Shown here: positions 1 through 32,000 of the stretch, in pieces
Numbering within the stretch: position 1 is the stretch's first letter
How the letters are laid out: each line of letters starts with the position of its first letter
DNA from: Candidatus Heimdallarchaeota archaeon B3_Heim
Lineage (GTDB): Archaea; Asgardarchaeota; Heimdallarchaeia; Hodarchaeales; Hodarchaeaceae
DNA length: 32,000 nucleotides
Direction: 5' to 3'
Assembly (NCBI GenBank): GCA_003144275.1
Contig: NJBF01000004.1
Coordinates: forward strand, 60,001 to 92,000
Program-made: the position numbers and the translations under genes
Notes under the pieces: generated by a model
Database searches by the model: none
The model's input: only the letters and a program-made list of their open reading frames with translations
What the model was told of the DNA's origin: nothing

Positions 1-240
1 CAAGGACAACATAAGAAAGCAATCGTAAAATTACAACAGAGTCAGAAAATTAATCCTAATGATCAAGTCACAAACAGACTTTTAGCTGACATATATTTAC
101 AGAATGGAGAGAAAGACGAGGCTCTTACTCATTTAAAGGCGATTCACCATAAAGATGAACAGATTTTCGAACAAATTGATGAATTGGAAAAATCAAAGAG
201 TAAAACGGCTCGTTTTCGTAAATTTTTTCGTCGAAATTAA
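1..240 (+). CDS. 3' end of a TPR-repeat protein (partial, starts before window)
   Basis: Frame 1 is open from base 1 to TAA at 238-240: QGQHKKAIVKLQQSQKINPNDQVTNRLLADIYLQNGEKDEALTHLKAI... This fits TPR helix-turn-helix spacing (A..KL..S.K+NP.D......LA.+Y...G...EA...L). Not in the supplied ORF track because it has no start codon in the window. Confidence 0.7.
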   Translation, partial: QGQHKKAIVKLQQSQKINPNDQVTNRLLADIYLQNGEKDEALTHLKAIHHKDEQIFEQIDELEKSKSKTARFRKFFRRN

Positions 241-369
241 TGGGGAGTTTTTCTTCTGTATTCTAGAAAAACAAACTGAAAGATTGATCATTGTTACGTT
301 TATTTCTTATAACCCCAAGCAAGAAAGTTTTGAATACTTACTAGAATATAGTTTCTACGGAGAATACCG

Positions 370-2187
370 TTGAATTCTGTCATTTCTGACCTGATTATTC
401 ACCCCTCAGTAAGACCTCAACAGCAGAGAACATATATTCAAATTCAAGAGAATTGGTCAAGATACTCTTCCTTCTTTTGCTCTTTACCCACGGGTTCAGG
501 AAAAACAGATATTGCGGCATGTTTGTTATCCAATTATCTTCTCACAAATTCCAATGGGAAGATTGATATTCTTGTCCCGTATAAAATGCATCAAGACTTT
601 TGGTATTCTGTATTACAAAAGTATGGACGGAAACATGGGTTTTCTGTTGCTCTCTTAAAGGGAAGAGCAGCTTATTATTGTCCTATCATTAAATCTGGTG
701 CTAACATTTCACCATGTGCTTTTGATCCACCGTACGCAAGAACTTGTCGATCTCGACAACGTTGTCCTCTCCTCATCGCTCGTCGGCAGATTAGAAAAAG
801 TCAGGTTAGGATTCTTAATTGGTGGGTATTTAAATATGTAGATTTGGGAGAAGAAAAAGCCACTTTTCGAATATTCGATGAGGCACATAATCTATTAAAT
901 TTAGAAACCTTAGTGCGAGTTGAAATAAGCTTTTCATTGCTAAGATCGCTTACAGAAGACGAAAAATCATTAGCAGTATTCCGTAACTGGGAAAAAACTC
1001 TATTAAAAGAAAAACAATTCGCAGAAATCGATTTACAAGAAGGATTAGATTTTCTTCATATGTTAAAGGGAGTATTAGCGAAAAAAGAGCTATTTATTGC
1101 AAAGCAGATGAATACACGTCCTGATTCTATCAGCCTTGATAGCCTGAGGGAGTTAAAGCGAGTAACTGAACTAATTACCGCGATATCAGATCTTATTGAG
1201 AATCCTAATTCAGCTGACTTGGCTTTTTTTCTTCAGAGAGATCGATCTAAAGGTACACTAAAGCTTACTGTTCAGCCATTTGACATTGCTTACATATTTT
1301 CCAAATTATTTCGAGGAGGAAAAAACCTTTTTATGTCTGCTACCATCGGAGATGGTGAATATCTCGCAAAATTACTTGGAATGGATCCAAAACACTGTTT
1401 GTATATAAAAGAATCTTCTGCGTTTGATAAAAATAATCATCCCTTTGTATTACTTAAAGAGGCGAAAAATCTTTCTACTGCAAATTCTAATAAGAAAAAG
1501 GACACCTTTGAATTCATCCAAAAGTACGCTCAGCCATTTATGAATTTGTTGTATAAAAATAAACAACGTGGACTTATTTTAGCATCAAGTTTTGAACTTG
1601 CACGGTTAATGGAGGGTTTAGCACGTGCAAATGGATTAGTAGTTATAACTCATACAGCAGGAAAATCTGATACCGCTGTCAAATCATTCATTGATGCAAA
1701 AAAGGGTGATATTTTAATTACACCGTCAGCCTGGGAGGGAATTTCACTAGATGATGATTTAGCACGTCTCTGTTTGATCCCCAAAGTTCCTTTCCCAATG
1801 ATGTTTGACCCAATTGTTCAAAGAAAAGTAAAAAAGTATCCTAATTTCCTTGAAAATGATGTACTAATCACTATTCAACAAGCCCATGGACGAATCCAGC
1901 GTAATCCTGAAGATTGGGGAATGACTATATTCTTTGATGGAAACTTTCGTTGGTTAAAAAATAAACGGAAAAGTAGTTTGGAACCTTGGTTTCTTGATCG
2001 TATTACTGAAATTACTGTTCAGGAAACATTACATCTCTTTGAAAATATGCTTGAAACATCCAATAAAAGTCACAAGAAACGAGGAAGTTCTCAAAAGAGA
2101 AACAACTTTTCACGGATGAAAAAAACTGATCGTGATTGGCTTCAAACAAGTGGATTAGCTGATCTACTTTCAAAACCAGAAGAATAA
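370..2187 (+). CDS. SF2 Fe-S cluster helicase, XPD/Rad3/DinG family
   Basis: Motif I PTGSGKT, motif II FDEAH, motif III MSAT, motif V WEGISL, motif VI QAHGRIQR. Four Cys (C-x11-C-x9-C-x5-C) lie between motifs I and II. TTG start with GGAG upstream. Confidence 0.88.
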   Translation: MNSVISDLIIHPSVRPQQQRTYIQIQENWSRYSSFFCSLPTGSGKTDIAACLLSNYLLTNSNGKIDILVPYKMHQDFWYSVLQKYGRKHGFSVALLKGRAAYYCPIIKSGANISPCAFDPPYARTCRSRQRCPLLIARRQIRKSQVRILNWWVFKYVDLGEEKATFRIFDEAHNLLNLETLVRVEISFSLLRSLTEDEKSLAVFRNWEKTLLKEKQFAEIDLQEGLDFLHMLKGVLAKKELFIAKQMNTRPDSISLDSLRELKRVTELITAISDLIENPNSADLAFFLQRDRSKGTLKLTVQPFDIAYIFSKLFRGGKNLFMSATIGDGEYLAKLLGMDPKHCLYIKESSAFDKNNHPFVLLKEAKNLSTANSNKKKDTFEFIQKYAQPFMNLLYKNKQRGLILASSFELARLMEGLARANGLVVITHTAGKSDTAVKSFIDAKKGDILITPSAWEGISLDDDLARLCLIPKVPFPMMFDPIVQRKVKKYPNFLENDVLITIQQAHGRIQRNPEDWGMTIFFDGNFRWLKNKRKSSLEPWFLDRITEITVQETLHLFENMLETSNKSHKKRGSSQKRNNFSRMKKTDRDWLQTSGLADLLSKPEE

Positions 2188-2286
2188 TTACTTAATTCTT
2201 TCTAAGCGATACACTGAAATGGGGAAAAAACAAATATATTACTCGTAAACGTTTCTCGTTGAAGAAAGTAATTTGGAGAATTCCGC

Positions 2287-3135
2287 ATGCATTTTATGTT
2301 ATATCCCCCCATTTCGGTCCAAGGAACAATAACAAGAGAATTAAATCTGCCAGGAATTGAAACACTTAAATCATTTAGTGTAACTCCTGAAAATGTAAGT
2401 TTCACTATCAATCATAATGATTCTCTACAAACGATTGATGTTATTACTTTCAATTCCCCTGTAACCGATGTTAATTTTCGTATCAGTCCTGATGACGACT
2501 ATCCGCTAGAATTAATGCCAATGGCGACAGTAGAGTTTCTCGAGGGATTCGCTCAGCTGATTGAGGGTTATACACTCATTACAGAGGAGGTTCCTGAGAC
2601 TGGGTACTTAGAATTATTTCGAGGAGATGTTTACCCAATTTCCATTAGAAGAGCGGACAAGAATCTGTATGCTACTACTGCAGAATTACGGCCTTTGCGG
2701 AAAGACTACTTTGTTGCCCTCAATAACTTTCTCCAGATTGATTTTGAAGAGCAGCTAGAAACATCACTAGCGACATTTGTGGAGAACGTTCTACATCCTA
2801 TGACAACAACAATGAAAGAGGTCTTCGCACTTGAAGAGAATAAAGATTGTGAAGATTCTGTAGTAACAGTCATCAAAGATGATTTTCACAGTTTAATCTC
2901 ACGAACTGAAGAATTAATTAGCATTGTTGATTATAATATGGACCAAACAGCAGAACGGAATAAGGCATTCCTTCGTCTAAGCCTCCCAGTAATGCTGAAA
3001 CAAGCGATTCTCGATAGTATCAATGATTTCGTACAATTTTCAAGAAAAGCAAACGCAATTTCATTGTCAATCAACAAAAGAACTGAAATTACGGCCGAGG
3101 CTCTTGCTGACCTTATAACAAAATTCTTCCATTAG
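2287..3135 (+). CDS. hypothetical protein (beta-rich N-terminus, helical acidic C-terminus)
   Basis: 282-aa ORF filling the gap between co-oriented genes; no recognisable motif. Confidence 0.7.
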   Translation: MHFMLYPPISVQGTITRELNLPGIETLKSFSVTPENVSFTINHNDSLQTIDVITFNSPVTDVNFRISPDDDYPLELMPMATVEFLEGFAQLIEGYTLITEEVPETGYLELFRGDVYPISIRRADKNLYATTAELRPLRKDYFVALNNFLQIDFEEQLETSLATFVENVLHPMTTTMKEVFALEENKDCEDSVVTVIKDDFHSLISRTEELISIVDYNMDQTAERNKAFLRLSLPVMLKQAILDSINDFVQFSRKANAISLSINKRTEITAEALADLITKFFH

Positions 3136-3168
3136 ATTTTTCTTCTTTACCGATTTTTGGTGATTTAA

Positions 3169-4953
3169 TTGGATATTTCGTTCCTTAAAGAGTTGATTTC
3201 ATGTGCACGAGGGGAGATTCCATCTGATATTCTTATTCAAAACGGGACACTGGTCAATGTTATCACTCGAGAGACCTATTTGGCTGATGTCGCAATTTAT
3301 AAGAATAGAATAGCTAATGTGGCTGAACCAGGCATTCTTGATACAGCAAATAGTAATAATAGTATTAATGCCCACGGAAAATATATTTCTCCTGGATTTA
3401 TCGAATCTCATTTGCATATAGAAAGTACCATGCTTCCACCATCTGAATTTGCCAAGTTAGTTGTCCCCCATGGAACGACTACTGTGATAATGGATCCTCA
3501 TGAGATAGGCAATGCATTGGGAGAGGAAGGCCTCAAGCTTCTTCTTGATCTTGCAGAAAAACAGCCATTACGTCTATTAATTGAAATTCCTTCCTGTGTT
3601 CCTGCGGCCCCTGGACTTGAGACAACCGCTTTTACCATTGATGATCATGCGATTGCAGATATGATTCAGAACGAACCACGTTTCTATGGATTAGGCGAAG
3701 TGATGAATTATCCAGGCGTCTTAGCCAAAAATGATAGCGTTCTGAATAAGGTGCTTCTAGGGAAAAATCTTTCAGTAATTGATGGTCATAGTCCAGGTGT
3801 CTCAGGAAGAGATTTAGATGCTTACATCACAACAGGGATAAAATCTGACCATGAAAGTACAACAGGGGAAGAATTGCTTGAGAAATTAAGGAAGGGTATG
3901 ACTACCATGGCAAGAGAGGGATCCTTCACTAAAGACATTCACAATGTGTTAAAACTCGTTAAAGACAAAGATCTTGACTTACGAAATTGTACTTTATGCT
4001 CTGATGATCGAAATGTCATTGACCTAGTGGCTAATGGTCATATGAATTCTCATATTCGAATGGCTGTTACAGAAGGATTAGATGTTTTAACTGCAATTCA
4101 GATGGTAACGATTAATGCAGCCACATACCTAGATCTCCATAATGAAATTGGTTCGATTGCCCCAGGAAAAATTGCAGATGTTGTGCTTTTAGATGATTTA
4201 AAAGATATGCAAGTCTCAACAGTTATTTCCAACGGAAAAATAGTTTATGCAAACAAAGAAGTCTTGTGGGACTTTTCACTAACTTCTCTTCCTGATTGGG
4301 CTCAAGACACAATAAAACTCATGACTCCTCCCTCATCAGAACACTTGAGAGCAAAAACTTCGCTCAAAGATGGCATGTATTCCGTAAAGGTTATAGGAGT
4401 AATTCCGAATTCAGTTCTAACTGATCTAAAGCATATTAATTTAGAAGTAAGAGATGGATGGATTCGACCGAATCCAAAAGAAGATATACTGTCTATTTCT
4501 GTTATTGAAAGATATGGTGTAAACGGCAATATTTCTAATGCATTCATTCAAGGATTCAAGATAACGGTAGAACGATTTGCTATGGCTACGACTGTGGCAC
4601 ACGATAGTCACAATTTGTTAGTAGCTGGCACGGATCATGAAACTATGATAGAAGCTGTCAAACTACTACAAAACATAAAAGGTGGTTATGTCGTTATTGC
4701 TGATGAGAAGATTGGCAAAGTTTCCCTTCCTTTTGGCGGTTTAATGAGTACTCAATCTTATCAAACCCTACTCCATGAGTTAGAGGCAATTAATAAAATC
4801 TTCACGGATGGAGTATCAAGTTTTGATGAACCACTGATGGCCTTATCATTCATGGCACTACCAGTAATTCCACATTTAAAGATCACCGATAAAGGACTTG
4901 TAGATGTGGATAAATTCGCTTTTACAGAATTGATAGATGATCTAACTTTATAA
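3169..4953 (+). CDS. ade: adenine deaminase (amidohydrolase superfamily)
   Basis: PGFIESHLHIESTM (HxH metal motif), DPHEIGN, GEVMNYPGV, DGHSPG, SDHE, CSDDR, TTVAHDSHN, MSFMALPVIPHLKITDKGL-type C-terminus. TTG start with GGTGA SD. Confidence 0.95.
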   Translation: MDISFLKELISCARGEIPSDILIQNGTLVNVITRETYLADVAIYKNRIANVAEPGILDTANSNNSINAHGKYISPGFIESHLHIESTMLPPSEFAKLVVPHGTTTVIMDPHEIGNALGEEGLKLLLDLAEKQPLRLLIEIPSCVPAAPGLETTAFTIDDHAIADMIQNEPRFYGLGEVMNYPGVLAKNDSVLNKVLLGKNLSVIDGHSPGVSGRDLDAYITTGIKSDHESTTGEELLEKLRKGMTTMAREGSFTKDIHNVLKLVKDKDLDLRNCTLCSDDRNVIDLVANGHMNSHIRMAVTEGLDVLTAIQMVTINAATYLDLHNEIGSIAPGKIADVVLLDDLKDMQVSTVISNGKIVYANKEVLWDFSLTSLPDWAQDTIKLMTPPSSEHLRAKTSLKDGMYSVKVIGVIPNSVLTDLKHINLEVRDGWIRPNPKEDILSISVIERYGVNGNISNAFIQGFKITVERFAMATTVAHDSHNLLVAGTDHETMIEAVKLLQNIKGGYVVIADEKIGKVSLPFGGLMSTQSYQTLLHELEAINKIFTDGVSSFDEPLMALSFMALPVIPHLKITDKGLVDVDKFAFTELIDDLTL

Positions 4954-4982
4954 AATGCAAACCAATAACAACAATCCATTGG

Positions 4983-5372
4983 ATGCAGCTACATATGGAA
5001 ATTAAAGAGTATTGTATTTACTCGCTTGATTTCGCCTATGCACGGATTTCTCATAGCACTAATGTAGAAATTGATTTTAGAGGAGTTCTGAGCTATCATA
5101 CAAAAGATTTAGATTTGCTATCACAAGTTACACGAGGAAACCTAGATCTTGAATCTGTTAATGTTTTTCTTAATTTTCAAATTCAAAGACATATTGGTTT
5201 GATACTCAAAGATATAAAAGAGCACGAAATTGTTAATCAAAGGCCGATTATCGTCAACCGCATTAAAATGATTGTAAGAAACGAATTAAAAGAGATAGGT
5301 CTTGAATTTGTAAATTTCAAGCAGATTTCGTTATGGAGTCACGGAGCGACAGCAAGAGGAATTGCTGGATAG
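4983..5372 (+). CDS. small stand-alone SPFH/band-7-like domain protein
   Basis: NVEIDFRGVLSYHTKD...HIGLILKDIKEHEIVNQRPIIVNRIKMIVRNELKEIGLEFVNFKQISL follows the SPFH core pattern (V.+D.++.Y.+.D ... +G.+.+.E+...R..+...+...+...+...G+.+..+.+.++). No transmembrane segment or coiled coil. Confidence 0.5.
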   Translation: MQLHMEIKEYCIYSLDFAYARISHSTNVEIDFRGVLSYHTKDLDLLSQVTRGNLDLESVNVFLNFQIQRHIGLILKDIKEHEIVNQRPIIVNRIKMIVRNELKEIGLEFVNFKQISLWSHGATARGIAG

Positions 5373-5382
5373 TCAGAAAATT

Positions 5383-6366
5383 TTAGTTTTTGATCTCTTT
5401 CTTGATAGTCCTCACCTCAAAAGCTCGTAATTGAACTTGTTCTACACTTGGCGAGTATTTATGATGACCTTGTGATTCCACAAAATAAGAAGCTAGGGAA
5501 GCTGCTAATTTAGCGGTTTCGTCAATTGGTTTCCTTTTTGACACTCCAAAAATTAATCCAGCACGAAAAGCATCTTGCCAACCTTCTTTGGATATTTCAT
5601 CCGTGATCGGCCCTTCTGTTACTTTAATATTCATGTTTTTAGCATGAACTATTACTTTAGAGCGATTTACCAGAGATATAATATATTTGAGATGGGGATA
5701 TTTTTGAAAGAAATCAGAACGAGTTACTTTTGCTTTCTCTTCTAGCAACTGCAATTCGGTTTCTTCACATACGAACATTGATACTTTTTCTAATATTTGG
5801 GAAAACCTCCATTGGGAAACCTCTCTAATATTCCCATCGGGGGAATATACAATAGGAATACCTTTGTTTGATTCATGTAGATAATTCAGAAACTTAACAT
5901 CTGCTTCAACTTTTCCAGTTCCAACAAATATCACGCTGAATTGATCAAGAAGTTTAGGAGGTACTATACCATTTATAGATTGCTCTGCAAGATAATTATA
6001 ACAATTATTCTGCTGTACTCTTATATACTGATCTTTCTCGTCCTTCAGATGAAAATTACATGCGGTTTCTCTGTCTGAGTCATGAAACAGCTTTAATTTT
6101 ACTCCCAACTGCTCAAAATAGGGTTTTAAATCCCATTCAAAATCTTTACCTACAATAGAAGTGAGAGTTGGTGAACTACCAAGCACTGTCAACCCATATA
6201 CGATATTAGAGGCCATTCCATCAAATTCTCTTTTTGCTTCTCCGGCTTGGAGCGTATTTGATTCGGTGAAGGTCTTAAAATCACTAAAAATCGTAAATTT
6301 TAATTTATACGCAACTTTACCAATTACTAAGATATTAGAACTCATTTTCTTAATTCCTGCGTACAT
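5383..6366 (-). CDS. PfkB/ribokinase-family nucleoside kinase homolog with degenerate catalytic motifs
   Basis: DGMASNIVYGLTVLG...IVGKDF (PfkB signature 1-like) and QDAFRAGLIFG...AASLASYFVESQG (signature 2-like), colinear with archaeal MJ0406-type nucleoside kinases. True start may be the second Met (MSSN). Confidence 0.8.
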   Translation of the reverse strand: MYAGIKKMSSNILVIGKVAYKLKFTIFSDFKTFTESNTLQAGEAKREFDGMASNIVYGLTVLGSSPTLTSIVGKDFEWDLKPYFEQLGVKLKLFHDSDRETACNFHLKDEKDQYIRVQQNNCYNYLAEQSINGIVPPKLLDQFSVIFVGTGKVEADVKFLNYLHESNKGIPIVYSPDGNIREVSQWRFSQILEKVSMFVCEETELQLLEEKAKVTRSDFFQKYPHLKYIISLVNRSKVIVHAKNMNIKVTEGPITDEISKEGWQDAFRAGLIFGVSKRKPIDETAKLAASLASYFVESQGHHKYSPSVEQVQLRAFEVRTIKKEIKN

Positions 6367-6385
6367 TTGGGTATAAATGGGCTAT

Positions 6386-7276
6386 TTATGATGACCTAAC
6401 TAGAATACTAGCATAACCAACAGTATAACCCCCTCCAGGGCGTATATCAGTACTGTTAGCATATTTCAGGATTTGTACAGAGGGAGTACCCAAGTTTTTT
6501 GCAGTTTGAATGAGGGTAAATATCGGACCATATCCACACATTGTCATTCTTATTCTCTTTCGAAACTGTTCTGCCTCTTTGAGATTCATTGACTCTAAAT
6601 AGGATAACATTACTTTATCATTCTTAACAACAAGATCATAATTGTTTTCATGTGAGAAATCGCTACTAGACACTATTAGAATACGCTTTTCAGTATGTGA
6701 TTTTATATAATCACTCAAAAAAGTGGAAAGAGTGGATACTGTTGGATCAAAGGATTGATCTCCTAGGCAAATAGGTGCTATCTCAAATTCATTTTTGTAA
6801 AGATATTGCAAAAAAGGCAACTGTATGTCTATTGAATGTTCATTTACATGTGCGACTTGCTCGAACCCAATTCGATTCTGGATTGATCCAAAATCGTAGG
6901 TTTTAGCATATTCCACAAATTCAGTATCAACCTTTACAGATCCAAGAGGATTACGCCAATGTCCTTCTGGATAAAAAGAAATCGGTGCACCCAATCCTTG
7001 ATGATTAGGCCCTAATATCACGATGGTATTAACCTTTTCTACTCGTTTATATACTTCTGCAAAGCCATGAGATGCAATAGGTCCGCTATACACATATCCT
7101 GCGTGGGGAGAGACTATTCCTATGAGATTTGGGTCAACATTCCTATTTTCTAAATCTTCCAGAGGATCTTTCCCATATCCCCATTGCTTATCAAGAAATA
7201 AATCGTGAATTTGTCGCGTTAAGGTTTTTTCGGATCCCTCATACCAACTACCTGCGTGTCGACTTTGTCGTTCCAA
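6386..7276 (-). CDS. MEMO1 family protein (AmmeMemoRadiSam system protein B)
   Basis: RHAGSWY, SPHAGYVYSG, GPNH, EHSIDIQLPFLQ, SSDFSH, TMCGYGP, VGYASI. Confidence 0.93.
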   Translation of the reverse strand: MERQSRHAGSWYEGSEKTLTRQIHDLFLDKQWGYGKDPLEDLENRNVDPNLIGIVSPHAGYVYSGPIASHGFAEVYKRVEKVNTIVILGPNHQGLGAPISFYPEGHWRNPLGSVKVDTEFVEYAKTYDFGSIQNRIGFEQVAHVNEHSIDIQLPFLQYLYKNEFEIAPICLGDQSFDPTVSTLSTFLSDYIKSHTEKRILIVSSSDFSHENNYDLVVKNDKVMLSYLESMNLKEAEQFRKRIRMTMCGYGPIFTLIQTAKNLGTPSVQILKYANSTDIRPGGGYTVGYASILVRSS

Positions 7277-7312
7277 TTTCTTATCCCAGCATTATTTTTG
7301 TATTAAGTTACA

Positions 7313-7801
7313 TTATTTTTGAATTATTCTAAAATGCTTCCCTCTTTTCACTCCATATTTTTCTAAGGTATTCTTATTTTTGTCCTTGATAGTGAAATCC
7401 CCGTTATCTTTTCTAAGATAACCAACATATATCTTTTGATTATCAATTTCAAGCCACAGATGGATGAAATTTTCAAATTGAGGATCCTCAGACCGGTTAA
7501 TTCTGAATTTACCTAATTTTTTTCCTTCATCTGTGATTTCTAATTTGAATTCTTCTTTAAGCTTCTGTTTAGACTGTTTTATTTCTGTTTGAAGTTTTTG
7601 GGGCTTACGAAGCTTTTTTTCTTCTTCATCAAGATAAGAAATTGCTAATTGTGTTGCAGCTTCAATAGCTTCTTGAGTTGTAGAAGGATCGTTTACATTT
7701 AGTTCAAACTCAATGAAAATCTCCTCAGGCTCAAATTTACTAACGATAATCTTTCTACTTCGTCCTACACGTTTTGGGACAACCTGCCATTTATTTTTCA
7801 T
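7313..7801 (-). CDS. hypothetical protein (charged, central coiled segment)
   Basis: 162-aa ORF with AGGTG SD upstream; co-oriented with MEMO1, 36 bp apart. Confidence 0.7.
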   Translation of the reverse strand: MKNKWQVVPKRVGRSRKIIVSKFEPEEIFIEFELNVNDPSTTQEAIEAATQLAISYLDEEEKKLRKPQKLQTEIKQSKQKLKEEFKLEITDEGKKLGKFRINRSEDPQFENFIHLWLEIDNQKIYVGYLRKDNGDFTIKDKNKNTLEKYGVKRGKHFRIIQK

Positions 7802-7946
7802 TATTATACACCTTATTATCTACTCTAGATTTAAATGTTAAAGAAATCATCTTGTCTCTTAGCTTACTTGATCCAACTTAAAATCCATAAAACCTCTCCC
7901 TCTCCTTTAGGATATCTGGTGGTTTATAAAATATTCGGAGCTAAAA

Positions 7947-9389
7947 CTACTCGGGGGTTTGATTTAAATCTTTCTCAAGTATCATTTCATGAATTGCCTT
8001 AGCTGCTTTTCGACCTGCACCCATGGCTAGTATTACAGTAGCTGCACCAGTTGCTACATCACCACCACAAAAGATTCTCTCGCGGGTTGTTGCACCTGTT
8101 TCTTCATCATGTACAAACGTTCCCCATTTAGTAGTGTCCAGTCCATCAGTTGTCATTGCAATTAATTGATTGGGTCGCTGACCTATAGCGATAATAACTG
8201 TATCAACAGGAAAAATAAATTCTGTTTCTGGAATTGGAATCGGTCGTCGACGACCTGAAGCATCTTTTTCTCCTAGATCCATTTTCATACATTTCAGACC
8301 TACAACGTTTCCTTTATTATCGCCAATTATTTCTAACGGTAATGTTAATTCTCCGATAACTACTCCCTCTTCTTTAGCGTGAATTATTTCCTCTAATCGT
8401 GCCGGAATTTCTCCTTCTGATCGTCGATAAATTATATCGACCTCTCGTGCTCCTAGTCGTAAAGAGGTTCTTGCACAGTCCATTGCAACATTACCTGCTC
8501 CGACAACGGCGACTTTTTCCCCAATTGTCACTGGCGTATCATAATCAGGGAACATGTAACCTTTCAAAAGATTTACTCTGGTGAGAAACTCATTTGCAGA
8601 AAATACACCATTAAGGTTTTCTCCAGGAACGTCCAGAAAATTCGGAGTCCCAGCACCAGAAGCAACATAGACAGCATTAAAGTTATACTTTTCTAAAAGC
8701 TCATCTACAGTTATAGTTCTCCCAATAAGCGCATCTTTTTCAAATGTCACACCTAATGCCATGACAGATTTAACTTCGTCATTTACAACAGATTTGGGCA
8801 TTCGGAACTCAGGAATTCCGTAGGTTAAGACACCACCGTATTCATGTAATGCTTCGTAGACAGTTACTTTATGACCTAATATGGCTAACTCTGCAGCACA
8901 TGTCAAACCTGAGGGTCCAGAACCAACAACAGCAACTTTACTACCTAATTCGCTAGCAATATTTCTATCCCCACTTTCTCCATAATCTGCAACAAATCTT
9001 TCTAGATTCCCAATAGAAATAGCATTGGGATGAATACAGAACTCTTGACATTGATTTTCTTGAGGACAAACTCGTCCAGTTATCGCTGGAAGGCTATTGG
9101 TGCACAAGATAATGTCTTTCGCCCCATTGATATCATTTTCAAACAGTTTTTGAATGAATTCTGGAATTTGGACACTAACAGGACAACCTTTCACACAGCG
9201 AGGTTTCTTACACTTCAAACAGCGAGAGGCTTCCTCCAGAGCTTCTTTATCTGTATAGCCTAAAGCAACCTCATTGAAATTACGAATTCGTTCACGAGAT
9301 TCTTGAACACTCATATGAGTTCGTTTTTTCTTGAGCTTTTGCTTGCGTTGTTGCCTATTTTTTTCCCTTTCTTCACTCATAATGTTCAA
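7947..9389 (-). CDS. NfnB/SudA-type NADPH-dependent oxidoreductase (GltD-like large subunit), copy 1
   Basis: CLKCKKPRCVKGCP and GRVCPQENQCQEFC Fe-S motifs, IGNLERF, GSGPSG (FAD), YGIPEFRMPK, GAGNVAMD and YRRS (NADP), GGDVATGAATVILAMGAG. Start is TTG 9389 or ATG 9380. Confidence 0.92.
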   Translation of the reverse strand: MNIMSEEREKNRQQRKQKLKKKRTHMSVQESRERIRNFNEVALGYTDKEALEEASRCLKCKKPRCVKGCPVSVQIPEFIQKLFENDINGAKDIILCTNSLPAITGRVCPQENQCQEFCIHPNAISIGNLERFVADYGESGDRNIASELGSKVAVVGSGPSGLTCAAELAILGHKVTVYEALHEYGGVLTYGIPEFRMPKSVVNDEVKSVMALGVTFEKDALIGRTITVDELLEKYNFNAVYVASGAGTPNFLDVPGENLNGVFSANEFLTRVNLLKGYMFPDYDTPVTIGEKVAVVGAGNVAMDCARTSLRLGAREVDIIYRRSEGEIPARLEEIIHAKEEGVVIGELTLPLEIIGDNKGNVVGLKCMKMDLGEKDASGRRRPIPIPETEFIFPVDTVIIAIGQRPNQLIAMTTDGLDTTKWGTFVHDEETGATTRERIFCGGDVATGAATVILAMGAGRKAAKAIHEMILEKDLNQTPE

Positions 9390-9395
9390 GACTCC

Positions 9396-11243
9396 TTAAT
9401 TTGTTCTTGCCATACGCTCAACGGCAATTCGTTCCTCATAACGGTATGCTCGTGATCGAAGAGTTAATTCTTCAAAATCTACTTTTAAACCATCAAAGTT
9501 AGGGCCATCTACACACGCAAATTTCACTTTACCTCCCACGGTAACTCGACATGCTCCACACATGCCAGTTCCATCAACCATTAATGGAGCTAAGGATACT
9601 ATAGTCGGGATATCGTGCTGTTTTGTGAAATCAACTACTGCTTTCATCATTGGGATAGGCCCAATAGCAACGACATGATCGATTTTTCTCCCTTCATCAA
9701 TGAATTTTCGCAATAAATCTAATCCATATCCATGGTGACCTAACGTCCCATCGTCTGTAGCAATATGTAGCTCATCACTGGCTGAAGTCATCTCATCTTG
9801 ACAGATCAGAAGTGATCCTGTTCGAGCAGAAATAATGCTTATCACATAATTACCTATATCTCTCATTGCTTTCGTTTTTGGCAATACAGGGGCAACACCA
9901 CAACCTCCTCCTAATACTACGACTGTTCCCCATTTTTCTATCTTCACAGGTTCACCAAGCGGTCCTAACAAATTCAAAATATGATCTCCCTCACTTAACC
10001 TTCCCATCAATTTCGTACTCTTTCCTATCTTCTGAAAAATAAGTGTAATAGTTCCAGCTTCTCTATCAAAATCAGCAACTGTTAGGGGAATTCTTTCACC
10101 ATGGTCAGTAACACGTAAAATGACAAATTGACCTGGTTGACATTTCTCTGCGATGCGTGGAGCACTAACGACCCACTTAATTATTTCTGAAGACAAGTCG
10201 ACCTTTTCAATAATTGTACTTTTCCCTTCAACAAACCTCTGGGCTAAGGACGGCTCCAATTTTTCTGGTATCTCTTTACTTGCTTCTTTTTCCAGATTTG
10301 TAAGATAGTGTGAGATCTGCATAGCCGCTGTTTGACCTTCTGCAGCATCAATTCCAACAATCGAATCTCCTCTTATTGCGCTTCCAGCAGCAAATACTCC
10401 CTGTAAGTTTGTATCTTGATTTGCGGAATTAATTATTATTTTTCCTTCAGGTGTGATAGCTAAACCAGCATTCATGAATAATTCTCTATTCTTAATTTTA
10501 CTACTGAGGATAACGATAATCTCAGTTGAAATTGATACTCTCTCACCTGTAGAACTCTTCAAATTCACTTTCTTGACTTTAAGATCTCCCTCAAATGAAA
10601 TAACTTCATGTCCAAAACGAATATTAACAAAACTTTCATTTAATCTTCTTAACAATGCAGGATGTGCATCAAACGCATCTCTAGCGGTAATCAAGCATAC
10701 TTGTGCTCCTAACGAATCATAATGGAGCGCATTTCGAACGGCCCATGAAGTATGACCAATAATGGCAACATTTTTCTCTTCATATTCCCCTTCAGGGGGA
10801 TTATTGTAATAAATTCCTTTAGAATGGTATTTTCGTTCTCCAGGGACATTTAGCTTTTTGGGATGTAAACCCGTGGCGATTAGAACTGTTTTACCGTGGT
10901 ATGCGATTTCTTCCGCAAAGAACTCTCCCCGTACTACAGTAGTATAGACCCGTTTGATCTTACCTTCTAGTTCTAGTCGACTGACACGTTCAGCATATCT
11001 GATCGTTGCATGATATTTTGCTTGACGGGCCATTTTATCCAATAATTCTTGGCGAGTAATACTGAAAAAGCCTGGATAACCATCAACCATCATACTACCT
11101 GCTGTAGCCGATCCTGATCGAGCTTCAAGAACAAGAACACTTCTTCCTAATTCTGCAGCTCGAATTGCACAAGAAATTCCAGCAGGGCCGCCTCCCACAC
11201 ATATGACATCCCATATCTTTGATTCCAACAGATTCTGCTCCAA
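9396..11243 (-). CDS. fusion protein: N-terminal thioredoxin-reductase-like FAD domain + C-terminal NfnA/SudB (FAD/NAD-binding, [2Fe-2S]) subunit
   Basis: N-terminal half: GGGPAG, ATG..PKKLNVPGE...KGIYY, TNLQGVFAAG. C-terminal half (about 9396-10222): CQPGQFVILR..GERIPLTVAD, GPLG, GGGCGVAP, AIGPIPMM, MVDGTGMCGACRV...CVDGP. One continuous 615-aa frame. Confidence 0.88.
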   Translation of the reverse strand: MEQNLLESKIWDVICVGGGPAGISCAIRAAELGRSVLVLEARSGSATAGSMMVDGYPGFFSITRQELLDKMARQAKYHATIRYAERVSRLELEGKIKRVYTTVVRGEFFAEEIAYHGKTVLIATGLHPKKLNVPGERKYHSKGIYYNNPPEGEYEEKNVAIIGHTSWAVRNALHYDSLGAQVCLITARDAFDAHPALLRRLNESFVNIRFGHEVISFEGDLKVKKVNLKSSTGERVSISTEIIVILSSKIKNRELFMNAGLAITPEGKIIINSANQDTNLQGVFAAGSAIRGDSIVGIDAAEGQTAAMQISHYLTNLEKEASKEIPEKLEPSLAQRFVEGKSTIIEKVDLSSEIIKWVVSAPRIAEKCQPGQFVILRVTDHGERIPLTVADFDREAGTITLIFQKIGKSTKLMGRLSEGDHILNLLGPLGEPVKIEKWGTVVVLGGGCGVAPVLPKTKAMRDIGNYVISIISARTGSLLICQDEMTSASDELHIATDDGTLGHHGYGLDLLRKFIDEGRKIDHVVAIGPIPMMKAVVDFTKQHDIPTIVSLAPLMVDGTGMCGACRVTVGGKVKFACVDGPNFDGLKVDFEELTLRSRAYRYEERIAVERMARTN

Positions 11244-11451
11244 TCATGCCTGATCTAATGAAAGTAATAGTTTTAAAATAATGATCTAGGTGAATATAGG
11301 TAATTGTCGCTCAAATATTGCGATTAATATTGCAGTATTTAATTGATATTCTCACACGCAATCATGAATATCCTAAGATTTTTGAAGTTAATACATAAAT
11401 GGAACGTAAAGAGATTCAAACTGACTAAAATAATTATTCATTTGTAAACAC
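11244..11451. promoter_or_regulatory. divergent promoter region between the TrxR-NfnA fusion operon and the longin/uDENN gene pair
   Basis: About 210 bp of AT-rich non-coding sequence between divergent starts, with a direct repeat AATATTGC at 11314-11321 and 11326-11333. Confidence 0.35.
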
Positions 11452-12420
11452 TTGATGGCAGCAAACACAATGAATATAGATCCTTTTAGTACGAATTCTA
11501 CACTACTGGAGAAATCGACCGAGACTAGTCCATTTTCTTCGACCTTGATCGGATTCTTCTTGTGTTCCTTTGACACAACTTATGGCTTACAAATTCTTTT
11601 TTCTATTCCTGCAAAATTGAAAAAAAACTCCTCAGAACATGATATATTGAAGACACACTATATTTGGAAAGTTGAACATATCCCCATTCCCATTCGTATA
11701 GATCTAAAGATTTCTGAATTTATCTATTCAGCACTTCAATTGATTGGACCTAAATCACATGACGCAGAAGCTACCGTTGAAAAACCGATTTTCGGAATTG
11801 TTTTAAAAATATGGAAGGATGGAGAACATATTCCTCTTGAATTAATTGAACAATTCAGAGACGATCTCCAAATTAATCATTGGAATGACATTGAAATCCT
11901 GTATAAGCGACAAATCCTTGGTTTAAATCCTGCTAAAAGACGTAAATACATACAGCTTTCGGACAAAGTGGCTAAAATCGGAAAATTTCTTCAGACAACT
12001 TGGGAAGATCTAGGAAACAACGTATCCAATACCAAGATGTTCTTTAAAAAACAAAATTTGTCGATTCCCAAATCTTCTGTGTATTCAAGAAGTCAAAAAA
12101 CTCCTGGAAAGAGCTTTTTTAAGGATCCAGTCACAATGCGAGTTTTAGACTCTAAATATCAAAACGATGAGGTTTTAGTAATTTTAGTGAATCAAATGGA
12201 GACATTAGAAGATGTTAAAATCAGAGTGTCTAAAAAGACGGAATTTTTCAGTGAAAATTTATGGGAACAGGATCTTGAGGAATGGCCTACAAAGGAGGAT
12301 CTAATTTTGGAATTTCCACGATCATCAAAATTGGAAAGCTATTTGCTAAAAATAAGTAGCAAAAACCAAACAGTGGCAATTAAATCATTGAATATCGATT
12401 CTACAGATATTAAGTTATAA
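11452..12420 (+). CDS. longin/uDENN-like N-terminal domain protein with C-terminal beta-sandwich-like domain (paralog A)
   Basis: N-terminal IGFFLCSFDTTYGLQILFSIP resembles the hhhhhFD...GP.h...hP start of uDENN/longin (NPRL2/FLCN-type) domains. Visibly paralogous to 12501-13514. Exact start uncertain (TTG 11452, ATG 11455 or 11470). Confidence 0.5.
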   Translation: MMAANTMNIDPFSTNSTLLEKSTETSPFSSTLIGFFLCSFDTTYGLQILFSIPAKLKKNSSEHDILKTHYIWKVEHIPIPIRIDLKISEFIYSALQLIGPKSHDAEATVEKPIFGIVLKIWKDGEHIPLELIEQFRDDLQINHWNDIEILYKRQILGLNPAKRRKYIQLSDKVAKIGKFLQTTWEDLGNNVSNTKMFFKKQNLSIPKSSVYSRSQKTPGKSFFKDPVTMRVLDSKYQNDEVLVILVNQMETLEDVKIRVSKKTEFFSENLWEQDLEEWPTKEDLILEFPRSSKLESYLLKISSKNQTVAIKSLNIDSTDIKL

Positions 12421-12500
12421 AATAGCTACAGGAAAAGATTTAATTTTCAATTTTCTAATGTTTTGTTAATTAATTTGTATTTGAGTATCTATCCTATTAC

Positions 12501-13514
12501 TTGGAGTTCATTTTTTTGCCGAATGGGAAATCAAATCCTATTGATTCATATCACCTTCAAGTAAAAGATCGCTCTTTCGGATTCTTCATTTATTTTTATG
12601 ATGAATTACAAGGTCATTCACTACTGTTTGCCTATCCAAAGGCTCTCATGTCAAGTGAAAACGAAAGGGCCATCTTAGCTATTCACCCAGCGTGGTGGCA
12701 TCAAGATCAATTCCTTAAGTCTGAAAAATTCTCTACAATGGATCTTGAACTTAGTGGAGTGGTATATTCTGCCACTCTCTTCGAATGTGATACACAACGG
12801 TTGAAGAGACGGCCAGGCATGAAAGCAATGAAATGGCAAAAGGAGAGATTTATCCTCATCGTGAAAGCTCCTGAAAAAGTTTCTTTCATTGCTCAAGAAA
12901 TACTCCACGAGTTTCATTCCCAGATAAAGGAAAAATTCAGTAAACATTTGTGTTATCTCGTGCGATTTCAGCTTGAATCGACTAATAAGGCTGAGAACAA
13001 GGACTTTTTACCAGACAACGTTAAATTAGTGGAAGAGGGACTAGCTGAAATTTGTCAATCATTAACTCCTAACACACCAATTAGTAAACTTGAACCTTTA
13101 TTTCATATGGACAGAGAAAGGGAACCTGGCAAAAGGACTACTTTGAACTCTGTACCAAAAAAGAAATTAAGATTCGCGATTCCAAGAAGTAAAGATAGTA
13201 AAATTATTGGCCAGAAAACTTCAGATCATTCTCAAGAAAGTCCAAAATCGATCAAAATTCTATCAATAAGTAGAGGGGAAGATTTAGTAAAAATTTCAGT
13301 AAAAAATACAACTCCTTTCGATCTAAAAAATGTAGTTATCCGAGTCTATGAATCTCATGGTTTCGTTGGTAAAGACAAGAAAGTCAAGAAACTTTTGAAA
13401 TGGGCTCCAAATGAGGTTAGTGAGTTAGAATTTAAACCTGAATTAGATAAAGGGATACGTTACTTACTTAAAATTGAAGATGAAGAAGATAATCTAAAAA
13501 TAAAACGAATTTAA
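12501..13514 (+). CDS. longin/uDENN-like N-terminal domain protein with C-terminal beta-sandwich-like domain (paralog B)
   Basis: FGFFIYFYDELQGHSLLFAYP; shares IL..H..W...DL.+S..+YSA and the C-terminal domain with 11452-12420. TTG start. Confidence 0.5.
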   Translation: MEFIFLPNGKSNPIDSYHLQVKDRSFGFFIYFYDELQGHSLLFAYPKALMSSENERAILAIHPAWWHQDQFLKSEKFSTMDLELSGVVYSATLFECDTQRLKRRPGMKAMKWQKERFILIVKAPEKVSFIAQEILHEFHSQIKEKFSKHLCYLVRFQLESTNKAENKDFLPDNVKLVEEGLAEICQSLTPNTPISKLEPLFHMDREREPGKRTTLNSVPKKKLRFAIPRSKDSKIIGQKTSDHSQESPKSIKILSISRGEDLVKISVKNTTPFDLKNVVIRVYESHGFVGKDKKVKKLLKWAPNEVSELEFKPELDKGIRYLLKIEDEEDNLKIKRI

Positions 13515-13531
13515 AGGTAGGAAAATGCGCT

Positions 13532-13930
13532 TTGAACATAACAAAGGTTAAAGATTTAATGACAAAGGATTTAATAACTATTAGTGGGGATAAAAGTGTG
13601 ATATATGCTTCAGAATTAATGATAGAGAAAAATATTGGTTCTTTATTGGTTTATGAAGATTCCGAAGTGATAGGGATAATTACAGAACGGGATATTGTAA
13701 AAAAAATAATAACCGATTGTAAAGACCTATGTGAAGTTATGGCAATAGAAATTGCTACAAAAGATTTAATCACAATTGCGCCAAAGGATACAATTGAACA
13801 TGCATTAATCACGATGTACAGAAAAAATATTAAACGAATTCCCGTTAAAGATCCTATCTCTCATGAATTAGTAGGTATTATCACAACTCATGACATCATT
13901 GCCGCATTCAATACACTTGAACTAACTTAA
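13532..13930 (+). CDS. stand-alone CBS-pair (Bateman) domain protein
   Basis: VKDLMTKDLITI...ASELMIEKNIGSLLV...GIITERDI and IATKDLITIAP..TIEHALITM.RKNIKRIPV...VGIITTHDI. TTG start with AGGTAGG upstream. Confidence 0.93.
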   Translation: MNITKVKDLMTKDLITISGDKSVIYASELMIEKNIGSLLVYEDSEVIGIITERDIVKKIITDCKDLCEVMAIEIATKDLITIAPKDTIEHALITMYRKNIKRIPVKDPISHELVGIITTHDIIAAFNTLELT

Positions 13931-13939
13931 TTCCGATAA

Positions 13940-15673
13940 TCATTTTTTCACGTCTTCTGCAACAATAATTTTTGACATAATCTTACCATGTAGGTCATTA
14001 ATTGTAATCAGATATTCTTTTTCGCTTTTGTCAATGCGGGGACAATCAACTTCGTGTTCTTCACCAGGTGACCATTGAGGTACAGTTTTTTCGAACATTG
14101 TTGTTTCAAAGAAATCATGAACGTGAGAAATTCGGATTTTAACTTGATCAAGTTCTTTTTCGGAAACGTTAACTAAATTTACTCTTAGATAAACTGATTT
14201 TGGATAGATTGCTACATATTTTAATTCTAATATCTCTTTAGGAATCACAAAGCTTTCAGTAATTTCCTCTGTAGGTGGAAAAAGATCTTCATGAATAGCC
14301 ATTGCCGATCGTCGTCCAGCACCCATTGCAGAAATAACTGTTGCAGCTCCAGTTACAATATCCCCACCCGCGTATACAAACGGTTTACTAGTCCTTCCCA
14401 ATTCATCAGTCACAATATTTCCCCATTTATTCACCTCTAAATCTGGTGTAGTCATTGTAATCAAAGGATTGGCTTTATTTCCTATCGCAATGATAATCAG
14501 ATCCGTAGTGAGTTCAAAATAGTCCCCTTCTATCGGAACTGGTCTGGCACGGCCAGATTTATCTGGTTCCCCAAGTTCATATCGTTGGCAGCGAATAGAC
14601 TCAATTCTCCCTTTTTCGTCACCCATGATCTCTACTGGATTAGATAATAACTTAAATTGAATTCCTTCCTCTTCTGCATGGTGAACTTCTTCCAATCTCG
14701 CTGGCATTTGTTCCCTAGAACGACGATAGACGATATATACATTTTTAGCATCGAGTCTTAAAGCAGTTCTAGCTGAATCCATGGCGACGTTTCCTCCACC
14801 GACTACAACAACATTTTTGCCAGTAAGTAATGGTGTATTATAATCGGGATAAAGGTACGCCTTCATCAAATTCGAACGTGTCAAATATTCATTAGCAGAA
14901 TAAACCCCTTGCAAATTTTCTCCTGGAATATTCATAAACACAGGTAAGCCAGCTCCAACTCCAATATAAACTGCATCGTATCCATCCTCAGAAAATAATT
15001 CATCAATACTGCGAACCCTCCCAATAACTGAATCATAAACAAATTTGACACCAGAATTCTCCAAATTCTGAATTTCATACTGTACAACTGATTTAGGAAG
15101 TCTGAATTCAGGAATTCCATATACAAGAACGCCTCCACCAAGATGAAATGCTTCATAAACCGTTACTTCATACCCCTGTTGTATTAAATCGCCAGCCGTT
15201 GTTAGACCTGAGGGTCCACTCCCGATAATAGCTACTTTTTTCCCATTTTTCTTAACTCGCATGGGTTCAGGAATATGGCCACTAGATCTTTCATAGTCTG
15301 CAACAAACCGTTCGAGATTACCAATTCCTACAGATCTTCCTTTTTTACCCCTAACACAAACACCTTCACATTGAGATTCCTGAGGACAAACACGACCGCA
15401 AACAGCAGGGAGAACATTTCTTTCTTTAATTTTCCAAGCAGCCTCTAAAAATTTCCCTTCTTGTGCAAGAGATATAAATTCTGGTATTGGAACACGTACA
15501 GGACACCCTTCAACACATTTAGATTTCTTACAGTTCAAACATCGATTTGCTTCCTGAATTGCCATCTCTTCGGAATAGCCATAAGGAACTTCACGAAAAT
15601 TCTTTGCTCGTACCTGAGGAGGTTGGGTTGGCATTTCAGAAAAAACTATCTTCATTCGGTCTTTAGACTTCAT
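13940..15673 (-). CDS. NfnB/SudA-type NADPH-dependent oxidoreductase, copy 2, with about 110-aa C-terminal extension domain
   Basis: CLNCKKSKCVEGCP, GRVCPQESQCEGVC, GSGPSG, YGIPEFRLPK, GGGNVAMD, YRRS, GGDIVTGAATVISAMGAG. The core ends at ...AMAIHEDLF (about 14280), followed by an extra domain. Confidence 0.92.
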   Translation of the reverse strand: MKSKDRMKIVFSEMPTQPPQVRAKNFREVPYGYSEEMAIQEANRCLNCKKSKCVEGCPVRVPIPEFISLAQEGKFLEAAWKIKERNVLPAVCGRVCPQESQCEGVCVRGKKGRSVGIGNLERFVADYERSSGHIPEPMRVKKNGKKVAIIGSGPSGLTTAGDLIQQGYEVTVYEAFHLGGGVLVYGIPEFRLPKSVVQYEIQNLENSGVKFVYDSVIGRVRSIDELFSEDGYDAVYIGVGAGLPVFMNIPGENLQGVYSANEYLTRSNLMKAYLYPDYNTPLLTGKNVVVVGGGNVAMDSARTALRLDAKNVYIVYRRSREQMPARLEEVHHAEEEGIQFKLLSNPVEIMGDEKGRIESIRCQRYELGEPDKSGRARPVPIEGDYFELTTDLIIIAIGNKANPLITMTTPDLEVNKWGNIVTDELGRTSKPFVYAGGDIVTGAATVISAMGAGRRSAMAIHEDLFPPTEEITESFVIPKEILELKYVAIYPKSVYLRVNLVNVSEKELDQVKIRISHVHDFFETTMFEKTVPQWSPGEEHEVDCPRIDKSEKEYLITINDLHGKIMSKIIVAEDVKK

Positions 15674-16560
15674 GATGTTTCCTCTTCCCTGGATTTTTCT
15701 TGATATTTAGCTAAGGATCGGCATTCAGGAGAAAAATTCTGTAAACTAAGTGTTTCCTCACTAATATACAAGGTGTTACGTACATGTATTATTTCCTCCC
15801 AATCAATTTTATGGGCATTAAATTCTGGTCCATCAACGCATGCAAATTTTGTTTTACCATCATAAGATAAACGACAGCTTCCGCACATCCCTGTTCCATC
15901 CACCATAATTGTGGTAACTGTAGCATAGGTTGGAATAGCTCCTTTTTCTTTCGTTAGCTTTGAAACCTTGCTCATCATGACATTGCAGCCAATAACTTTG
16001 ATATGATCAATTTTTCGTTGTTGAGATTCAATCATGTGCTCAAGCACATCGTAAATATGTCCCCGTTCTCCTTTAGATCCATCAGTGGTAACAAGGATGA
16101 CTTCATCACTCACAGTTTTGAATTCCTCTTCATAATAAAGTAAATTCTCGTTTTTAGCCTCAATAATTGTTATTACGTGGTTTCCAAGTTCCTTGAGTCT
16201 TTTTGCTATTGGATAGGTCGCACCTACTCCATAACAACCCCCACTCACAACAACTGTTCCAAAATTCTCTAGATAAGCTGGTTCCCCTAATGGCCCTACA
16301 ATGCTATAAAATGAATCTCCTTCTTCCATAAATGCCATTTTGGAAGTAGATAATCCTAATTCCTGGACAATAAATGAAATCGTACCTTTTTCTTTATCCC
16401 AATCTATTAAGGTTAAAGGTATTTTTTCTGACCGTTCATCTACCATTACTAAGATAAATTGACCTGCTTTAGCTTTTCTTGCTATAGTAGGAACTGATAT
16501 ATCTAGCTTGTAAAAATTGGGTACAAATTCTTCCTTTTTTAGAATTTCAAATTTGGACAT
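15670..16560 (-). CDS. NfnA/SudB-type FAD/NAD-binding [2Fe-2S] subunit, copy 2
   Basis: AKAGQFILV...EKIPLTLID, VGPLG, TDGSKG, MVDGTGMCGSCRL...CVDGPEF. 4-bp ATGA overlap with the downstream NfnB. Confidence 0.92.
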   Translation of the reverse strand: MSKFEILKKEEFVPNFYKLDISVPTIARKAKAGQFILVMVDERSEKIPLTLIDWDKEKGTISFIVQELGLSTSKMAFMEEGDSFYSIVGPLGEPAYLENFGTVVVSGGCYGVGATYPIAKRLKELGNHVITIIEAKNENLLYYEEEFKTVSDEVILVTTDGSKGERGHIYDVLEHMIESQQRKIDHIKVIGCNVMMSKVSKLTKEKGAIPTYATVTTIMVDGTGMCGSCRLSYDGKTKFACVDGPEFNAHKIDWEEIIHVRNTLYISEETLSLQNFSPECRSLAKYQEKSREEETS

Positions 16561-18157
16561 CTAATACACCTTTTCCTTTTGACTGGTTGATAGCACGCTT
16601 TGAAGTTATATACAGCCTAAACTCTTCAACTTTGTCAGCTATGGGAACTCCCATATACTCAAGCTGTTGTTTTGATACCTTAGGTATTTCTAGTGGTTCG
16701 GCATTCCTTATTTCATCCTGTAAATTTTCAATTGATTCATGATTAAATCCATCTAATCCCATTGATTGAGCTAGGCGGCTTACAATGATCCAGCTAGGAA
16801 GTGCCTCTCCTGGTGGTTCAACTGCTTTATTTATTGCGTATTTCATGTATTCTTCTCCCGATTTTGTTCCGTCTTCTTCAGCGAACATTGTCGTTGGAAG
16901 AACGACCTCAGCAGTATCAGAAGAATTCGATTGGTATATATCCTGTAGAATCAGGAATTCTAGACCATCAAATTCAGAGAAAACATTCGAATTAAAGGTA
17001 GAAAAGATTGCTTTTACTCCTTGAGACTGTAAATTCTTGATATCTTCTTCGATAAATACAACGGGGTTGGTACTGACTCTTTGTGCAAATTTCAAAAGAA
17101 GATAAACTGCTTCGTCAGTTAAAGATGGAGATAATATAATTCCGATTTCCTCAGGTTTGTAGCCTTTCAACTTATCAGCCGTGTGTGTAATTGCTTCATC
17201 CCAAGGAACTGGATACTGCTCTTCTTTGATTACTTTACGTTTGACAGTAGGGTATTTAAGTCGGTCACGACCATTTACAAGAGCTGGAATACAAAATCGT
17301 CCTTTTACACAATATTCACGACGAGCTGACAATTCATATGGAGGATGAACGTTTACTACCTTATCCCACTTTACGTCAATTACCATTTGACATCCGTGTG
17401 AACATAGATTACATGTTGTTGTAACAGATTTATCGGGAGTTCCAAACCATGTCGAACCACGGGCAATGAGAGCTCCTGTCGGACATACATCAATACAATG
17501 ACCACAAAATACACACCCGCTTTCGAGGTGAGATACTTCTAAAATAGTTCCTACTTTGGTATCATGGCCACGTTTAGTTAGAGCAATAGCACTATATCCC
17601 AATACATCTTGACAGGCTCGAATACAACGAGCACATAGGATACAAAGGTTATAATCTCTTACAAGAAATGGATCATCACGTTCCAACGGAAGATTTTTAT
17701 AAAGCATTGGATACCGTATATCTTTGACCCGTAAATACTCAGAAATTTCTCGAATTTCGCATATTTCCTTGTTACTACAAGTAAAACATCCAATAACTCG
17801 TCCTGCTTTATATTCCCCATGGCGTACTTTTTCACATTCATCGTGTTCCTTACATATTATACAATAACTAGGATGTTCAGCAAGGATTAATTGGAAAACA
17901 TTTCGACGAACAGTTTGTAAATCTGGTGTTGCAGTTCGAACAACCATTCCTTCTCTGGCAGGTAATGTACAGGAATTGGGGTAAGTTCGGTTTCCCTCTA
18001 CATCAATAATACATAATCGGCATGCACCAAATGAAGGTAAATCTGGTCTTGCGCAGAGAGTAGGGATAAAAATTCCAGCTTTTGTAGCTACTTCAAGTAC
18101 AGTCTCTCCTTCCTCAAACACAACACGCCTCCCATTAATATTCATCCACTTGGTCAT
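16547..18157 (-). CDS. NuoG/HydA/FdhA-like multi-Fe-S subunit with internally truncated molybdopterin-fold remnant (no evident catalytic site)
   Basis: [2Fe-2S] IPTLC...GACRLC...SC; His-ligated H..YC..C...C plus a second C..C....C; 2x[4Fe-4S] CILCARCIRAC / CVFCGHCIDVCPTGAL; TTCNLCSHGC...CVKGR. Start reassigned to ATG at 18157 (TAATG overlap with the upstream stop, GGTGG SD) rather than 18241. Confidence 0.85.
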   Translation of the reverse strand: MTKWMNINGRRVVFEEGETVLEVATKAGIFIPTLCARPDLPSFGACRLCIIDVEGNRTYPNSCTLPAREGMVVRTATPDLQTVRRNVFQLILAEHPSYCIICKEHDECEKVRHGEYKAGRVIGCFTCSNKEICEIREISEYLRVKDIRYPMLYKNLPLERDDPFLVRDYNLCILCARCIRACQDVLGYSAIALTKRGHDTKVGTILEVSHLESGCVFCGHCIDVCPTGALIARGSTWFGTPDKSVTTTCNLCSHGCQMVIDVKWDKVVNVHPPYELSARREYCVKGRFCIPALVNGRDRLKYPTVKRKVIKEEQYPVPWDEAITHTADKLKGYKPEEIGIILSPSLTDEAVYLLLKFAQRVSTNPVVFIEEDIKNLQSQGVKAIFSTFNSNVFSEFDGLEFLILQDIYQSNSSDTAEVVLPTTMFAEEDGTKSGEEYMKYAINKAVEPPGEALPSWIIVSRLAQSMGLDGFNHESIENLQDEIRNAEPLEIPKVSKQQLEYMGVPIADKVEEFRLYITSKRAINQSKGKGVLDVQI

Positions 18158-19992
18158 TATGGTACCACCTTTTGGGGCCTGTCTTGTTTGAAGATAGCTG
18201 TTTTTGGACAACTTGAATGACAGATGCCACATGTAACACACACTGCAGTGTCAATGAAATGCACTTGCCCCTTTTCTCCAGTAATAGCACTAACGGGACA
18301 ATTACGAGCGCAAATTGTACACCCATTGCAAAGACTTTCATCAATGACATAATTAATGAGATCTTGACAGTCTTTCGCCAAACAGCGCTTTTCAAAAATA
18401 TGAGATTGATACTCATTACGGAAATACTTAAGAGTCGTTAATACTGGATTTGGGGCAGTTTGGCCTAAAGCACATAAAGAACCCATCTTAACAGTATAAG
18501 CAAGTTCCTCCAAAAGCATAAGATCCTTGTCTTCCCCTTTTCCAGTAATAATTCGCTCCAAAATTAATAGCATGGCTCTGGTTCCAATCCTGCATGGAAT
18601 ACACTTACCACATGATTCAGCTTGAGTGAAAGTCAAAAAATAATGAGCAAGTTTGACCATACAGTTAGTTTCATCAAGTACTATCATTCCCCCTGAGCCC
18701 ATAATACTTCCCGAAGCTGCCATGGTTTCATAATCAACTGGTGAATCCAAATGACTTGGGGGTAAACATCCCCCAGAAGGGCCACCAGTTTGAACAGCTT
18801 TGAATTCTCTATCATCAAGAATTCCACCCCCAATTTCGTATACAATCTCCCTCAAAGGAGTTCCCATGGGAACTTCAATCAAACCTAGATTTTTAACTTT
18901 CCCAGTTAAAGAAAAGATAGCCGTTCCAGTAGCATTCTCAACACCTATTCCATGGAACTTTTCCCACCCATTTTTAAAGATCCACGATGCTGATGCCCAT
19001 GTTTTAACATTGTTAATATTTGTAGGTTTACCCCAAAGTCCAGAAGTGGCAGGAAAGGGCGGCCTAGTACGAGGATTCCCACGATGTCCTTCTATAGAAG
19101 CCATTAATGCGGTTTCTTCCCCACAAACAAACGCTCCAGCACCTTCATGAACCGATATATCAAGAGAAAGACTAGAATTTAGAATATTGTCACCTAGAAA
19201 CCCTCTTTCCTTTGCTGTGACAAGAGCACGGCTAAAACGCTTGATTGCAAGAGGATACTCGGCTCGACAATATATAATTCCATGGGAGGCACCAATAGCA
19301 TATGCACCGATAATCATACCTTCTAATACACTATGGGGATCAGCCTCAAGTAAGGAGCGATCCATAAACGCCCCAGGATCTCCCTCATCAGCATTACAAA
19401 TGATATATTTTTCACTACCAGGAGCATCATGACAAAATTGCCATTTCAGACCTGTAGAAAAACCTGCTCCTCCTCGTCCTCTTAACCCTGAATCTGTGAT
19501 TATCTGAATTATTTCTTCTGGTTTTTTTTCTAGGGCACTCCTTAATCCTGAATATCCCCCAGTATTCATATAAGCATCAATTTCTTCTGGATTAATATGG
19601 CCACAATTACCCAAGATCATTCTAGTTTGTTTACTGTAAAAATCGATATTTTTATAATTTCCAATGCGTTTATTTAGTTTAGGATCCATGAAAAAGAGAT
19701 CTTCGACAAGAACATCGTTTTTAAGATGCGATTCAACAATTTGTTTGACATTAGGAGATTTAACCTGAGCGTACATAACACCTTCTGGCTCAATGATAAC
19801 AATTGGCCCTTGTGCACAAAATCCATGGCAGCCTGTGAAATCTACCTTTATTTTTTCCTGCAAATTGAAGTTTTTAAGCTGTTCTTCAAATTCCTCACTA
19901 ATTTCATCCGATTTAGATGATACACACCCGGTTCCCTTGCAAATTAGAACAGTCTTCTGATAATATTTTTGTAATGATTCCACCTGTGTCAT
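18157..19992 (-). CDS. NuoF/HydB (BfuB)-like FMN/NADH-binding subunit
   Basis: N-terminal thioredoxin-like [2Fe-2S] domain (ICKGTGC...GCHGFCAQGP), SGLRGRGGAGF, CNADEGDPGAFMDR, FVCGEETAL, GGPSGG, ESCGKCIPCRIG, H..EKRC...C, and C-terminal 2x[4Fe-4S] CNGCTICARNCP / CVTCGICHSSCP. Confidence 0.95.
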   Translation of the reverse strand: MTQVESLQKYYQKTVLICKGTGCVSSKSDEISEEFEEQLKNFNLQEKIKVDFTGCHGFCAQGPIVIIEPEGVMYAQVKSPNVKQIVESHLKNDVLVEDLFFMDPKLNKRIGNYKNIDFYSKQTRMILGNCGHINPEEIDAYMNTGGYSGLRSALEKKPEEIIQIITDSGLRGRGGAGFSTGLKWQFCHDAPGSEKYIICNADEGDPGAFMDRSLLEADPHSVLEGMIIGAYAIGASHGIIYCRAEYPLAIKRFSRALVTAKERGFLGDNILNSSLSLDISVHEGAGAFVCGEETALMASIEGHRGNPRTRPPFPATSGLWGKPTNINNVKTWASASWIFKNGWEKFHGIGVENATGTAIFSLTGKVKNLGLIEVPMGTPLREIVYEIGGGILDDREFKAVQTGGPSGGCLPPSHLDSPVDYETMAASGSIMGSGGMIVLDETNCMVKLAHYFLTFTQAESCGKCIPCRIGTRAMLLILERIITGKGEDKDLMLLEELAYTVKMGSLCALGQTAPNPVLTTLKYFRNEYQSHIFEKRCLAKDCQDLINYVIDESLCNGCTICARNCPVSAITGEKGQVHFIDTAVCVTCGICHSSCPKTAIFKQDRPQKVVP

Positions 19993-20486
19993 TCTGGTTC
20001 CTCCTTCGATTTTTCCTTCTTAATCATCCGATTGATAAGTTGGAGTAACTTTGAAGGCTTTACCTGACCGTAGATTTCGTTATCTATTTGTACAACAGGA
20101 GATAGTGCACAACACCCTAAACACGCAACACGTTCAAAACTAAATAGACCATCTTCAGTTGTTTCACCAGGTTCTATTCCTAACTTTGTCCTCACTGCTT
20201 CTGCAAGAATATTTCCACCTTTTACGAAGCAGGCAGTACCAAGACATACCGAGATAATATGTTTTCCCGGTTTAATAAATTTAAACTGCTGATAAAAAGA
20301 AGCGACCCCATAAACTTCATTTGGTGATAATTCAAGATGTTCACTAATCTTTATCAGATTTTCCTTGGATAAATATCCATATTCTTTCTGTACATCCTGT
20401 AATATTGGAATCAGGTGTTCTTGCTTCTTCCCCCTCAAATTTAAGATCTCGTGAATTGTCGAATCTATAGCCTCTGCTGCAACCAC
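19989..20486 (-). CDS. NuoE/HydC (BfuC)-like [2Fe-2S] subunit
   Basis: LIPILQDVQ..YGYL, YGVASFY, VCLGTACFVKG, ACLGCCALSP. GTG start with GGAG SD; ATGA overlap with the NuoF-like gene. Confidence 0.95.
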   Translation of the reverse strand: MVAAEAIDSTIHEILNLRGKKQEHLIPILQDVQKEYGYLSKENLIKISEHLELSPNEVYGVASFYQQFKFIKPGKHIISVCLGTACFVKGGNILAEAVRTKLGIEPGETTEDGLFSFERVACLGCCALSPVVQIDNEIYGQVKPSKLLQLINRMIKKEKSKEEPE

Positions 20487-20496
20487 TTATGAGCGT

Positions 20497-20564
20497 CTCC
20501 AATATCGTTTTTTTGATGTTAATAACCACTGATAATATATTTATTCCGTAGTTTTTATAATAAA
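20497..20564 (-). promoter_or_regulatory. candidate promoter/RBS region of the nuoEFG-like/nfnAB operon
   Basis: On the minus strand, TTTATTATAAAAA (20552-20564) and AAATATAT boxes lie upstream of the GTG start, with a GGAG SD at 20497-20500 and a GTT-N3-AAC palindrome at 20518-20526. Confidence 0.35.
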
Positions 20565-20701
20565 TCGTGTGTAATCTCTCTGAAAGCAACGGGAACCAAT
20601 GTTGTGCGTGACGTATAAATAATTTATTCTGATCTGACCAAGAAAACAATAGTAAATTAATGAAGACTGAAAATTCTCATTCTATCAACTTAATCAGTTG
20701 A

Positions 20702-21613
20702 TTATTCCTCACTACTCATCTCAATCAGTAATTCTGCGAAAATTTCCATTTCTTTTAATAATTCTTGAATTGATTCTGCTGGATCAGCTGGTCCCTGCTC
20801 ATCCATCATCATAAGAACGGTTAACACATAACTAAAAATATGAACTTTCAACTTCTTTACATCTGAGCTAGCTGAGAAAAATGCGGATTCAGATGTCAAA
20901 AAATTCTCACGCAGAACATTGCATGCGAAAATATATTCACGAAGGTCTTCACGAAGCTGAATACCAGTAGCAAATCCTTCGATATTATGTGTAATGACAT
21001 TCCCATTAACATCGGTAATTATAATCTTGGAATTCAATTTCGATAAGTATTCTTGTGCACTTTCAACGCTTTTCTTCAATTCTTCAAAATCTGCGATCAA
21101 AAGTTGCTTTATAAAATCACTGAGTTCTTCTTGTCTATAAACAGAGGTTAAAAATTCACGGGGAGAATATTTAACTATAAATGGAAGCTGTTTGGCTTTT
21201 TTGAGATTTTTTTCAAGAGTAGCTTCTACATAATCTTCTGTATCATATTTATGATAGAAGATTTTCACACGAGGATCTCCGTCTTCTTCTTTAATTGCCG
21301 AATAAACATTATCAAAGTACTCGTTTGCCAAGTCAAAATTCTCAGGGTTATGAAGATCAAGAACAAAAATCAAAATTGATGTATTTGCTAATAACTTTGG
21401 TGTTTCTAAATAGCTTTCACGATATTTTTCTTGGCCTCCAAAATCCCATAATGAAACCTGAATCCCAAGATAATTATGGCTTTTGACCTCATACATAACC
21501 GTAGGCCCAAGATCTTTGACCTCTAGAGGAGTCATTCCTCCGAAAGTTGTCGAGTAGATAGATGTTTTTCCGCAACCACTAAGACCAACTAGTGAGATTT
21601 TCATACTTCTCAT
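20702..21613 (-). CDS. Rag/Gtr-like small GTPase with C-terminal roadblock/longin-like domain
   Basis: G1 GLSGCGKT, G2 GPTV, G3 WDFGGQ, G4 HKYD, G5 TSVY. About 125-aa C-terminal alpha/beta domain (…KIIITDVNGNVITH…). Confidence 0.8.
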   Translation of the reverse strand: MRSMKISLVGLSGCGKTSIYSTTFGGMTPLEVKDLGPTVMYEVKSHNYLGIQVSLWDFGGQEKYRESYLETPKLLANTSILIFVLDLHNPENFDLANEYFDNVYSAIKEEDGDPRVKIFYHKYDTEDYVEATLEKNLKKAKQLPFIVKYSPREFLTSVYRQEELSDFIKQLLIADFEELKKSVESAQEYLSKLNSKIIITDVNGNVITHNIEGFATGIQLREDLREYIFACNVLRENFLTSESAFFSASSDVKKLKVHIFSYVLTVLMMMDEQGPADPAESIQELLKEMEIFAELLIEMSSEE

Positions 21614-21867
21614 AACCTCAATTTGTAGAATACATTAGAATGAATCATTATTTCCGTGATGAGTAGGAAAGACTAATTCGTACTCGAAACAGAAACCAAT
21701 ATCAGATAAATTTTAAATATTCCTTATTTATCACAATCTAACTCCAAAGGTTTAGTGTAATGTAACGTTATTAAAGAGGAAATTCATGGAAAATAATAAC
21801 GGAAAGCTTCATTTATTCAGCCAAGATATCAAGTGGATTACCGTAGAGGATTAAAGGAACAACTGAA

Positions 21868-23328
21868 ATGCTACGCCGATCTTTATCAAAGTATACTAAA
21901 GATACATTGCTTTTTTTTGGACAACCTATAACTTTTTTCTTACGAGAACAGATTAGATTACTTCTTCTTGCAGTAGCAGTGACTGAAGCCGCTTTTTCAT
22001 CCTCAGTGATCTGTTTACCACTTTATTTCTTTGAGCTTCCTGAGAGAAGTGGAGGGTTTTTAGCAAGTGAGTTAGAACTACCCATAATTCTAACAGTTTA
22101 TTATTTAGTTTCTTTATCTACAGCCTCATTTTTCGGTTCAATTAGTGATCGTATAGGCAGAAAACCCTTACTTGTAACTGGTACATTTCTTGCAGCTTTG
22201 ACCTTCATTCCTTTTCCAATTTTATTTGCAGGATATGCAACATCTGCCACTGCATTTTGGATTTTACTTGGTGCAAGTGCATTTAAAGGTTTAGCATCAG
22301 CAATGCTATCAGGTCCTGTGTTATCTATGTTTGCAGATCTTGCACCTGAAAGAAGTCATGGAGAAACAATGGGAAAATTCTACTTAGCTCGTTCAGGAGG
22401 AGGAGCAAGTGGTTTTCTCATAGGTGGTCTTACATGGGATTTATTCAAAGAATCTTCTTTCTTTGTGTTTACAGTTATACTGTTACTCGCAACTTCATTA
22501 TATTTATTCCGGTTTTATGAGCCTAAAAGTGTGAAAATTGAATTAGATGATGTAAATGGAGACGATGTTTTAAAATTTGAGGATCTTTCCGAATCCGAAG
22601 ATCCTGGAATGAATCCATTCAAGGCAATGCTTCAGAGTCTAAAAAATAAACAATTCAGAAAGTTTGCTTTTGCATGGCTAGCGTATACTACATTAGTAGG
22701 AGCTGGAGGGACTTATGCTCCAGTAATACTAAAAGAAGTGACTGCTGGTGGAGTGGATGCCACTACAATCGGATTTGTTGCGTTAGTGGGTGTGGGAATC
22801 ATGGGAATACTCCAACCAACCTTGGGAAAACTTTCTGATAATTTTGGTCGAAAACCTTTCCTCATCATTGGGTGTGTGGGAACAAGTTTGCTTTTAGTAA
22901 TTTTTGCTGCAATTCTCCGTCTCGAACCAGAAGGTTTCATAAATTTACTAAATAACCCATTTGCCATCGGAATATCCAAACCATTAGAATTCGCTCCAGG
23001 TATCGTTCTGCCAATTCCTCACTTGATGATAATACTTCTAATCCTTATCTGTCTTATATGTGCATCAGGATTCGGATCTTCTTCGTTGGCATTAATAACT
23101 GATGTTACAAAAGAAGGTAATCGTGGAAGAGAAATGGGATTTACTTCTGCACTAATGTCAACTGGTTCAATTTTAGGAACTGTCGTTGGAGGAACCCTTT
23201 TCGAGTACTACGGTTCTCTTGGAGTTATGACGTTTTGTTTGGGATTGAGCCTGATTGCCGTTGTAATTATTGTCCAATTTCTATATGAGACCAGTGGATT
23301 TTACCATTTCACCCATAAACTAATGTAA
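21868..23328 (+). CDS. major facilitator superfamily transporter
   Basis: About 12 hydrophobic segments and two motif-A copies, GSISDRIGRKP and GKLSDNFGRKP. Confidence 0.93.
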   Translation: MLRRSLSKYTKDTLLFFGQPITFFLREQIRLLLLAVAVTEAAFSSSVICLPLYFFELPERSGGFLASELELPIILTVYYLVSLSTASFFGSISDRIGRKPLLVTGTFLAALTFIPFPILFAGYATSATAFWILLGASAFKGLASAMLSGPVLSMFADLAPERSHGETMGKFYLARSGGGASGFLIGGLTWDLFKESSFFVFTVILLLATSLYLFRFYEPKSVKIELDDVNGDDVLKFEDLSESEDPGMNPFKAMLQSLKNKQFRKFAFAWLAYTTLVGAGGTYAPVILKEVTAGGVDATTIGFVALVGVGIMGILQPTLGKLSDNFGRKPFLIIGCVGTSLLLVIFAAILRLEPEGFINLLNNPFAIGISKPLEFAPGIVLPIPHLMIILLILICLICASGFGSSSLALITDVTKEGNRGREMGFTSALMSTGSILGTVVGGTLFEYYGSLGVMTFCLGLSLIAVVIIVQFLYETSGFYHFTHKLM

Positions 23329-23608
23329 ATACTAAGCTATTTACACAGAACTCAAGAATTCTTTTCTCTTACTCTGAATGCAAGATATCCACCAGGGGAT
23401 GTTTTCATTGGACTAGGAGAGAATTTTTATTCTGATTCATTTTTGGGTTAGCTGGATGTGAGAAAGATGTACCAATGGCAGCTGTCGCTAGTGGAATTCC
23501 ACCAGCATTAATTTTAGGTACAGGAAATTTCTTTAAAAGTAAATCAAAAATCCAACATCCTTTATATCATTATTTTTTTACTTCAAGTGTTAACGGTGAG
23601 AACAGATC

Positions 23609-24742
23609 ATGAATTCAGATGACAATATCCAAAATGATTCAGTAGTGGACGCATTCGGTGGTTCAGTAACAGATTATGACCGATTAATGAATGAATTTGG
23701 AATTAGACCTATTGATGAAGTACTCGGCTTATTGCCAAAGAGTAAACGACATTATTACATGAATAGAAATATTATGTTTGGTCACACCTCATTGGAACCT
23801 GTGATCGAGTCTATCAATAAGAAAAAACCGTTTGCAATCATGACAGGTATCAAACCAAGCTCAGCAGAATATCACATCGGTAACCTAATCACTTGTAATG
23901 AAGTAATCTATTTTCAGAAGCTTGGTGGAAAAGTGTACTTTTGTATCGCTGATATTGAGAGCTATGCTGATGGACGGTTACCTCTTGACCAAGCAGAACA
24001 AAATGCTATTGAAAATGTAGCTGATCTAATCGCGCTAGGATTAAATCTTGACAAAGCGTATGTATATCGTCAATCTCATCAAATGGATGTAATGCGATTG
24101 GGTTATCTTTTATCGTCTCACGCAACGCATAATATGATGAAATCGATCTATGGGGAACACAGATTAGGAGTTTATAATGCTGCGTTTATACAAGTAGCTG
24201 ATATTCTACTACCTCAACTCCATAATGGACCACTCCCTACTGTGACACCCATCGGGGCAGATCAAGCTCCTCATGCACGATTATCACATGATTTTGTTCG
24301 TAAGAAGTTCTTTCAAGATACATACAAGTTTATGTTACCTGGATTCACCTTTCATAAACTCATTCAGGGATTAGACGGCTCTGATAAAATGGCTAAAAGA
24401 AATCCTATGTCAGTACTCACTTTATTCGAATCTAATAAGTCTTTAAAGAAAAAAATCATGAATGCATTTACAGGTGGTCGAACTACTGTAGAAGAGCAAC
24501 GAGAATTAGGAGGGCAGCCTAAAATTTGTCGTATTTTTGATTTGTATCGATACTTCTTTCAATCAGATGAGAAAAAGCTTAAGGAAATTGAAGGATCTTG
24601 TCGAAAAGGGGAATTATTATGTGGAGAGGATAAGAAAAATCTGTTAGGCATAATCCAAGAATTTATGCAGGCTCATGAAAAAAAGCGTCAGGATGCTCTT
24701 CCAAAAGCACGAGAGGTCGTTCTCGAACGTCTCGATGGATAA
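23609..24742 (+). CDS. trpS: tryptophan--tRNA ligase (archaeal/eukaryotic type)
   Basis: MTGIKPS..YHIGN (HIGH), QVADIL.PQ, PIGADQAPH, KMAKR (KMSKS-like), AFTGGR.TVEEQRELGG.P. Confidence 0.95.
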   Translation: MNSDDNIQNDSVVDAFGGSVTDYDRLMNEFGIRPIDEVLGLLPKSKRHYYMNRNIMFGHTSLEPVIESINKKKPFAIMTGIKPSSAEYHIGNLITCNEVIYFQKLGGKVYFCIADIESYADGRLPLDQAEQNAIENVADLIALGLNLDKAYVYRQSHQMDVMRLGYLLSSHATHNMMKSIYGEHRLGVYNAAFIQVADILLPQLHNGPLPTVTPIGADQAPHARLSHDFVRKKFFQDTYKFMLPGFTFHKLIQGLDGSDKMAKRNPMSVLTLFESNKSLKKKIMNAFTGGRTTVEEQRELGGQPKICRIFDLYRYFFQSDEKKLKEIEGSCRKGELLCGEDKKNLLGIIQEFMQAHEKKRQDALPKAREVVLERLDG

Positions 24743-25009
24743 CTCTTAACTGATTATTTTTTAGATTTTCTGAAAAAGTAGGGAACTACAATACTAGTAT
24801 CAGGTAGTTACAGTAATTCATTATATTCTGAGTATGAGAGGCAATAAGAGAATTCAGGAAGTTAATTCCAAAACTTATTTGTTTAGAATAGGAATTCCTT
24901 AAACAAAGAAGTGTTCGTTAAGACGGAAGATTTATTTGGTCATCCTTAAATTTCCAGTCCTAGAACTTATGACTGAATCTTTTTACTTCAATAACCCAAG
25001 GTCTACACA

Positions 25010-26014
25010 ATGAGTCATTATCTTAAGCAACTAAAGACCCAAAGTTCTCGCAAAATAATACTTTTAGGTCTTTCTCAGGCAGGAAAAACCTCCATACGTG
25101 ATGTTGTTTTCGGAGGCAAAGCACCAGAAGAAACTGCCGATTATGCTGCAACGTTGAACTATGAACGTCAAGTTGAGCAAGTTGCTGATGAGCCTATTAC
25201 AGTGATGGATCTTGGAGGACAGGAAGTTTTTTTGAAACGTTTCCTCAGCAGTATGAGTTCATTCATTTTCAGCAATGTGGCAGTCTTGGTTTTTATCTGT
25301 GATATCTCAACATCTGATAACTTCCCCGCTTCGCTAAAAGCATTCGTCGAAGGCACAAATCGGCTAGAAGAAATGTCAGATGTTCAACCAGCAGTCTATA
25401 TTTTATTGCATAAAACCGATTTAATGCCCGATTTAACTCAAAGAGCAGAAAGAATGGAATTTCTTATGGAGATGTTCCAAACTTCGGTTGTTACAAAAAA
25501 TATTACCTTTTTACAAACTTCAATTTATGATAATTCAATTCATGAGGCATTTAAACGAATTACTGCTGAAGCGAGCGAAATTATTCCTGAAGCAGCTGAA
25601 GTCGAAAAAGAAGAAGACTTAGAAGCTATTCAAAGAAGATTACGGATGCGTCCCATTCAGCAAGTGTTACATGCATTAAAATTCATGAATCGCTTGGATG
25701 ATGTCCTTTTACTATCTACAGTGGAATCCGACTTTATTATTAGTGCATCCGACACAGAAATCAATGAAATTCAACAATTCATAACCATTCTTGATAAATC
25801 AAGAGATTTATGGCTAATTCCCAGTTCGAAATCAGAATTAATGAAAATCGGTAACATCATGTTATTCCGAGCTTCTGTTCCTCCTCATTACTTAATTCTT
25901 CTTGTCTCCTCTGACGAAAAATCCATGTTGGAGACAAGAAAATTGTTAGAAATCGAAGAAACTGTTCGTCTTCTGACAAGTCAACTAGAAAACATGCTGA
26001 AAACACCCATCTAG
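25010..26014 (+). CDS. RagA/B-like small GTPase with C-terminal roadblock-like domain
   Basis: G1 GLSQAGKTSIRDVVF, ATL, DLGGQ..FL, IFSNVAVLVFICD, HKTD, FLQTSIYDNSI. Closely colinear with eukaryotic RagA/Gtr1 motifs. Confidence 0.85.
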   Translation: MSHYLKQLKTQSSRKIILLGLSQAGKTSIRDVVFGGKAPEETADYAATLNYERQVEQVADEPITVMDLGGQEVFLKRFLSSMSSFIFSNVAVLVFICDISTSDNFPASLKAFVEGTNRLEEMSDVQPAVYILLHKTDLMPDLTQRAERMEFLMEMFQTSVVTKNITFLQTSIYDNSIHEAFKRITAEASEIIPEAAEVEKEEDLEAIQRRLRMRPIQQVLHALKFMNRLDDVLLLSTVESDFIISASDTEINEIQQFITILDKSRDLWLIPSSKSELMKIGNIMLFRASVPPHYLILLVSSDEKSMLETRKLLEIEETVRLLTSQLENMLKTPI

Positions 26015-26024
26015 AGGTACCGCT

Positions 26025-26969
26025 TTGCAACAAAACCTAATCATACTAGCTGGCTTATCTCACTCTGGGAAAGATTTGTTATTTAGCCAGATATTAAAAT
26101 TAGGGCGCGCAGAGCCAGGACTGAGACTTCGTGAGAATCTTATTTACTACGAGTGGCTCAATAGATCCTTCAAAGGAAATGAGGATTCATATTTTGAAAA
26201 AGCACTGCCAGCATTGAAAGAAAAATTATACTTGAAAATTAATACACTAATCTATGTCCATGATATTTCATATCAAGTGTTGGATGATTTAGCAAACGAT
26301 TTTAAAGAAGTATATTTCGATATCAAAAAAGTAAACAAAGATTTTCAAGTAATTTTGATAGTAAATAGAGGCCATCTTATCCCAAATGAATTAGAACGAA
26401 CAAAAATTCACAAAAAGGTTGAAAATCATCTCCAGCAACTTATTCCTCAAGAAATTACCTCTTATATTGTCTCTTTGAAGGGTACTGATCAGCAAAGGAT
26501 GACAAATCTTGTTTTTACTCAGATAGCAAATAAGGCAGTGGATTTCACTAAAAACCTTAAGAAAAAACGTGATTCAAGTATAAAAATTCCAAATGATAAA
26601 CAGCTCAAGAAAATTAAAAAAATTCTAAAAGAAAAAATGGACGATTACGGATTTTCAGGTGCTTATCTAATAGGTCACAATCAAGATATTCTGATTGCCG
26701 CTGGAAAAAGTGAGGGGTGGGAAACAAAAGTGGGCCCACAAATTATTCGCATGTTAGCACAGTTTCACGTGTTTGATTTAGGCCCACAATTTCAAGCAGA
26801 CATTATTCGAATTGAAGATTTTGTAATGATTGCTAAAAGGATCAATGCGGAGAATAAAATTATCTTAATTGGAAGGGAATCAATTTTTAAGTACGATGAG
26901 GAACCTTATCCTCGAATAGAAGAAAGTTGTCTCGATATCACAACTGATATTCTAGAAATACTAAAATAA
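26025..26969 (+). CDS. degenerate (pseudo-)GTPase domain fused to a roadblock/LC7-like domain
   Basis: LIILAGLSHSGKD (P-loop, lacking the S/T), no DxxG, NTLIYVHD strand, G4-like NRGH, G5-like VSL. C-terminus ILKEKMDDYGFSGAYLIGHNQDILIAAG resembles a roadblock domain. TTG start with GAGGT SD. Confidence 0.6.
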   Translation: MQQNLIILAGLSHSGKDLLFSQILKLGRAEPGLRLRENLIYYEWLNRSFKGNEDSYFEKALPALKEKLYLKINTLIYVHDISYQVLDDLANDFKEVYFDIKKVNKDFQVILIVNRGHLIPNELERTKIHKKVENHLQQLIPQEITSYIVSLKGTDQQRMTNLVFTQIANKAVDFTKNLKKKRDSSIKIPNDKQLKKIKKILKEKMDDYGFSGAYLIGHNQDILIAAGKSEGWETKVGPQIIRMLAQFHVFDLGPQFQADIIRIEDFVMIAKRINAENKIILIGRESIFKYDEEPYPRIEESCLDITTDILEILK

Positions 26970-26990
26970 TACGAAGAATTGAGTTACTAG

Positions 26991-27806
26991 GTGGAAACCG
27001 TGTTTTCTGGACTAATTGTTACAACCATGGGTGATAAGGGGCCCTACCCACTATTGAATTTATCTTCCATTCCAGAGGACACAGCTGAAAACCTAAGTGT
27101 TATCGGTATGACCATCCTCTTCATGGGAGCAGGAACACTTGCTGAAAGACAACATTATCGTCTACACGGATCACTTCCTGTTCCAAACAATCCGAATATC
27201 GAAGCACTTGCCTTATCCTTTACTGTCTCTCCAACAGAGACATCTGATATTCGTATTGATCAGCATGGACGAGAATCAACCATTTGGCTCCTCTTTAAAT
27301 CAGAAAATCGCGAACGGGTTTTCCAGCTTCACCCTGCTATTGAGCGAGCACTACAGGAAGAGACTAAGAATATTAAAGACGAAAGTGATCTCTCTGATCC
27401 AGAAAAGATGGAAAAAGTTCTATCACGTTTAAAACAAATCACTGAGTCACCAGGTTCTTACGTACCAGTGTCAGATGAGAGTGAACCATCTTACATTCAC
27501 GAAAAGGGAGGTCTTGAGTTCTTCACTGTTAATACTGAAGGCGATTTGAGAGAAATTAATCTTCAAACAGATCTTGCAACACTTCCCGTTCTTATCCTTG
27601 TGAATACACTTCTTAAACGGATTTTCCTAATTAAATTGAAAGATTCTGTGTCCCAACACTTGATGTTTCATGCTGGAACATCAGCTTCTAATATCAATAC
27701 AAATCGCTTTAAAAATAGGTTTTCTATACGAGATGTATTAGATCCAATGGAACGAGCAATGATCTTGGAAAAGATTGGAATAATTCAGGAAATTGGTTCC
27801 CAATAG
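26991..27806 (+). CDS. longin/uDENN-like domain fused to a C-terminal gelsolin-like domain (tentative)
   Basis: N-terminal GLIVTTMGDKGPYPL...HGSLPVP...LALSFTV...SDIRIDQHGR. C-terminal (27510-27806) FTVNTEGDL...VLILVNTLLKRIFLIK...VSQHLMFHAGTSASNINTNRF resembles a gelsolin repeat. GTG start. Confidence 0.45.
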   Translation: METVFSGLIVTTMGDKGPYPLLNLSSIPEDTAENLSVIGMTILFMGAGTLAERQHYRLHGSLPVPNNPNIEALALSFTVSPTETSDIRIDQHGRESTIWLLFKSENRERVFQLHPAIERALQEETKNIKDESDLSDPEKMEKVLSRLKQITESPGSYVPVSDESEPSYIHEKGGLEFFTVNTEGDLREINLQTDLATLPVLILVNTLLKRIFLIKLKDSVSQHLMFHAGTSASNINTNRFKNRFSIRDVLDPMERAMILEKIGIIQEIGSQ

Positions 27807-27821
27807 GAGCTACTACCAGAA

Positions 27822-28754
27822 ATGTCACATTTAAGAAGAAGAAAAAAAGTTTCTAAAGTTCTTATCTTGGGACTAGCGGAATCAGGGAAATCGACTATTA
27901 TAAAAGTAGTCAATGAGGGGAAAATCCCATCAAAAGATGATGATTATAACGCTACAATCGACTACGAGCGTAAACAAAAGGTTGTAGCAGGAACTGAATT
28001 AACAATATTTGATTTAGGAGGGCAGACAGCTTTTCTTGACAGATTCACTGGCGAATTGTCAGAATTTATTTTTACTGGAGTAAAATCATTTGTATTTGTA
28101 GTAGATTCGATTGAAATCAAAAATATTTCACGTGCAAAGTATTATCTAGATTTAGCTGTAAAGAAATTAGCCCAGTTTAGTCCAGAGGCGACCTTATTCA
28201 TTTTCCAGCATAAAGCTGATTTAATCCCGAAAAAAATGAAACAGGAAGTCAGGAAAACAATAGAAGATTATTTAGGATCAGGAATCCCTAAAAAAATTAA
28301 ATATTATGAAACATCAGTCTTCTCTGATTCCATTTTCAAAGCTATGGGTGAAGTCTACGCAGATGCGAGCGGTGCCAGAAAAACTTTACGTCCTCTCCTG
28401 GAGACGTTCATCCAACATAATATGGCTGACATGGCTCAAATATTCACAAAAGAAGGAGCTCCCCTAACTAAAGTTGAAAAAGTGTCGAAATTTGAACATA
28501 TCAATCTATATGAAGTCCGAGAATTTTTCGATGCCGTTGTCAAGCGTTTAGCGGACTCGGAAACTCACACAGCTACATCAACACTTCTCGAATCCGACCA
28601 ACGTGTTTTTGTTATTCGGTTTATGGAAAATGGTTTAGCACTGTTTTTCGGATTTTCAAAAAGTCGACTCAGAGAAAGAAATGAGCCTGTAGCTTCCCTC
28701 TATAACAGAGTTCTCGCATTTAGCTCTCAATTACAGAGCATTACGGAGAGTTAA
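27822..28754 (+). CDS. Rag/Gtr-like small GTPase with C-terminal roadblock/longin-like domain
   Basis: G1 GLAESGKS, ATIDYE, FDLGGQ..F, FIFTGVKSFVFVVD, HKADL, ETSVF. C-terminal alpha/beta domain (MAQIFTKEGAPL…VFVIRF…LALFFGF). Confidence 0.85.
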   Translation: MSHLRRRKKVSKVLILGLAESGKSTIIKVVNEGKIPSKDDDYNATIDYERKQKVVAGTELTIFDLGGQTAFLDRFTGELSEFIFTGVKSFVFVVDSIEIKNISRAKYYLDLAVKKLAQFSPEATLFIFQHKADLIPKKMKQEVRKTIEDYLGSGIPKKIKYYETSVFSDSIFKAMGEVYADASGARKTLRPLLETFIQHNMADMAQIFTKEGAPLTKVEKVSKFEHINLYEVREFFDAVVKRLADSETHTATSTLLESDQRVFVIRFMENGLALFFGFSKSRLRERNEPVASLYNRVLAFSSQLQSITES

Positions 28755-28836
28755 ACGTAAGCTGTGAAAAGCTTGCGGATTTTTGTATCTAAAATCGACT
28801 TAAAACCGACATGTACCTAATATTAATGACCGTATC

Positions 28837-29388
28837 ATGGACTGTAAAATTCTTCATAAGATGTTCGAGAGTAATGAAAAGGGATTCAACCCAAATTTAC
28901 GAGTTCATACACTGGATACTTTATTATCCCTCGGTCAAGTAAGACGGATAACAATTGAATTTCGTAACGATTATTGCGGCCATTCAACAAAACCTAGCCA
29001 AATATATTGGCGAGACATTCCCATTCTCAGAGTGAAATGTCTAGGTACTGAATGTGATATTCGTATTCAGAATAACAAGCAAGAAGTTATCTTTTTTCTG
29101 ATGAAAAATGTAATTAAACTTCCATTTGTCCGATTCATATCAATTCTCTTAGAATTACGTTTACCTAGTTGGGAAACTTTGTACGAATTTGCGTTTGTAT
29201 TGAATTCAGAAGGGAAAATGTTTATTACTCCAACCAGTCATAATATCTCTGCAGTCGATTTGAAAAAACTTACTAAATACGTTACCGCTCAAGCAAGCAA
29301 GAAATTTGAAAAGGAAATTGATGAAGATCTTCTTGACATCCTGCTTCCTGAAACTATACCTCTACGTGATTTCAAAATAAGAATCTAA
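28837..29388 (+). CDS. hypothetical protein
   Basis: 183-aa ORF in the gap between co-oriented genes; no motif recognised. Confidence 0.6.
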   Translation: MDCKILHKMFESNEKGFNPNLRVHTLDTLLSLGQVRRITIEFRNDYCGHSTKPSQIYWRDIPILRVKCLGTECDIRIQNNKQEVIFFLMKNVIKLPFVRFISILLELRLPSWETLYEFAFVLNSEGKMFITPTSHNISAVDLKKLTKYVTAQASKKFEKEIDEDLLDILLPETIPLRDFKIRI

Positions 29389-29502
29389 TCCTTTTTTGAG
29401 GGATTTAGCTTGCTTTTTACGAATGAAATCAGAGGGAGCTCCTCATTTTCCAGTATCAAAGCCTTTTTGAAAACCAACTAACCAGGTCATCATGAAAATC
29501 TG

Positions 29503-30693
29503 ATGTCAGGATTCTGGAAGTACTCCCAAATCGATGAATTAATTAACCAATTTTTTACAGTCACATCCAAACAATATAGGCCAATGTCAGAATCAGGTTC
29601 TCCGCTTCAATCTGAGATGATTCCTGTCTATGAGATTCTAAAACGAAGCGATGTGGGAGGAAATATCAAACAAGTTAATCAAACGCTTAAAAACATGGGT
29701 TACATGTCTCTAATCCGCTCTCATCCAATCCATGAATCGAGAGGAATGCTTTATATTTTTCCAATTCCTGAAAAAATGATTGTATCAAAACAAAATTTGA
29801 GTACCCCACTCGTATTATTCGTCCTCACCATAATTTCTGTATTTATAGTTGGCGTGACCATGTGGGATGATCTTCGTATAGCTGAACCCTCCCTTGATCC
29901 AATAACTGTGGGTTTGTATTATGTTATTAGTCTGATGGGAATTGTAGGAATCCATGAAATTGGGCATATGATTGCCTCAAGATTTCACGGAATTAAAGCA
30001 AGTTGGCCATATTTCATTCCTATGCCTATAGGTCTTGGAACAATGGGAGCGTTTATTTCTCAAAAAACTCCAATACGTTCACGAAATGATTTATTTGATG
30101 TCGGATTAGCAGGGCCTATTTTTGGATTTATTATCGCAACTATATTCTCAATCATTGGTCTGATGAATTCGATTGTTATACCAGCAGCAGAAGTTACTCA
30201 AGAATTTTCAAATCCATTGGGATTATTTGACCTGAGATTAAATAATCCTGATCGAACGAGAATATTATTATTTGAGATTCTTGCCTTTTTTTTCGTTCCA
30301 CAGCAAGGTAGTGATGTTGTAATCTTTTTGCATCCTTTTGCTTTTGCAGGGTTCATTGGATTTTTTCTTACAAGCTTGAACTTAATTCCTATCGGTCAGA
30401 GTGATGGTGGCCATGTTGCAAGAAGTATATTCTCAGAAAAAAATCATCGAATGGTCACCTATATCAGCGCAGGTGTTCTAGTAGGTCTTGGTTTCTGGAT
30501 TTTTGCTATTTTACTATTATTTATGTATTCACAAACTGGACATTCAGGCCCCTTAGATGATTTAACTGAATTGTCCCTTTCTCGCAAAATTGTGACAGGA
30601 AGTATTCTGGTATTAATCTTGCTATGTCTACCCTTATCTCCTGATTCCTTATTTGCTGAACTGCTCTCTGATATTTCATCCATTTTTGGATGA
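29503..30693 (+). CDS. site-2 protease family (M50) intramembrane metalloprotease
   Basis: HEIGH (HExxH), GTMGAFI, FDVGLAGP, NLIPIGQSDGGH (NxxP...DGG), multiple TM segments, and an N-terminal soluble domain of about 100 aa. Confidence 0.93.
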   Translation: MSGFWKYSQIDELINQFFTVTSKQYRPMSESGSPLQSEMIPVYEILKRSDVGGNIKQVNQTLKNMGYMSLIRSHPIHESRGMLYIFPIPEKMIVSKQNLSTPLVLFVLTIISVFIVGVTMWDDLRIAEPSLDPITVGLYYVISLMGIVGIHEIGHMIASRFHGIKASWPYFIPMPIGLGTMGAFISQKTPIRSRNDLFDVGLAGPIFGFIIATIFSIIGLMNSIVIPAAEVTQEFSNPLGLFDLRLNNPDRTRILLFEILAFFFVPQQGSDVVIFLHPFAFAGFIGFFLTSLNLIPIGQSDGGHVARSIFSEKNHRMVTYISAGVLVGLGFWIFAILLLFMYSQTGHSGPLDDLTELSLSRKIVTGSILVLILLCLPLSPDSLFAELLSDISSIFG

Positions 30694-30727
30694 AAGAACT
30701 AACAATCCTTTTCCTCCAAAATAAAAT

Positions 30728-32000
30728 CTAGAAATCATGATAATAGGCATCATTTTTTCGCTGGTCCCGATCTAAGCGGCTTCCCAACTTGTTTAACCGG
30801 GCTCGTCCAGTTTCAGGATCTCTACGAAACGTAACATCTATTTCCTTCAAAAATCTATTAAGGGCTGCTTTTTTGGTTAATGGTCCAACTGTTCGACCTA
30901 TACTCCCTGGAGTTCCTTCAAAGAGCATAATCCTATCTGCTAACGCGTCAGCGATTTGAATATCGTGCTCGATTGCAATACATGCGGCATTGTTTTTGGA
31001 GACTATATGACGGATGACACGAGTGGCTTTCAAACGTTCTTCAACATCAAGAAATGCGCTTCCTTCATCAATGATGTACAAGTCTGCTTTTTTCCCTAGA
31101 CAACCTGCAAGAAAACATCGTTGAAGTTCTCCTCCACTCAGTGCGCGTATTGGTTTATCTAAAAGATGCGAAATTGAGAATGGCTTCAGGATATAGATGC
31201 TAAAAGCACGAGAGCCTATGAATAAATTTGTGTACTGAGTCAAAAACTCCCGCACGGTTCCTGTAAATTTTCGGTGTAGAAATTGCGGCTTAAAGGAAAC
31301 CGTTACTGACTTTAATGATTGAGTGAGGTGGCGAGCGAAAGTGGTTTTCCCTAATCCATTTTCTCCAAGAATGCAGAGTATTTCCCCAAAATAATTCATC
31401 CCTTTATCAACAGTTAAATTAAATGACCCGACTTGTTTTTGGAATGCTGGAAATTCTACCCCAGGTCTTCCCTCCCAATCTCTCTCTTTCACTACGCGGG
31501 TAAACTGAATACGTTTGCCACGTATCCGAACATTCTCATCTTTTAATCGACCGAGAAGAAAGTTGTTGATTCCTTTCTTAGTACTATATGCTAAAGTTGA
31601 GATAACCCCAAATTTATGTGGTTCTCCATAAAATAAATAGATCAGATCACTCTGAAAGTCAAGGATAGCAATATCATGCTCAGCAATAAAGATAGTTTTT
31701 CCTGCAGAAGCCAATTGGTGAAAAATCTTTGCCATTTTTATGCGTTGCCGGAAATCCAAGAATGTACAGGGCTCGTCAATGAGATAGACATCGGCATTCT
31801 GTAATAGAGCTTTACCGATGGCTAGTCTTTGCAACTCTCCCCCGGATAATTCTTTAGGAATTCGATTTAGAATTGGAGTGAACTCCATCAGCTCAATTAC
31901 TTCTGTTAGGGAATAATATCCTTGATTCTCACTTTGTGATAAGATATCTGATACCGAATCTGAAATTTCAGTAAGATGGGTGAAGATTTGAGGTTTATGC
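30728..32000 (-). CDS. ABCE1/RLI-like twin-NBD ATPase (5' end beyond window; divergent)
   Basis: The frame stays open from 31888 to the window end (HKPQIFTHL…). It contains LSGGELQR twice, DEPCTFLD, EHD, GINNFL.G.L.DENVR.R hinge, GENGLGKTT, KPQF, and TFRRDPETGRARLNKLGSRLD. Confidence 0.9.
   Translation of the reverse strand, partial: HKPQIFTHLTEISDSVSDILSQSENQGYYSLTEVIELMEFTPILNRIPKELSGGELQRLAIGKALLQNADVYLIDEPCTFLDFRQRIKMAKIFHQLASAGKTIFIAEHDIAILDFQSDLIYLFYGEPHKFGVISTLAYSTKKGINNFLLGRLKDENVRIRGKRIQFTRVVKERDWEGRPGVEFPAFQKQVGSFNLTVDKGMNYFGEILCILGENGLGKTTFARHLTQSLKSVTVSFKPQFLHRKFTGTVREFLTQYTNLFIGSRAFSIYILKPFSISHLLDKPIRALSGGELQRCFLAGCLGKKADLYIIDEGSAFLDVEERLKATRVIRHIVSKNNAACIAIEHDIQIADALADRIMLFEGTPGSIGRTVGPLTKKAALNRFLKEIDVTFRRDPETGRARLNKLGSRLDRDQRKNDAYYHDF

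Follow-up and report, generated by a model that had tools for sequence, protein, structure and literature searches.

The locus described here, in a 32,000-nucleotide window (the whole stretch of DNA that was analysed), raises the question of why two longin-like proteins and a neighbouring iron-sulfur flavoenzyme should all end in the same domain. The three proteins, which we refer to as A, B and the NfnB-like protein, share one homologous C-terminal domain of ~90 amino acids (the tail). A sequence-only reading of the window had proposed a single beta-rich add-on on all three, at three places along the locus, and both proposals are borne out. Pairwise BLASTP aligns A with NfnB (E 2e-6, 37% identity over 62 aa) and B with NfnB (E 2e-4), and profile-profile alignment with hhalign is significant for the NfnB tails against both the A family (95.8%, E 6.7e-9) and the B family (96.2%, E 2.6e-9). 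The tail profile locates the copies at 12121-12414 on the forward strand (A, E 9.9e-34), at about 13248-13514 on the forward strand (B, E 7.2e-31) and at 13943-14242 on the reverse strand (NfnB residues 478-577, E 1.3e-50), and it matches nowhere else in the 3.95-Mb genome. FrhB-type tails are retrieved from a library of 1.84 billion proteins (E 1.6e-10 and 4.7e-9) by a profile made from A and B only. The similarity among the tails of A, B and NfnB exceeds chance, with identities between carriers of merely 22-37%. The fold is a generic Ig-like beta-sandwich with invariant N, W and E positions. Of the earlier description 'Ig/CARDB-like' the first part stands and CARDB membership is not supported, the tail matching no Pfam family.

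Genes A (322 aa, 11452-12420) and B (337 aa, 12501-13514) are open reading frames on the forward strand that encode full-length paralogs (24% identity, E 5e-9). In the AF2 models, A (pLDDT 76) has the topology bbabbbaa plus a 7-strand sandwich, with a longin domain at residues ~31-200 (nt 11542-12051), a disordered linker at 201-224 and the beta-sandwich tail at ~226-316. B (pLDDT 69) is laid out likewise, with a longin domain at residues ~27-201, a disordered segment at 203-245 and the tail at ~251-336, and its longin carries an invariant basic loop (R100, K102, R104, G106, M107) between beta4 and beta5. The structural matches of A (VIA) include FNIP2 (Z 10.9), GATOR1 (10.6), a Loki longin (10.3), SMCR8/C9orf72 (10.3) and FLCN (9.6), with the SEA complex and Lst4 also among the best longin matches (range Z 9.6-10.9); the top matches are all longins from GTPase-regulator complexes. 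For B the matches are GATOR1 (Z 10.0), Sec22 (9.9), the SEA complex (9.9), FLCN (9.4) and FNIP2 (9.2), and SNARE-type and coat-type longins tie with GAP-type longins. As modelled, both proteins have longin folds, and these come nearest to longins from the GAP complexes that serve Rag and Arf GTPases; no Pfam longin model matched either. The 'longin/uDENN-like' assignment made from the letters is thus upheld in its longin half by the models and structure matches, and fails in the other, the DENN part being absent. The GP motif, a defining feature of GAP-type longins, is half present: the G is invariant, but L (in A) or H (in B) follows it. Neither protein has an arginine finger that could be placed; the candidates are R82 in A and R100 or R104 in B.

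A third gene of the A-B operon encodes a CBS-pair (Bateman) protein (132 aa, 13532-13930, forward strand; Pfam CBS, 95.8 bits, two repeats), the intergenic gaps being 80 and 17 nt. Orthologues of A are present in 17 loci of the genus, and the position of the CBS-pair gene is constant in all 17. The eukaryote-like GTPase context suggested earlier is real: a Gtr1/RagA-type small GTPase gene (303 aa, 20702-21613, reverse strand; PF04670, 1e-22, 81 bits vs a cut-off of 22) adjoins the unit, and its product scores 0.97 in the atlas against Asgard Gtr1/RagA clusters and 0.91-0.92 against the Gtr2/Rag clusters of eukaryotes. An orthologue of this Rag-like gene adjoins the module in 15/17 loci of the genus, in which it lies on the strand opposite to A-B-CBS and is not co-transcribed with them.

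The third tail carrier, the NfnB-like protein (577 aa, 13940-15673, reverse strand), has an NfnB/GltD-type core (14285-15673, reverse strand) with two [4Fe-4S] clusters and FAD/NAD(P)H domains, recognised by Pfam (Fer4_20, 6e-42; Pyr_redox_2, 1.3e-36) and by NCBIfam (TIGR01316, 592.8 bits vs a cut-off of 471.75). TIGR01316 covers the 577-aa protein only up to residue 463, which makes the tail an add-on. The tail follows a flexible linker of approximately residues 464-477 (14243-14284, reverse strand), and linker and tail together form an extra segment of ~114 aa seen in one genus only. The profile search finds no tail on the second NfnB copy (7947-9389), in line with what had been noticed from the sequence. 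An assembly chimera can be ruled out as the source of the extension, which occurs in nine species-level genomes, always with 577 aa and no indels, and on independent ENA, JGI and NCBI contigs. With the linker taken as residues 464-489, omega is 0.02-0.03 for the core, 0.17-0.45 for the linker and 0.05-0.10 for the tail in 6/7 pairs; the tail is under purifying selection behind a relaxed linker. The start of NfnB overlaps the stop of an NfnA-type gene (15670-16560, reverse strand; FAD/NAD-binding, [2Fe-2S]; NF004862, 340 bits vs a cut-off of 220; Pfam DHODB_Fe-S_bind), and the two genes are translationally coupled. The same operon contains, at 16547-20486 on the reverse strand, NuoG-like (16547-18241, its true start probably near 18157, as orthologues begin at its residue 29), NuoF-like (18157-19992) and NuoE-like (19989-20486) genes, assigned with Pfam and NCBIfam. 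This NuoEFG-NfnAB operon is found only in genomes with tailed NfnB and is probably of the electron-bifurcating type.

The organism is an Asgard archaeon, as had been supposed (its relatives are named Hodarchaeales in the sources), and the tail is found in 179/400 Asgard genomes searched, spread across many families and mostly in three copies per genome. It is not scattered over many unrelated proteins: about four carrier types co-occur and are always linked. The linkage is to a Rag-GTPase/longin/CBS module, and not to Nfn as the sequence-only reading had it. In six Asgard families outside the genus the order is CBS, longin-tail, (CBS), FrhB-tail, Rag-like GTPase, ~385-aa-tail, with the Rag-like gene adjoining FrhB-tail. 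The widespread enzyme carrier is this FrhB-like flavoprotein, composed of a 4Fe-4S dicluster, FrhB_FdhB_N and FrhB_FdhB_C, and tailed NfnB is confined to part of one genus. There, the slot flanked by the CBS gene and the Rag-like gene is occupied by FrhB-like+tail in 9 genomes and by NuoEFG-NfnA-NfnB+tail in 9 (this genome and eight sister species), the two never occurring together in one genome. No orthologue of the FrhB-like protein was found in this genome, nor of the NfnB core in the three FrhB-type genomes searched (G007, G009, G010). The Nfn link of the tail is not ancestral; NfnB replaces the FrhB-like protein in the same slot. In the tail tree all NfnB tails fall into a single clade (99/99), which joins FrhB-type tails in a supported group (95/83) that excludes the tails of A and B; the NfnB of the NuoEFG-NfnAB operon has acquired an FrhB-type tail. 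FrhB-type and NfnB-type genomes are not cleanly separated in the locus tree, which means that the swap was not one simple event. Overall, the tail is a private Asgard Ig-like beta-sandwich that marks the parts of a conserved module that goes with a Rag-type GTPase. We found no publication describing this module.

Variants of the module occur in relatives, where a longin-tail-4xCBS fusion (P0050) lies beside a Rag-like gene and another fusion joins a longin to an AsnC-type ligand-binding domain. Distant longin-tail genes come immediately 3' of the genes for both subunits, small and large, of a [NiFe] hydrogenase. In the large Asgard family f20, the longin-tail genes fetched are solitary or in tandem pairs, with no enzyme or GTPase gene within 10 kb. 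Two species (G001 and G016) are without A, B and the Rag-like orthologue and retain FrhB-like+tail, which implies that some role of the tail is independent of them.

Comparative genomics favours tail docking and redox control of the GTPase. The explanation we prefer, to which we give about even weight, is that the tails are docking modules, which would attach the Fe-S flavoenzyme to a regulator of the Rag-like GTPase made up of longin and CBS parts. The tails would gather A, B, the CBS protein and the flavoenzyme into a single assembly, either by tail-tail binding or by all binding one common hub. The A/B pair would act on the Rag-like GTPase in a GAP- or GEF-like manner, an action that could be biased by the redox state (NAD(P)H or ferredoxin) and by the adenylate state. 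We infer this direction of signalling; an Asgard-wide module may couple redox state to a eukaryote-like GTPase switch.

The converse arrangement, which we consider unlikely but the most serious of the alternatives, places the GTPase and longin pair upstream, with the tailed flavoenzyme as their client. The enzyme would then be an output and not a sensor; the switch would use the tail as a recruitment handle for localising, activating or silencing that enzyme. Effector recruitment of this kind is known for the eukaryotic Rag and Arf systems. The catalytic cores of the tailed enzymes are intact and strongly constrained (omega 0.02-0.03) and tailed NfnB comes with its full NuoEFG-NfnAB operon, features that fit working enzymes better than dedicated sensors; the survival of FrhB-like+tail alone in G001 and G016 is likewise compatible with a client enzyme. 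However, the CBS pair in the operon and the AsnC-type domain fused to the longin in relatives point to a metabolite input.

Less probable again is that the tail is a self-contained accessory domain acting separately on each carrier (in homo-oligomerisation, stability, or ligand or surface binding), neighbouring tails stemming from local duplication and domain shuffling without any common complex. Ig-like sandwiches are generic and have many unrelated roles, no enzyme or GTPase gene accompanies the f20 longin-tail genes in the stretches retrieved, and FrhB-like+tail is possible without A and B. Yet recent local copying does not account for tails of such low identity and wide Asgard spread, the few carrier types co-occur at ~3 copies per genome, and the replacement enzyme in the slot gained a tail. 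Finally, that the NfnB tail is a neutral, functionless leftover of the rearrangement that placed the Nfn operon at the FrhB-like site is very improbable and already disfavoured: the tail is of FrhB type and both gene sets use the same slot, but it is under selection (omega as above), is kept with its invariant N, W and E positions at an unvarying protein length in nine species, and belongs to a gene inverted relative to the FrhB-like gene, an orientation that simple in-place fusion does not yield.

In our accounting, the tail homology, the three copies, the enzyme swap, the selection, the longin folds, the module order in other Asgard families, the fusions, the joint absence of A, B and the Rag-like orthologue and the [NiFe] hydrogenase neighbours were counted for docking; the half GP motif, the unplaced arginine finger, the tied longin matches of B, the f20 solo genes, tailed FrhB-like proteins without A/B, the strand of the Rag-like gene and the locus tree were counted against it.

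Among known systems, the module is closest to the eukaryotic Rag/Arf longin GAP complexes. Like FLCN-FNIP, GATOR1 NPRL2-NPRL3 and C9orf72-SMCR8, it has two paralogous longin proteins, here the products of adjoining genes; the longin fold of A gives best matches at Z 9.6-10.9, a Gtr1/RagA-family gene is adjacent, metabolite-sensing CBS parts are included (which we count as a further likeness), and the invariant Gly of A and B stands at the start of beta2, the place of the GP motif in these families. Unlike the eukaryotic proteins, A and B have a helical hairpin and the Ig-like tail instead of a DENN or NPRL-type C-terminal part, and they are without the GP-motif Pro and a located arginine finger; a GAP role is putative. 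A further difference is the Fe-S flavoenzyme joined through a shared domain, for which we know of no eukaryotic counterpart. Genome studies have described Asgard FLCN/SMCR8-type and NPRL2-like longins (Liu et al. 2020 preprint 10.1101/2020.10.19.343400; Traffic 2025, PMC12290439). For a Lokiarchaeota Roadblock-Longin dimer the structure has been solved (PDB 8yqg), and chain 8yqg_B of that structure gives Z 10.3 with A and Z 9.0 with B. A and B, like the reported Asgard longins, are structurally close to GAP-type longins, though without the GP-motif Pro. Neither 10.1101/2020.10.19.343400 nor PMC12290439 mentions a C-terminal beta-sandwich or a link to FrhB, Nfn or CBS, and the terms F420 and CBS are absent from the text of the former.

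On the enzyme side, the NfnB-like protein resembles that of NfnAB (NADH-dependent ferredoxin:NADP oxidoreductase) in a core that passes TIGR01316 and in its coupling to an NfnA-type gene, and the NuoE-, NuoF- and NuoG-like genes upstream recall NuoEF-based bifurcating enzymes (Bfu/Stn type); the C-terminal extra segment, in this genus only, sets it apart from known NfnAB. The usual tail carrier, with its dicluster and FrhB_FdhB_N/C, resembles the FrhB/FpoF family of F420-interacting Fe-S flavoproteins, and since it scores below the NCBIfam equivalog cut-offs (frhB 208 vs 331, FpoF 162 vs 475) we call it only 'FrhB-like'. In contrast to FrhB/FpoF, it adjoins a Rag-like GTPase gene and not hydrogenase or Fpo genes. 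Lastly, the module shares with MglA-MglB and other prokaryotic GTPase/roadblock pairs a small GTPase near a roadblock/longin-superfamily regulator, but that regulator is here a longin, in the form of two paralogs with extra domains, and the GTPase is of the Rag/Gtr type, with CBS and redox partners attached.

We find a small and fixed protein set that is marked by a single private Ig-like domain and that, across many Asgard lineages, is co-inherited around a Rag-type GTPase. In the window this domain forms the ~90-residue C-terminal tail of three neighboring gene products: the paralogous longin proteins A (11452-12420 on the forward strand, 322 aa) and B (12501-13514, forward, 337 aa), and a 577-aa NfnB/GltD-type protein (13940-15673, reverse) whose gene is convergent on A, B and the gene for a CBS-pair protein (CBS; 13532-13930, forward). 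The aligned C-termini of A, B and NfnB share 15 invariant columns. BLASTP matches A to NfnB with an E-value of 2e-6 and B to NfnB with 2e-4, whilst the paralogy of A and B extends over their full length (E 5e-9). Using hhalign, the NfnB-tail alignment matches the A family at 95.8% (E 6.7e-9) and the B family at 96.2% (E 2.6e-9). A tail profile finds exactly three sites in the 3.95-Mb genome, at 12121-12414, 13248-13514 and 13943-14242 of the window, and the second NfnB copy (NfnB2; 7947-9389, 480 aa) has no tail. Together these data confirm what the sequence-only reading had observed, namely a C-terminal domain shared by A, B and NfnB and missing from NfnB2.

Pfam assigns no family to A, B or the NfnB tail. 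In the AlphaFold2 models of A and B the tail is a seven-strand, two-sheet sandwich with the general Ig-like beta-sandwich fold. Structural alignment pairs it with many Ig-like and FnIII-like domains at Z 8-9.6, none of which stands out, and the earlier description of the tail as CARDB-like is thus unproven: the similarity is generically Ig-like, and none of the three tails has a Pfam match to CARDB (PF07705) at E ≤ 1. An Atlas feature search scores the NfnB tail at 0.81-0.84 against CARDB clusters and at up to 0.88 against unnamed clusters, values that lie below the usable level. Foldseek comparison of the A model with PDB and AFDB clusters returned weak, generic Ig-like matches only and no named family. 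Nearest in AFDB are two unnamed proteins, one of 490 aa with a C-terminus that matches the tail and one of 298 aa that is longin-like.

The NfnB protein matches TIGR01316 over residues 18-463 of 577 with 592.8 bits (cut-off 471.75) and contains the Pfam domains Fer4_20 and Pyr_redox_2, so that both the 2×[4Fe-4S] and the FAD/NAD(P)H domains are present. An NfnA-type gene (15670-16560), scoring 340 bits against NF004862 (cut-off 220), overlaps the NfnB start. The tailed NfnB is found in nine species-level genomes, constantly at 577 aa and with zero indels, and in five more protein clusters (90% identity) drawn from ENA, JGI and NCBI. An assembly chimera as the source of the NfnB extension is ruled out by the nine genomes and the independent origins of these clusters. 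The NuoE-, NuoF- and NuoG-like, NfnA and NfnB genes occupy 13940-20486 on the reverse strand with overlapping stops and starts, and hence probably constitute a single operon of NuoEF-based bifurcating type. In the NuoG-like gene the longest ORF begins 28 codons upstream of the start used in orthologues (536 aa). Elsewhere in the window, at 7947-11243 on the reverse strand, a thioredoxin-reductase-like domain fused to an NfnA-type subunit (TrxR-NfnA, 615 aa) is followed by the tail-less NfnB2.

The tail is present in all 21 other genomes of the Hodarchaeales genus (Heimdallarchaeia) to which B3_Heim belongs, usually as three copies within 3-4 kb. Two types of locus can be distinguished. Type 1, in B3_Heim and eight other genomes, has the TrxR-NfnA/NfnB2 pair on the opposite strand, then A-B-CBS, the convergent NuoE-NuoF-NuoG-NfnA-NfnB+tail operon and a Rag-like GTPase gene. 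Type 2 (nine genomes) has the same flanks, but here the gene after A-B-CBS, on the same strand, encodes a tailed protein of ~491 aa, and the Rag-like gene comes next. The TrxR-NfnA/NfnB2 pair is divergent from gene A in both types. The ~491-aa protein is composed of a 4Fe-4S dicluster, FrhB_FdhB_N (Pfam E 7e-21), FrhB_FdhB_C (E 2e-43) and the tail; we refer to it as FrhB-like, and its scores are below the NCBIfam equivalog cut-offs for TIGR03289 (208.6 against 331.5) and FpoF (162 against 475). B3_Heim has no orthologue of this protein in its genome, and the three type 2 genomes searched (G007, G009 and G010) have no orthologue of the tailed NfnB core, only one of NfnB2 (52-54% identity). Both tail carriers occur together in no genome of the genus, and the two locus types are mutually exclusive. 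In part of the genus the redox-enzyme member of the set has been exchanged for NfnB, which now bears the tail.

In a tree of 68 tails, those of A, B, FrhB-type and NfnB proteins are each monophyletic (support ≥99), and the NfnB tails group with the FrhB-type tails (95/83), away from those of A and B. That NfnB replaced FrhB-like once and cleanly is rejected by the concatenated locus tree, in which an NfnB-type genome (G011) is sister to the main FrhB-type clade with 100/100 support. Because this tree mixes FrhB-type and NfnB-type genomes, the exchange was not one simple event, and requires at least two switches, ancestral co-presence followed by differential loss, or cassette exchange by recombination. 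One single-contig genome (G006; 1.39 Mb, 71% complete) has gene B split, with the N-terminal part beside A and the C-terminal part 57 kb away beside CBS and FrhB-like+tail (loci L043 and L051), which points to a misjoin or to rearrangement inside the module.

With a profile of seven tails the domain appeared in 21 of 21 genus genomes and in none of 40 elsewhere in the class, but this apparent confinement to the genus was overturned by a 38-sequence profile, which has matches in 179 of 400 Asgard genomes, three per genome in most of them. One large Asgard family has the tail in 130 of its 135 genomes; 55 genomes from three other families of Heimdallarchaeia gave no match. Among the matches listed, tail-bearing ORFs of 577-588 aa occur only in the genus of B3_Heim. 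An exhaustive search of 1.84 billion representative proteins with a profile of the A+B alignment gave only 75 proteins at E ≤ 0.001, almost all of them longin+tail proteins (300-360 aa), FrhB-like+tail proteins, fragments, or two fusions. A 641-aa longin-tail-4×CBS fusion (P0050, L056:792-2717) is situated between a CBS gene and, farther on, genes for a ~389-aa tail protein and a Gtr1/RagA-type GTPase. In the 297-aa protein P0084 the tail is replaced by an Lrp/AsnC-type ligand-binding domain, fused to a relative of the A/B longin; this fusion suggests small-molecule input to the A/B longin family.

We used purpose-built profiles to annotate 20 additional loci. In each of six Asgard families a Rag-like GTPase gene comes directly after FrhB-like+tail and before a gene for a ~385-aa tailed protein, with CBS and longin-tail genes no more than a few kb away, often all in one strand order. 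The longin-tail genes fetched from one large family are solitary or in tandem pairs. Two tandem longin-tail genes, arranged as A-B, are also seen in another Asgard family (L075:8542-10610 and L076:9601-11788), and paired paralogs are hence not unique to the genus. The distant longin-tail genes P0076 and P0085 directly follow a [NiFe] hydrogenase large-subunit gene (L060:363-3516 and L061:186-2589), with the small-subunit gene also present upstream of the large in L060. Four tandem genes for ~420-aa V4R-domain (TRAPPC3/Bet3-like) proteins (L062:12747-18018) lie downstream, on the same strand, of FrhB-tail, Rag-like and ~383-aa-tail genes.

The Rag-like gene of the B3_Heim locus (20702-21613, reverse) scores 81.2 bits against Gtr1_RagA (PF04670; cut-off 22) and has an Atlas score of 0.97 to Asgard Gtr1/RagA clusters, with eukaryotic Rag/Gtr clusters also similar. 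Its product extends ~118 residues beyond the G domain. It forms a small island of Rag-like genes in the window together with, all on the forward strand, two clear Gtr1/RagA-type GTPase genes (25010-26014 and 27822-28754), a weak Gtr1_RagA match (26025-26969) and the gene for a 271-aa protein with no Pfam family (26991-27806). Two genomes of the genus, G001 and G016, have neither A and B nor an orthologue of the 20702-21613 GTPase (best identity 36%), and retain FrhB-like+tail; the two species are close kin, so this co-absence counts as one event. The TrxR-NfnA/NfnB2 pair is absent from the 20-kb stretch around FrhB-like+tail in both.

Asgard genomes encode dozens of small GTPases and of longin or roadblock proteins. 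Cognate GTPase-regulator pairs are hard to read from Asgard gene order (PMC10933270), and NPRL2- and FLCN-like longins have been noted in these archaea, as have Rag-like GTPases in abundance (10.1101/2020.10.19.343400; PMC12290439). The module described here offers defined and conserved candidate partners for one Rag-type GTPase, comprising longins resembling the folliculin/GATOR1 class, a CBS sensor and a redox enzyme, with one private domain marking the candidate partner proteins. The literature we covered, which is incomplete and so does not prove absence, holds no description of the shared tail or of an FrhB/Nfn-CBS-longin-Rag link.

The reading we put first, and to which we give an even chance, is that the tails would serve, by way of a flexible linker, to dock the flavoenzyme to the pair of longins and to the CBS protein, and that redox and adenylate state would thereby be coupled to the Rag-like GTPase. 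Complex prediction for full-length A, full-length B and the NfnB tail from separate alignments gave a score of 0.00 in two runs without controls, a value that weighs neither for nor against binding. The same assembly might instead operate in the opposite direction, with the enzyme as its client, which we regard as unlikely but worth serious attention. That each carrier uses the tail independently, in an accessory role, seems to us decidedly improbable. Least credible by a wide margin is that the NfnB tail is a neutral remnant of rearrangement: pairwise dN/dS in seven pairs is 0.05-0.10 for the tail (0.22 in one pair) and 0.17-0.45 for the linker, so that the tail is a selected domain on a relaxed tether, the NfnB core being at 0.02-0.03 in five of the seven pairs and at 0.08 and 0.12 in the remaining two, with dS close to saturation in several pairs. 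Returning to docking and coupling, the core of the proposal in the sequence-only reading, a tail-based link between redox metabolism and GTPase signaling, survives in a broader form. NfnB does belong to the tail-linked set, but as a lineage-specific substitute rather than the conserved partner. The genus represents a natural swap experiment, in which the enzyme in one slot was exchanged and its replacement has the same tail, kept by purifying selection. Should binding and GTPase regulation be confirmed, energy metabolism would be tied to a switch of eukaryotic type in the lineage closest to eukaryotes, and the origin of Rag/GATOR/folliculin signaling would become testable with a handful of recombinant proteins.

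The AlphaFold2 model of A (pLDDT 76, from a 33-row alignment) has a longin domain at residues 31-200 with the order beta-beta-alpha-beta-beta-beta-alpha-alpha (strands 32-41, 45-52, 83-87, 90-97 and 113-121; helices 54-67, 129-158 and 160-200) and a long alpha2-alpha3 hairpin. A disordered linker (201-224) leads to the seven-strand beta-sandwich (226-316). The B model (pLDDT 69) has the same element order and plan. In all-against-all structural alignment with 48,161 PDB chains, the best matches of the A longin are FNIP2 (Z 10.9), a GATOR1 chain (10.6), the Lokiarchaeota Roadblock-Longin protein 8yqg (10.3), C9orf72-SMCR8 (10.3), the SEA complex (10.0), FLCN (9.6) and Lst4 (9.6); these top matches (Z 9.6-10.9) span 127-145 residues, and TRAPP, SNARE and adaptor longins rank below them. 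The B longin has near-tied matches in the range Z 9.0-10.0, among them GATOR1 (10.0), Sec22 (9.9), the SEA complex (9.9), FLCN (9.4), FNIP2 (9.2) and VAMP7. From these rankings the modeled longin fold of A and B is secure, and the GAP-type subclass (FLCN/NPRL2/SMCR8) is only a lean. No Pfam longin, uDENN or folliculin model matches A or B at E ≤ 1, and a B-family sequence profile has no match among all PDB chains at E ≤ 10.

A GP motif at or just before the start of beta2 has been proposed as a signature of GAP-type longins (PMC12290439). It is only half present here: the glycine at the beta2 start is invariant (G45 in A, G38 in B), whereas the residue after it, never Pro, is Leu in A and His in B. 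Invariant basic residues are found at R82 of A, which precedes beta3, and at R100, K102 and R104 in the basic beta4-beta5 loop of B. A R82 and B R100/R104 are candidate catalytic arginines; the known arginine fingers are FLCN R164, NPRL2 R78 and SMCR8 R147. The domain plans also differ. FLCN, FNIP, SMCR8 and C9orf72 combine a longin with a DENN domain, and NPRL proteins combine one with an NPRL-specific domain, whereas in the models of A and B the longin is followed by the helical hairpin, the disordered linker and the seven-strand beta-sandwich, with no DENN- or NPRL-type part; the DENN membership previously suggested for A and B is not supported. In a further, tentative reading, somewhat doubtful as a whole, the module would be a dedicated Asgard metabolic-state sensor for a Rag-type GTPase, the tail physically tethering a functional Fe-S flavoenzyme (FrhB-like, or NfnB in B3_Heim) and a CBS adenylate sensor to a folliculin/GATOR1-like longin dimer so that redox and energy charge set the nucleotide state. 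Were this sensor reading true, redox enzymes would stand where the eukaryotic Rag nutrient-sensing hub has amino-acid sensors, the module would be a prokaryotic forerunner of that hub, and the exchange between FrhB-like and NfnB in the genus would reveal a modular input.

Follow-up and report, generated by a model that had tools for sequence, protein, structure and literature searches.

The closest described parallels to the locus analysed here are found among the eukaryotic regulators of Rag GTPases. In GATOR1, NPRL2 and NPRL3 (Npr2-Npr3 in yeast), a GAP for RagA/Gtr1, form a pair of paralogous longin proteins, and the arginine finger of NPRL2 has RagA as its substrate (PMC7464330). FLCN-FNIP and SMCR8-C9orf72 also have the longin fold, show 'GP' before strand 2 and carry a basic loop in one subunit; a 'GP' motif immediately before strand 2 has been reported for GAP longins (PMC12290439). 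Within Asgard archaea, 'FLCN/SMCR8-type' and 'NPRL2-like' longins, which combine an FDE..G(P) strand-loop-strand with arginine(s) between strands 4 and 5, have been proposed as candidate GAPs for Rag or Arf GTPases (PMC12290439; bioRxiv 10.1101/2020.10.19.343400). Asgard small GTPases and longin/roadblock proteins, which number dozens each, are generally not encoded in operons, and regulators can therefore not be matched to their GTPases from genome layout (PMC10933270; bioRxiv 10.1101/2020.10.19.343400). A prokaryotic small GTPase with a nearby-encoded dimeric platform of the roadblock/longin superfamily is also known from MglA-MglB, and a CBS-pair energy sensor from the gamma subunit of AMPK.

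The window, a stretch of 32,000 nucleotides from Candidatus Heimdallarchaeota archaeon B3_Heim, encodes on its plus strand two paralogous proteins of predicted longin fold, here called A (11470..12420) and B (12516..13514), followed by a CBS-pair protein (13532..13930), and on its minus strand a redox operon and a RagA/Gtr1-like GTPase, Rag1 (20702..21613). It thus resembles GATOR1 in that the longin proteins are paralogs, that conserved loop arginines are found in one of them (B) only, and that the linked GTPase is RagA/Gtr1-like. In contrast to GATOR1, A and B have neither detectable sequence homology to its subunits nor an NPRL2-type C-terminal lobe or DEPDC5 equivalent; their C-terminus is a novel beta-sandwich, and they are accompanied by a CBS protein and redox enzymes. 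Likewise, they share with FLCN-FNIP and SMCR8-C9orf72 the longin fold, the glycine before strand 2 and the restriction of the basic loop to one subunit, but lack the DENN module, have G-H or G-L instead of G-P, and are not matched by the Pfam Folliculin model. The strand-loop-strand and the arginines between strands 4 and 5 recur in the Asgard FLCN-type longins, from which the A/B family is nevertheless separate, being encoded at different loci and having R-x-K-x-R-x-G where those have A-R-G-x-x-R. MglB differs in being a roadblock homodimer with no arginine finger and no CBS or redox partners, and AMPK gamma in serving a kinase, whereas here a stand-alone or fused CBS pair, whose ligand binding is putative, accompanies a longin protein in a candidate regulatory complex. 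The module offers one concrete, testable pairing of a RagA-like GTPase, an arginine-loop longin, a CBS sensor and a metabolic enzyme, a pairing that recurs in two or more named classes of Asgard archaea (Hodarchaeales-type Heimdallarchaeia; Freyarchaeia/Jordarchaeia), and a candidate precursor, open to experimental test, of the Rag-GTPase nutrient sensing of eukaryotes. In the searchable literature on Asgard longins, neither the beta-sandwich domain nor the CBS fusion nor the link with Rag1 and FrhB/NfnB was found.

Two paralogs with a predicted longin fold

Alignment with orthologs places the likely start of A at an ATG at 11470, within an open reading frame that begins at 11452, and that of B at a TTG at 12516, within a frame that begins at 12501. 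Both proteins are predicted to consist of an N-terminal longin domain (approximately residues 31-195 of A, 11542-12036; 24-200 of B, 12570-13100), a disordered linker and a C-terminal beta-sandwich, hereafter bS (approximately residues 226-316 of A, 12127-12399; 250-337 of B, 13248-13511). They are full-length paralogs, with 24% identity over about 318 residues (BLASTP, E 5e-9), and their ortholog families align over 281 columns in a profile-profile comparison (probability 99.1%, E 1.6e-18). A reading of the locus made earlier from the sequence alone (the sequence-only reading) had described them as co-oriented paralogs with common motifs, in agreement with both translations, which carry a hydrophobic run ending in (F/Y)D...G...hP, IL..H..W and DL...S...YSA.

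The A/B family is restricted to Asgard archaea (82 clusters among 1.84 billion representative proteins) and single-copy beyond the window's genus. B is the copy most similar to the single-copy gene of other Asgard lineages, whereas A is a paralog confined to this genus, with no ortholog elsewhere and a very long stem branch (2.43 substitutions per site) in a maximum-likelihood tree, which cannot be rooted and therefore gives by itself no date for the duplication. That A and B arose as genus-specific duplicates within an Asgard-only longin-linker-bS family is part of the explanation favored below and shares its roughly even standing. The longin-gelsolin gene of the window (26991-27806) showed no relation to the A/B family when compared with it.

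AlphaFold2 models of A and B (mean pLDDT 67-70) contain a beta-beta-alpha-beta-beta-beta-alpha longin core, with its five-stranded sheet, and a 7-strand sandwich. In A, strands span residues 32-41 and 45-52, a helix 54-68, and further strands 81-84, 90-97 and 113-121, followed by helices; the arrangement in B is equivalent. Both models match many solved longins with Z scores of 8-10.6. NPRL2-type chains are top or near-top matches (8fw5_B of GATOR1, Z 10.2 for A and, as the best match, 10.0 for B; 8adl_S of the SEA complex, Z 9.6-10.2, the higher value for A). In the same PDB-wide search, A matches the FLCN-FNIP2 complex (6ulg_N, Z 10.6), a Lokiarchaeota longin (Z 9.8), C9orf72-SMCR8 (Z 9.4) and Lst4 (Z 9.2); chains 7o2w_A (Z 9.4) and 6nzd_H (Z 9.2) are among its matches of the FLCN-FNIP and SMCR8-C9orf72 type. 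Shape searches of the ESM Atlas name NPR2 clusters first, with a best TM score, by target, of 0.64 over 137 residues. For both proteins, the scores of general longins (Sec22, VAMP7, TRAPP, AP sigma) differ from those of GAP-type longins by no more than about 1-2 Z units, so that the fold by itself is no pointer to the GAP class. The N-termini had been suggested to be longin/uDENN-like, and of this suggestion the longin part stands, with NPRL2/Npr2, FLCN-FNIP2 and C9orf72 as the best named neighbours, but the DENN part does not: neither the models nor Pfam show a DENN module in A or B, central DENN and dDENN are absent after the longin domain, and DENND1A matches over the longin part only (Z 8.2). 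An NPRL-type C-lobe is likewise missing, the C-terminus of both proteins being the 7-strand sandwich.

Kinship with the eukaryotic Rag-regulator families, whose profiles had been suggested for a check, is not seen at the sequence level. Pfam searches of A, B and 22 relatives returned nothing meaningful, the models Folliculin (PF11704) and NPR2 (PF06218) giving no hit even at E 10, scans of the whole genome with these two models leave the A and B genes untouched, and a comparison of PDB sequences with A, B and longin-only alignment profiles returned nothing meaningful. Against the Asgard Folliculin-positive longins, only 19 columns align, around the FDE..G motif, with a probability of 2.5%. This short hhalign match sets the G-H of the family on the G-P of the Asgard FLCN-type longins. 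Within the family, the glycine before strand 2 is invariant in 24/24 sequences and is never followed by proline; the next residue is histidine in B and the single-copy relatives (glutamine in one sequence of family f20) and leucine in A.

The two paralogs differ in the loop between longin strands 4 and 5. In B, residues R100-M107 (12798..12821, plus strand) form an R-x-K-x-R-x-G-M loop in which R100, K102, R104 and G106 are invariant across 27 B-family sequences. The R-x-K-x-R-x-G loop is kept in 12/12 single-copy relatives and deleted in 6/6 A-family sequences. Between the same two strand-like segments, Asgard longins that pass the Pfam Folliculin cut-off have an invariant A-R-G. The B loop, modeled with low confidence (pLDDT about 53), is thus a candidate counterpart of the arginine-finger loop by its topological position rather than by superposition.

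The duplication raises the question of whether A and B act together at all. Each could work alone or as a homodimer like the single-copy ancestor, A having taken on a new function unrelated to that of B; such a division of labor would suit the single-copy state of all other lineages, the strong divergence of A and the 95-bp spacer between the genes, whose AT-rich, TATA-like sequence suggests that B possibly has its own promoter. We consider it quite unlikely, as the two genes lie side by side in the same orientation wherever both were found on one contig in the genus, bS is retained in both, and the keeping of the loop in one copy is the pattern of the NPRL2-NPRL3, FLCN-FNIP and SMCR8-C9orf72 heterodimers (PMC8213707, PMC7464330).

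A shared bS domain, the CBS protein and the redox enzymes

The bS domain, of about 95 residues and 7 strands, is a new domain that has no Pfam model and for which no earlier description was found. Its structural matches are generic Ig/Fn3-like domains. A Foldseek search of the PDB with the whole models was dominated by the generic beta-sandwiches of GH2/GH3 enzymes, and the lipid-binding GTPase chaperones PDE-delta, UNC119 and RhoGDI were set aside after scoring no better than other Ig-like folds. Whole-genome profile searches find three copies of bS in the window's genome, in A, in B and in the NfnB-like protein encoded to their right (NfnB2), where it forms a C-terminal extension (13943..14293, minus strand, approximately residues 461-577 of the gene at 13940-15673). 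The extension is matched by the B-family profile (13964-14230 of the window, E 8e-9) and by the bS domain profile (E 5e-32), and a homology search with the NfnB C-terminal region, by a method reliant on shared words, returned NfnB orthologs only. In other families, bS is common to the longin protein, to an FrhB-like protein encoded directly beside Rag1 and to a protein of about 390 residues encoded after Rag1. Three bS genes per genome is the commonest count among 189 genomes of at least 90% completeness. The fusions of bS to longin, FrhB-like, NfnB and putatively arrestin-like proteins make it a candidate tethering module.

Minus-strand Nfn-type genes lie on both sides of A, B and the CBS gene, as the sequence-only reading had it, the 'nfnAB' label resting on each flank on domain composition alone: an NfnB/GltD-like gene (Fer4_20 + Pyr_redox_2) is accompanied by an NfnA-like gene (FAD/NAD domain + DHODB-type 2Fe-2S). 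On the left these are the GltD/NfnB-type gene at 7947-9389 and the NfnA-type gene at 9396-11243, in which Pyr_redox_2 is fused to DHODB_Fe-S_bind. On the right, the GltD/NfnB-type gene (13940-15673) and the NfnA-type gene (15670-16560) belong to a larger operon with NuoG-like (16547-18241), NuoF-like (18157-19992) and NuoE-like (19989-20486) genes, so that everything from 14294 to 20486, beginning with the NfnB catalytic part, makes up the remainder of the bS-tagged operon. The further claim that the block is an insertion between two Nfn operons needs qualifying, as its position is not a neutral one: the right-hand NfnB carries the bS domain of A and B. Within the genus the bS-tagged enzyme is either FrhB-like or NfnB and in either case lies between the CBS gene and Rag1, and the NuoEFG-NfnAB operon of the window fills the place that an FrhB-like bS protein has in relatives. 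No bS domain occurs in the left-hand operon, whose linkage does not extend beyond the genus.

The CBS gene (132 aa, a Bateman module) starts 17 bp past the stop codon of B (13514 to 13532), as had been noted, and its two repeats match Pfam CBS well above the cut-off (E 1.9e-27; 95.8 bits against 24). Inspection of gene neighbourhoods, which had been suggested as a check, shows that the linkage persists down to about 25% identity. The gene is adjacent to the longin gene in nine loci (L001-L006, L019, L029 and L030), and in three genomes (L020, L027 and L028) it is fused to it, giving proteins of 631-639 aa by ORF call with four CBS repeats.

Many enzymes are directly regulated by CBS pairs, and A, B and the CBS protein could belong to the bS-tagged oxidoreductase (FrhB-like or NuoEFG-NfnAB) as subunits with an accessory, assembly or regulatory function and have no GTPase role, bS serving as an oligomerisation tag of a redox complex and the neighbourhood of Rag1 reflecting a different relationship or none. 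The presence of bS in both NfnB2 and the FrhB-like proteins is consistent with this, as are the co-directional arrangement of A, B, the CBS gene and the FrhB-like bS gene in relatives within the genus, with gaps of 17-110 bp, and the divergent intergenic region that A has in common with the left-hand Nfn-like operon. It is nonetheless unlikely in our view, since that operon has neither bS nor linkage outside the genus, Rag1 orthologs track the longin family and, in f20 as in all other families examined, directly adjoin the bS-tagged enzyme, and longin and roadblock domains are chiefly known as small-GTPase platforms (PMC3747258, PMC10933270).

The succession of longin and sandwich also recalls the layout of mu-adaptin and delta-COP, and A and B might be adaptor- or coat-like trafficking subunits whose task would be to connect cargo or membranes instead of regulating a GTPase. 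AP2 mu (2xa7_M) aligns across both domains, with an rmsd of 16-18 A, the longins of AP sigma and COPI zeta/delta reach Z 7.7-8.9, and the 390-aa module member of other families gives an arrestin/Vps26-like lead, from language-model features alone (scores 0.84-0.88). However, the sandwich is far smaller than the mu-homology domain of about 270 residues and is best matched by generic domains, the module was not seen to contain other genes of coat type, and A and B have redox enzymes and a CBS protein as their partners; a trafficking role therefore appears very improbable.

Linkage to Rag1 and a proposed mechanism

Rag1 (303 aa, minus strand) is a member of the Gtr1_RagA family (Pfam, 81 bits against a cut-off of 22) with intact G motifs, namely the P-loop GLSGCGKT, DFGGQE (DxxGQ) and HKYD (HKxD). 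Among solved structures it is closest to a RagA-like GTPase of Lokiarchaeota, to human RagA and to Gtr1. Further genes of the Gtr1_RagA family lie at 25010-26014, 26025-26969 (a weak match) and 27822-28754. The proposal that A and B are linked to the Rag-like GTPases encoded 7-15 kb away is retained for the Rag-GTPase link itself but narrowed to one specific gene, 20702-21613, in place of the cluster at 25-29 kb as a group.

In 15 genomes of the window's genus, A/B lie 2.0 or 7.2-7.5 kb from Rag1. Outside the window's class, 18 genomes from seven families have the single-copy homolog 1.4-8.8 kb away from a Rag1 ortholog, itself 43-52% identical (f13, f14, f15, f17, f21 and f32, with f16 counted through the shared CBS fusion, on separate contigs), counts in which the genomes are related and hence not independent samples. 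The distributions match as well. The A/B family is present in 18/21 genomes of f1, 5/5 of f13, 6/6 of f14, 3/3 of f15, 1/2 of f16, 2/2 of f17, 1/1 of f18, 121/135 of f20, 3/4 of f21 and 1/89 of the remaining families; for Rag1 the corresponding values are 18/21, 5/5, 6/6, 3/3, 2/2, 2/2, 1/1, 110/135, 4/4 and 1/89. Neither occurs in any other family, and this holds for the remainder of the window's own class too; two genus members that have no A/B (G069 and G070) also have no Rag1. The longin family, Rag1 and bS show a near-identical patchy spread across genomes. The layout is looser in f20, the largest family, where 11-800 kb separate the longin gene from Rag1 and a CBS gene was not seen within 10 kb. 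Taken as genomic evidence, conserved proximity and matching distribution support a link between A/B and the Rag-like GTPase.

The explanation that best accounts for these observations, and to which we give about even weight, is that A and B belong to a conserved module with Rag1, the CBS protein, a bS-tagged oxidoreductase and, outside the genus, the bS protein of about 390 aa. The tagged enzyme of this module, with the same balanced degree of belief, would be a flavin/iron-sulfur oxidoreductase, FrhB-like in most lineages and represented here by the NfnB of the NuoEFG-NfnAB operon. Mechanistically, the longin domains would build a dimeric platform, an A-B heterodimer in this genus and, in lineages with a single copy, a homodimer. 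This platform would bind Rag1 and govern its nucleotide state, whether as a GAP or as a GEF. In the former case the conserved basic loop of B would act as the GAP-type arginine finger, with A in the part of the degenerate partner that NPRL3 plays beside NPRL2 and FNIP beside FLCN. Through the common bS domains the platform would be tethered to the redox enzyme, a putative adenine-nucleotide input would come from the CBS pair, and the GTPase switch would thereby report the redox and energy state.

A wider reading, possible but more doubtful than the module itself, is that an Asgard Rag switch is wired to metabolism, with a longin GAP-like platform, a CBS protein, an arrestin-like protein and an FrhB-like or Nfn oxidoreductase joined via bS and a RagA-like GTPase reporting redox/energy; it would be a forerunner of the GATOR1/FLCN-Rag system in which the catalytic/degenerate split arose independently in Hodarchaeales. 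If the biochemistry holds, Rag-type nutrient and energy sensing would be older than eukaryotes, with redox and energy metabolism as its ancestral input, and the split into catalytic and non-catalytic paralogs would be shown to evolve repeatedly.

No RNA runs containing the stretch were among the sequencing runs found; those that contain part of it are DNA metagenomes from cold-seep and marine sediment.

Architecture and predicted fold of the A and B proteins

Three co-oriented genes lie at window positions 11452-13930 (ORF calls): A (likely start ATG 11470), B (likely start TTG 12516), both starts being placed by alignment with orthologs, and a CBS-pair gene (132 aa; Pfam E 1.9e-27) that begins 17 bp after B. 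A and B are full-length paralogs (24% identity, E 5e-9 by BLASTP), and the profiles of their orthologs match over 281 columns in profile-profile comparison (probability 99.1%, E 1.6e-18). On both sides the block is flanked by minus-strand GltD/NfnB-like and NfnA-like genes, followed on the right by NuoG-, NuoF- and NuoE-like genes. These results confirm what the sequence-only reading had observed, namely tandem paralogs and a CBS gene between minus-strand Nfn-type genes.

AlphaFold2 models built from alignments of 27 and 30 orthologs (mean pLDDT 67 and 70) predict the same architecture for both proteins: a longin core at the N-terminus, extended by helices (residues about 31-195 in A and about 24-200 in B), a disordered linker and a small C-terminal beta-sandwich (bS) of seven strands and ~95 residues. 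When each model was aligned against ~48,000 PDB representatives, the top matches of A were 6ulg_N of the FLCN-FNIP2-Rag-Ragulator entry (Z 10.6), 8fw5_B of GATOR1 (Z 10.2), 8adl_S of the SEA complex (Z 10.2), a Lokiarchaeota roadblock-longin protein (Z 9.8), C9orf72-SMCR8 (Z 9.4), Lst4 (Z 9.2) and 6nzd_H (Z 9.2), and the best match of B was 8fw5_B (Z 10.0); judging from chain lengths and residue numbering, 8fw5_B would be NPRL2 and 6nzd_H would be FLCN. In agreement with these matches, the named neighbours in ESM Atlas shape searches, after the family's own clusters, are NPR2, an archaeal cluster annotated in part as Folliculin, C9orf72 and DENND11. On these models a longin fold is well supported for both proteins. 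Since ordinary longins (Sec22, VAMP7, TRAPP and AP sigma subunits) come next at Z 7.7-9.6, the models only lean towards placing A and B closer to GAP-type than to ordinary longins, and Pfam, PDB-sequence profile searches and genome scans returned no sequence-level link of the family to FLCN or NPRL2. Of the longin/uDENN assignment proposed from sequence, the longin part is supported by the models and the uDENN part is not: neither model contains a DENN or dDENN domain, and the C-terminus is a beta-sandwich.

Conserved linkage to CBS genes and a RagA-like GTPase

NPRL2-like and FLCN-like longins have already been reported in Asgard archaea (bioRxiv 10.1101/2020.10.19.343400; PMC12290439), where most such genes lie outside conserved neighbourhoods and gene order cannot match GTPases to regulators (bioRxiv 10.1101/2020.10.19.343400; PMC12290439; PMC10933270). 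No prior account of the A/B architecture, the bS domain, the CBS fusion or the Rag1/FrhB/NfnB linkage was found in open-access text.

Twelve loci from other families were compared with all window proteins. In the GTDB families coded f13, f14, f15, f16, f17 and f32, a single-copy longin gene ~25% identical to B either adjoins a CBS gene or encodes a fusion with four CBS repeats, and the proposed CBS linkage is thus conserved. The fusions, comprising longin, bS and four CBS repeats, are ORF calls of 631-639 aa (L020:8677-10572 (-), L027:2508-4397 (+) and L028:9496-11415 (+)). In the same families, an ortholog (43-52% identity) of Rag1, the RagA-like GTPase gene at window 20702-21613 (-), lies a few kb from the longin gene, immediately adjoined by a gene for an FrhB-family flavin/iron-sulfur protein. 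In f13, f14, f15 and f17, 15 genomes have the longin gene and Rag1 2.6-4.4 kb apart; the two are 8.8 kb apart in G114, 7.2 kb in G397 and 1.4 kb in G282 (f21). Within the window's genus the separation is 2.0 kb in eight genomes and 7.2-7.5 kb in seven, the window included. Linkage is loose in f20, where some genera have a separation of 10.7-12.7 kb, others have 20-64 kb, and one closed genome has ~790 kb between the two genes. Although related genomes do not count as independent observations, the linkage recurs in several families with differing local gene orders and includes a gene fusion.

Rag1 orthologs (E < 1e-40) nearly always number one per genome, and their family distribution is almost identical to that of the longin family; G069 and G070, of the window's genus, lack both at the thresholds used. 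The G motifs of Rag1 are intact, and among solved structures it comes closest to a RagA-like Lokiarchaeota GTPase, human RagA and yeast Gtr1. Conserved nearness and matching distribution thus favour a Rag-like GTPase as partner, as had been suggested, and narrow the several GTPases then considered to one gene, Rag1. Another Rag-like protein (window 26025-26969 (+)) is consistent in sequence with a dead GTPase, because its P-loop reads GLSHSGKD and the DxxGQ motif is missing from its alignment with neighbours.

Several other genes were observed at these loci. In f20, the gene encoding longin and bS is always followed by a conserved ~160-aa gene beginning ...IIIRNYR.SDY... (L022:8783-9271 (-), L023:8975-9469 (-), L024:10610-11086 (+) and L026:8945-9415 (-)); these four loci have no CBS or Rag1 gene within 10 kb of the longin gene, and HdrA-like and MvhD-like genes lie near it in two f20 loci. 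Between the FrhB-like and longin genes of L019 and L029 is a large Peptidase_C25 (gingipain-family) and CarboxypepD_reg protein (L019:7359-9380 (-); L029:6830-9445 (-)), which in L029 also matches IFT52-GIFT/DUF4350; an 849-aa ORF holds this position in L021 (2439-4988 (-)).

A beta-sandwich domain shared with redox enzymes

A stretch of ~115 residues at the end of the right-hand NfnB-like protein (window 13943-14293) resembles A (37% identity over 60 residues, E 8e-7) and B (E 1e-4), so that, in sequence comparison, one C-terminal domain is common to A, B and the neighbouring NfnB. Across the whole genome, the B-family profile matches only B, A and this tail. The bS domain has no Pfam model; an alignment of 18 sequences shows a clear consensus with invariant N, W and E positions. 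Each of five exhaustively searched genomes has exactly three bS genes. In the window's genome these are A, B and NfnB; elsewhere they encode the longin protein, the FrhB-like neighbour of Rag1 and a ~390-aa protein whose gene comes right after Rag1. In a set of 189 genomes with completeness of at least 90%, three is likewise the commonest count, and the distribution of bS is that of the longin family plus one extra family, f9. Single bS genes occur in G002, G003 and G004 (f9) and in G069 and G070 (a 508-aa ORF in the latter two), and none of these five has an A/B-family gene or Rag1 ortholog at the thresholds used.

In genus relatives the tagged enzyme is FrhB-like (492-495 aa) and co-directional with A, B and CBS (gaps 17-110 bp); the window's type has instead a tagged NfnB (581-588 aa) as the final gene of a NuoEFG-NfnAB operon. 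Since all other families have the FrhB form, the NfnB form looks derived. Within the genus, the tag and its position were retained while the enzyme changed, which makes the block's place beside the Nfn operon part of the system and not a chance insertion. The left-hand Nfn-like operon lacks bS, and its linkage is confined to the genus. The protein adjoining A (window 9396-11243 (-), 615 aa), conserved there within the genus only, has a thioredoxin-reductase-like Pyr_redox_2 domain at its N-terminus and an NfnA-type C-terminus (DHODB_Fe-S_bind).

The most economical reading is a conserved module, for which we infer binding, direction of regulation and sensed ligand alike, in which a longin dimer would regulate Rag1 and the longin platform would be tied to a redox enzyme through the shared bS domain and to a CBS sensor through adjacency or fusion. 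The main rival, that A, B and CBS serve the oxidoreductase itself, is compatible with regulation of the GTPase. The sequence-only idea of a Rag-regulating pair thus survives in part, with its domain architecture, its partner GTPase and the role of its Nfn neighbour revised. Rag1 and the NuoE-like gene that opens the NuoEFG-NfnAB operon share a strand, with Rag1 215 bp upstream (window 20486-20702), a spacing that may allow Rag1 and the bS-tagged redox operon to be co-transcribed in the window's genome.

The conserved ~390-aa protein that, in other Asgard families, is encoded directly after the Rag1 ortholog (L019:3370-4542, L020:4762-5922, L029:3136-4269, L030:4700-5914 and L025:16420-17592, all (-)) ends in bS (E 1e-7 to 4e-7), has no Pfam match and is absent from the window's genome. 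Language-model features (scores 0.84-0.88) link it to arrestin/Vps26-like clusters, as a lead only.

Origin of the pair and the basic loop of B

From 1.84 billion representative proteins, the longin-only profile retrieves no more than 82 clusters; its full-length matches are almost all 300-357 aa, with a single 641-aa form (representative P0085) that, judged by length, probably belongs to the CBS-fusion form. Among 400 species genomes of the phylum searched with the B-family profile, the family is present in 18 of 21 genomes of f1 (the window's genus), in f13-f18, f20, f21 and one f32 genome, and absent from all other families, including the rest of the window's own class. The positive families include Freyarchaeia/Jordarchaeia, and chromosome CP147778.1 matches the G116 locus at 100% identity. 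Outside f1 the gene is single-copy, and the A-family profile retrieves only that same gene. Maximum-likelihood analysis places A in a fully supported clade whose stem is very long (2.43 substitutions per site) and B in another clade (1.42). The simplest reading is duplication at the base of the genus followed by rapid divergence of A, which rests mainly on distribution because the tree is unrooted.

Residues G38, H62 and W65 (B numbering) of the longin domain are invariant in 24 family members. Between strands 4 and 5 of the B model (residues 87-97 and 114-124), the B family and 12 of 12 single-copy relatives carry S-x-R-x-K-x-R-(A/S/P)-G-(M/L), with R100, K102, R104 and G106 invariant in 27 B orthologs; the A-family loop is shorter, unconserved and devoid of arginine. 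In an alignment of Asgard proteins that pass Pfam's Folliculin cut-off, D-E-x-x-G-P is invariant ahead of strand 2, and A-R-G-x-x-R is invariant between the two hydrophobic strand-like segments after the first helix. Topologically, this is where the loop of B lies, a loop that is itself poorly modelled. The longin loops that hold FLCN Arg164 and NPRL2 Arg78 are analogous to each other (PMC7464330). Because the basic loop is present in B, lost in A and placed like the Folliculin-type arginine, B looks by analogy like a catalytic-type subunit and A like a degenerate partner, the asymmetric pattern of NPRL2-NPRL3, FLCN-FNIP and SMCR8-C9orf72.

The A/B family reads G-H or G-L where FLCN-type longins read G-P, and profile comparison aligned the two over just 19 columns around this motif (probability 2.5%). 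No Folliculin-passing protein was detected in the window's genome at E 1e-5; such proteins occur in seven of 10 complete genomes of its genus. FLCN-type proteins of 375-449 aa, separate from A and B, were observed at L047, L049 and L053-L056 of the window's genus and at L052 (G116).

Follow-up and report, generated by a model that had tools for sequence, protein, structure and literature searches.

Within the window analysed here, a 32,000-nucleotide stretch of a Hodarchaeales genome, four co-oriented ORFs occupy positions 25010-28754 of the + strand. The initial annotation had placed four closely spaced genes there, and an ORF check confirmed both these coordinates and the spacers of exactly 10, 21 and 15 nt between g1 and g2, g2 and g3, and g3 and g4, respectively. 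The genes are g1 (25010-26014, +, 334 aa, ATG start), g2 (26025-26969, +, 314 aa, TTG start), g3 (26991-27806, +, 271 aa, GTG start) and g4 (27822-28754, +, 310 aa, ATG start). Among the SD-like motifs also claimed, those of g2 (GAGGT, 8 nt upstream of the start) and g4 (AGGAG, 13 nt upstream) stand, and only weak ones precede the starts of g1 and g3.

The promoter is presumably located in the 267-nt intergenic region upstream of g1 (24743..25009, +), the sole long non-coding gap adjoining the cluster. A T-run is found 3' of the upstream Trp/Tyr-tRNA synthetase-family gene, before g1. Directly after the g4 stop codon, a terminator-like hairpin with an 8 bp stem followed by T5 (28756..28787, +) probably marks the 3' end of the transcription unit, and no terminator-like site was found inside the g1-g4 cluster. 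From the spacing, we infer that the four genes are co-transcribed as one unit. In 12 genomes of the genus, the genes follow the g1-g2-g3-g4 order without exception, at protein identities of about 50-97%, in agreement with the conservation check suggested earlier, and the dN/dS values for g2, g3 and g4 are 0.01-0.16. Given this conserved order and these values, the four-gene arrangement in the Hodarchaeales locus is no product of chance.

Two Rag-family GTPases and a predicted pseudo-GTPase

The g1 and g4 proteins match the Pfam Gtr1_RagA model with E values of 1.4e-33 and 4.4e-32, respectively, and all their top matches among PDB sequences, in sequence and profile searches, are Gtr1, RagA, Gtr2 or RagC. 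The Rag-type signatures noted in the initial annotation (DLGGQ, HKxD, TS[IV]) are present in both: motifs G1 to G5 are intact in g1 (GLSQAGKT, DLGGQ, HKTD, TSIY), and those of g4 read GLAESGKS, DLGGQ, HKAD and TSVF. The g1 family profile matches Gtr1 across the G domain (5e-22). That of g4 covers residues 5-278 of human RagA (E 1e-32), including most of the roadblock C-terminal domain (CTD), which bears out the roadblock-like C terminus proposed for g4, and it scores RagA/Gtr1 higher than RagC/Gtr2. On these sequence comparisons, g1 and g4 are classified as Rag/Gtr-family GTPases, linked to the eukaryotic Rags by HMM scores rather than by a joint tree, and g4 as a RagA/Gtr1-like GTPase with a roadblock CTD. 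The Gtr1_RagA model has 30 matches in this genome; dozens of GTPase genes are found per Asgard genome.

The AF2 model of g2 (pLDDT 87.9) matches Rags over its whole length, its best 43 Foldseek matches being RagA/C, Gtr1/2 and LokiRag (6e-13), and its CTD also matches MglB. Its P-loop reads GLSHSGKD and retains the Lys residue, DxxGQ is deleted, NRGH is found in place of HKxD and VSL in place of TS[IV]. This pattern, including the loss of G2, G3 and G4, is the same in all orthologues aligned (12 in one set, 35 in another), and dN/dS values of 0.05-0.16 indicate purifying selection. The initial annotation had described g2 as having the same architecture with a decayed G domain, and the present data agree: as modelled, g2 is a pseudo-GTPase with an entire Rag fold and a roadblock-type CTD. 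By hhalign, g1 and g2 align over their full length (Prob 95%, E 2.5e-8); they form one clade in the tree (support 95/90), and homologue searches found g2 in Hodarchaeales only. It is classified as a highly diverged, long-branch sister paralogue of g1, and the CTDs of the two proteins are homologous.

As in the RagA/B-RagC/D system (yeast Gtr1-Gtr2), a G domain with DxGGQ and HKxD motifs is followed by a roadblock CTD, the g4 profile and the g2 model aligning well into or along entire Rag chains, and the tandem g1 and g2 paralogues recall the A/C pair, with a putative dimer here. The operon differs in that it has three Rag-like genes, one of them for a pseudo-GTPase, and in that Ragulator, TOR, Raptor and SLC38A9 are missing from its context. 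Structures available to date for Asgard Rag relatives show a monomer (PDB titles 8zla/9m28) and a homotetramer (8yl2), unlike the Rag heterodimer. Rag-like GTPase-roadblock proteins of MK-D1 Prometheoarchaeum have the same architecture as those described here. According to Tran et al. (2024, PMC10933270), one such pair is encoded in an operon and predicted by AF2 to form a roadblock-mediated heterodimer, and GTPase genes generally do not share an operon with roadblock or longin genes. Unlike the MK-D1 operon, the Hodarchaeales locus joins a pair that has a pseudo-GTPase member with a putative longin regulator.

The longin and gelsolin-fold domains of g3

In the AF2 model of g3 (pLDDT 91.5), residues 1-157 (26991..27461, +) are predicted by VIA and Foldseek to form a GAP-type longin domain, so that the longin-type N terminus proposed earlier is upheld. 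VIA gave Z scores of 13.7 with a Loki roadblock-longin protein, 12.2 with C9orf72-SMCR8, 11.3 with the FLCN complex and 11.2 with Lst4, and Foldseek matched chains of GATOR1, FLCN and the SEA complex. GAP-type longins score Z 9-12, versus Z 7-9 for those of TRAPP, adaptin, DENN, SNARE and Mon1 proteins; as modelled, the g3 longin is closest to the GAP type (C9orf72-SMCR8, FLCN, Lst4). At least 90% of family members retain a GP motif (G17-P18) at the start of strand 2, as well as R88 in the conserved loop D86-x-R88/G93-R94, in which D86 is invariant. R88 and the nearby R94 are in the beta4-beta5 loop, beside the GP motif by fold topology. Matches to this longin family were found in nearly all Heimdallarchaeia genomes searched and in 3 outside the class.

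Longin domains are mostly GEFs or adaptors rather than GAPs, and the eukaryotic GAP longins function as pairs, in which two distinct longin proteins bearing DENN or other C-terminal domains heterodimerize. With FLCN-FNIP (RagC/D), the NPRL2-NPRL3 pair of GATOR1 (RagA/B) and C9orf72-SMCR8 (Arf), its best eukaryotic structural matches (Z 9-12), g3 shares the longin fold, the strand-2 GP motif, an Arg residue in a nearby loop and a genomic tie to a Rag-family GTPase. It differs in being a single longin whose heterodimer partner is absent from the operon, and in having a gelsolin domain rather than a DENN or NPRL-specific C-terminal domain; the DEPDC5-like subunit of GATOR1 is also absent here. 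The GP motif was reported to be specific to GAP longins, and it occurs in some Heimdallarchaeial longins without a known GTPase partner (PMC12290439); in the FLCN longin, Arg164 is the finger that touches the G domain of RagC (PMC9473554). R88 of g3 would most probably serve a similar GAP role, and R88/R94 are candidate counterparts of FLCN R164, NPRL2 R78 or SMCR8 R147.

Asgard GP-motif longins of the FLCN/SMCR8 type (Traffic 2025, PMC12290439) and longin fusions resembling NPRL2 (Liu et al., bioRxiv 10.1101/2020.10.19.343400) belong to the same longin class, are enriched in Heimdallarchaeia and, like g3, are joined to varied C-terminal domains. Both studies left their client GTPase open, and the GTPase in the conserved FLCN-like operon of Liu et al. 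is outside the Rag family. In contrast, g3 has the gene for a RagA-like GTPase as its partner and a gelsolin as its fused domain; no description of a longin-gelsolin architecture with a RagA-like partner was found in the literature searched.

Profile, VIA and Foldseek searches indicate that residues 172-268 of g3 (27504..27794, +) form a single gelsolin-fold domain. Its sole significant profile match among PDB sequences is Thor ProGel (7c2f_B, E 0.0022), also its best structural match (VIA Z 11.3, rmsd 2.4 A, 87/88 residues); it is followed at Z 9-10 by numerous domains of gelsolin, villin and fragmin, and Foldseek gave a TM score of 0.72 by target. The AF2 model, the fold searches and the ProGel match together support the longin-gelsolin fusion described in the initial annotation. 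The domain resembles the Asgard mini-gelsolins (Thor ProGel, 2DGel; PDB 7c2f, 7c2h, 7whf, 7whg) in being a single domain of ~90 residues, and differs from them in that it sits behind a longin domain and misses the threshold of the Pfam Gelsolin model. In the printed alignment, the W-x-G signature seen in ProGel is absent from g3, and N204 occupies the position of an Asp residue in ProGel and the family consensus. A single actin is encoded in the genome. On another contig (C48), the gene for a g3-family longin (hhalign Prob 96.8%) directly precedes one for a two-domain gelsolin that is Pfam-positive, an adjacency kept in 2/3 relatives.

Coupling of g3 and g4 in other lineages

Homologues of g3 with 31-41% identity are encoded directly upstream of g4 orthologues in three other lineages (L023, L025/L060 and L027), with a gap of 15 nt in L023. 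A 597-aa protein, P0008, the one member of its cluster and known from a single MAG, is a fusion that is g3-like over residues 7-252 and g4-like over residues 285-578; its first GP motif reads GT. In our locus, g3 and g4 are in the same reading frame, separated only by TAG and five sense codons. The GTPase neighbours of these g3 homologues in other lineages all fall within the g4 clade (support 96/88), and g3-g4 are present elsewhere without g1-g2. On contig C49 of the same genome, two Rag-like genes adjoin a g3 paralogue; no Rag-like gene was found within 1.5 kb of the genes for more distant longin-gelsolin-like proteins (26-30% identity).

These adjacencies and the fusion lend strong genomic support to the in-operon regulator proposed earlier. 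Because they occur in distant lineages, g3 and g4 are placed by sequence as the older, more widespread module, and g1 and g2 as sister paralogues specific to, and added in, the genus. The single self-contained machine envisaged in the initial annotation is refined accordingly: the locus consists of two modules of different age rather than one uniform unit. New here are the g3-g4 adjacency in three lineages, the g3-g4 fusion and the g3-family longin beside a gelsolin gene.

Proposed mechanism and alternatives

We propose, with moderate confidence, a two-module unit in which g4 is controlled by g3, the latter probably acting as a GAP via R88, g1 and g2 probably pair, and actin is connected to the switch through the gelsolin domain. 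The RagA/Gtr1-like g4, with its roadblock CTD, would be the switch, and g3 its dedicated regulator, with a longin of the class to which the Rag and Arf GAPs of eukaryotes (FLCN, NPRL2, SMCR8) belong. The longin would dock on the G domain of g4, whose GTP hydrolysis would most probably be stimulated via R88, and the gelsolin domain would link the switch to actin, as its target or its anchor. Module A (g1 and g2) would consist of an active Rag-family GTPase and its tandem, highly diverged paralogue, which probably pair by their CTDs, on the RagA-RagC analogy, with g2 as the non-hydrolysing half.

Longin folds pair with roadblock folds, Ragulator LAMTOR2/3 packs against the Rag CTDs, and TRAPP, Mon1-Ccz1 and DENN are GEF longin platforms. 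We consider it unlikely that g3 is similarly a non-catalytic Rag partner, i.e. a scaffold or adaptor with its longin against roadblock CTDs, or a GEF, rather than a GAP. Its N-terminal domain also matches roadblock proteins and LokiRag CTDs (Z 7.4-7.9), its best structural match, 8yqg, is a dimeric longin without assigned activity, and the operon offers a gelsolin domain instead of the second longin needed to complete an FLCN-FNIP-like catalytic pair. However, GAP-type longins score 2.5-4 Z units above GEF and adaptor longins, and the GP motif with a conserved Arg loop was reported for GAP longins, not for TRAPP, adaptin or DENND (PMC12290439).

It appears somewhat unlikely that the gelsolin-fold domain mediates protein interactions or GTPase contacts in the manner of the gelsolin-like domains of the COPII subunits Sec23/Sec24, with neither actin binding nor a cytoskeletal link. 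The Arg finger of Sec23 for Sar1 is located in its gelsolin-like domain, and that of Sec23a is indeed among the matches of the g3 domain (VIA Z 8.4, with lower-probability Foldseek matches), which deviates from the Pfam model and the W-x-G and Asp signatures as described above; still, the closest matches, well above Sec23, are genuine gelsolin domains of Asgard archaea and eukaryotes that bind actin, ProGel foremost, and the C48 longin adjoins a bona fide gelsolin gene. Finally, close spacing (10-21 nt) with no internal terminator-like site and a gene order strictly kept in 12 genomes despite protein identities down to about 50% make it improbable that the four genes are merely paralogous and unrelated members of small-GTPase systems, co-located by descent within the genus, with g1-g2 and g3-g4 independent and sharing no complex or pathway, even if g1 homologues of 57% identity are found in unrelated gene contexts, g2 is confined to Hodarchaeales, g3-g4 exist without g1-g2, and Rag-like and other GTPase genes abound in these genomes.

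A Hodarchaeales (Asgard) archaeon has thus kept together two Rag-type GTPases, a Rag-shaped, predicted dead GTPase and a folliculin-type longin-gelsolin fusion. Since in distant relatives the g3 gene lies beside, or is fused with, that of a g4-type Rag, the putative pairing of regulator and switch is testable in a prokaryote.

Organization and conservation of the locus

Four co-oriented genes on the forward strand constitute the locus: g1 (25010-26014, 334 aa), g2 (26025-26969, 314 aa, TTG start), g3 (26991-27806, 271 aa, GTG start) and g4 (27822-28754, 310 aa). The ORF listing agrees exactly with the spacers of 10, 21 and 15 nt reported in the initial annotation. Of the Shine-Dalgarno-like motifs also described there, those preceding g2 (GAGGT, 8 nt before the start) and g4 (AGGAG, 13 nt before the start) were found, whereas the signals before g1 and g3 are weak. 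A 267-nt intergenic region lies upstream of g1, and a terminator-like hairpin with an 8-bp stem followed by T5 is present on the same strand directly after the g4 stop codon (28756-28787, + strand). No terminator-like site was found inside the g1-g4 cluster. A scan of the region for bacterial-type promoters, which are irrelevant to an archaeon, performed no better than on shuffled sequences.

The window (C87:60001-92000) is part of a 3.95-Mb MAG, and the orthologs belong to genomes named Hodarchaeales, among them Candidatus Hodarchaeum mangrovi. Analysis of operon conservation, proposed earlier as a check, showed that the g1-g2-g3-g4 order is retained in 12 genomes within the genus, with protein identities across them of 73-97% for g4 and 50-93% for g2. 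Judged from gene order and spacing, the locus is a real, conserved and probably co-transcribed operon. A search of sequencing runs listed none from RNA; the partial word shares that it revealed were all with metagenomic DNA contigs, from marine sediments and cold seeps.

A 183-aa ORF, g5 (28837-29388, + strand), is syntenic 3' of g4 throughout the genus and fast-evolving (32-94% identity). We found no family for it, and its Atlas model is poor (pLDDT 0.34). Since, in addition, g4 orthologs of other genera do not have it as a neighbour and the terminator-like site separates it from g4, we excluded g5 from the system.

Two Rag-type GTPases and a pseudo-GTPase

Membership of the Rag/Gtr family was assigned to proteins whose best model is Pfam Gtr1_RagA (PF04670), with a score above the curated cut-off (22 bits) and well above those of Arf, Ras and Roc. 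The description of g1 and g4 as Rag-type GTPases was borne out, as both match this model (1.4e-33 for g1 and 4.4e-32 for g4) far above Arf, Ras and Roc (116.7 bits versus 40.2 for Arf in g1, 111.8 versus 53.6 in g4). The top-ranking relatives of known structure are, without exception, Gtr1, RagA, Gtr2 and RagC/D proteins, plus two Lokiarchaeal Rag-like proteins. The G1-G5 motifs are intact, G3, G4 and G5 being as first read, and the G4 motifs, HKTD in g1 and HKAD in g4, are invariant within their families and of the same HKxD type as the HKMD of RagA and Gtr1 in our alignments.

The g4 family profile favours RagA/Gtr1 (1e-29 to 1e-33) over RagC/Gtr2 (1e-15 to 1e-20) by a wide margin. Its match to human RagA spans residues 5-278 of 313 (E 1e-32) and thus covers most of the roadblock C-terminal domain, whereas the g1 profile matches Gtr1 (5e-22) over the G domain only. 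No eukaryotic sequences were found among the 120 best relatives of g4 or among the relatives retrieved for g1, and our tree is therefore Asgard-only. The C-terminal roadblock domains proposed for these proteins are supported for g4, by the profile match to RagA residue 278, and for g2, by the AlphaFold2 (AF2) model of its C-terminal domain (CTD). For g1, the evidence is indirect: an hhalign alignment to the g2 CTD suggests a roadblock domain there as well.

Both GTPases harbour short, Lys/Arg-rich N-terminal extensions before the first strand (25010-25054 in g1, 27822-27857 in g4), and Lys12 of g4 is nearly invariant across its family. These basic extensions may be membrane-binding or regulatory tails. 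A 575-aa protein (P0341) considered as a possible g1-g2 fusion proved to be a g1 ortholog (80% identity) with an N-terminal extension of ~240 aa unrelated to g2; this extension may be a gene-calling artefact or real.

The view of g2 as a protein of the same architecture with a decayed G domain was also confirmed. Its Gtr1_RagA score is marginal (23.9 bits for a cut-off of 22), but the Rag fold is kept: in a Foldseek search with the AF2 model (pLDDT 87.9), the top 43 hits are whole RagA, RagC, Gtr1, Gtr2 and Lokiarchaeal Rag-like chains, the best at 6e-13. The CTD has the order alpha-beta-beta-alpha-beta-beta-beta-alpha and matches Rag CTDs and MglB. In the G domain, the P-loop retains GxxxxGK with an Asp replacing Ser/Thr, the switch-I Thr is absent, G3 is lost through a deletion at DxxGQ, and NRGH stands in place of HKxD at G4. 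With G3 deleted and G4 altered in this way, g2 is a member of the family by fold only, as a pseudo-GTPase. The pattern of motif loss is identical across all orthologs examined, and dN/dS values of 0.05-0.16 indicate a maintained protein, not a decaying gene. In profile-profile comparisons with hhalign, g2 aligns end to end with g1 (Prob 95%, E 2.5e-8), against a Prob of only 5% with g4. As g1 and g2 also form a clade in the Asgard-only tree (support 95/90), with a very long g2 stem, g2 is a diverged tandem paralog of g1.

Other Rag-family sequences are found in the window and the genome. A fifth gene (20702-21613, 303 aa, Pfam Gtr1_RagA 1e-22) precedes the operon by 3.4 kb and is encoded on the opposite (-) strand; it is very divergent and sits on a long branch near the outgroup. 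On another contig, in-frame TAG and TAA codons break up a g4-like stretch (C4:84072-84683, - strand; 44-49% identity over residues 29-178), which probably represents an additional, decayed g4 gene.

A longin-gelsolin protein and its linkage to g4

Searches of Pfam, NCBIfam and the PDB with the single g3 sequence gave no hit, and the family signal thus comes only from family-profile and fold searches. An exhaustive HMMER search identified only 90 relatives of g3 in 1.84 billion representatives. About 20 of the relative clusters are full-length; the remainder match g3 in one domain only, N- or C-terminal. The AF2 model, built from a 49-row alignment (pLDDT 91.5), shows two domains connected by a disordered linker.

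The longin-like N-terminus noted initially is recovered, residues 1-157 adopting a longin fold (beta-beta-alpha-beta-beta-beta-alpha-alpha; AF2 pLDDT above 90) with Z-scores of 13.7 to 9 against longins. The highest scores are those with a Lokiarchaeal roadblock-longin protein (Z 13.7), C9orf72-SMCR8 (12.2), the FLCN complex (11.3) and Lst4 (11.2), followed by SEA/GATOR1 subunits (9.1-9.6) and by the longins of TRAPP, adaptin, DENND, Mon1-Ccz1 and SNAREs (7-8.7), a ranking with which Foldseek agrees. This longin family was found in nearly all genomes searched of the class and in only 3 genomes outside it. Two 'longin-like' genes of the window (11452-13514) were examined as possible relatives and rejected, since sequence comparison detected no link with the g3 longin family.

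The so-called GP motif, defined by its location where the beta1-beta2 loop ends or beta2 begins, is reported to be specific to the GAP longins FLCN, NPRL2, SMCR8 and C9orf72, in which it adjoins the Arg finger; its presence is also reported in some longins of Heimdallarchaeia without an assigned client GTPase (PMC12290439). In the g3 model, G17-P18 is found at the start of strand 17-23, within a D15-x-G17-P18 motif at the beginning of beta2, with a family-wide conservation of at least 90%. The beta4-beta5 connection carries an invariant D86, an R88 with at least 90% conservation, and R94 (in G93-R94), present in 17 of 19 sequences. The longin sheet is ordered 2-1-5-4-3, which puts the beta1-beta2 and beta4-beta5 loops at a common edge; from this topology, R88 and R94 should be near the GP motif. 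FLCN, NPRL2 and SMCR8 form a class of two-longin heterodimers with DENN- or NPRL-type C-terminal parts, whereas the operon encodes a single longin protein, whose C-terminal domain is of gelsolin type.

This gelsolin assignment, also part of the initial annotation, holds at the level of the fold but not of Pfam membership. Residues 172-268 superimpose on ProGel, the single-domain mini-gelsolin of Thor (PDB 7c2f), with a Z-score of 11.3 and an rmsd of 2.4 A over 87 of 88 residues, and gelsolin, villin, fragmin and severin domains, over 15 in number, match at Z-scores of 8.9-9.9. The fold was recognized by its central sheet, flanked by one long and one short helix. The Pfam Gelsolin model (PF00626) gave no match in g3 at E-values up to 1, and the sole sequence signal is that of the family profile with ProGel (7c2f_B, E 0.0022). 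The position aligned to the Asp of ProGel is Asn204 in g3 and Asp in the family consensus.

Related modules are found elsewhere in the genome. At C48:41692-44156 (locus L062), a 307-aa protein harbours a g3-family longin (hhalign Prob 96.8%) with DxxGP and D-P-R-I-x-x-x-G-R motifs, as in g3. About 300 nt 3' of its gene is that of a 411-aa protein, which has a Pro-rich linker and, by Pfam, two gelsolin repeats (1.3e-24), an adjacency retained in 2 of 3 relatives checked. A 339-aa g3 paralog that has the longin but not the gelsolin domain in common with g3 is encoded beside two divergently arranged Gtr1_RagA-positive genes of 735 and 311 codons (C49:19296-23753, corresponding to L013:3296-7753).

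We surveyed the surroundings of g3 homologs outside the genus (31-41% identity). The gene for P0003 is followed, after 15 nt, by that of a 311-aa Rag-like protein and then by that of a 993-aa one. Next to P0006 (locus L025), and at a related locus in another class (L060, of the same lineage as L025), a 316-aa gene comes next, and the homolog P0012 precedes a 302-aa gene. In another MAG, P0008 is a single 597-aa protein with g3-like (7-252) and g4-like (285-578) parts. In the Asgard-only tree, the g4 clade (support 96/88) holds all these g3-homolog neighbours and the C-terminal half of P0008. P0008 was seen only once, in a single MAG, and has GT in place of its first GP. At P0002 a different Rag-like gene is located upstream in divergent orientation, and no Rag-like gene was found within 1.5 kb of three more distant longin-gelsolin-like genes. 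In our genome, g4 continues the reading frame of g3 after TAG and just five sense codons (27804-27824), and one substitution would thus yield a P0008-like fusion.

Homologs of g1 at 57% identity lie in unrelated gene contexts and g2 is confined to Hodarchaeales, indicating that g3-g4 is the old core, which g1-g2 joined in the genus.

We also observed a separate clade (support 100/100) of long Rag-like proteins (479-993 aa; L023:3002-5983, L021:1-1437 and L013:3296-5503), with an N-terminal Rag G domain and a large uncharacterised C-terminal region. Their genes are near g3-family genes in three lineages.

Possible functions of the operon and their significance

Going beyond the evidence of folds, motifs and gene context, we infer that g4 is most likely a Rag-type switch and g3 its regulator. 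By analogy with FLCN, which docks on RagC with Arg164 (PMC9473554), the longin domain of g3 would dock on the G domain of g4, and g3 would probably act as a GAP using R88 or R94. Its gelsolin domain would link the g4 switch to actin; the genome carries one actin gene, on contig C100. The g1 and g2 proteins probably pair in the manner of Rags, one of the two subunits being dead.

Other readings need to be weighed. With the GP motif and conserved arginines on its side, a GAP is our favoured role for g3; the protein might instead serve as a scaffold or a GEF, and the operon provides only one longin, whereas the FLCN/NPRL2/SMCR8 class works with two. The prediction of a g3-g4 complex (ipSAE 0.00 in both runs) argues neither for nor against binding. 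Likewise, the C-terminal domain might be a Sec23-like interaction module and not an actin binder, a proposal to be set against its closest structural match, ProGel, and alongside its lack of a Pfam Gelsolin match and the Asn204 of g3. Finally, g1-g2 and g3-g4 might be functionally independent modules: their separate histories outside the genus fit this possibility, and their conserved order in 12 genomes fits a common one.

Asgard Rag-like GTPase-roadblock proteins are known, including one operonic pair predicted to heterodimerise; the same study states that, as a rule, GTPase genes do not share operons with those of roadblock or longin proteins (PMC10933270). Fusions of NPRL2-like longins and a conserved FLCN-like operon have been reported, the latter with a non-Rag GTPase (Liu et al., bioRxiv 10.1101/2020.10.19.343400). 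Neither a longin-gelsolin fusion nor its pairing with a Rag-like GTPase turned up in the literature that we searched. A broader scenario, to which we grant only a low probability, is that the partnership between Rag-family GTPases and folliculin/NPRL2-type longin GAPs predates eukaryotes, its archaeal form being wired through a gelsolin domain to the actin cytoskeleton and not to TOR. The ancestral Rag module would then have controlled actin or membrane dynamics and been recruited only later by lysosomal nutrient signalling.

Asgard archaea have many Rag-like GTPases and folliculin/NPRL2-like longins, and which regulates which is a question raised explicitly (PMC12290439). The locus offers a concrete, clonable pairing of one GP-motif longin with one RagA-like GTPase, based on operon membership, adjacency kept in distant lineages and one gene fusion. 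The g1-g2 genes add a natural active/pseudo Rag pair, and the longin-gelsolin architecture hints at a connection from a GTPase to actin. Its value is to make a specific GTPase-regulator pairing testable: should g3 turn out to be a GAP acting on g4, this would place the origin of the Rag-longin GAP mechanism before eukaryotes.

Follow-up and report, generated by a model that had tools for sequence, protein, structure and literature searches.

The gene described here encodes a fusion of a longin domain with a gelsolin-fold domain and lies among Rag-like GTPase genes in a Hodarchaeales genome (3.9 Mb, 94%-complete assembly), of which a stretch of 32,000 nt, hereafter the window, was analysed. In its predicted structure the N-terminal domain is a longin nearest to the GAP-type longins. 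We favour, with modest confidence, the explanation that the protein is a dedicated regulator of the surrounding Rag-like GTPases, probably a GAP, in which the gelsolin domain serves as a second binding arm within the module. The most informative feature is the combination of a GP motif with a loop carrying a conserved arginine, which was absent from the initial annotation. The features of the locus are as follows (positions in the window):

25010 to 26014, plus strand: Rag-like GTPase 1 with intact G1-G5 motifs and G3 DLGGQ (PF04670, E 1.4e-33; motifs conserved in 21 rows)
26025 to 26969, plus strand: degenerate Rag-like protein with a G1-like GLSHSGKD and no recognisable G3 (PF04670, E 3e-5; found in 20/20 loci)
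27000 to 27806, plus strand: gene of the longin-gelsolin fusion, encoding 268 aa when read from its probable start, GTG 27000 (26991 in the ORF listing)
27003 to 27446, plus strand: GAP-type (folliculin/NPRL2/SMCR8-like) longin domain, residues 5-152, from the model, structure matches and hhalign
27039 to 27044, plus strand: GP motif, G17-P18, where strand 2 begins (G and P each in 75/76 cluster representatives)
27246 to 27272, plus strand: beta4-beta5 loop D86-x-R88-I-x-x-x-G93-R94, with R88 as candidate arginine finger
27447 to 27503, plus strand: variable linker predicted with low confidence, residues 153-171 (pLDDT < 50; 30% mean pairwise identity)
27504 to 27800, plus strand: gelsolin-fold domain, residues 172-270, lacking both W-x-G and calcium ligands, with a long helix at about 27654-27710
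27822 to 28754, plus strand: Rag-like GTPase 2 with G3 DLGGQ and a C-terminal extension (PF04670, E 4.4e-32)
28756 to 28777, plus strand: terminator-like hairpin right after the stop codon of Rag-like GTPase 2 (a consensus match of a kind no commoner than in shuffled sequence)

The open reading frame 26991-27806 on the plus strand is real and intact, as had been annotated; its start, however, is probably not at 26991. The GTG at this position directly follows an in-frame TAG and lies inside a Shine-Dalgarno-like AGGTGG (26989-26994). Because residue 4 is the first residue in both the database record and the homologues, GTG 27000, located 9 nt downstream, is the likely start. Residue numbers are nevertheless counted from GTG 26991. 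Close relatives comprise 70 database proteins with 54-100% identity, and the usable names among these are mostly Hodarchaeales or Heimdallarchaeota. Pfam scans of the whole protein, of the C-terminal domain and of both domain alignments did not find a relevant family, and a single-sequence PDB search returned chance matches alone. The lack of a Pfam match to either half explains why the gene is annotated as hypothetical. AlphaFold2, run with 65 sequences, predicted the longin domain (residues 5-152), a disordered linker of low confidence and a second alpha/beta domain.

The model of the longin domain matched best the Lokiarchaeal roadblock-longin domain 8YQG, which is a dimer (Z 14.1), followed by Lst4 and C9orf72-SMCR8 (Z 11.4 each), the folliculin complex (10.3) and GATOR1 (9.6), whereas the longins of adaptins and SNAREs scored lower (Z 7-8). 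No paper was found for 8YQG or 9M28. Searching the PDB sequences with the longin profile gave no match, 8YQG included, and scans with PF06218 (NPR2) were without a match anywhere, a result that carries no weight. A whole-protein Atlas search had matched residues 4-250 to folliculin/C9orf72; a cDENN-like second domain, which this match would imply, was ruled out by the domain-wise structure matches.

It has been described that a GP motif at the start of strand 2 marks the longins of GAPs (PMC12290439). By hhalign, G17-P18 aligns with the GP of the Asgard FLCN-like longins, and the two longin families proved to be homologous (probability 92.9, E 3.7e-7). A second proposed mark of longin GAPs is a conserved arginine between strands 4 and 5 (bioRxiv 10.64898/2026.01.05.697756). 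R88 is situated between two longin strands, one of which ends at residue 80 while the next starts at residue 94. Among 76 cluster representatives D86 is present in 76, R88 and G93 in 74 each and R94 in 68, whereas position 90 is variable. Since R88 lies between strands 4 and 5 and is almost invariant, it is a good candidate for the finger.

The register of this arginine is ambiguous. The motif D-x-x-A-R-G-x-x-R of the Asgard FLCN-like proteins aligns without gaps with R164 of human FLCN and R147 of SMCR8, with E-values that are weak (0.04-0.12) yet belong to the top matches. The beta4-beta5 loop of the longin-gelsolin family is five residues longer than that of the FLCN-like proteins. In the hhalign register D86 pairs with D160 of FLCN, the variable D90 falls on the finger, and R88 comes to lie two residues before R164, a proximity that makes GAP activity plausible. 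HMM alignments of Loki proteins produced both registers, some of them placing R88 on the finger position. From these alignments R88 is a plausible candidate arginine finger; alternatively, it could be structural.

The C-terminal domain was modelled alone with a pLDDT of 90.6 and a pTM of 0.82. It forms a mixed sheet with a long helix and a C-terminal helix and is superimposable on gelsolin domains. The best structure match was ProGel of Thor (7C2F; Z 11.3, rmsd 2.5 A, 87/88 residues), and the top 21 of 48,161 chains were all gelsolin-family or Sec23 chains, followed mostly by cofilins and Sec24. A profile made from 32 fused domains found 7C2F as the sole significant match in the PDB (E 0.0046), which is sequence evidence independent of the structure model. 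Within the genome itself the best non-self matches of this profile were four free gelsolin-type proteins and one fused paralogue; E-values on the free gelsolin-type genes ranged from 4e-6 to 7e-4, and by PF00626 two of the four free proteins lie above the cut-off, one at the cut-off and one below it. The structure match and the model-independent profile match together lead us to regard the gelsolin identification as right, and with the longin matches they bear out the fusion of a longin/uDENN-like with a gelsolin-like domain that had been read from the sequence. Foldseek, suggested as a check at that time, connected the domain to 7C2F (E 2.6e-4); PF00626 did not match the protein. An ESM Atlas search with the higher-confidence model of the domain agreed on gelsolin, whereas the look-up of residues 168-271 with the Atlas's own model did not recover it.

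Residues were compared across three sets: fused domains of the orthologue type (21), domains of paralogues (10) and free domains (14). Both the W and the G of W-x-G occur in none of the 21 fused domains and in 11 of the 14 free ones. The Asgard actin regulators ProGel, 1DGelX and 2DGel carry W-x-G after strand 4, as a DWG motif, and score with PF00626; both signs are lacking here, and the protein of the window has P199, I214 and K217. The calcium-ligand positions were transferred by way of the genome's 2DGel aligned to human G1: the acidic helix positions correspond to L224 and N236, the strand-3 Asp to P199. The initial annotation was therefore correct in stating that W-x-G and the calcium-binding residues had been replaced. 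Calcium independence as such was rejected as the novelty of the protein, since ProGel and 1DGelX are already calcium-independent (PMC7444086).

The main helix of the fused domains partly retains the pattern of the free gelsolins, with R223 in 15/21, F/Y226 in 20/21, R/K230 in 17/21, and A232. Position 225 near the start of this helix is K/R in 11 of 14 free domains but basic in only 2 of 21 fused ones, where it is mostly hydrophobic. The protein of the window departs from the pattern in that R223, L227 and R230 are replaced by H, H and T; in P0027, an orthologue nearer to the consensus, R223 and R230 are retained. Other residues are specific to the fused domains and not common to free gelsolins, namely K241 (19/21; G in 11/14 free domains), R247 (18/21) and D251 (20/21). 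Conservation among close orthologues amounts to 78-79% at the end of the helix and in the last strand, compared with 62% in the first half of the helix. In an unrooted tree the fused domains stand apart from the free gelsolins with a support of 92/91, and fused, paralogue and free domains separate at 92-94 / 80-91, the domains being short and some branches long. Judged from these sequence comparisons, the fused domain appears to be ProGel-derived with a changed partner surface. Another heimdallarchaeial family contains proteins (L063, L064, L066) that begin with a stand-alone gelsolin-like domain, likewise without W-x-G, and continue with a linker and a short C-terminal part.

The gene is the third in the order Rag1, pseudo-Rag, longin-gelsolin gene, Rag2, with gaps of 10-30 nt. 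In the two active Rags G1-G5 are intact, including the glutamine of G3. The C-terminal extension of the first seems to be roadblock-like; the second has its best PDB matches in RagA/Gtr1 and is the best candidate for the client of the longin-gelsolin protein. The degenerate Rag-like protein is, from its motifs, a probable pseudo-GTPase partner. Pseudo-Rag, gene and Rag2 follow each other in 20/20 related loci, which are close kin and not independent, and Rag1 is present in all 19 that are long enough; the link to a GTPase operon drawn earlier is thus substantiated. In the operon no second longin gene could be identified, and an actin gene was not seen near the longin-gelsolin gene at any locus examined. 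Prediction of a complex of two copies of the protein with the Rag2 G domain, GTP and Mg gave 0.26 and 0.14 against a mark of 0.32, which has no weight either way.

Some further observations concern the surroundings. A fourth Rag-like GTPase gene (20702-21613, minus strand; PF04670, E 1e-22) is divergent from an MFS gene, and its position is kept in most related loci. Two adjacent ORFs without Pfam matches (11452-12420 and 12501-13514, plus strand) have N-termini that look longin/uDENN-like by eye and are possibly a longin pair. The ordinary neighbours of the locus (7947-20486, 6386-7276 and 30728-31999, all minus strand) are a flavin/Fe-S oxidoreductase cluster (Nuo E/F/G-like, glutamate-synthase-like), a Memo-like gene and an ABC-ATPase resembling ABCE1/RLI. 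Several Rag/longin-gelsolin loci (L029, L030, L032, L033, L116) flank ORFs of 1,300-4,800 aa, some with LamG/DUF2341, and contigs with Rag loci of the genome itself bear open frames of 8,821 aa (C87) and 3,079 aa (C49). The complete Hodarchaeales operon with its gene order also occurs on a contig labelled Bacteroides sp. SM23_62_1 (L017), which is probably misbinned. Two orthologues appear broken, one as a split ORF in Hodarchaeum mangrovi (L024:3455-4255) and one by a single TAA (G057:C98); assembly errors or pseudogenes would account for them.

Outside the genus a Rag-like gene is adjacent or fused in 10 of 13 contexts; those without a Rag are P0085, P0088/P0086 and HeimC3_52100. In P0084 longin, gelsolin and a Rag2-type GTPase form one chain, and P0116 combines a different, GP-less longin-like domain with a gelsolin domain and the same type of Rag. 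Three more GP-less proteins (P0111, P0130, P0142) also adjoin Rag genes. As P0116 and these three are linked to Rag in spite of lacking the GP motif, the gelsolin domain follows Rag whatever precedes it. A search for longer fused forms yielded no further architecture. In the genome itself all five strong Rag matches (E < 1e-20) fall into two loci, each with a GP-longin gene, where about 2.7% of the genome lies that near to such a gene by a 7-kb distance set afterwards. Paralogues with no GTPase gene nearby exist as well (C10, C11, C63 and C48 of the same genome, HeimC3_52100 and P0088). P0088 and P0086 are tandem longin-gelsolin duplicates from a soil metagenome (L117:5001-6798), adjoined by a TnpB-like gene and with no GTPase neighbour.

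Of 82 other genomes of the class Heimdallarchaeia, 80 have a match to the longin profile, compared with a minority elsewhere, and matches to longin and gelsolin within one ORF were found in six families of the class, in one of them weakly, and in two outside it. The more distant relatives sampled from other Asgard families have TPR-like or Rag domains as fusion partners and no gelsolin domain. One such locus (L105:230-1633) encodes a GP-longin fused to a Rag-like GTPase that has a C-terminal extension, with the canonical A-R-G finger, next to a second small GTPase gene. At seven loci in two other heimdallarchaeial families (L067, L068, L075-L079) an active Arf-like GTPase with G3 DLGGH and a G3-less sister are followed by a longin-gelsolin paralogue, which is the same plan as in the Rag operon with a different GTPase. 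Compared with the PDB, the DLGGH proteins match best on Arl1/Arf1, and no chain named Sar1 is among the best 60. The DLGGH itself, in which His replaces the catalytic Gln, we take to be Sar1-like.

The genome also contains an actin gene (G000:C100:11318-12424) and six free gelsolin-type genes. Its two-domain gelsolin gene, nearest to Heim2DGel 7WHF (E 1e-85), is preceded on the same strand, at a distance of about 300 nt, by a GP-longin paralogue without a gelsolin match (L005:7693-10154, G000:C48). Canonical FLCN-like proteins of about 440 aa with D-x-x-A-R-G are present in 21/21 congeners; a PF11704 search of the 94%-complete assembly itself found none. Two longins with D-x-R stand C-terminal to other parts, namely to a membrane protein whose N-terminal region is large (G000:C76:39257-41536) and to a receiver-like domain (G000:C34:26195-27184). 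They resemble the signalling fusions of NPRL2-like longins (Liu et al.).

In the explanation that we favour the longin domain would dock on the GTP-bound G domain of a Rag, and R88 would most likely be inserted as arginine finger, so that the Rag would be switched off. The gelsolin-fold domain, probably descended from ProGel-type actin regulators, may have taken on a new role in the GTPase module as a second arm for protein binding and would bind through a new conserved surface made up of N236, K241, F244, R247 and D251. It could thereby play the part that is taken by the partner longin in folliculin/GATOR1, by the cDENN in Avl9 or by the gelsolin domain in Sec23. That the protein acts on the GTPases of its operon we consider likely; that it does so as an R88-dependent GAP we would put slightly below an even chance. 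Characterised longin GAP complexes require two longins, and no second longin gene was identified in the operon; this counts against the favoured explanation, as do the ambiguous register of the arginine, the several paralogues without a GTPase neighbour and the close kinship of the syntenic loci. As regards the gelsolin domain, synteny, fusions and the exchange of the longin all point to GTPases, which ties it to these more than to actin, and we lean towards a main partner within the GTPase module.

We considered several alternatives. The protein might, as the initial annotation proposed, be an adaptor between GTPase and actin, in which the longin domain sits on the Rag module and the gelsolin domain binds actin without calcium like ProGel; the switch would then be placed on filaments or remodel them, which is compatible with the longin role assumed above. 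The only significant sequence match in the PDB and the nearest structure are one and the same ProGel, crystallised on actin, much of the free-gelsolin helix pattern persists, the genome has both actin and free gelsolins, and the two-domain gelsolin gene has a GP-longin paralogue immediately before it. Set against this are the loci examined, all without an actin gene nearby, the loss of the basic residue at position 225, the replacement of R223, L227 and R230 in the protein of the window and the lower conservation of the first helix half relative to the helix end and last strand. On balance this alternative seems possible but not likely. A different proposal is a non-catalytic scaffold like C9orf72, FNIP or NPRL3, or a GEF-like platform; any catalytic arginine would then come from elsewhere, for instance from the canonical Asgard FLCN-like DENN protein. 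The variability of position 90, the ungapped equivalent of FLCN R164, would fit this, as would the canonical FLCN-like proteins of the congeners and the example of C9orf72, which has the GP motif and yet is not the finger subunit (PMC12290439). R88, however, is kept in 74 of 76 diverse representatives in the very loop where longin GAPs bear their finger, and the GP motif is reported to be absent from non-GAP longins (PMC12290439). We regard such a scaffold or platform as rather unlikely.

Much less probable still is that the gelsolin domain itself provides the catalytic arginine, as Sec23 does for Sar1; the fusion would then preserve a GTPase-directed gelsolin domain that is missing from the Asgard Sec23-like proteins (PMC11914678). 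The gelsolin domain of Sec23 is matched at Z 8.4, with ProGel and many gelsolins scoring higher. In the GP-less relatives the fused domain still accompanies Rag genes. R247 is a clade-specific arginine but largely absent from the paralogue branch, and there is no universal arginine in the domain. The presumably Sar1-like DLGGH of the Arf-like neighbours is offset by the Arl1/Arf1 matches of these proteins. The residue nearest to the Sec23 finger is presumably R255; it was rejected as a Sec23-type finger because it is not conserved (6/21).

The longin-gelsolin protein falls outside the full definitions of FLCN/NPRL2/SMCR8, ProGel and Sec23. With FLCN (Rag GAP), NPRL2 (GATOR1, Rag GAP), SMCR8 (Arf GAP) and the Asgard GP-motif 'FLCN/SMCR8-type' longins (PMC12290439) it has in common the longin fold, the GP motif, a beta4-beta5 loop bracketed by a conserved D and R with an arginine inside, and the association with Rag- or Arf-like GTPases. 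Unlike FLCN, NPRL2 and SMCR8 it has the longer loop with the arginine in the register D-x-R instead of D-x-x-A-R-G, a gelsolin domain in place of cDENN/dDENN, a chain that ends at 268 aa, and candidate clients that are genetically linked while a partner longin gene is missing from what was identified. It plausibly works like them. The monomeric DENN GAPs Avl9/DENND6A (bioRxiv 10.64898/2026.01.05.697756) likewise unite in one chain a longin with a conserved arginine between strands 4 and 5 and a second domain that could hold the GTPase switches; in our protein this domain is gelsolin-fold, not cDENN, and the presumed client is Rag-like. ProGel, 1DGelX and 2DGel (PMC7444086, PMC9433394) share the single gelsolin fold with detectable sequence homology, the absence of calcium ligands and a similar main-helix pattern, and ProGel binds actin weakly and without calcium (PMC7444086). 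The fused domain differs from these in being the C-terminal passenger of a longin, in the loss of W-x-G, in its own conserved surface (K241, R247, D251) and in grouping separately in the tree; in agreement with the initial annotation, none of these described Asgard gelsolin types has such an architecture. Sec23, the GAP for Sar1, offers the case of a gelsolin fold in a small-GTPase context without known actin binding, but its other four domains (Zn finger, trunk, beta-barrel, helical) are missing here.

Asgard GP-motif longins (PMC12290439), Rag-like GTPases (PMC10933270) and free gelsolins (PMC7444086, PMC9433394) have already been described, as have NPRL2-like longin fusions (bioRxiv 2020.10.19.343400). 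Neither the longin-gelsolin fusion nor its operon turned up in a search of full texts, with key supplementary tables outside its reach. The locus shares with the Rag pair of MK-D1 and other Asgard Rag-like architectures (PMC10933270) the placing of Rag-like genes in an operon and their C-terminal extensions. In MK-D1, as a rule, GTPase and longin genes do not share operons, which makes it hard to match GAPs there (PMC10933270); here the longin regulator is inside the Rag operon, and a gelsolin fusion is not mentioned in that work.

It has been stated that gene order rarely helps to match Asgard GTPases to their regulators (PMC10933270), and the question has been raised whether Rag GTPases, Arf-related GTPases or both are the partners of the Asgard GP-motif longins (PMC12290439). 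The longin-gelsolin family gives matched candidates, Rag-like in Hodarchaeales and Arf-like in two other heimdallarchaeial families, so that a set of only three or four small proteins would suffice to test the ancestry of folliculin/GATOR1/C9orf72-SMCR8 regulation. The family also shows a gelsolin domain that travelled with small GTPases before eukaryotes, an ingredient missing from the Asgard Sec23-like proteins (PMC11914678). If this domain still binds actin, GTPase switches would be linked to the Asgard cytoskeleton. In the boldest version, which we think improbable, a single chain would combine a longin that switches the GTPase off with a gelsolin domain that still binds actin, and the Heimdallarchaeia would possess complete operonic circuits, Rag-like and Arf-like, of active GTPase, pseudo-GTPase and longin GAP. 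Should this be true, Rag/Arf signalling would have been wired directly to the actin cytoskeleton before eukaryotes arose, in the class to which their closest known archaeal relatives belong, and the recruitment of a gelsolin domain to GTPase control in Sec23 would have a precedent.
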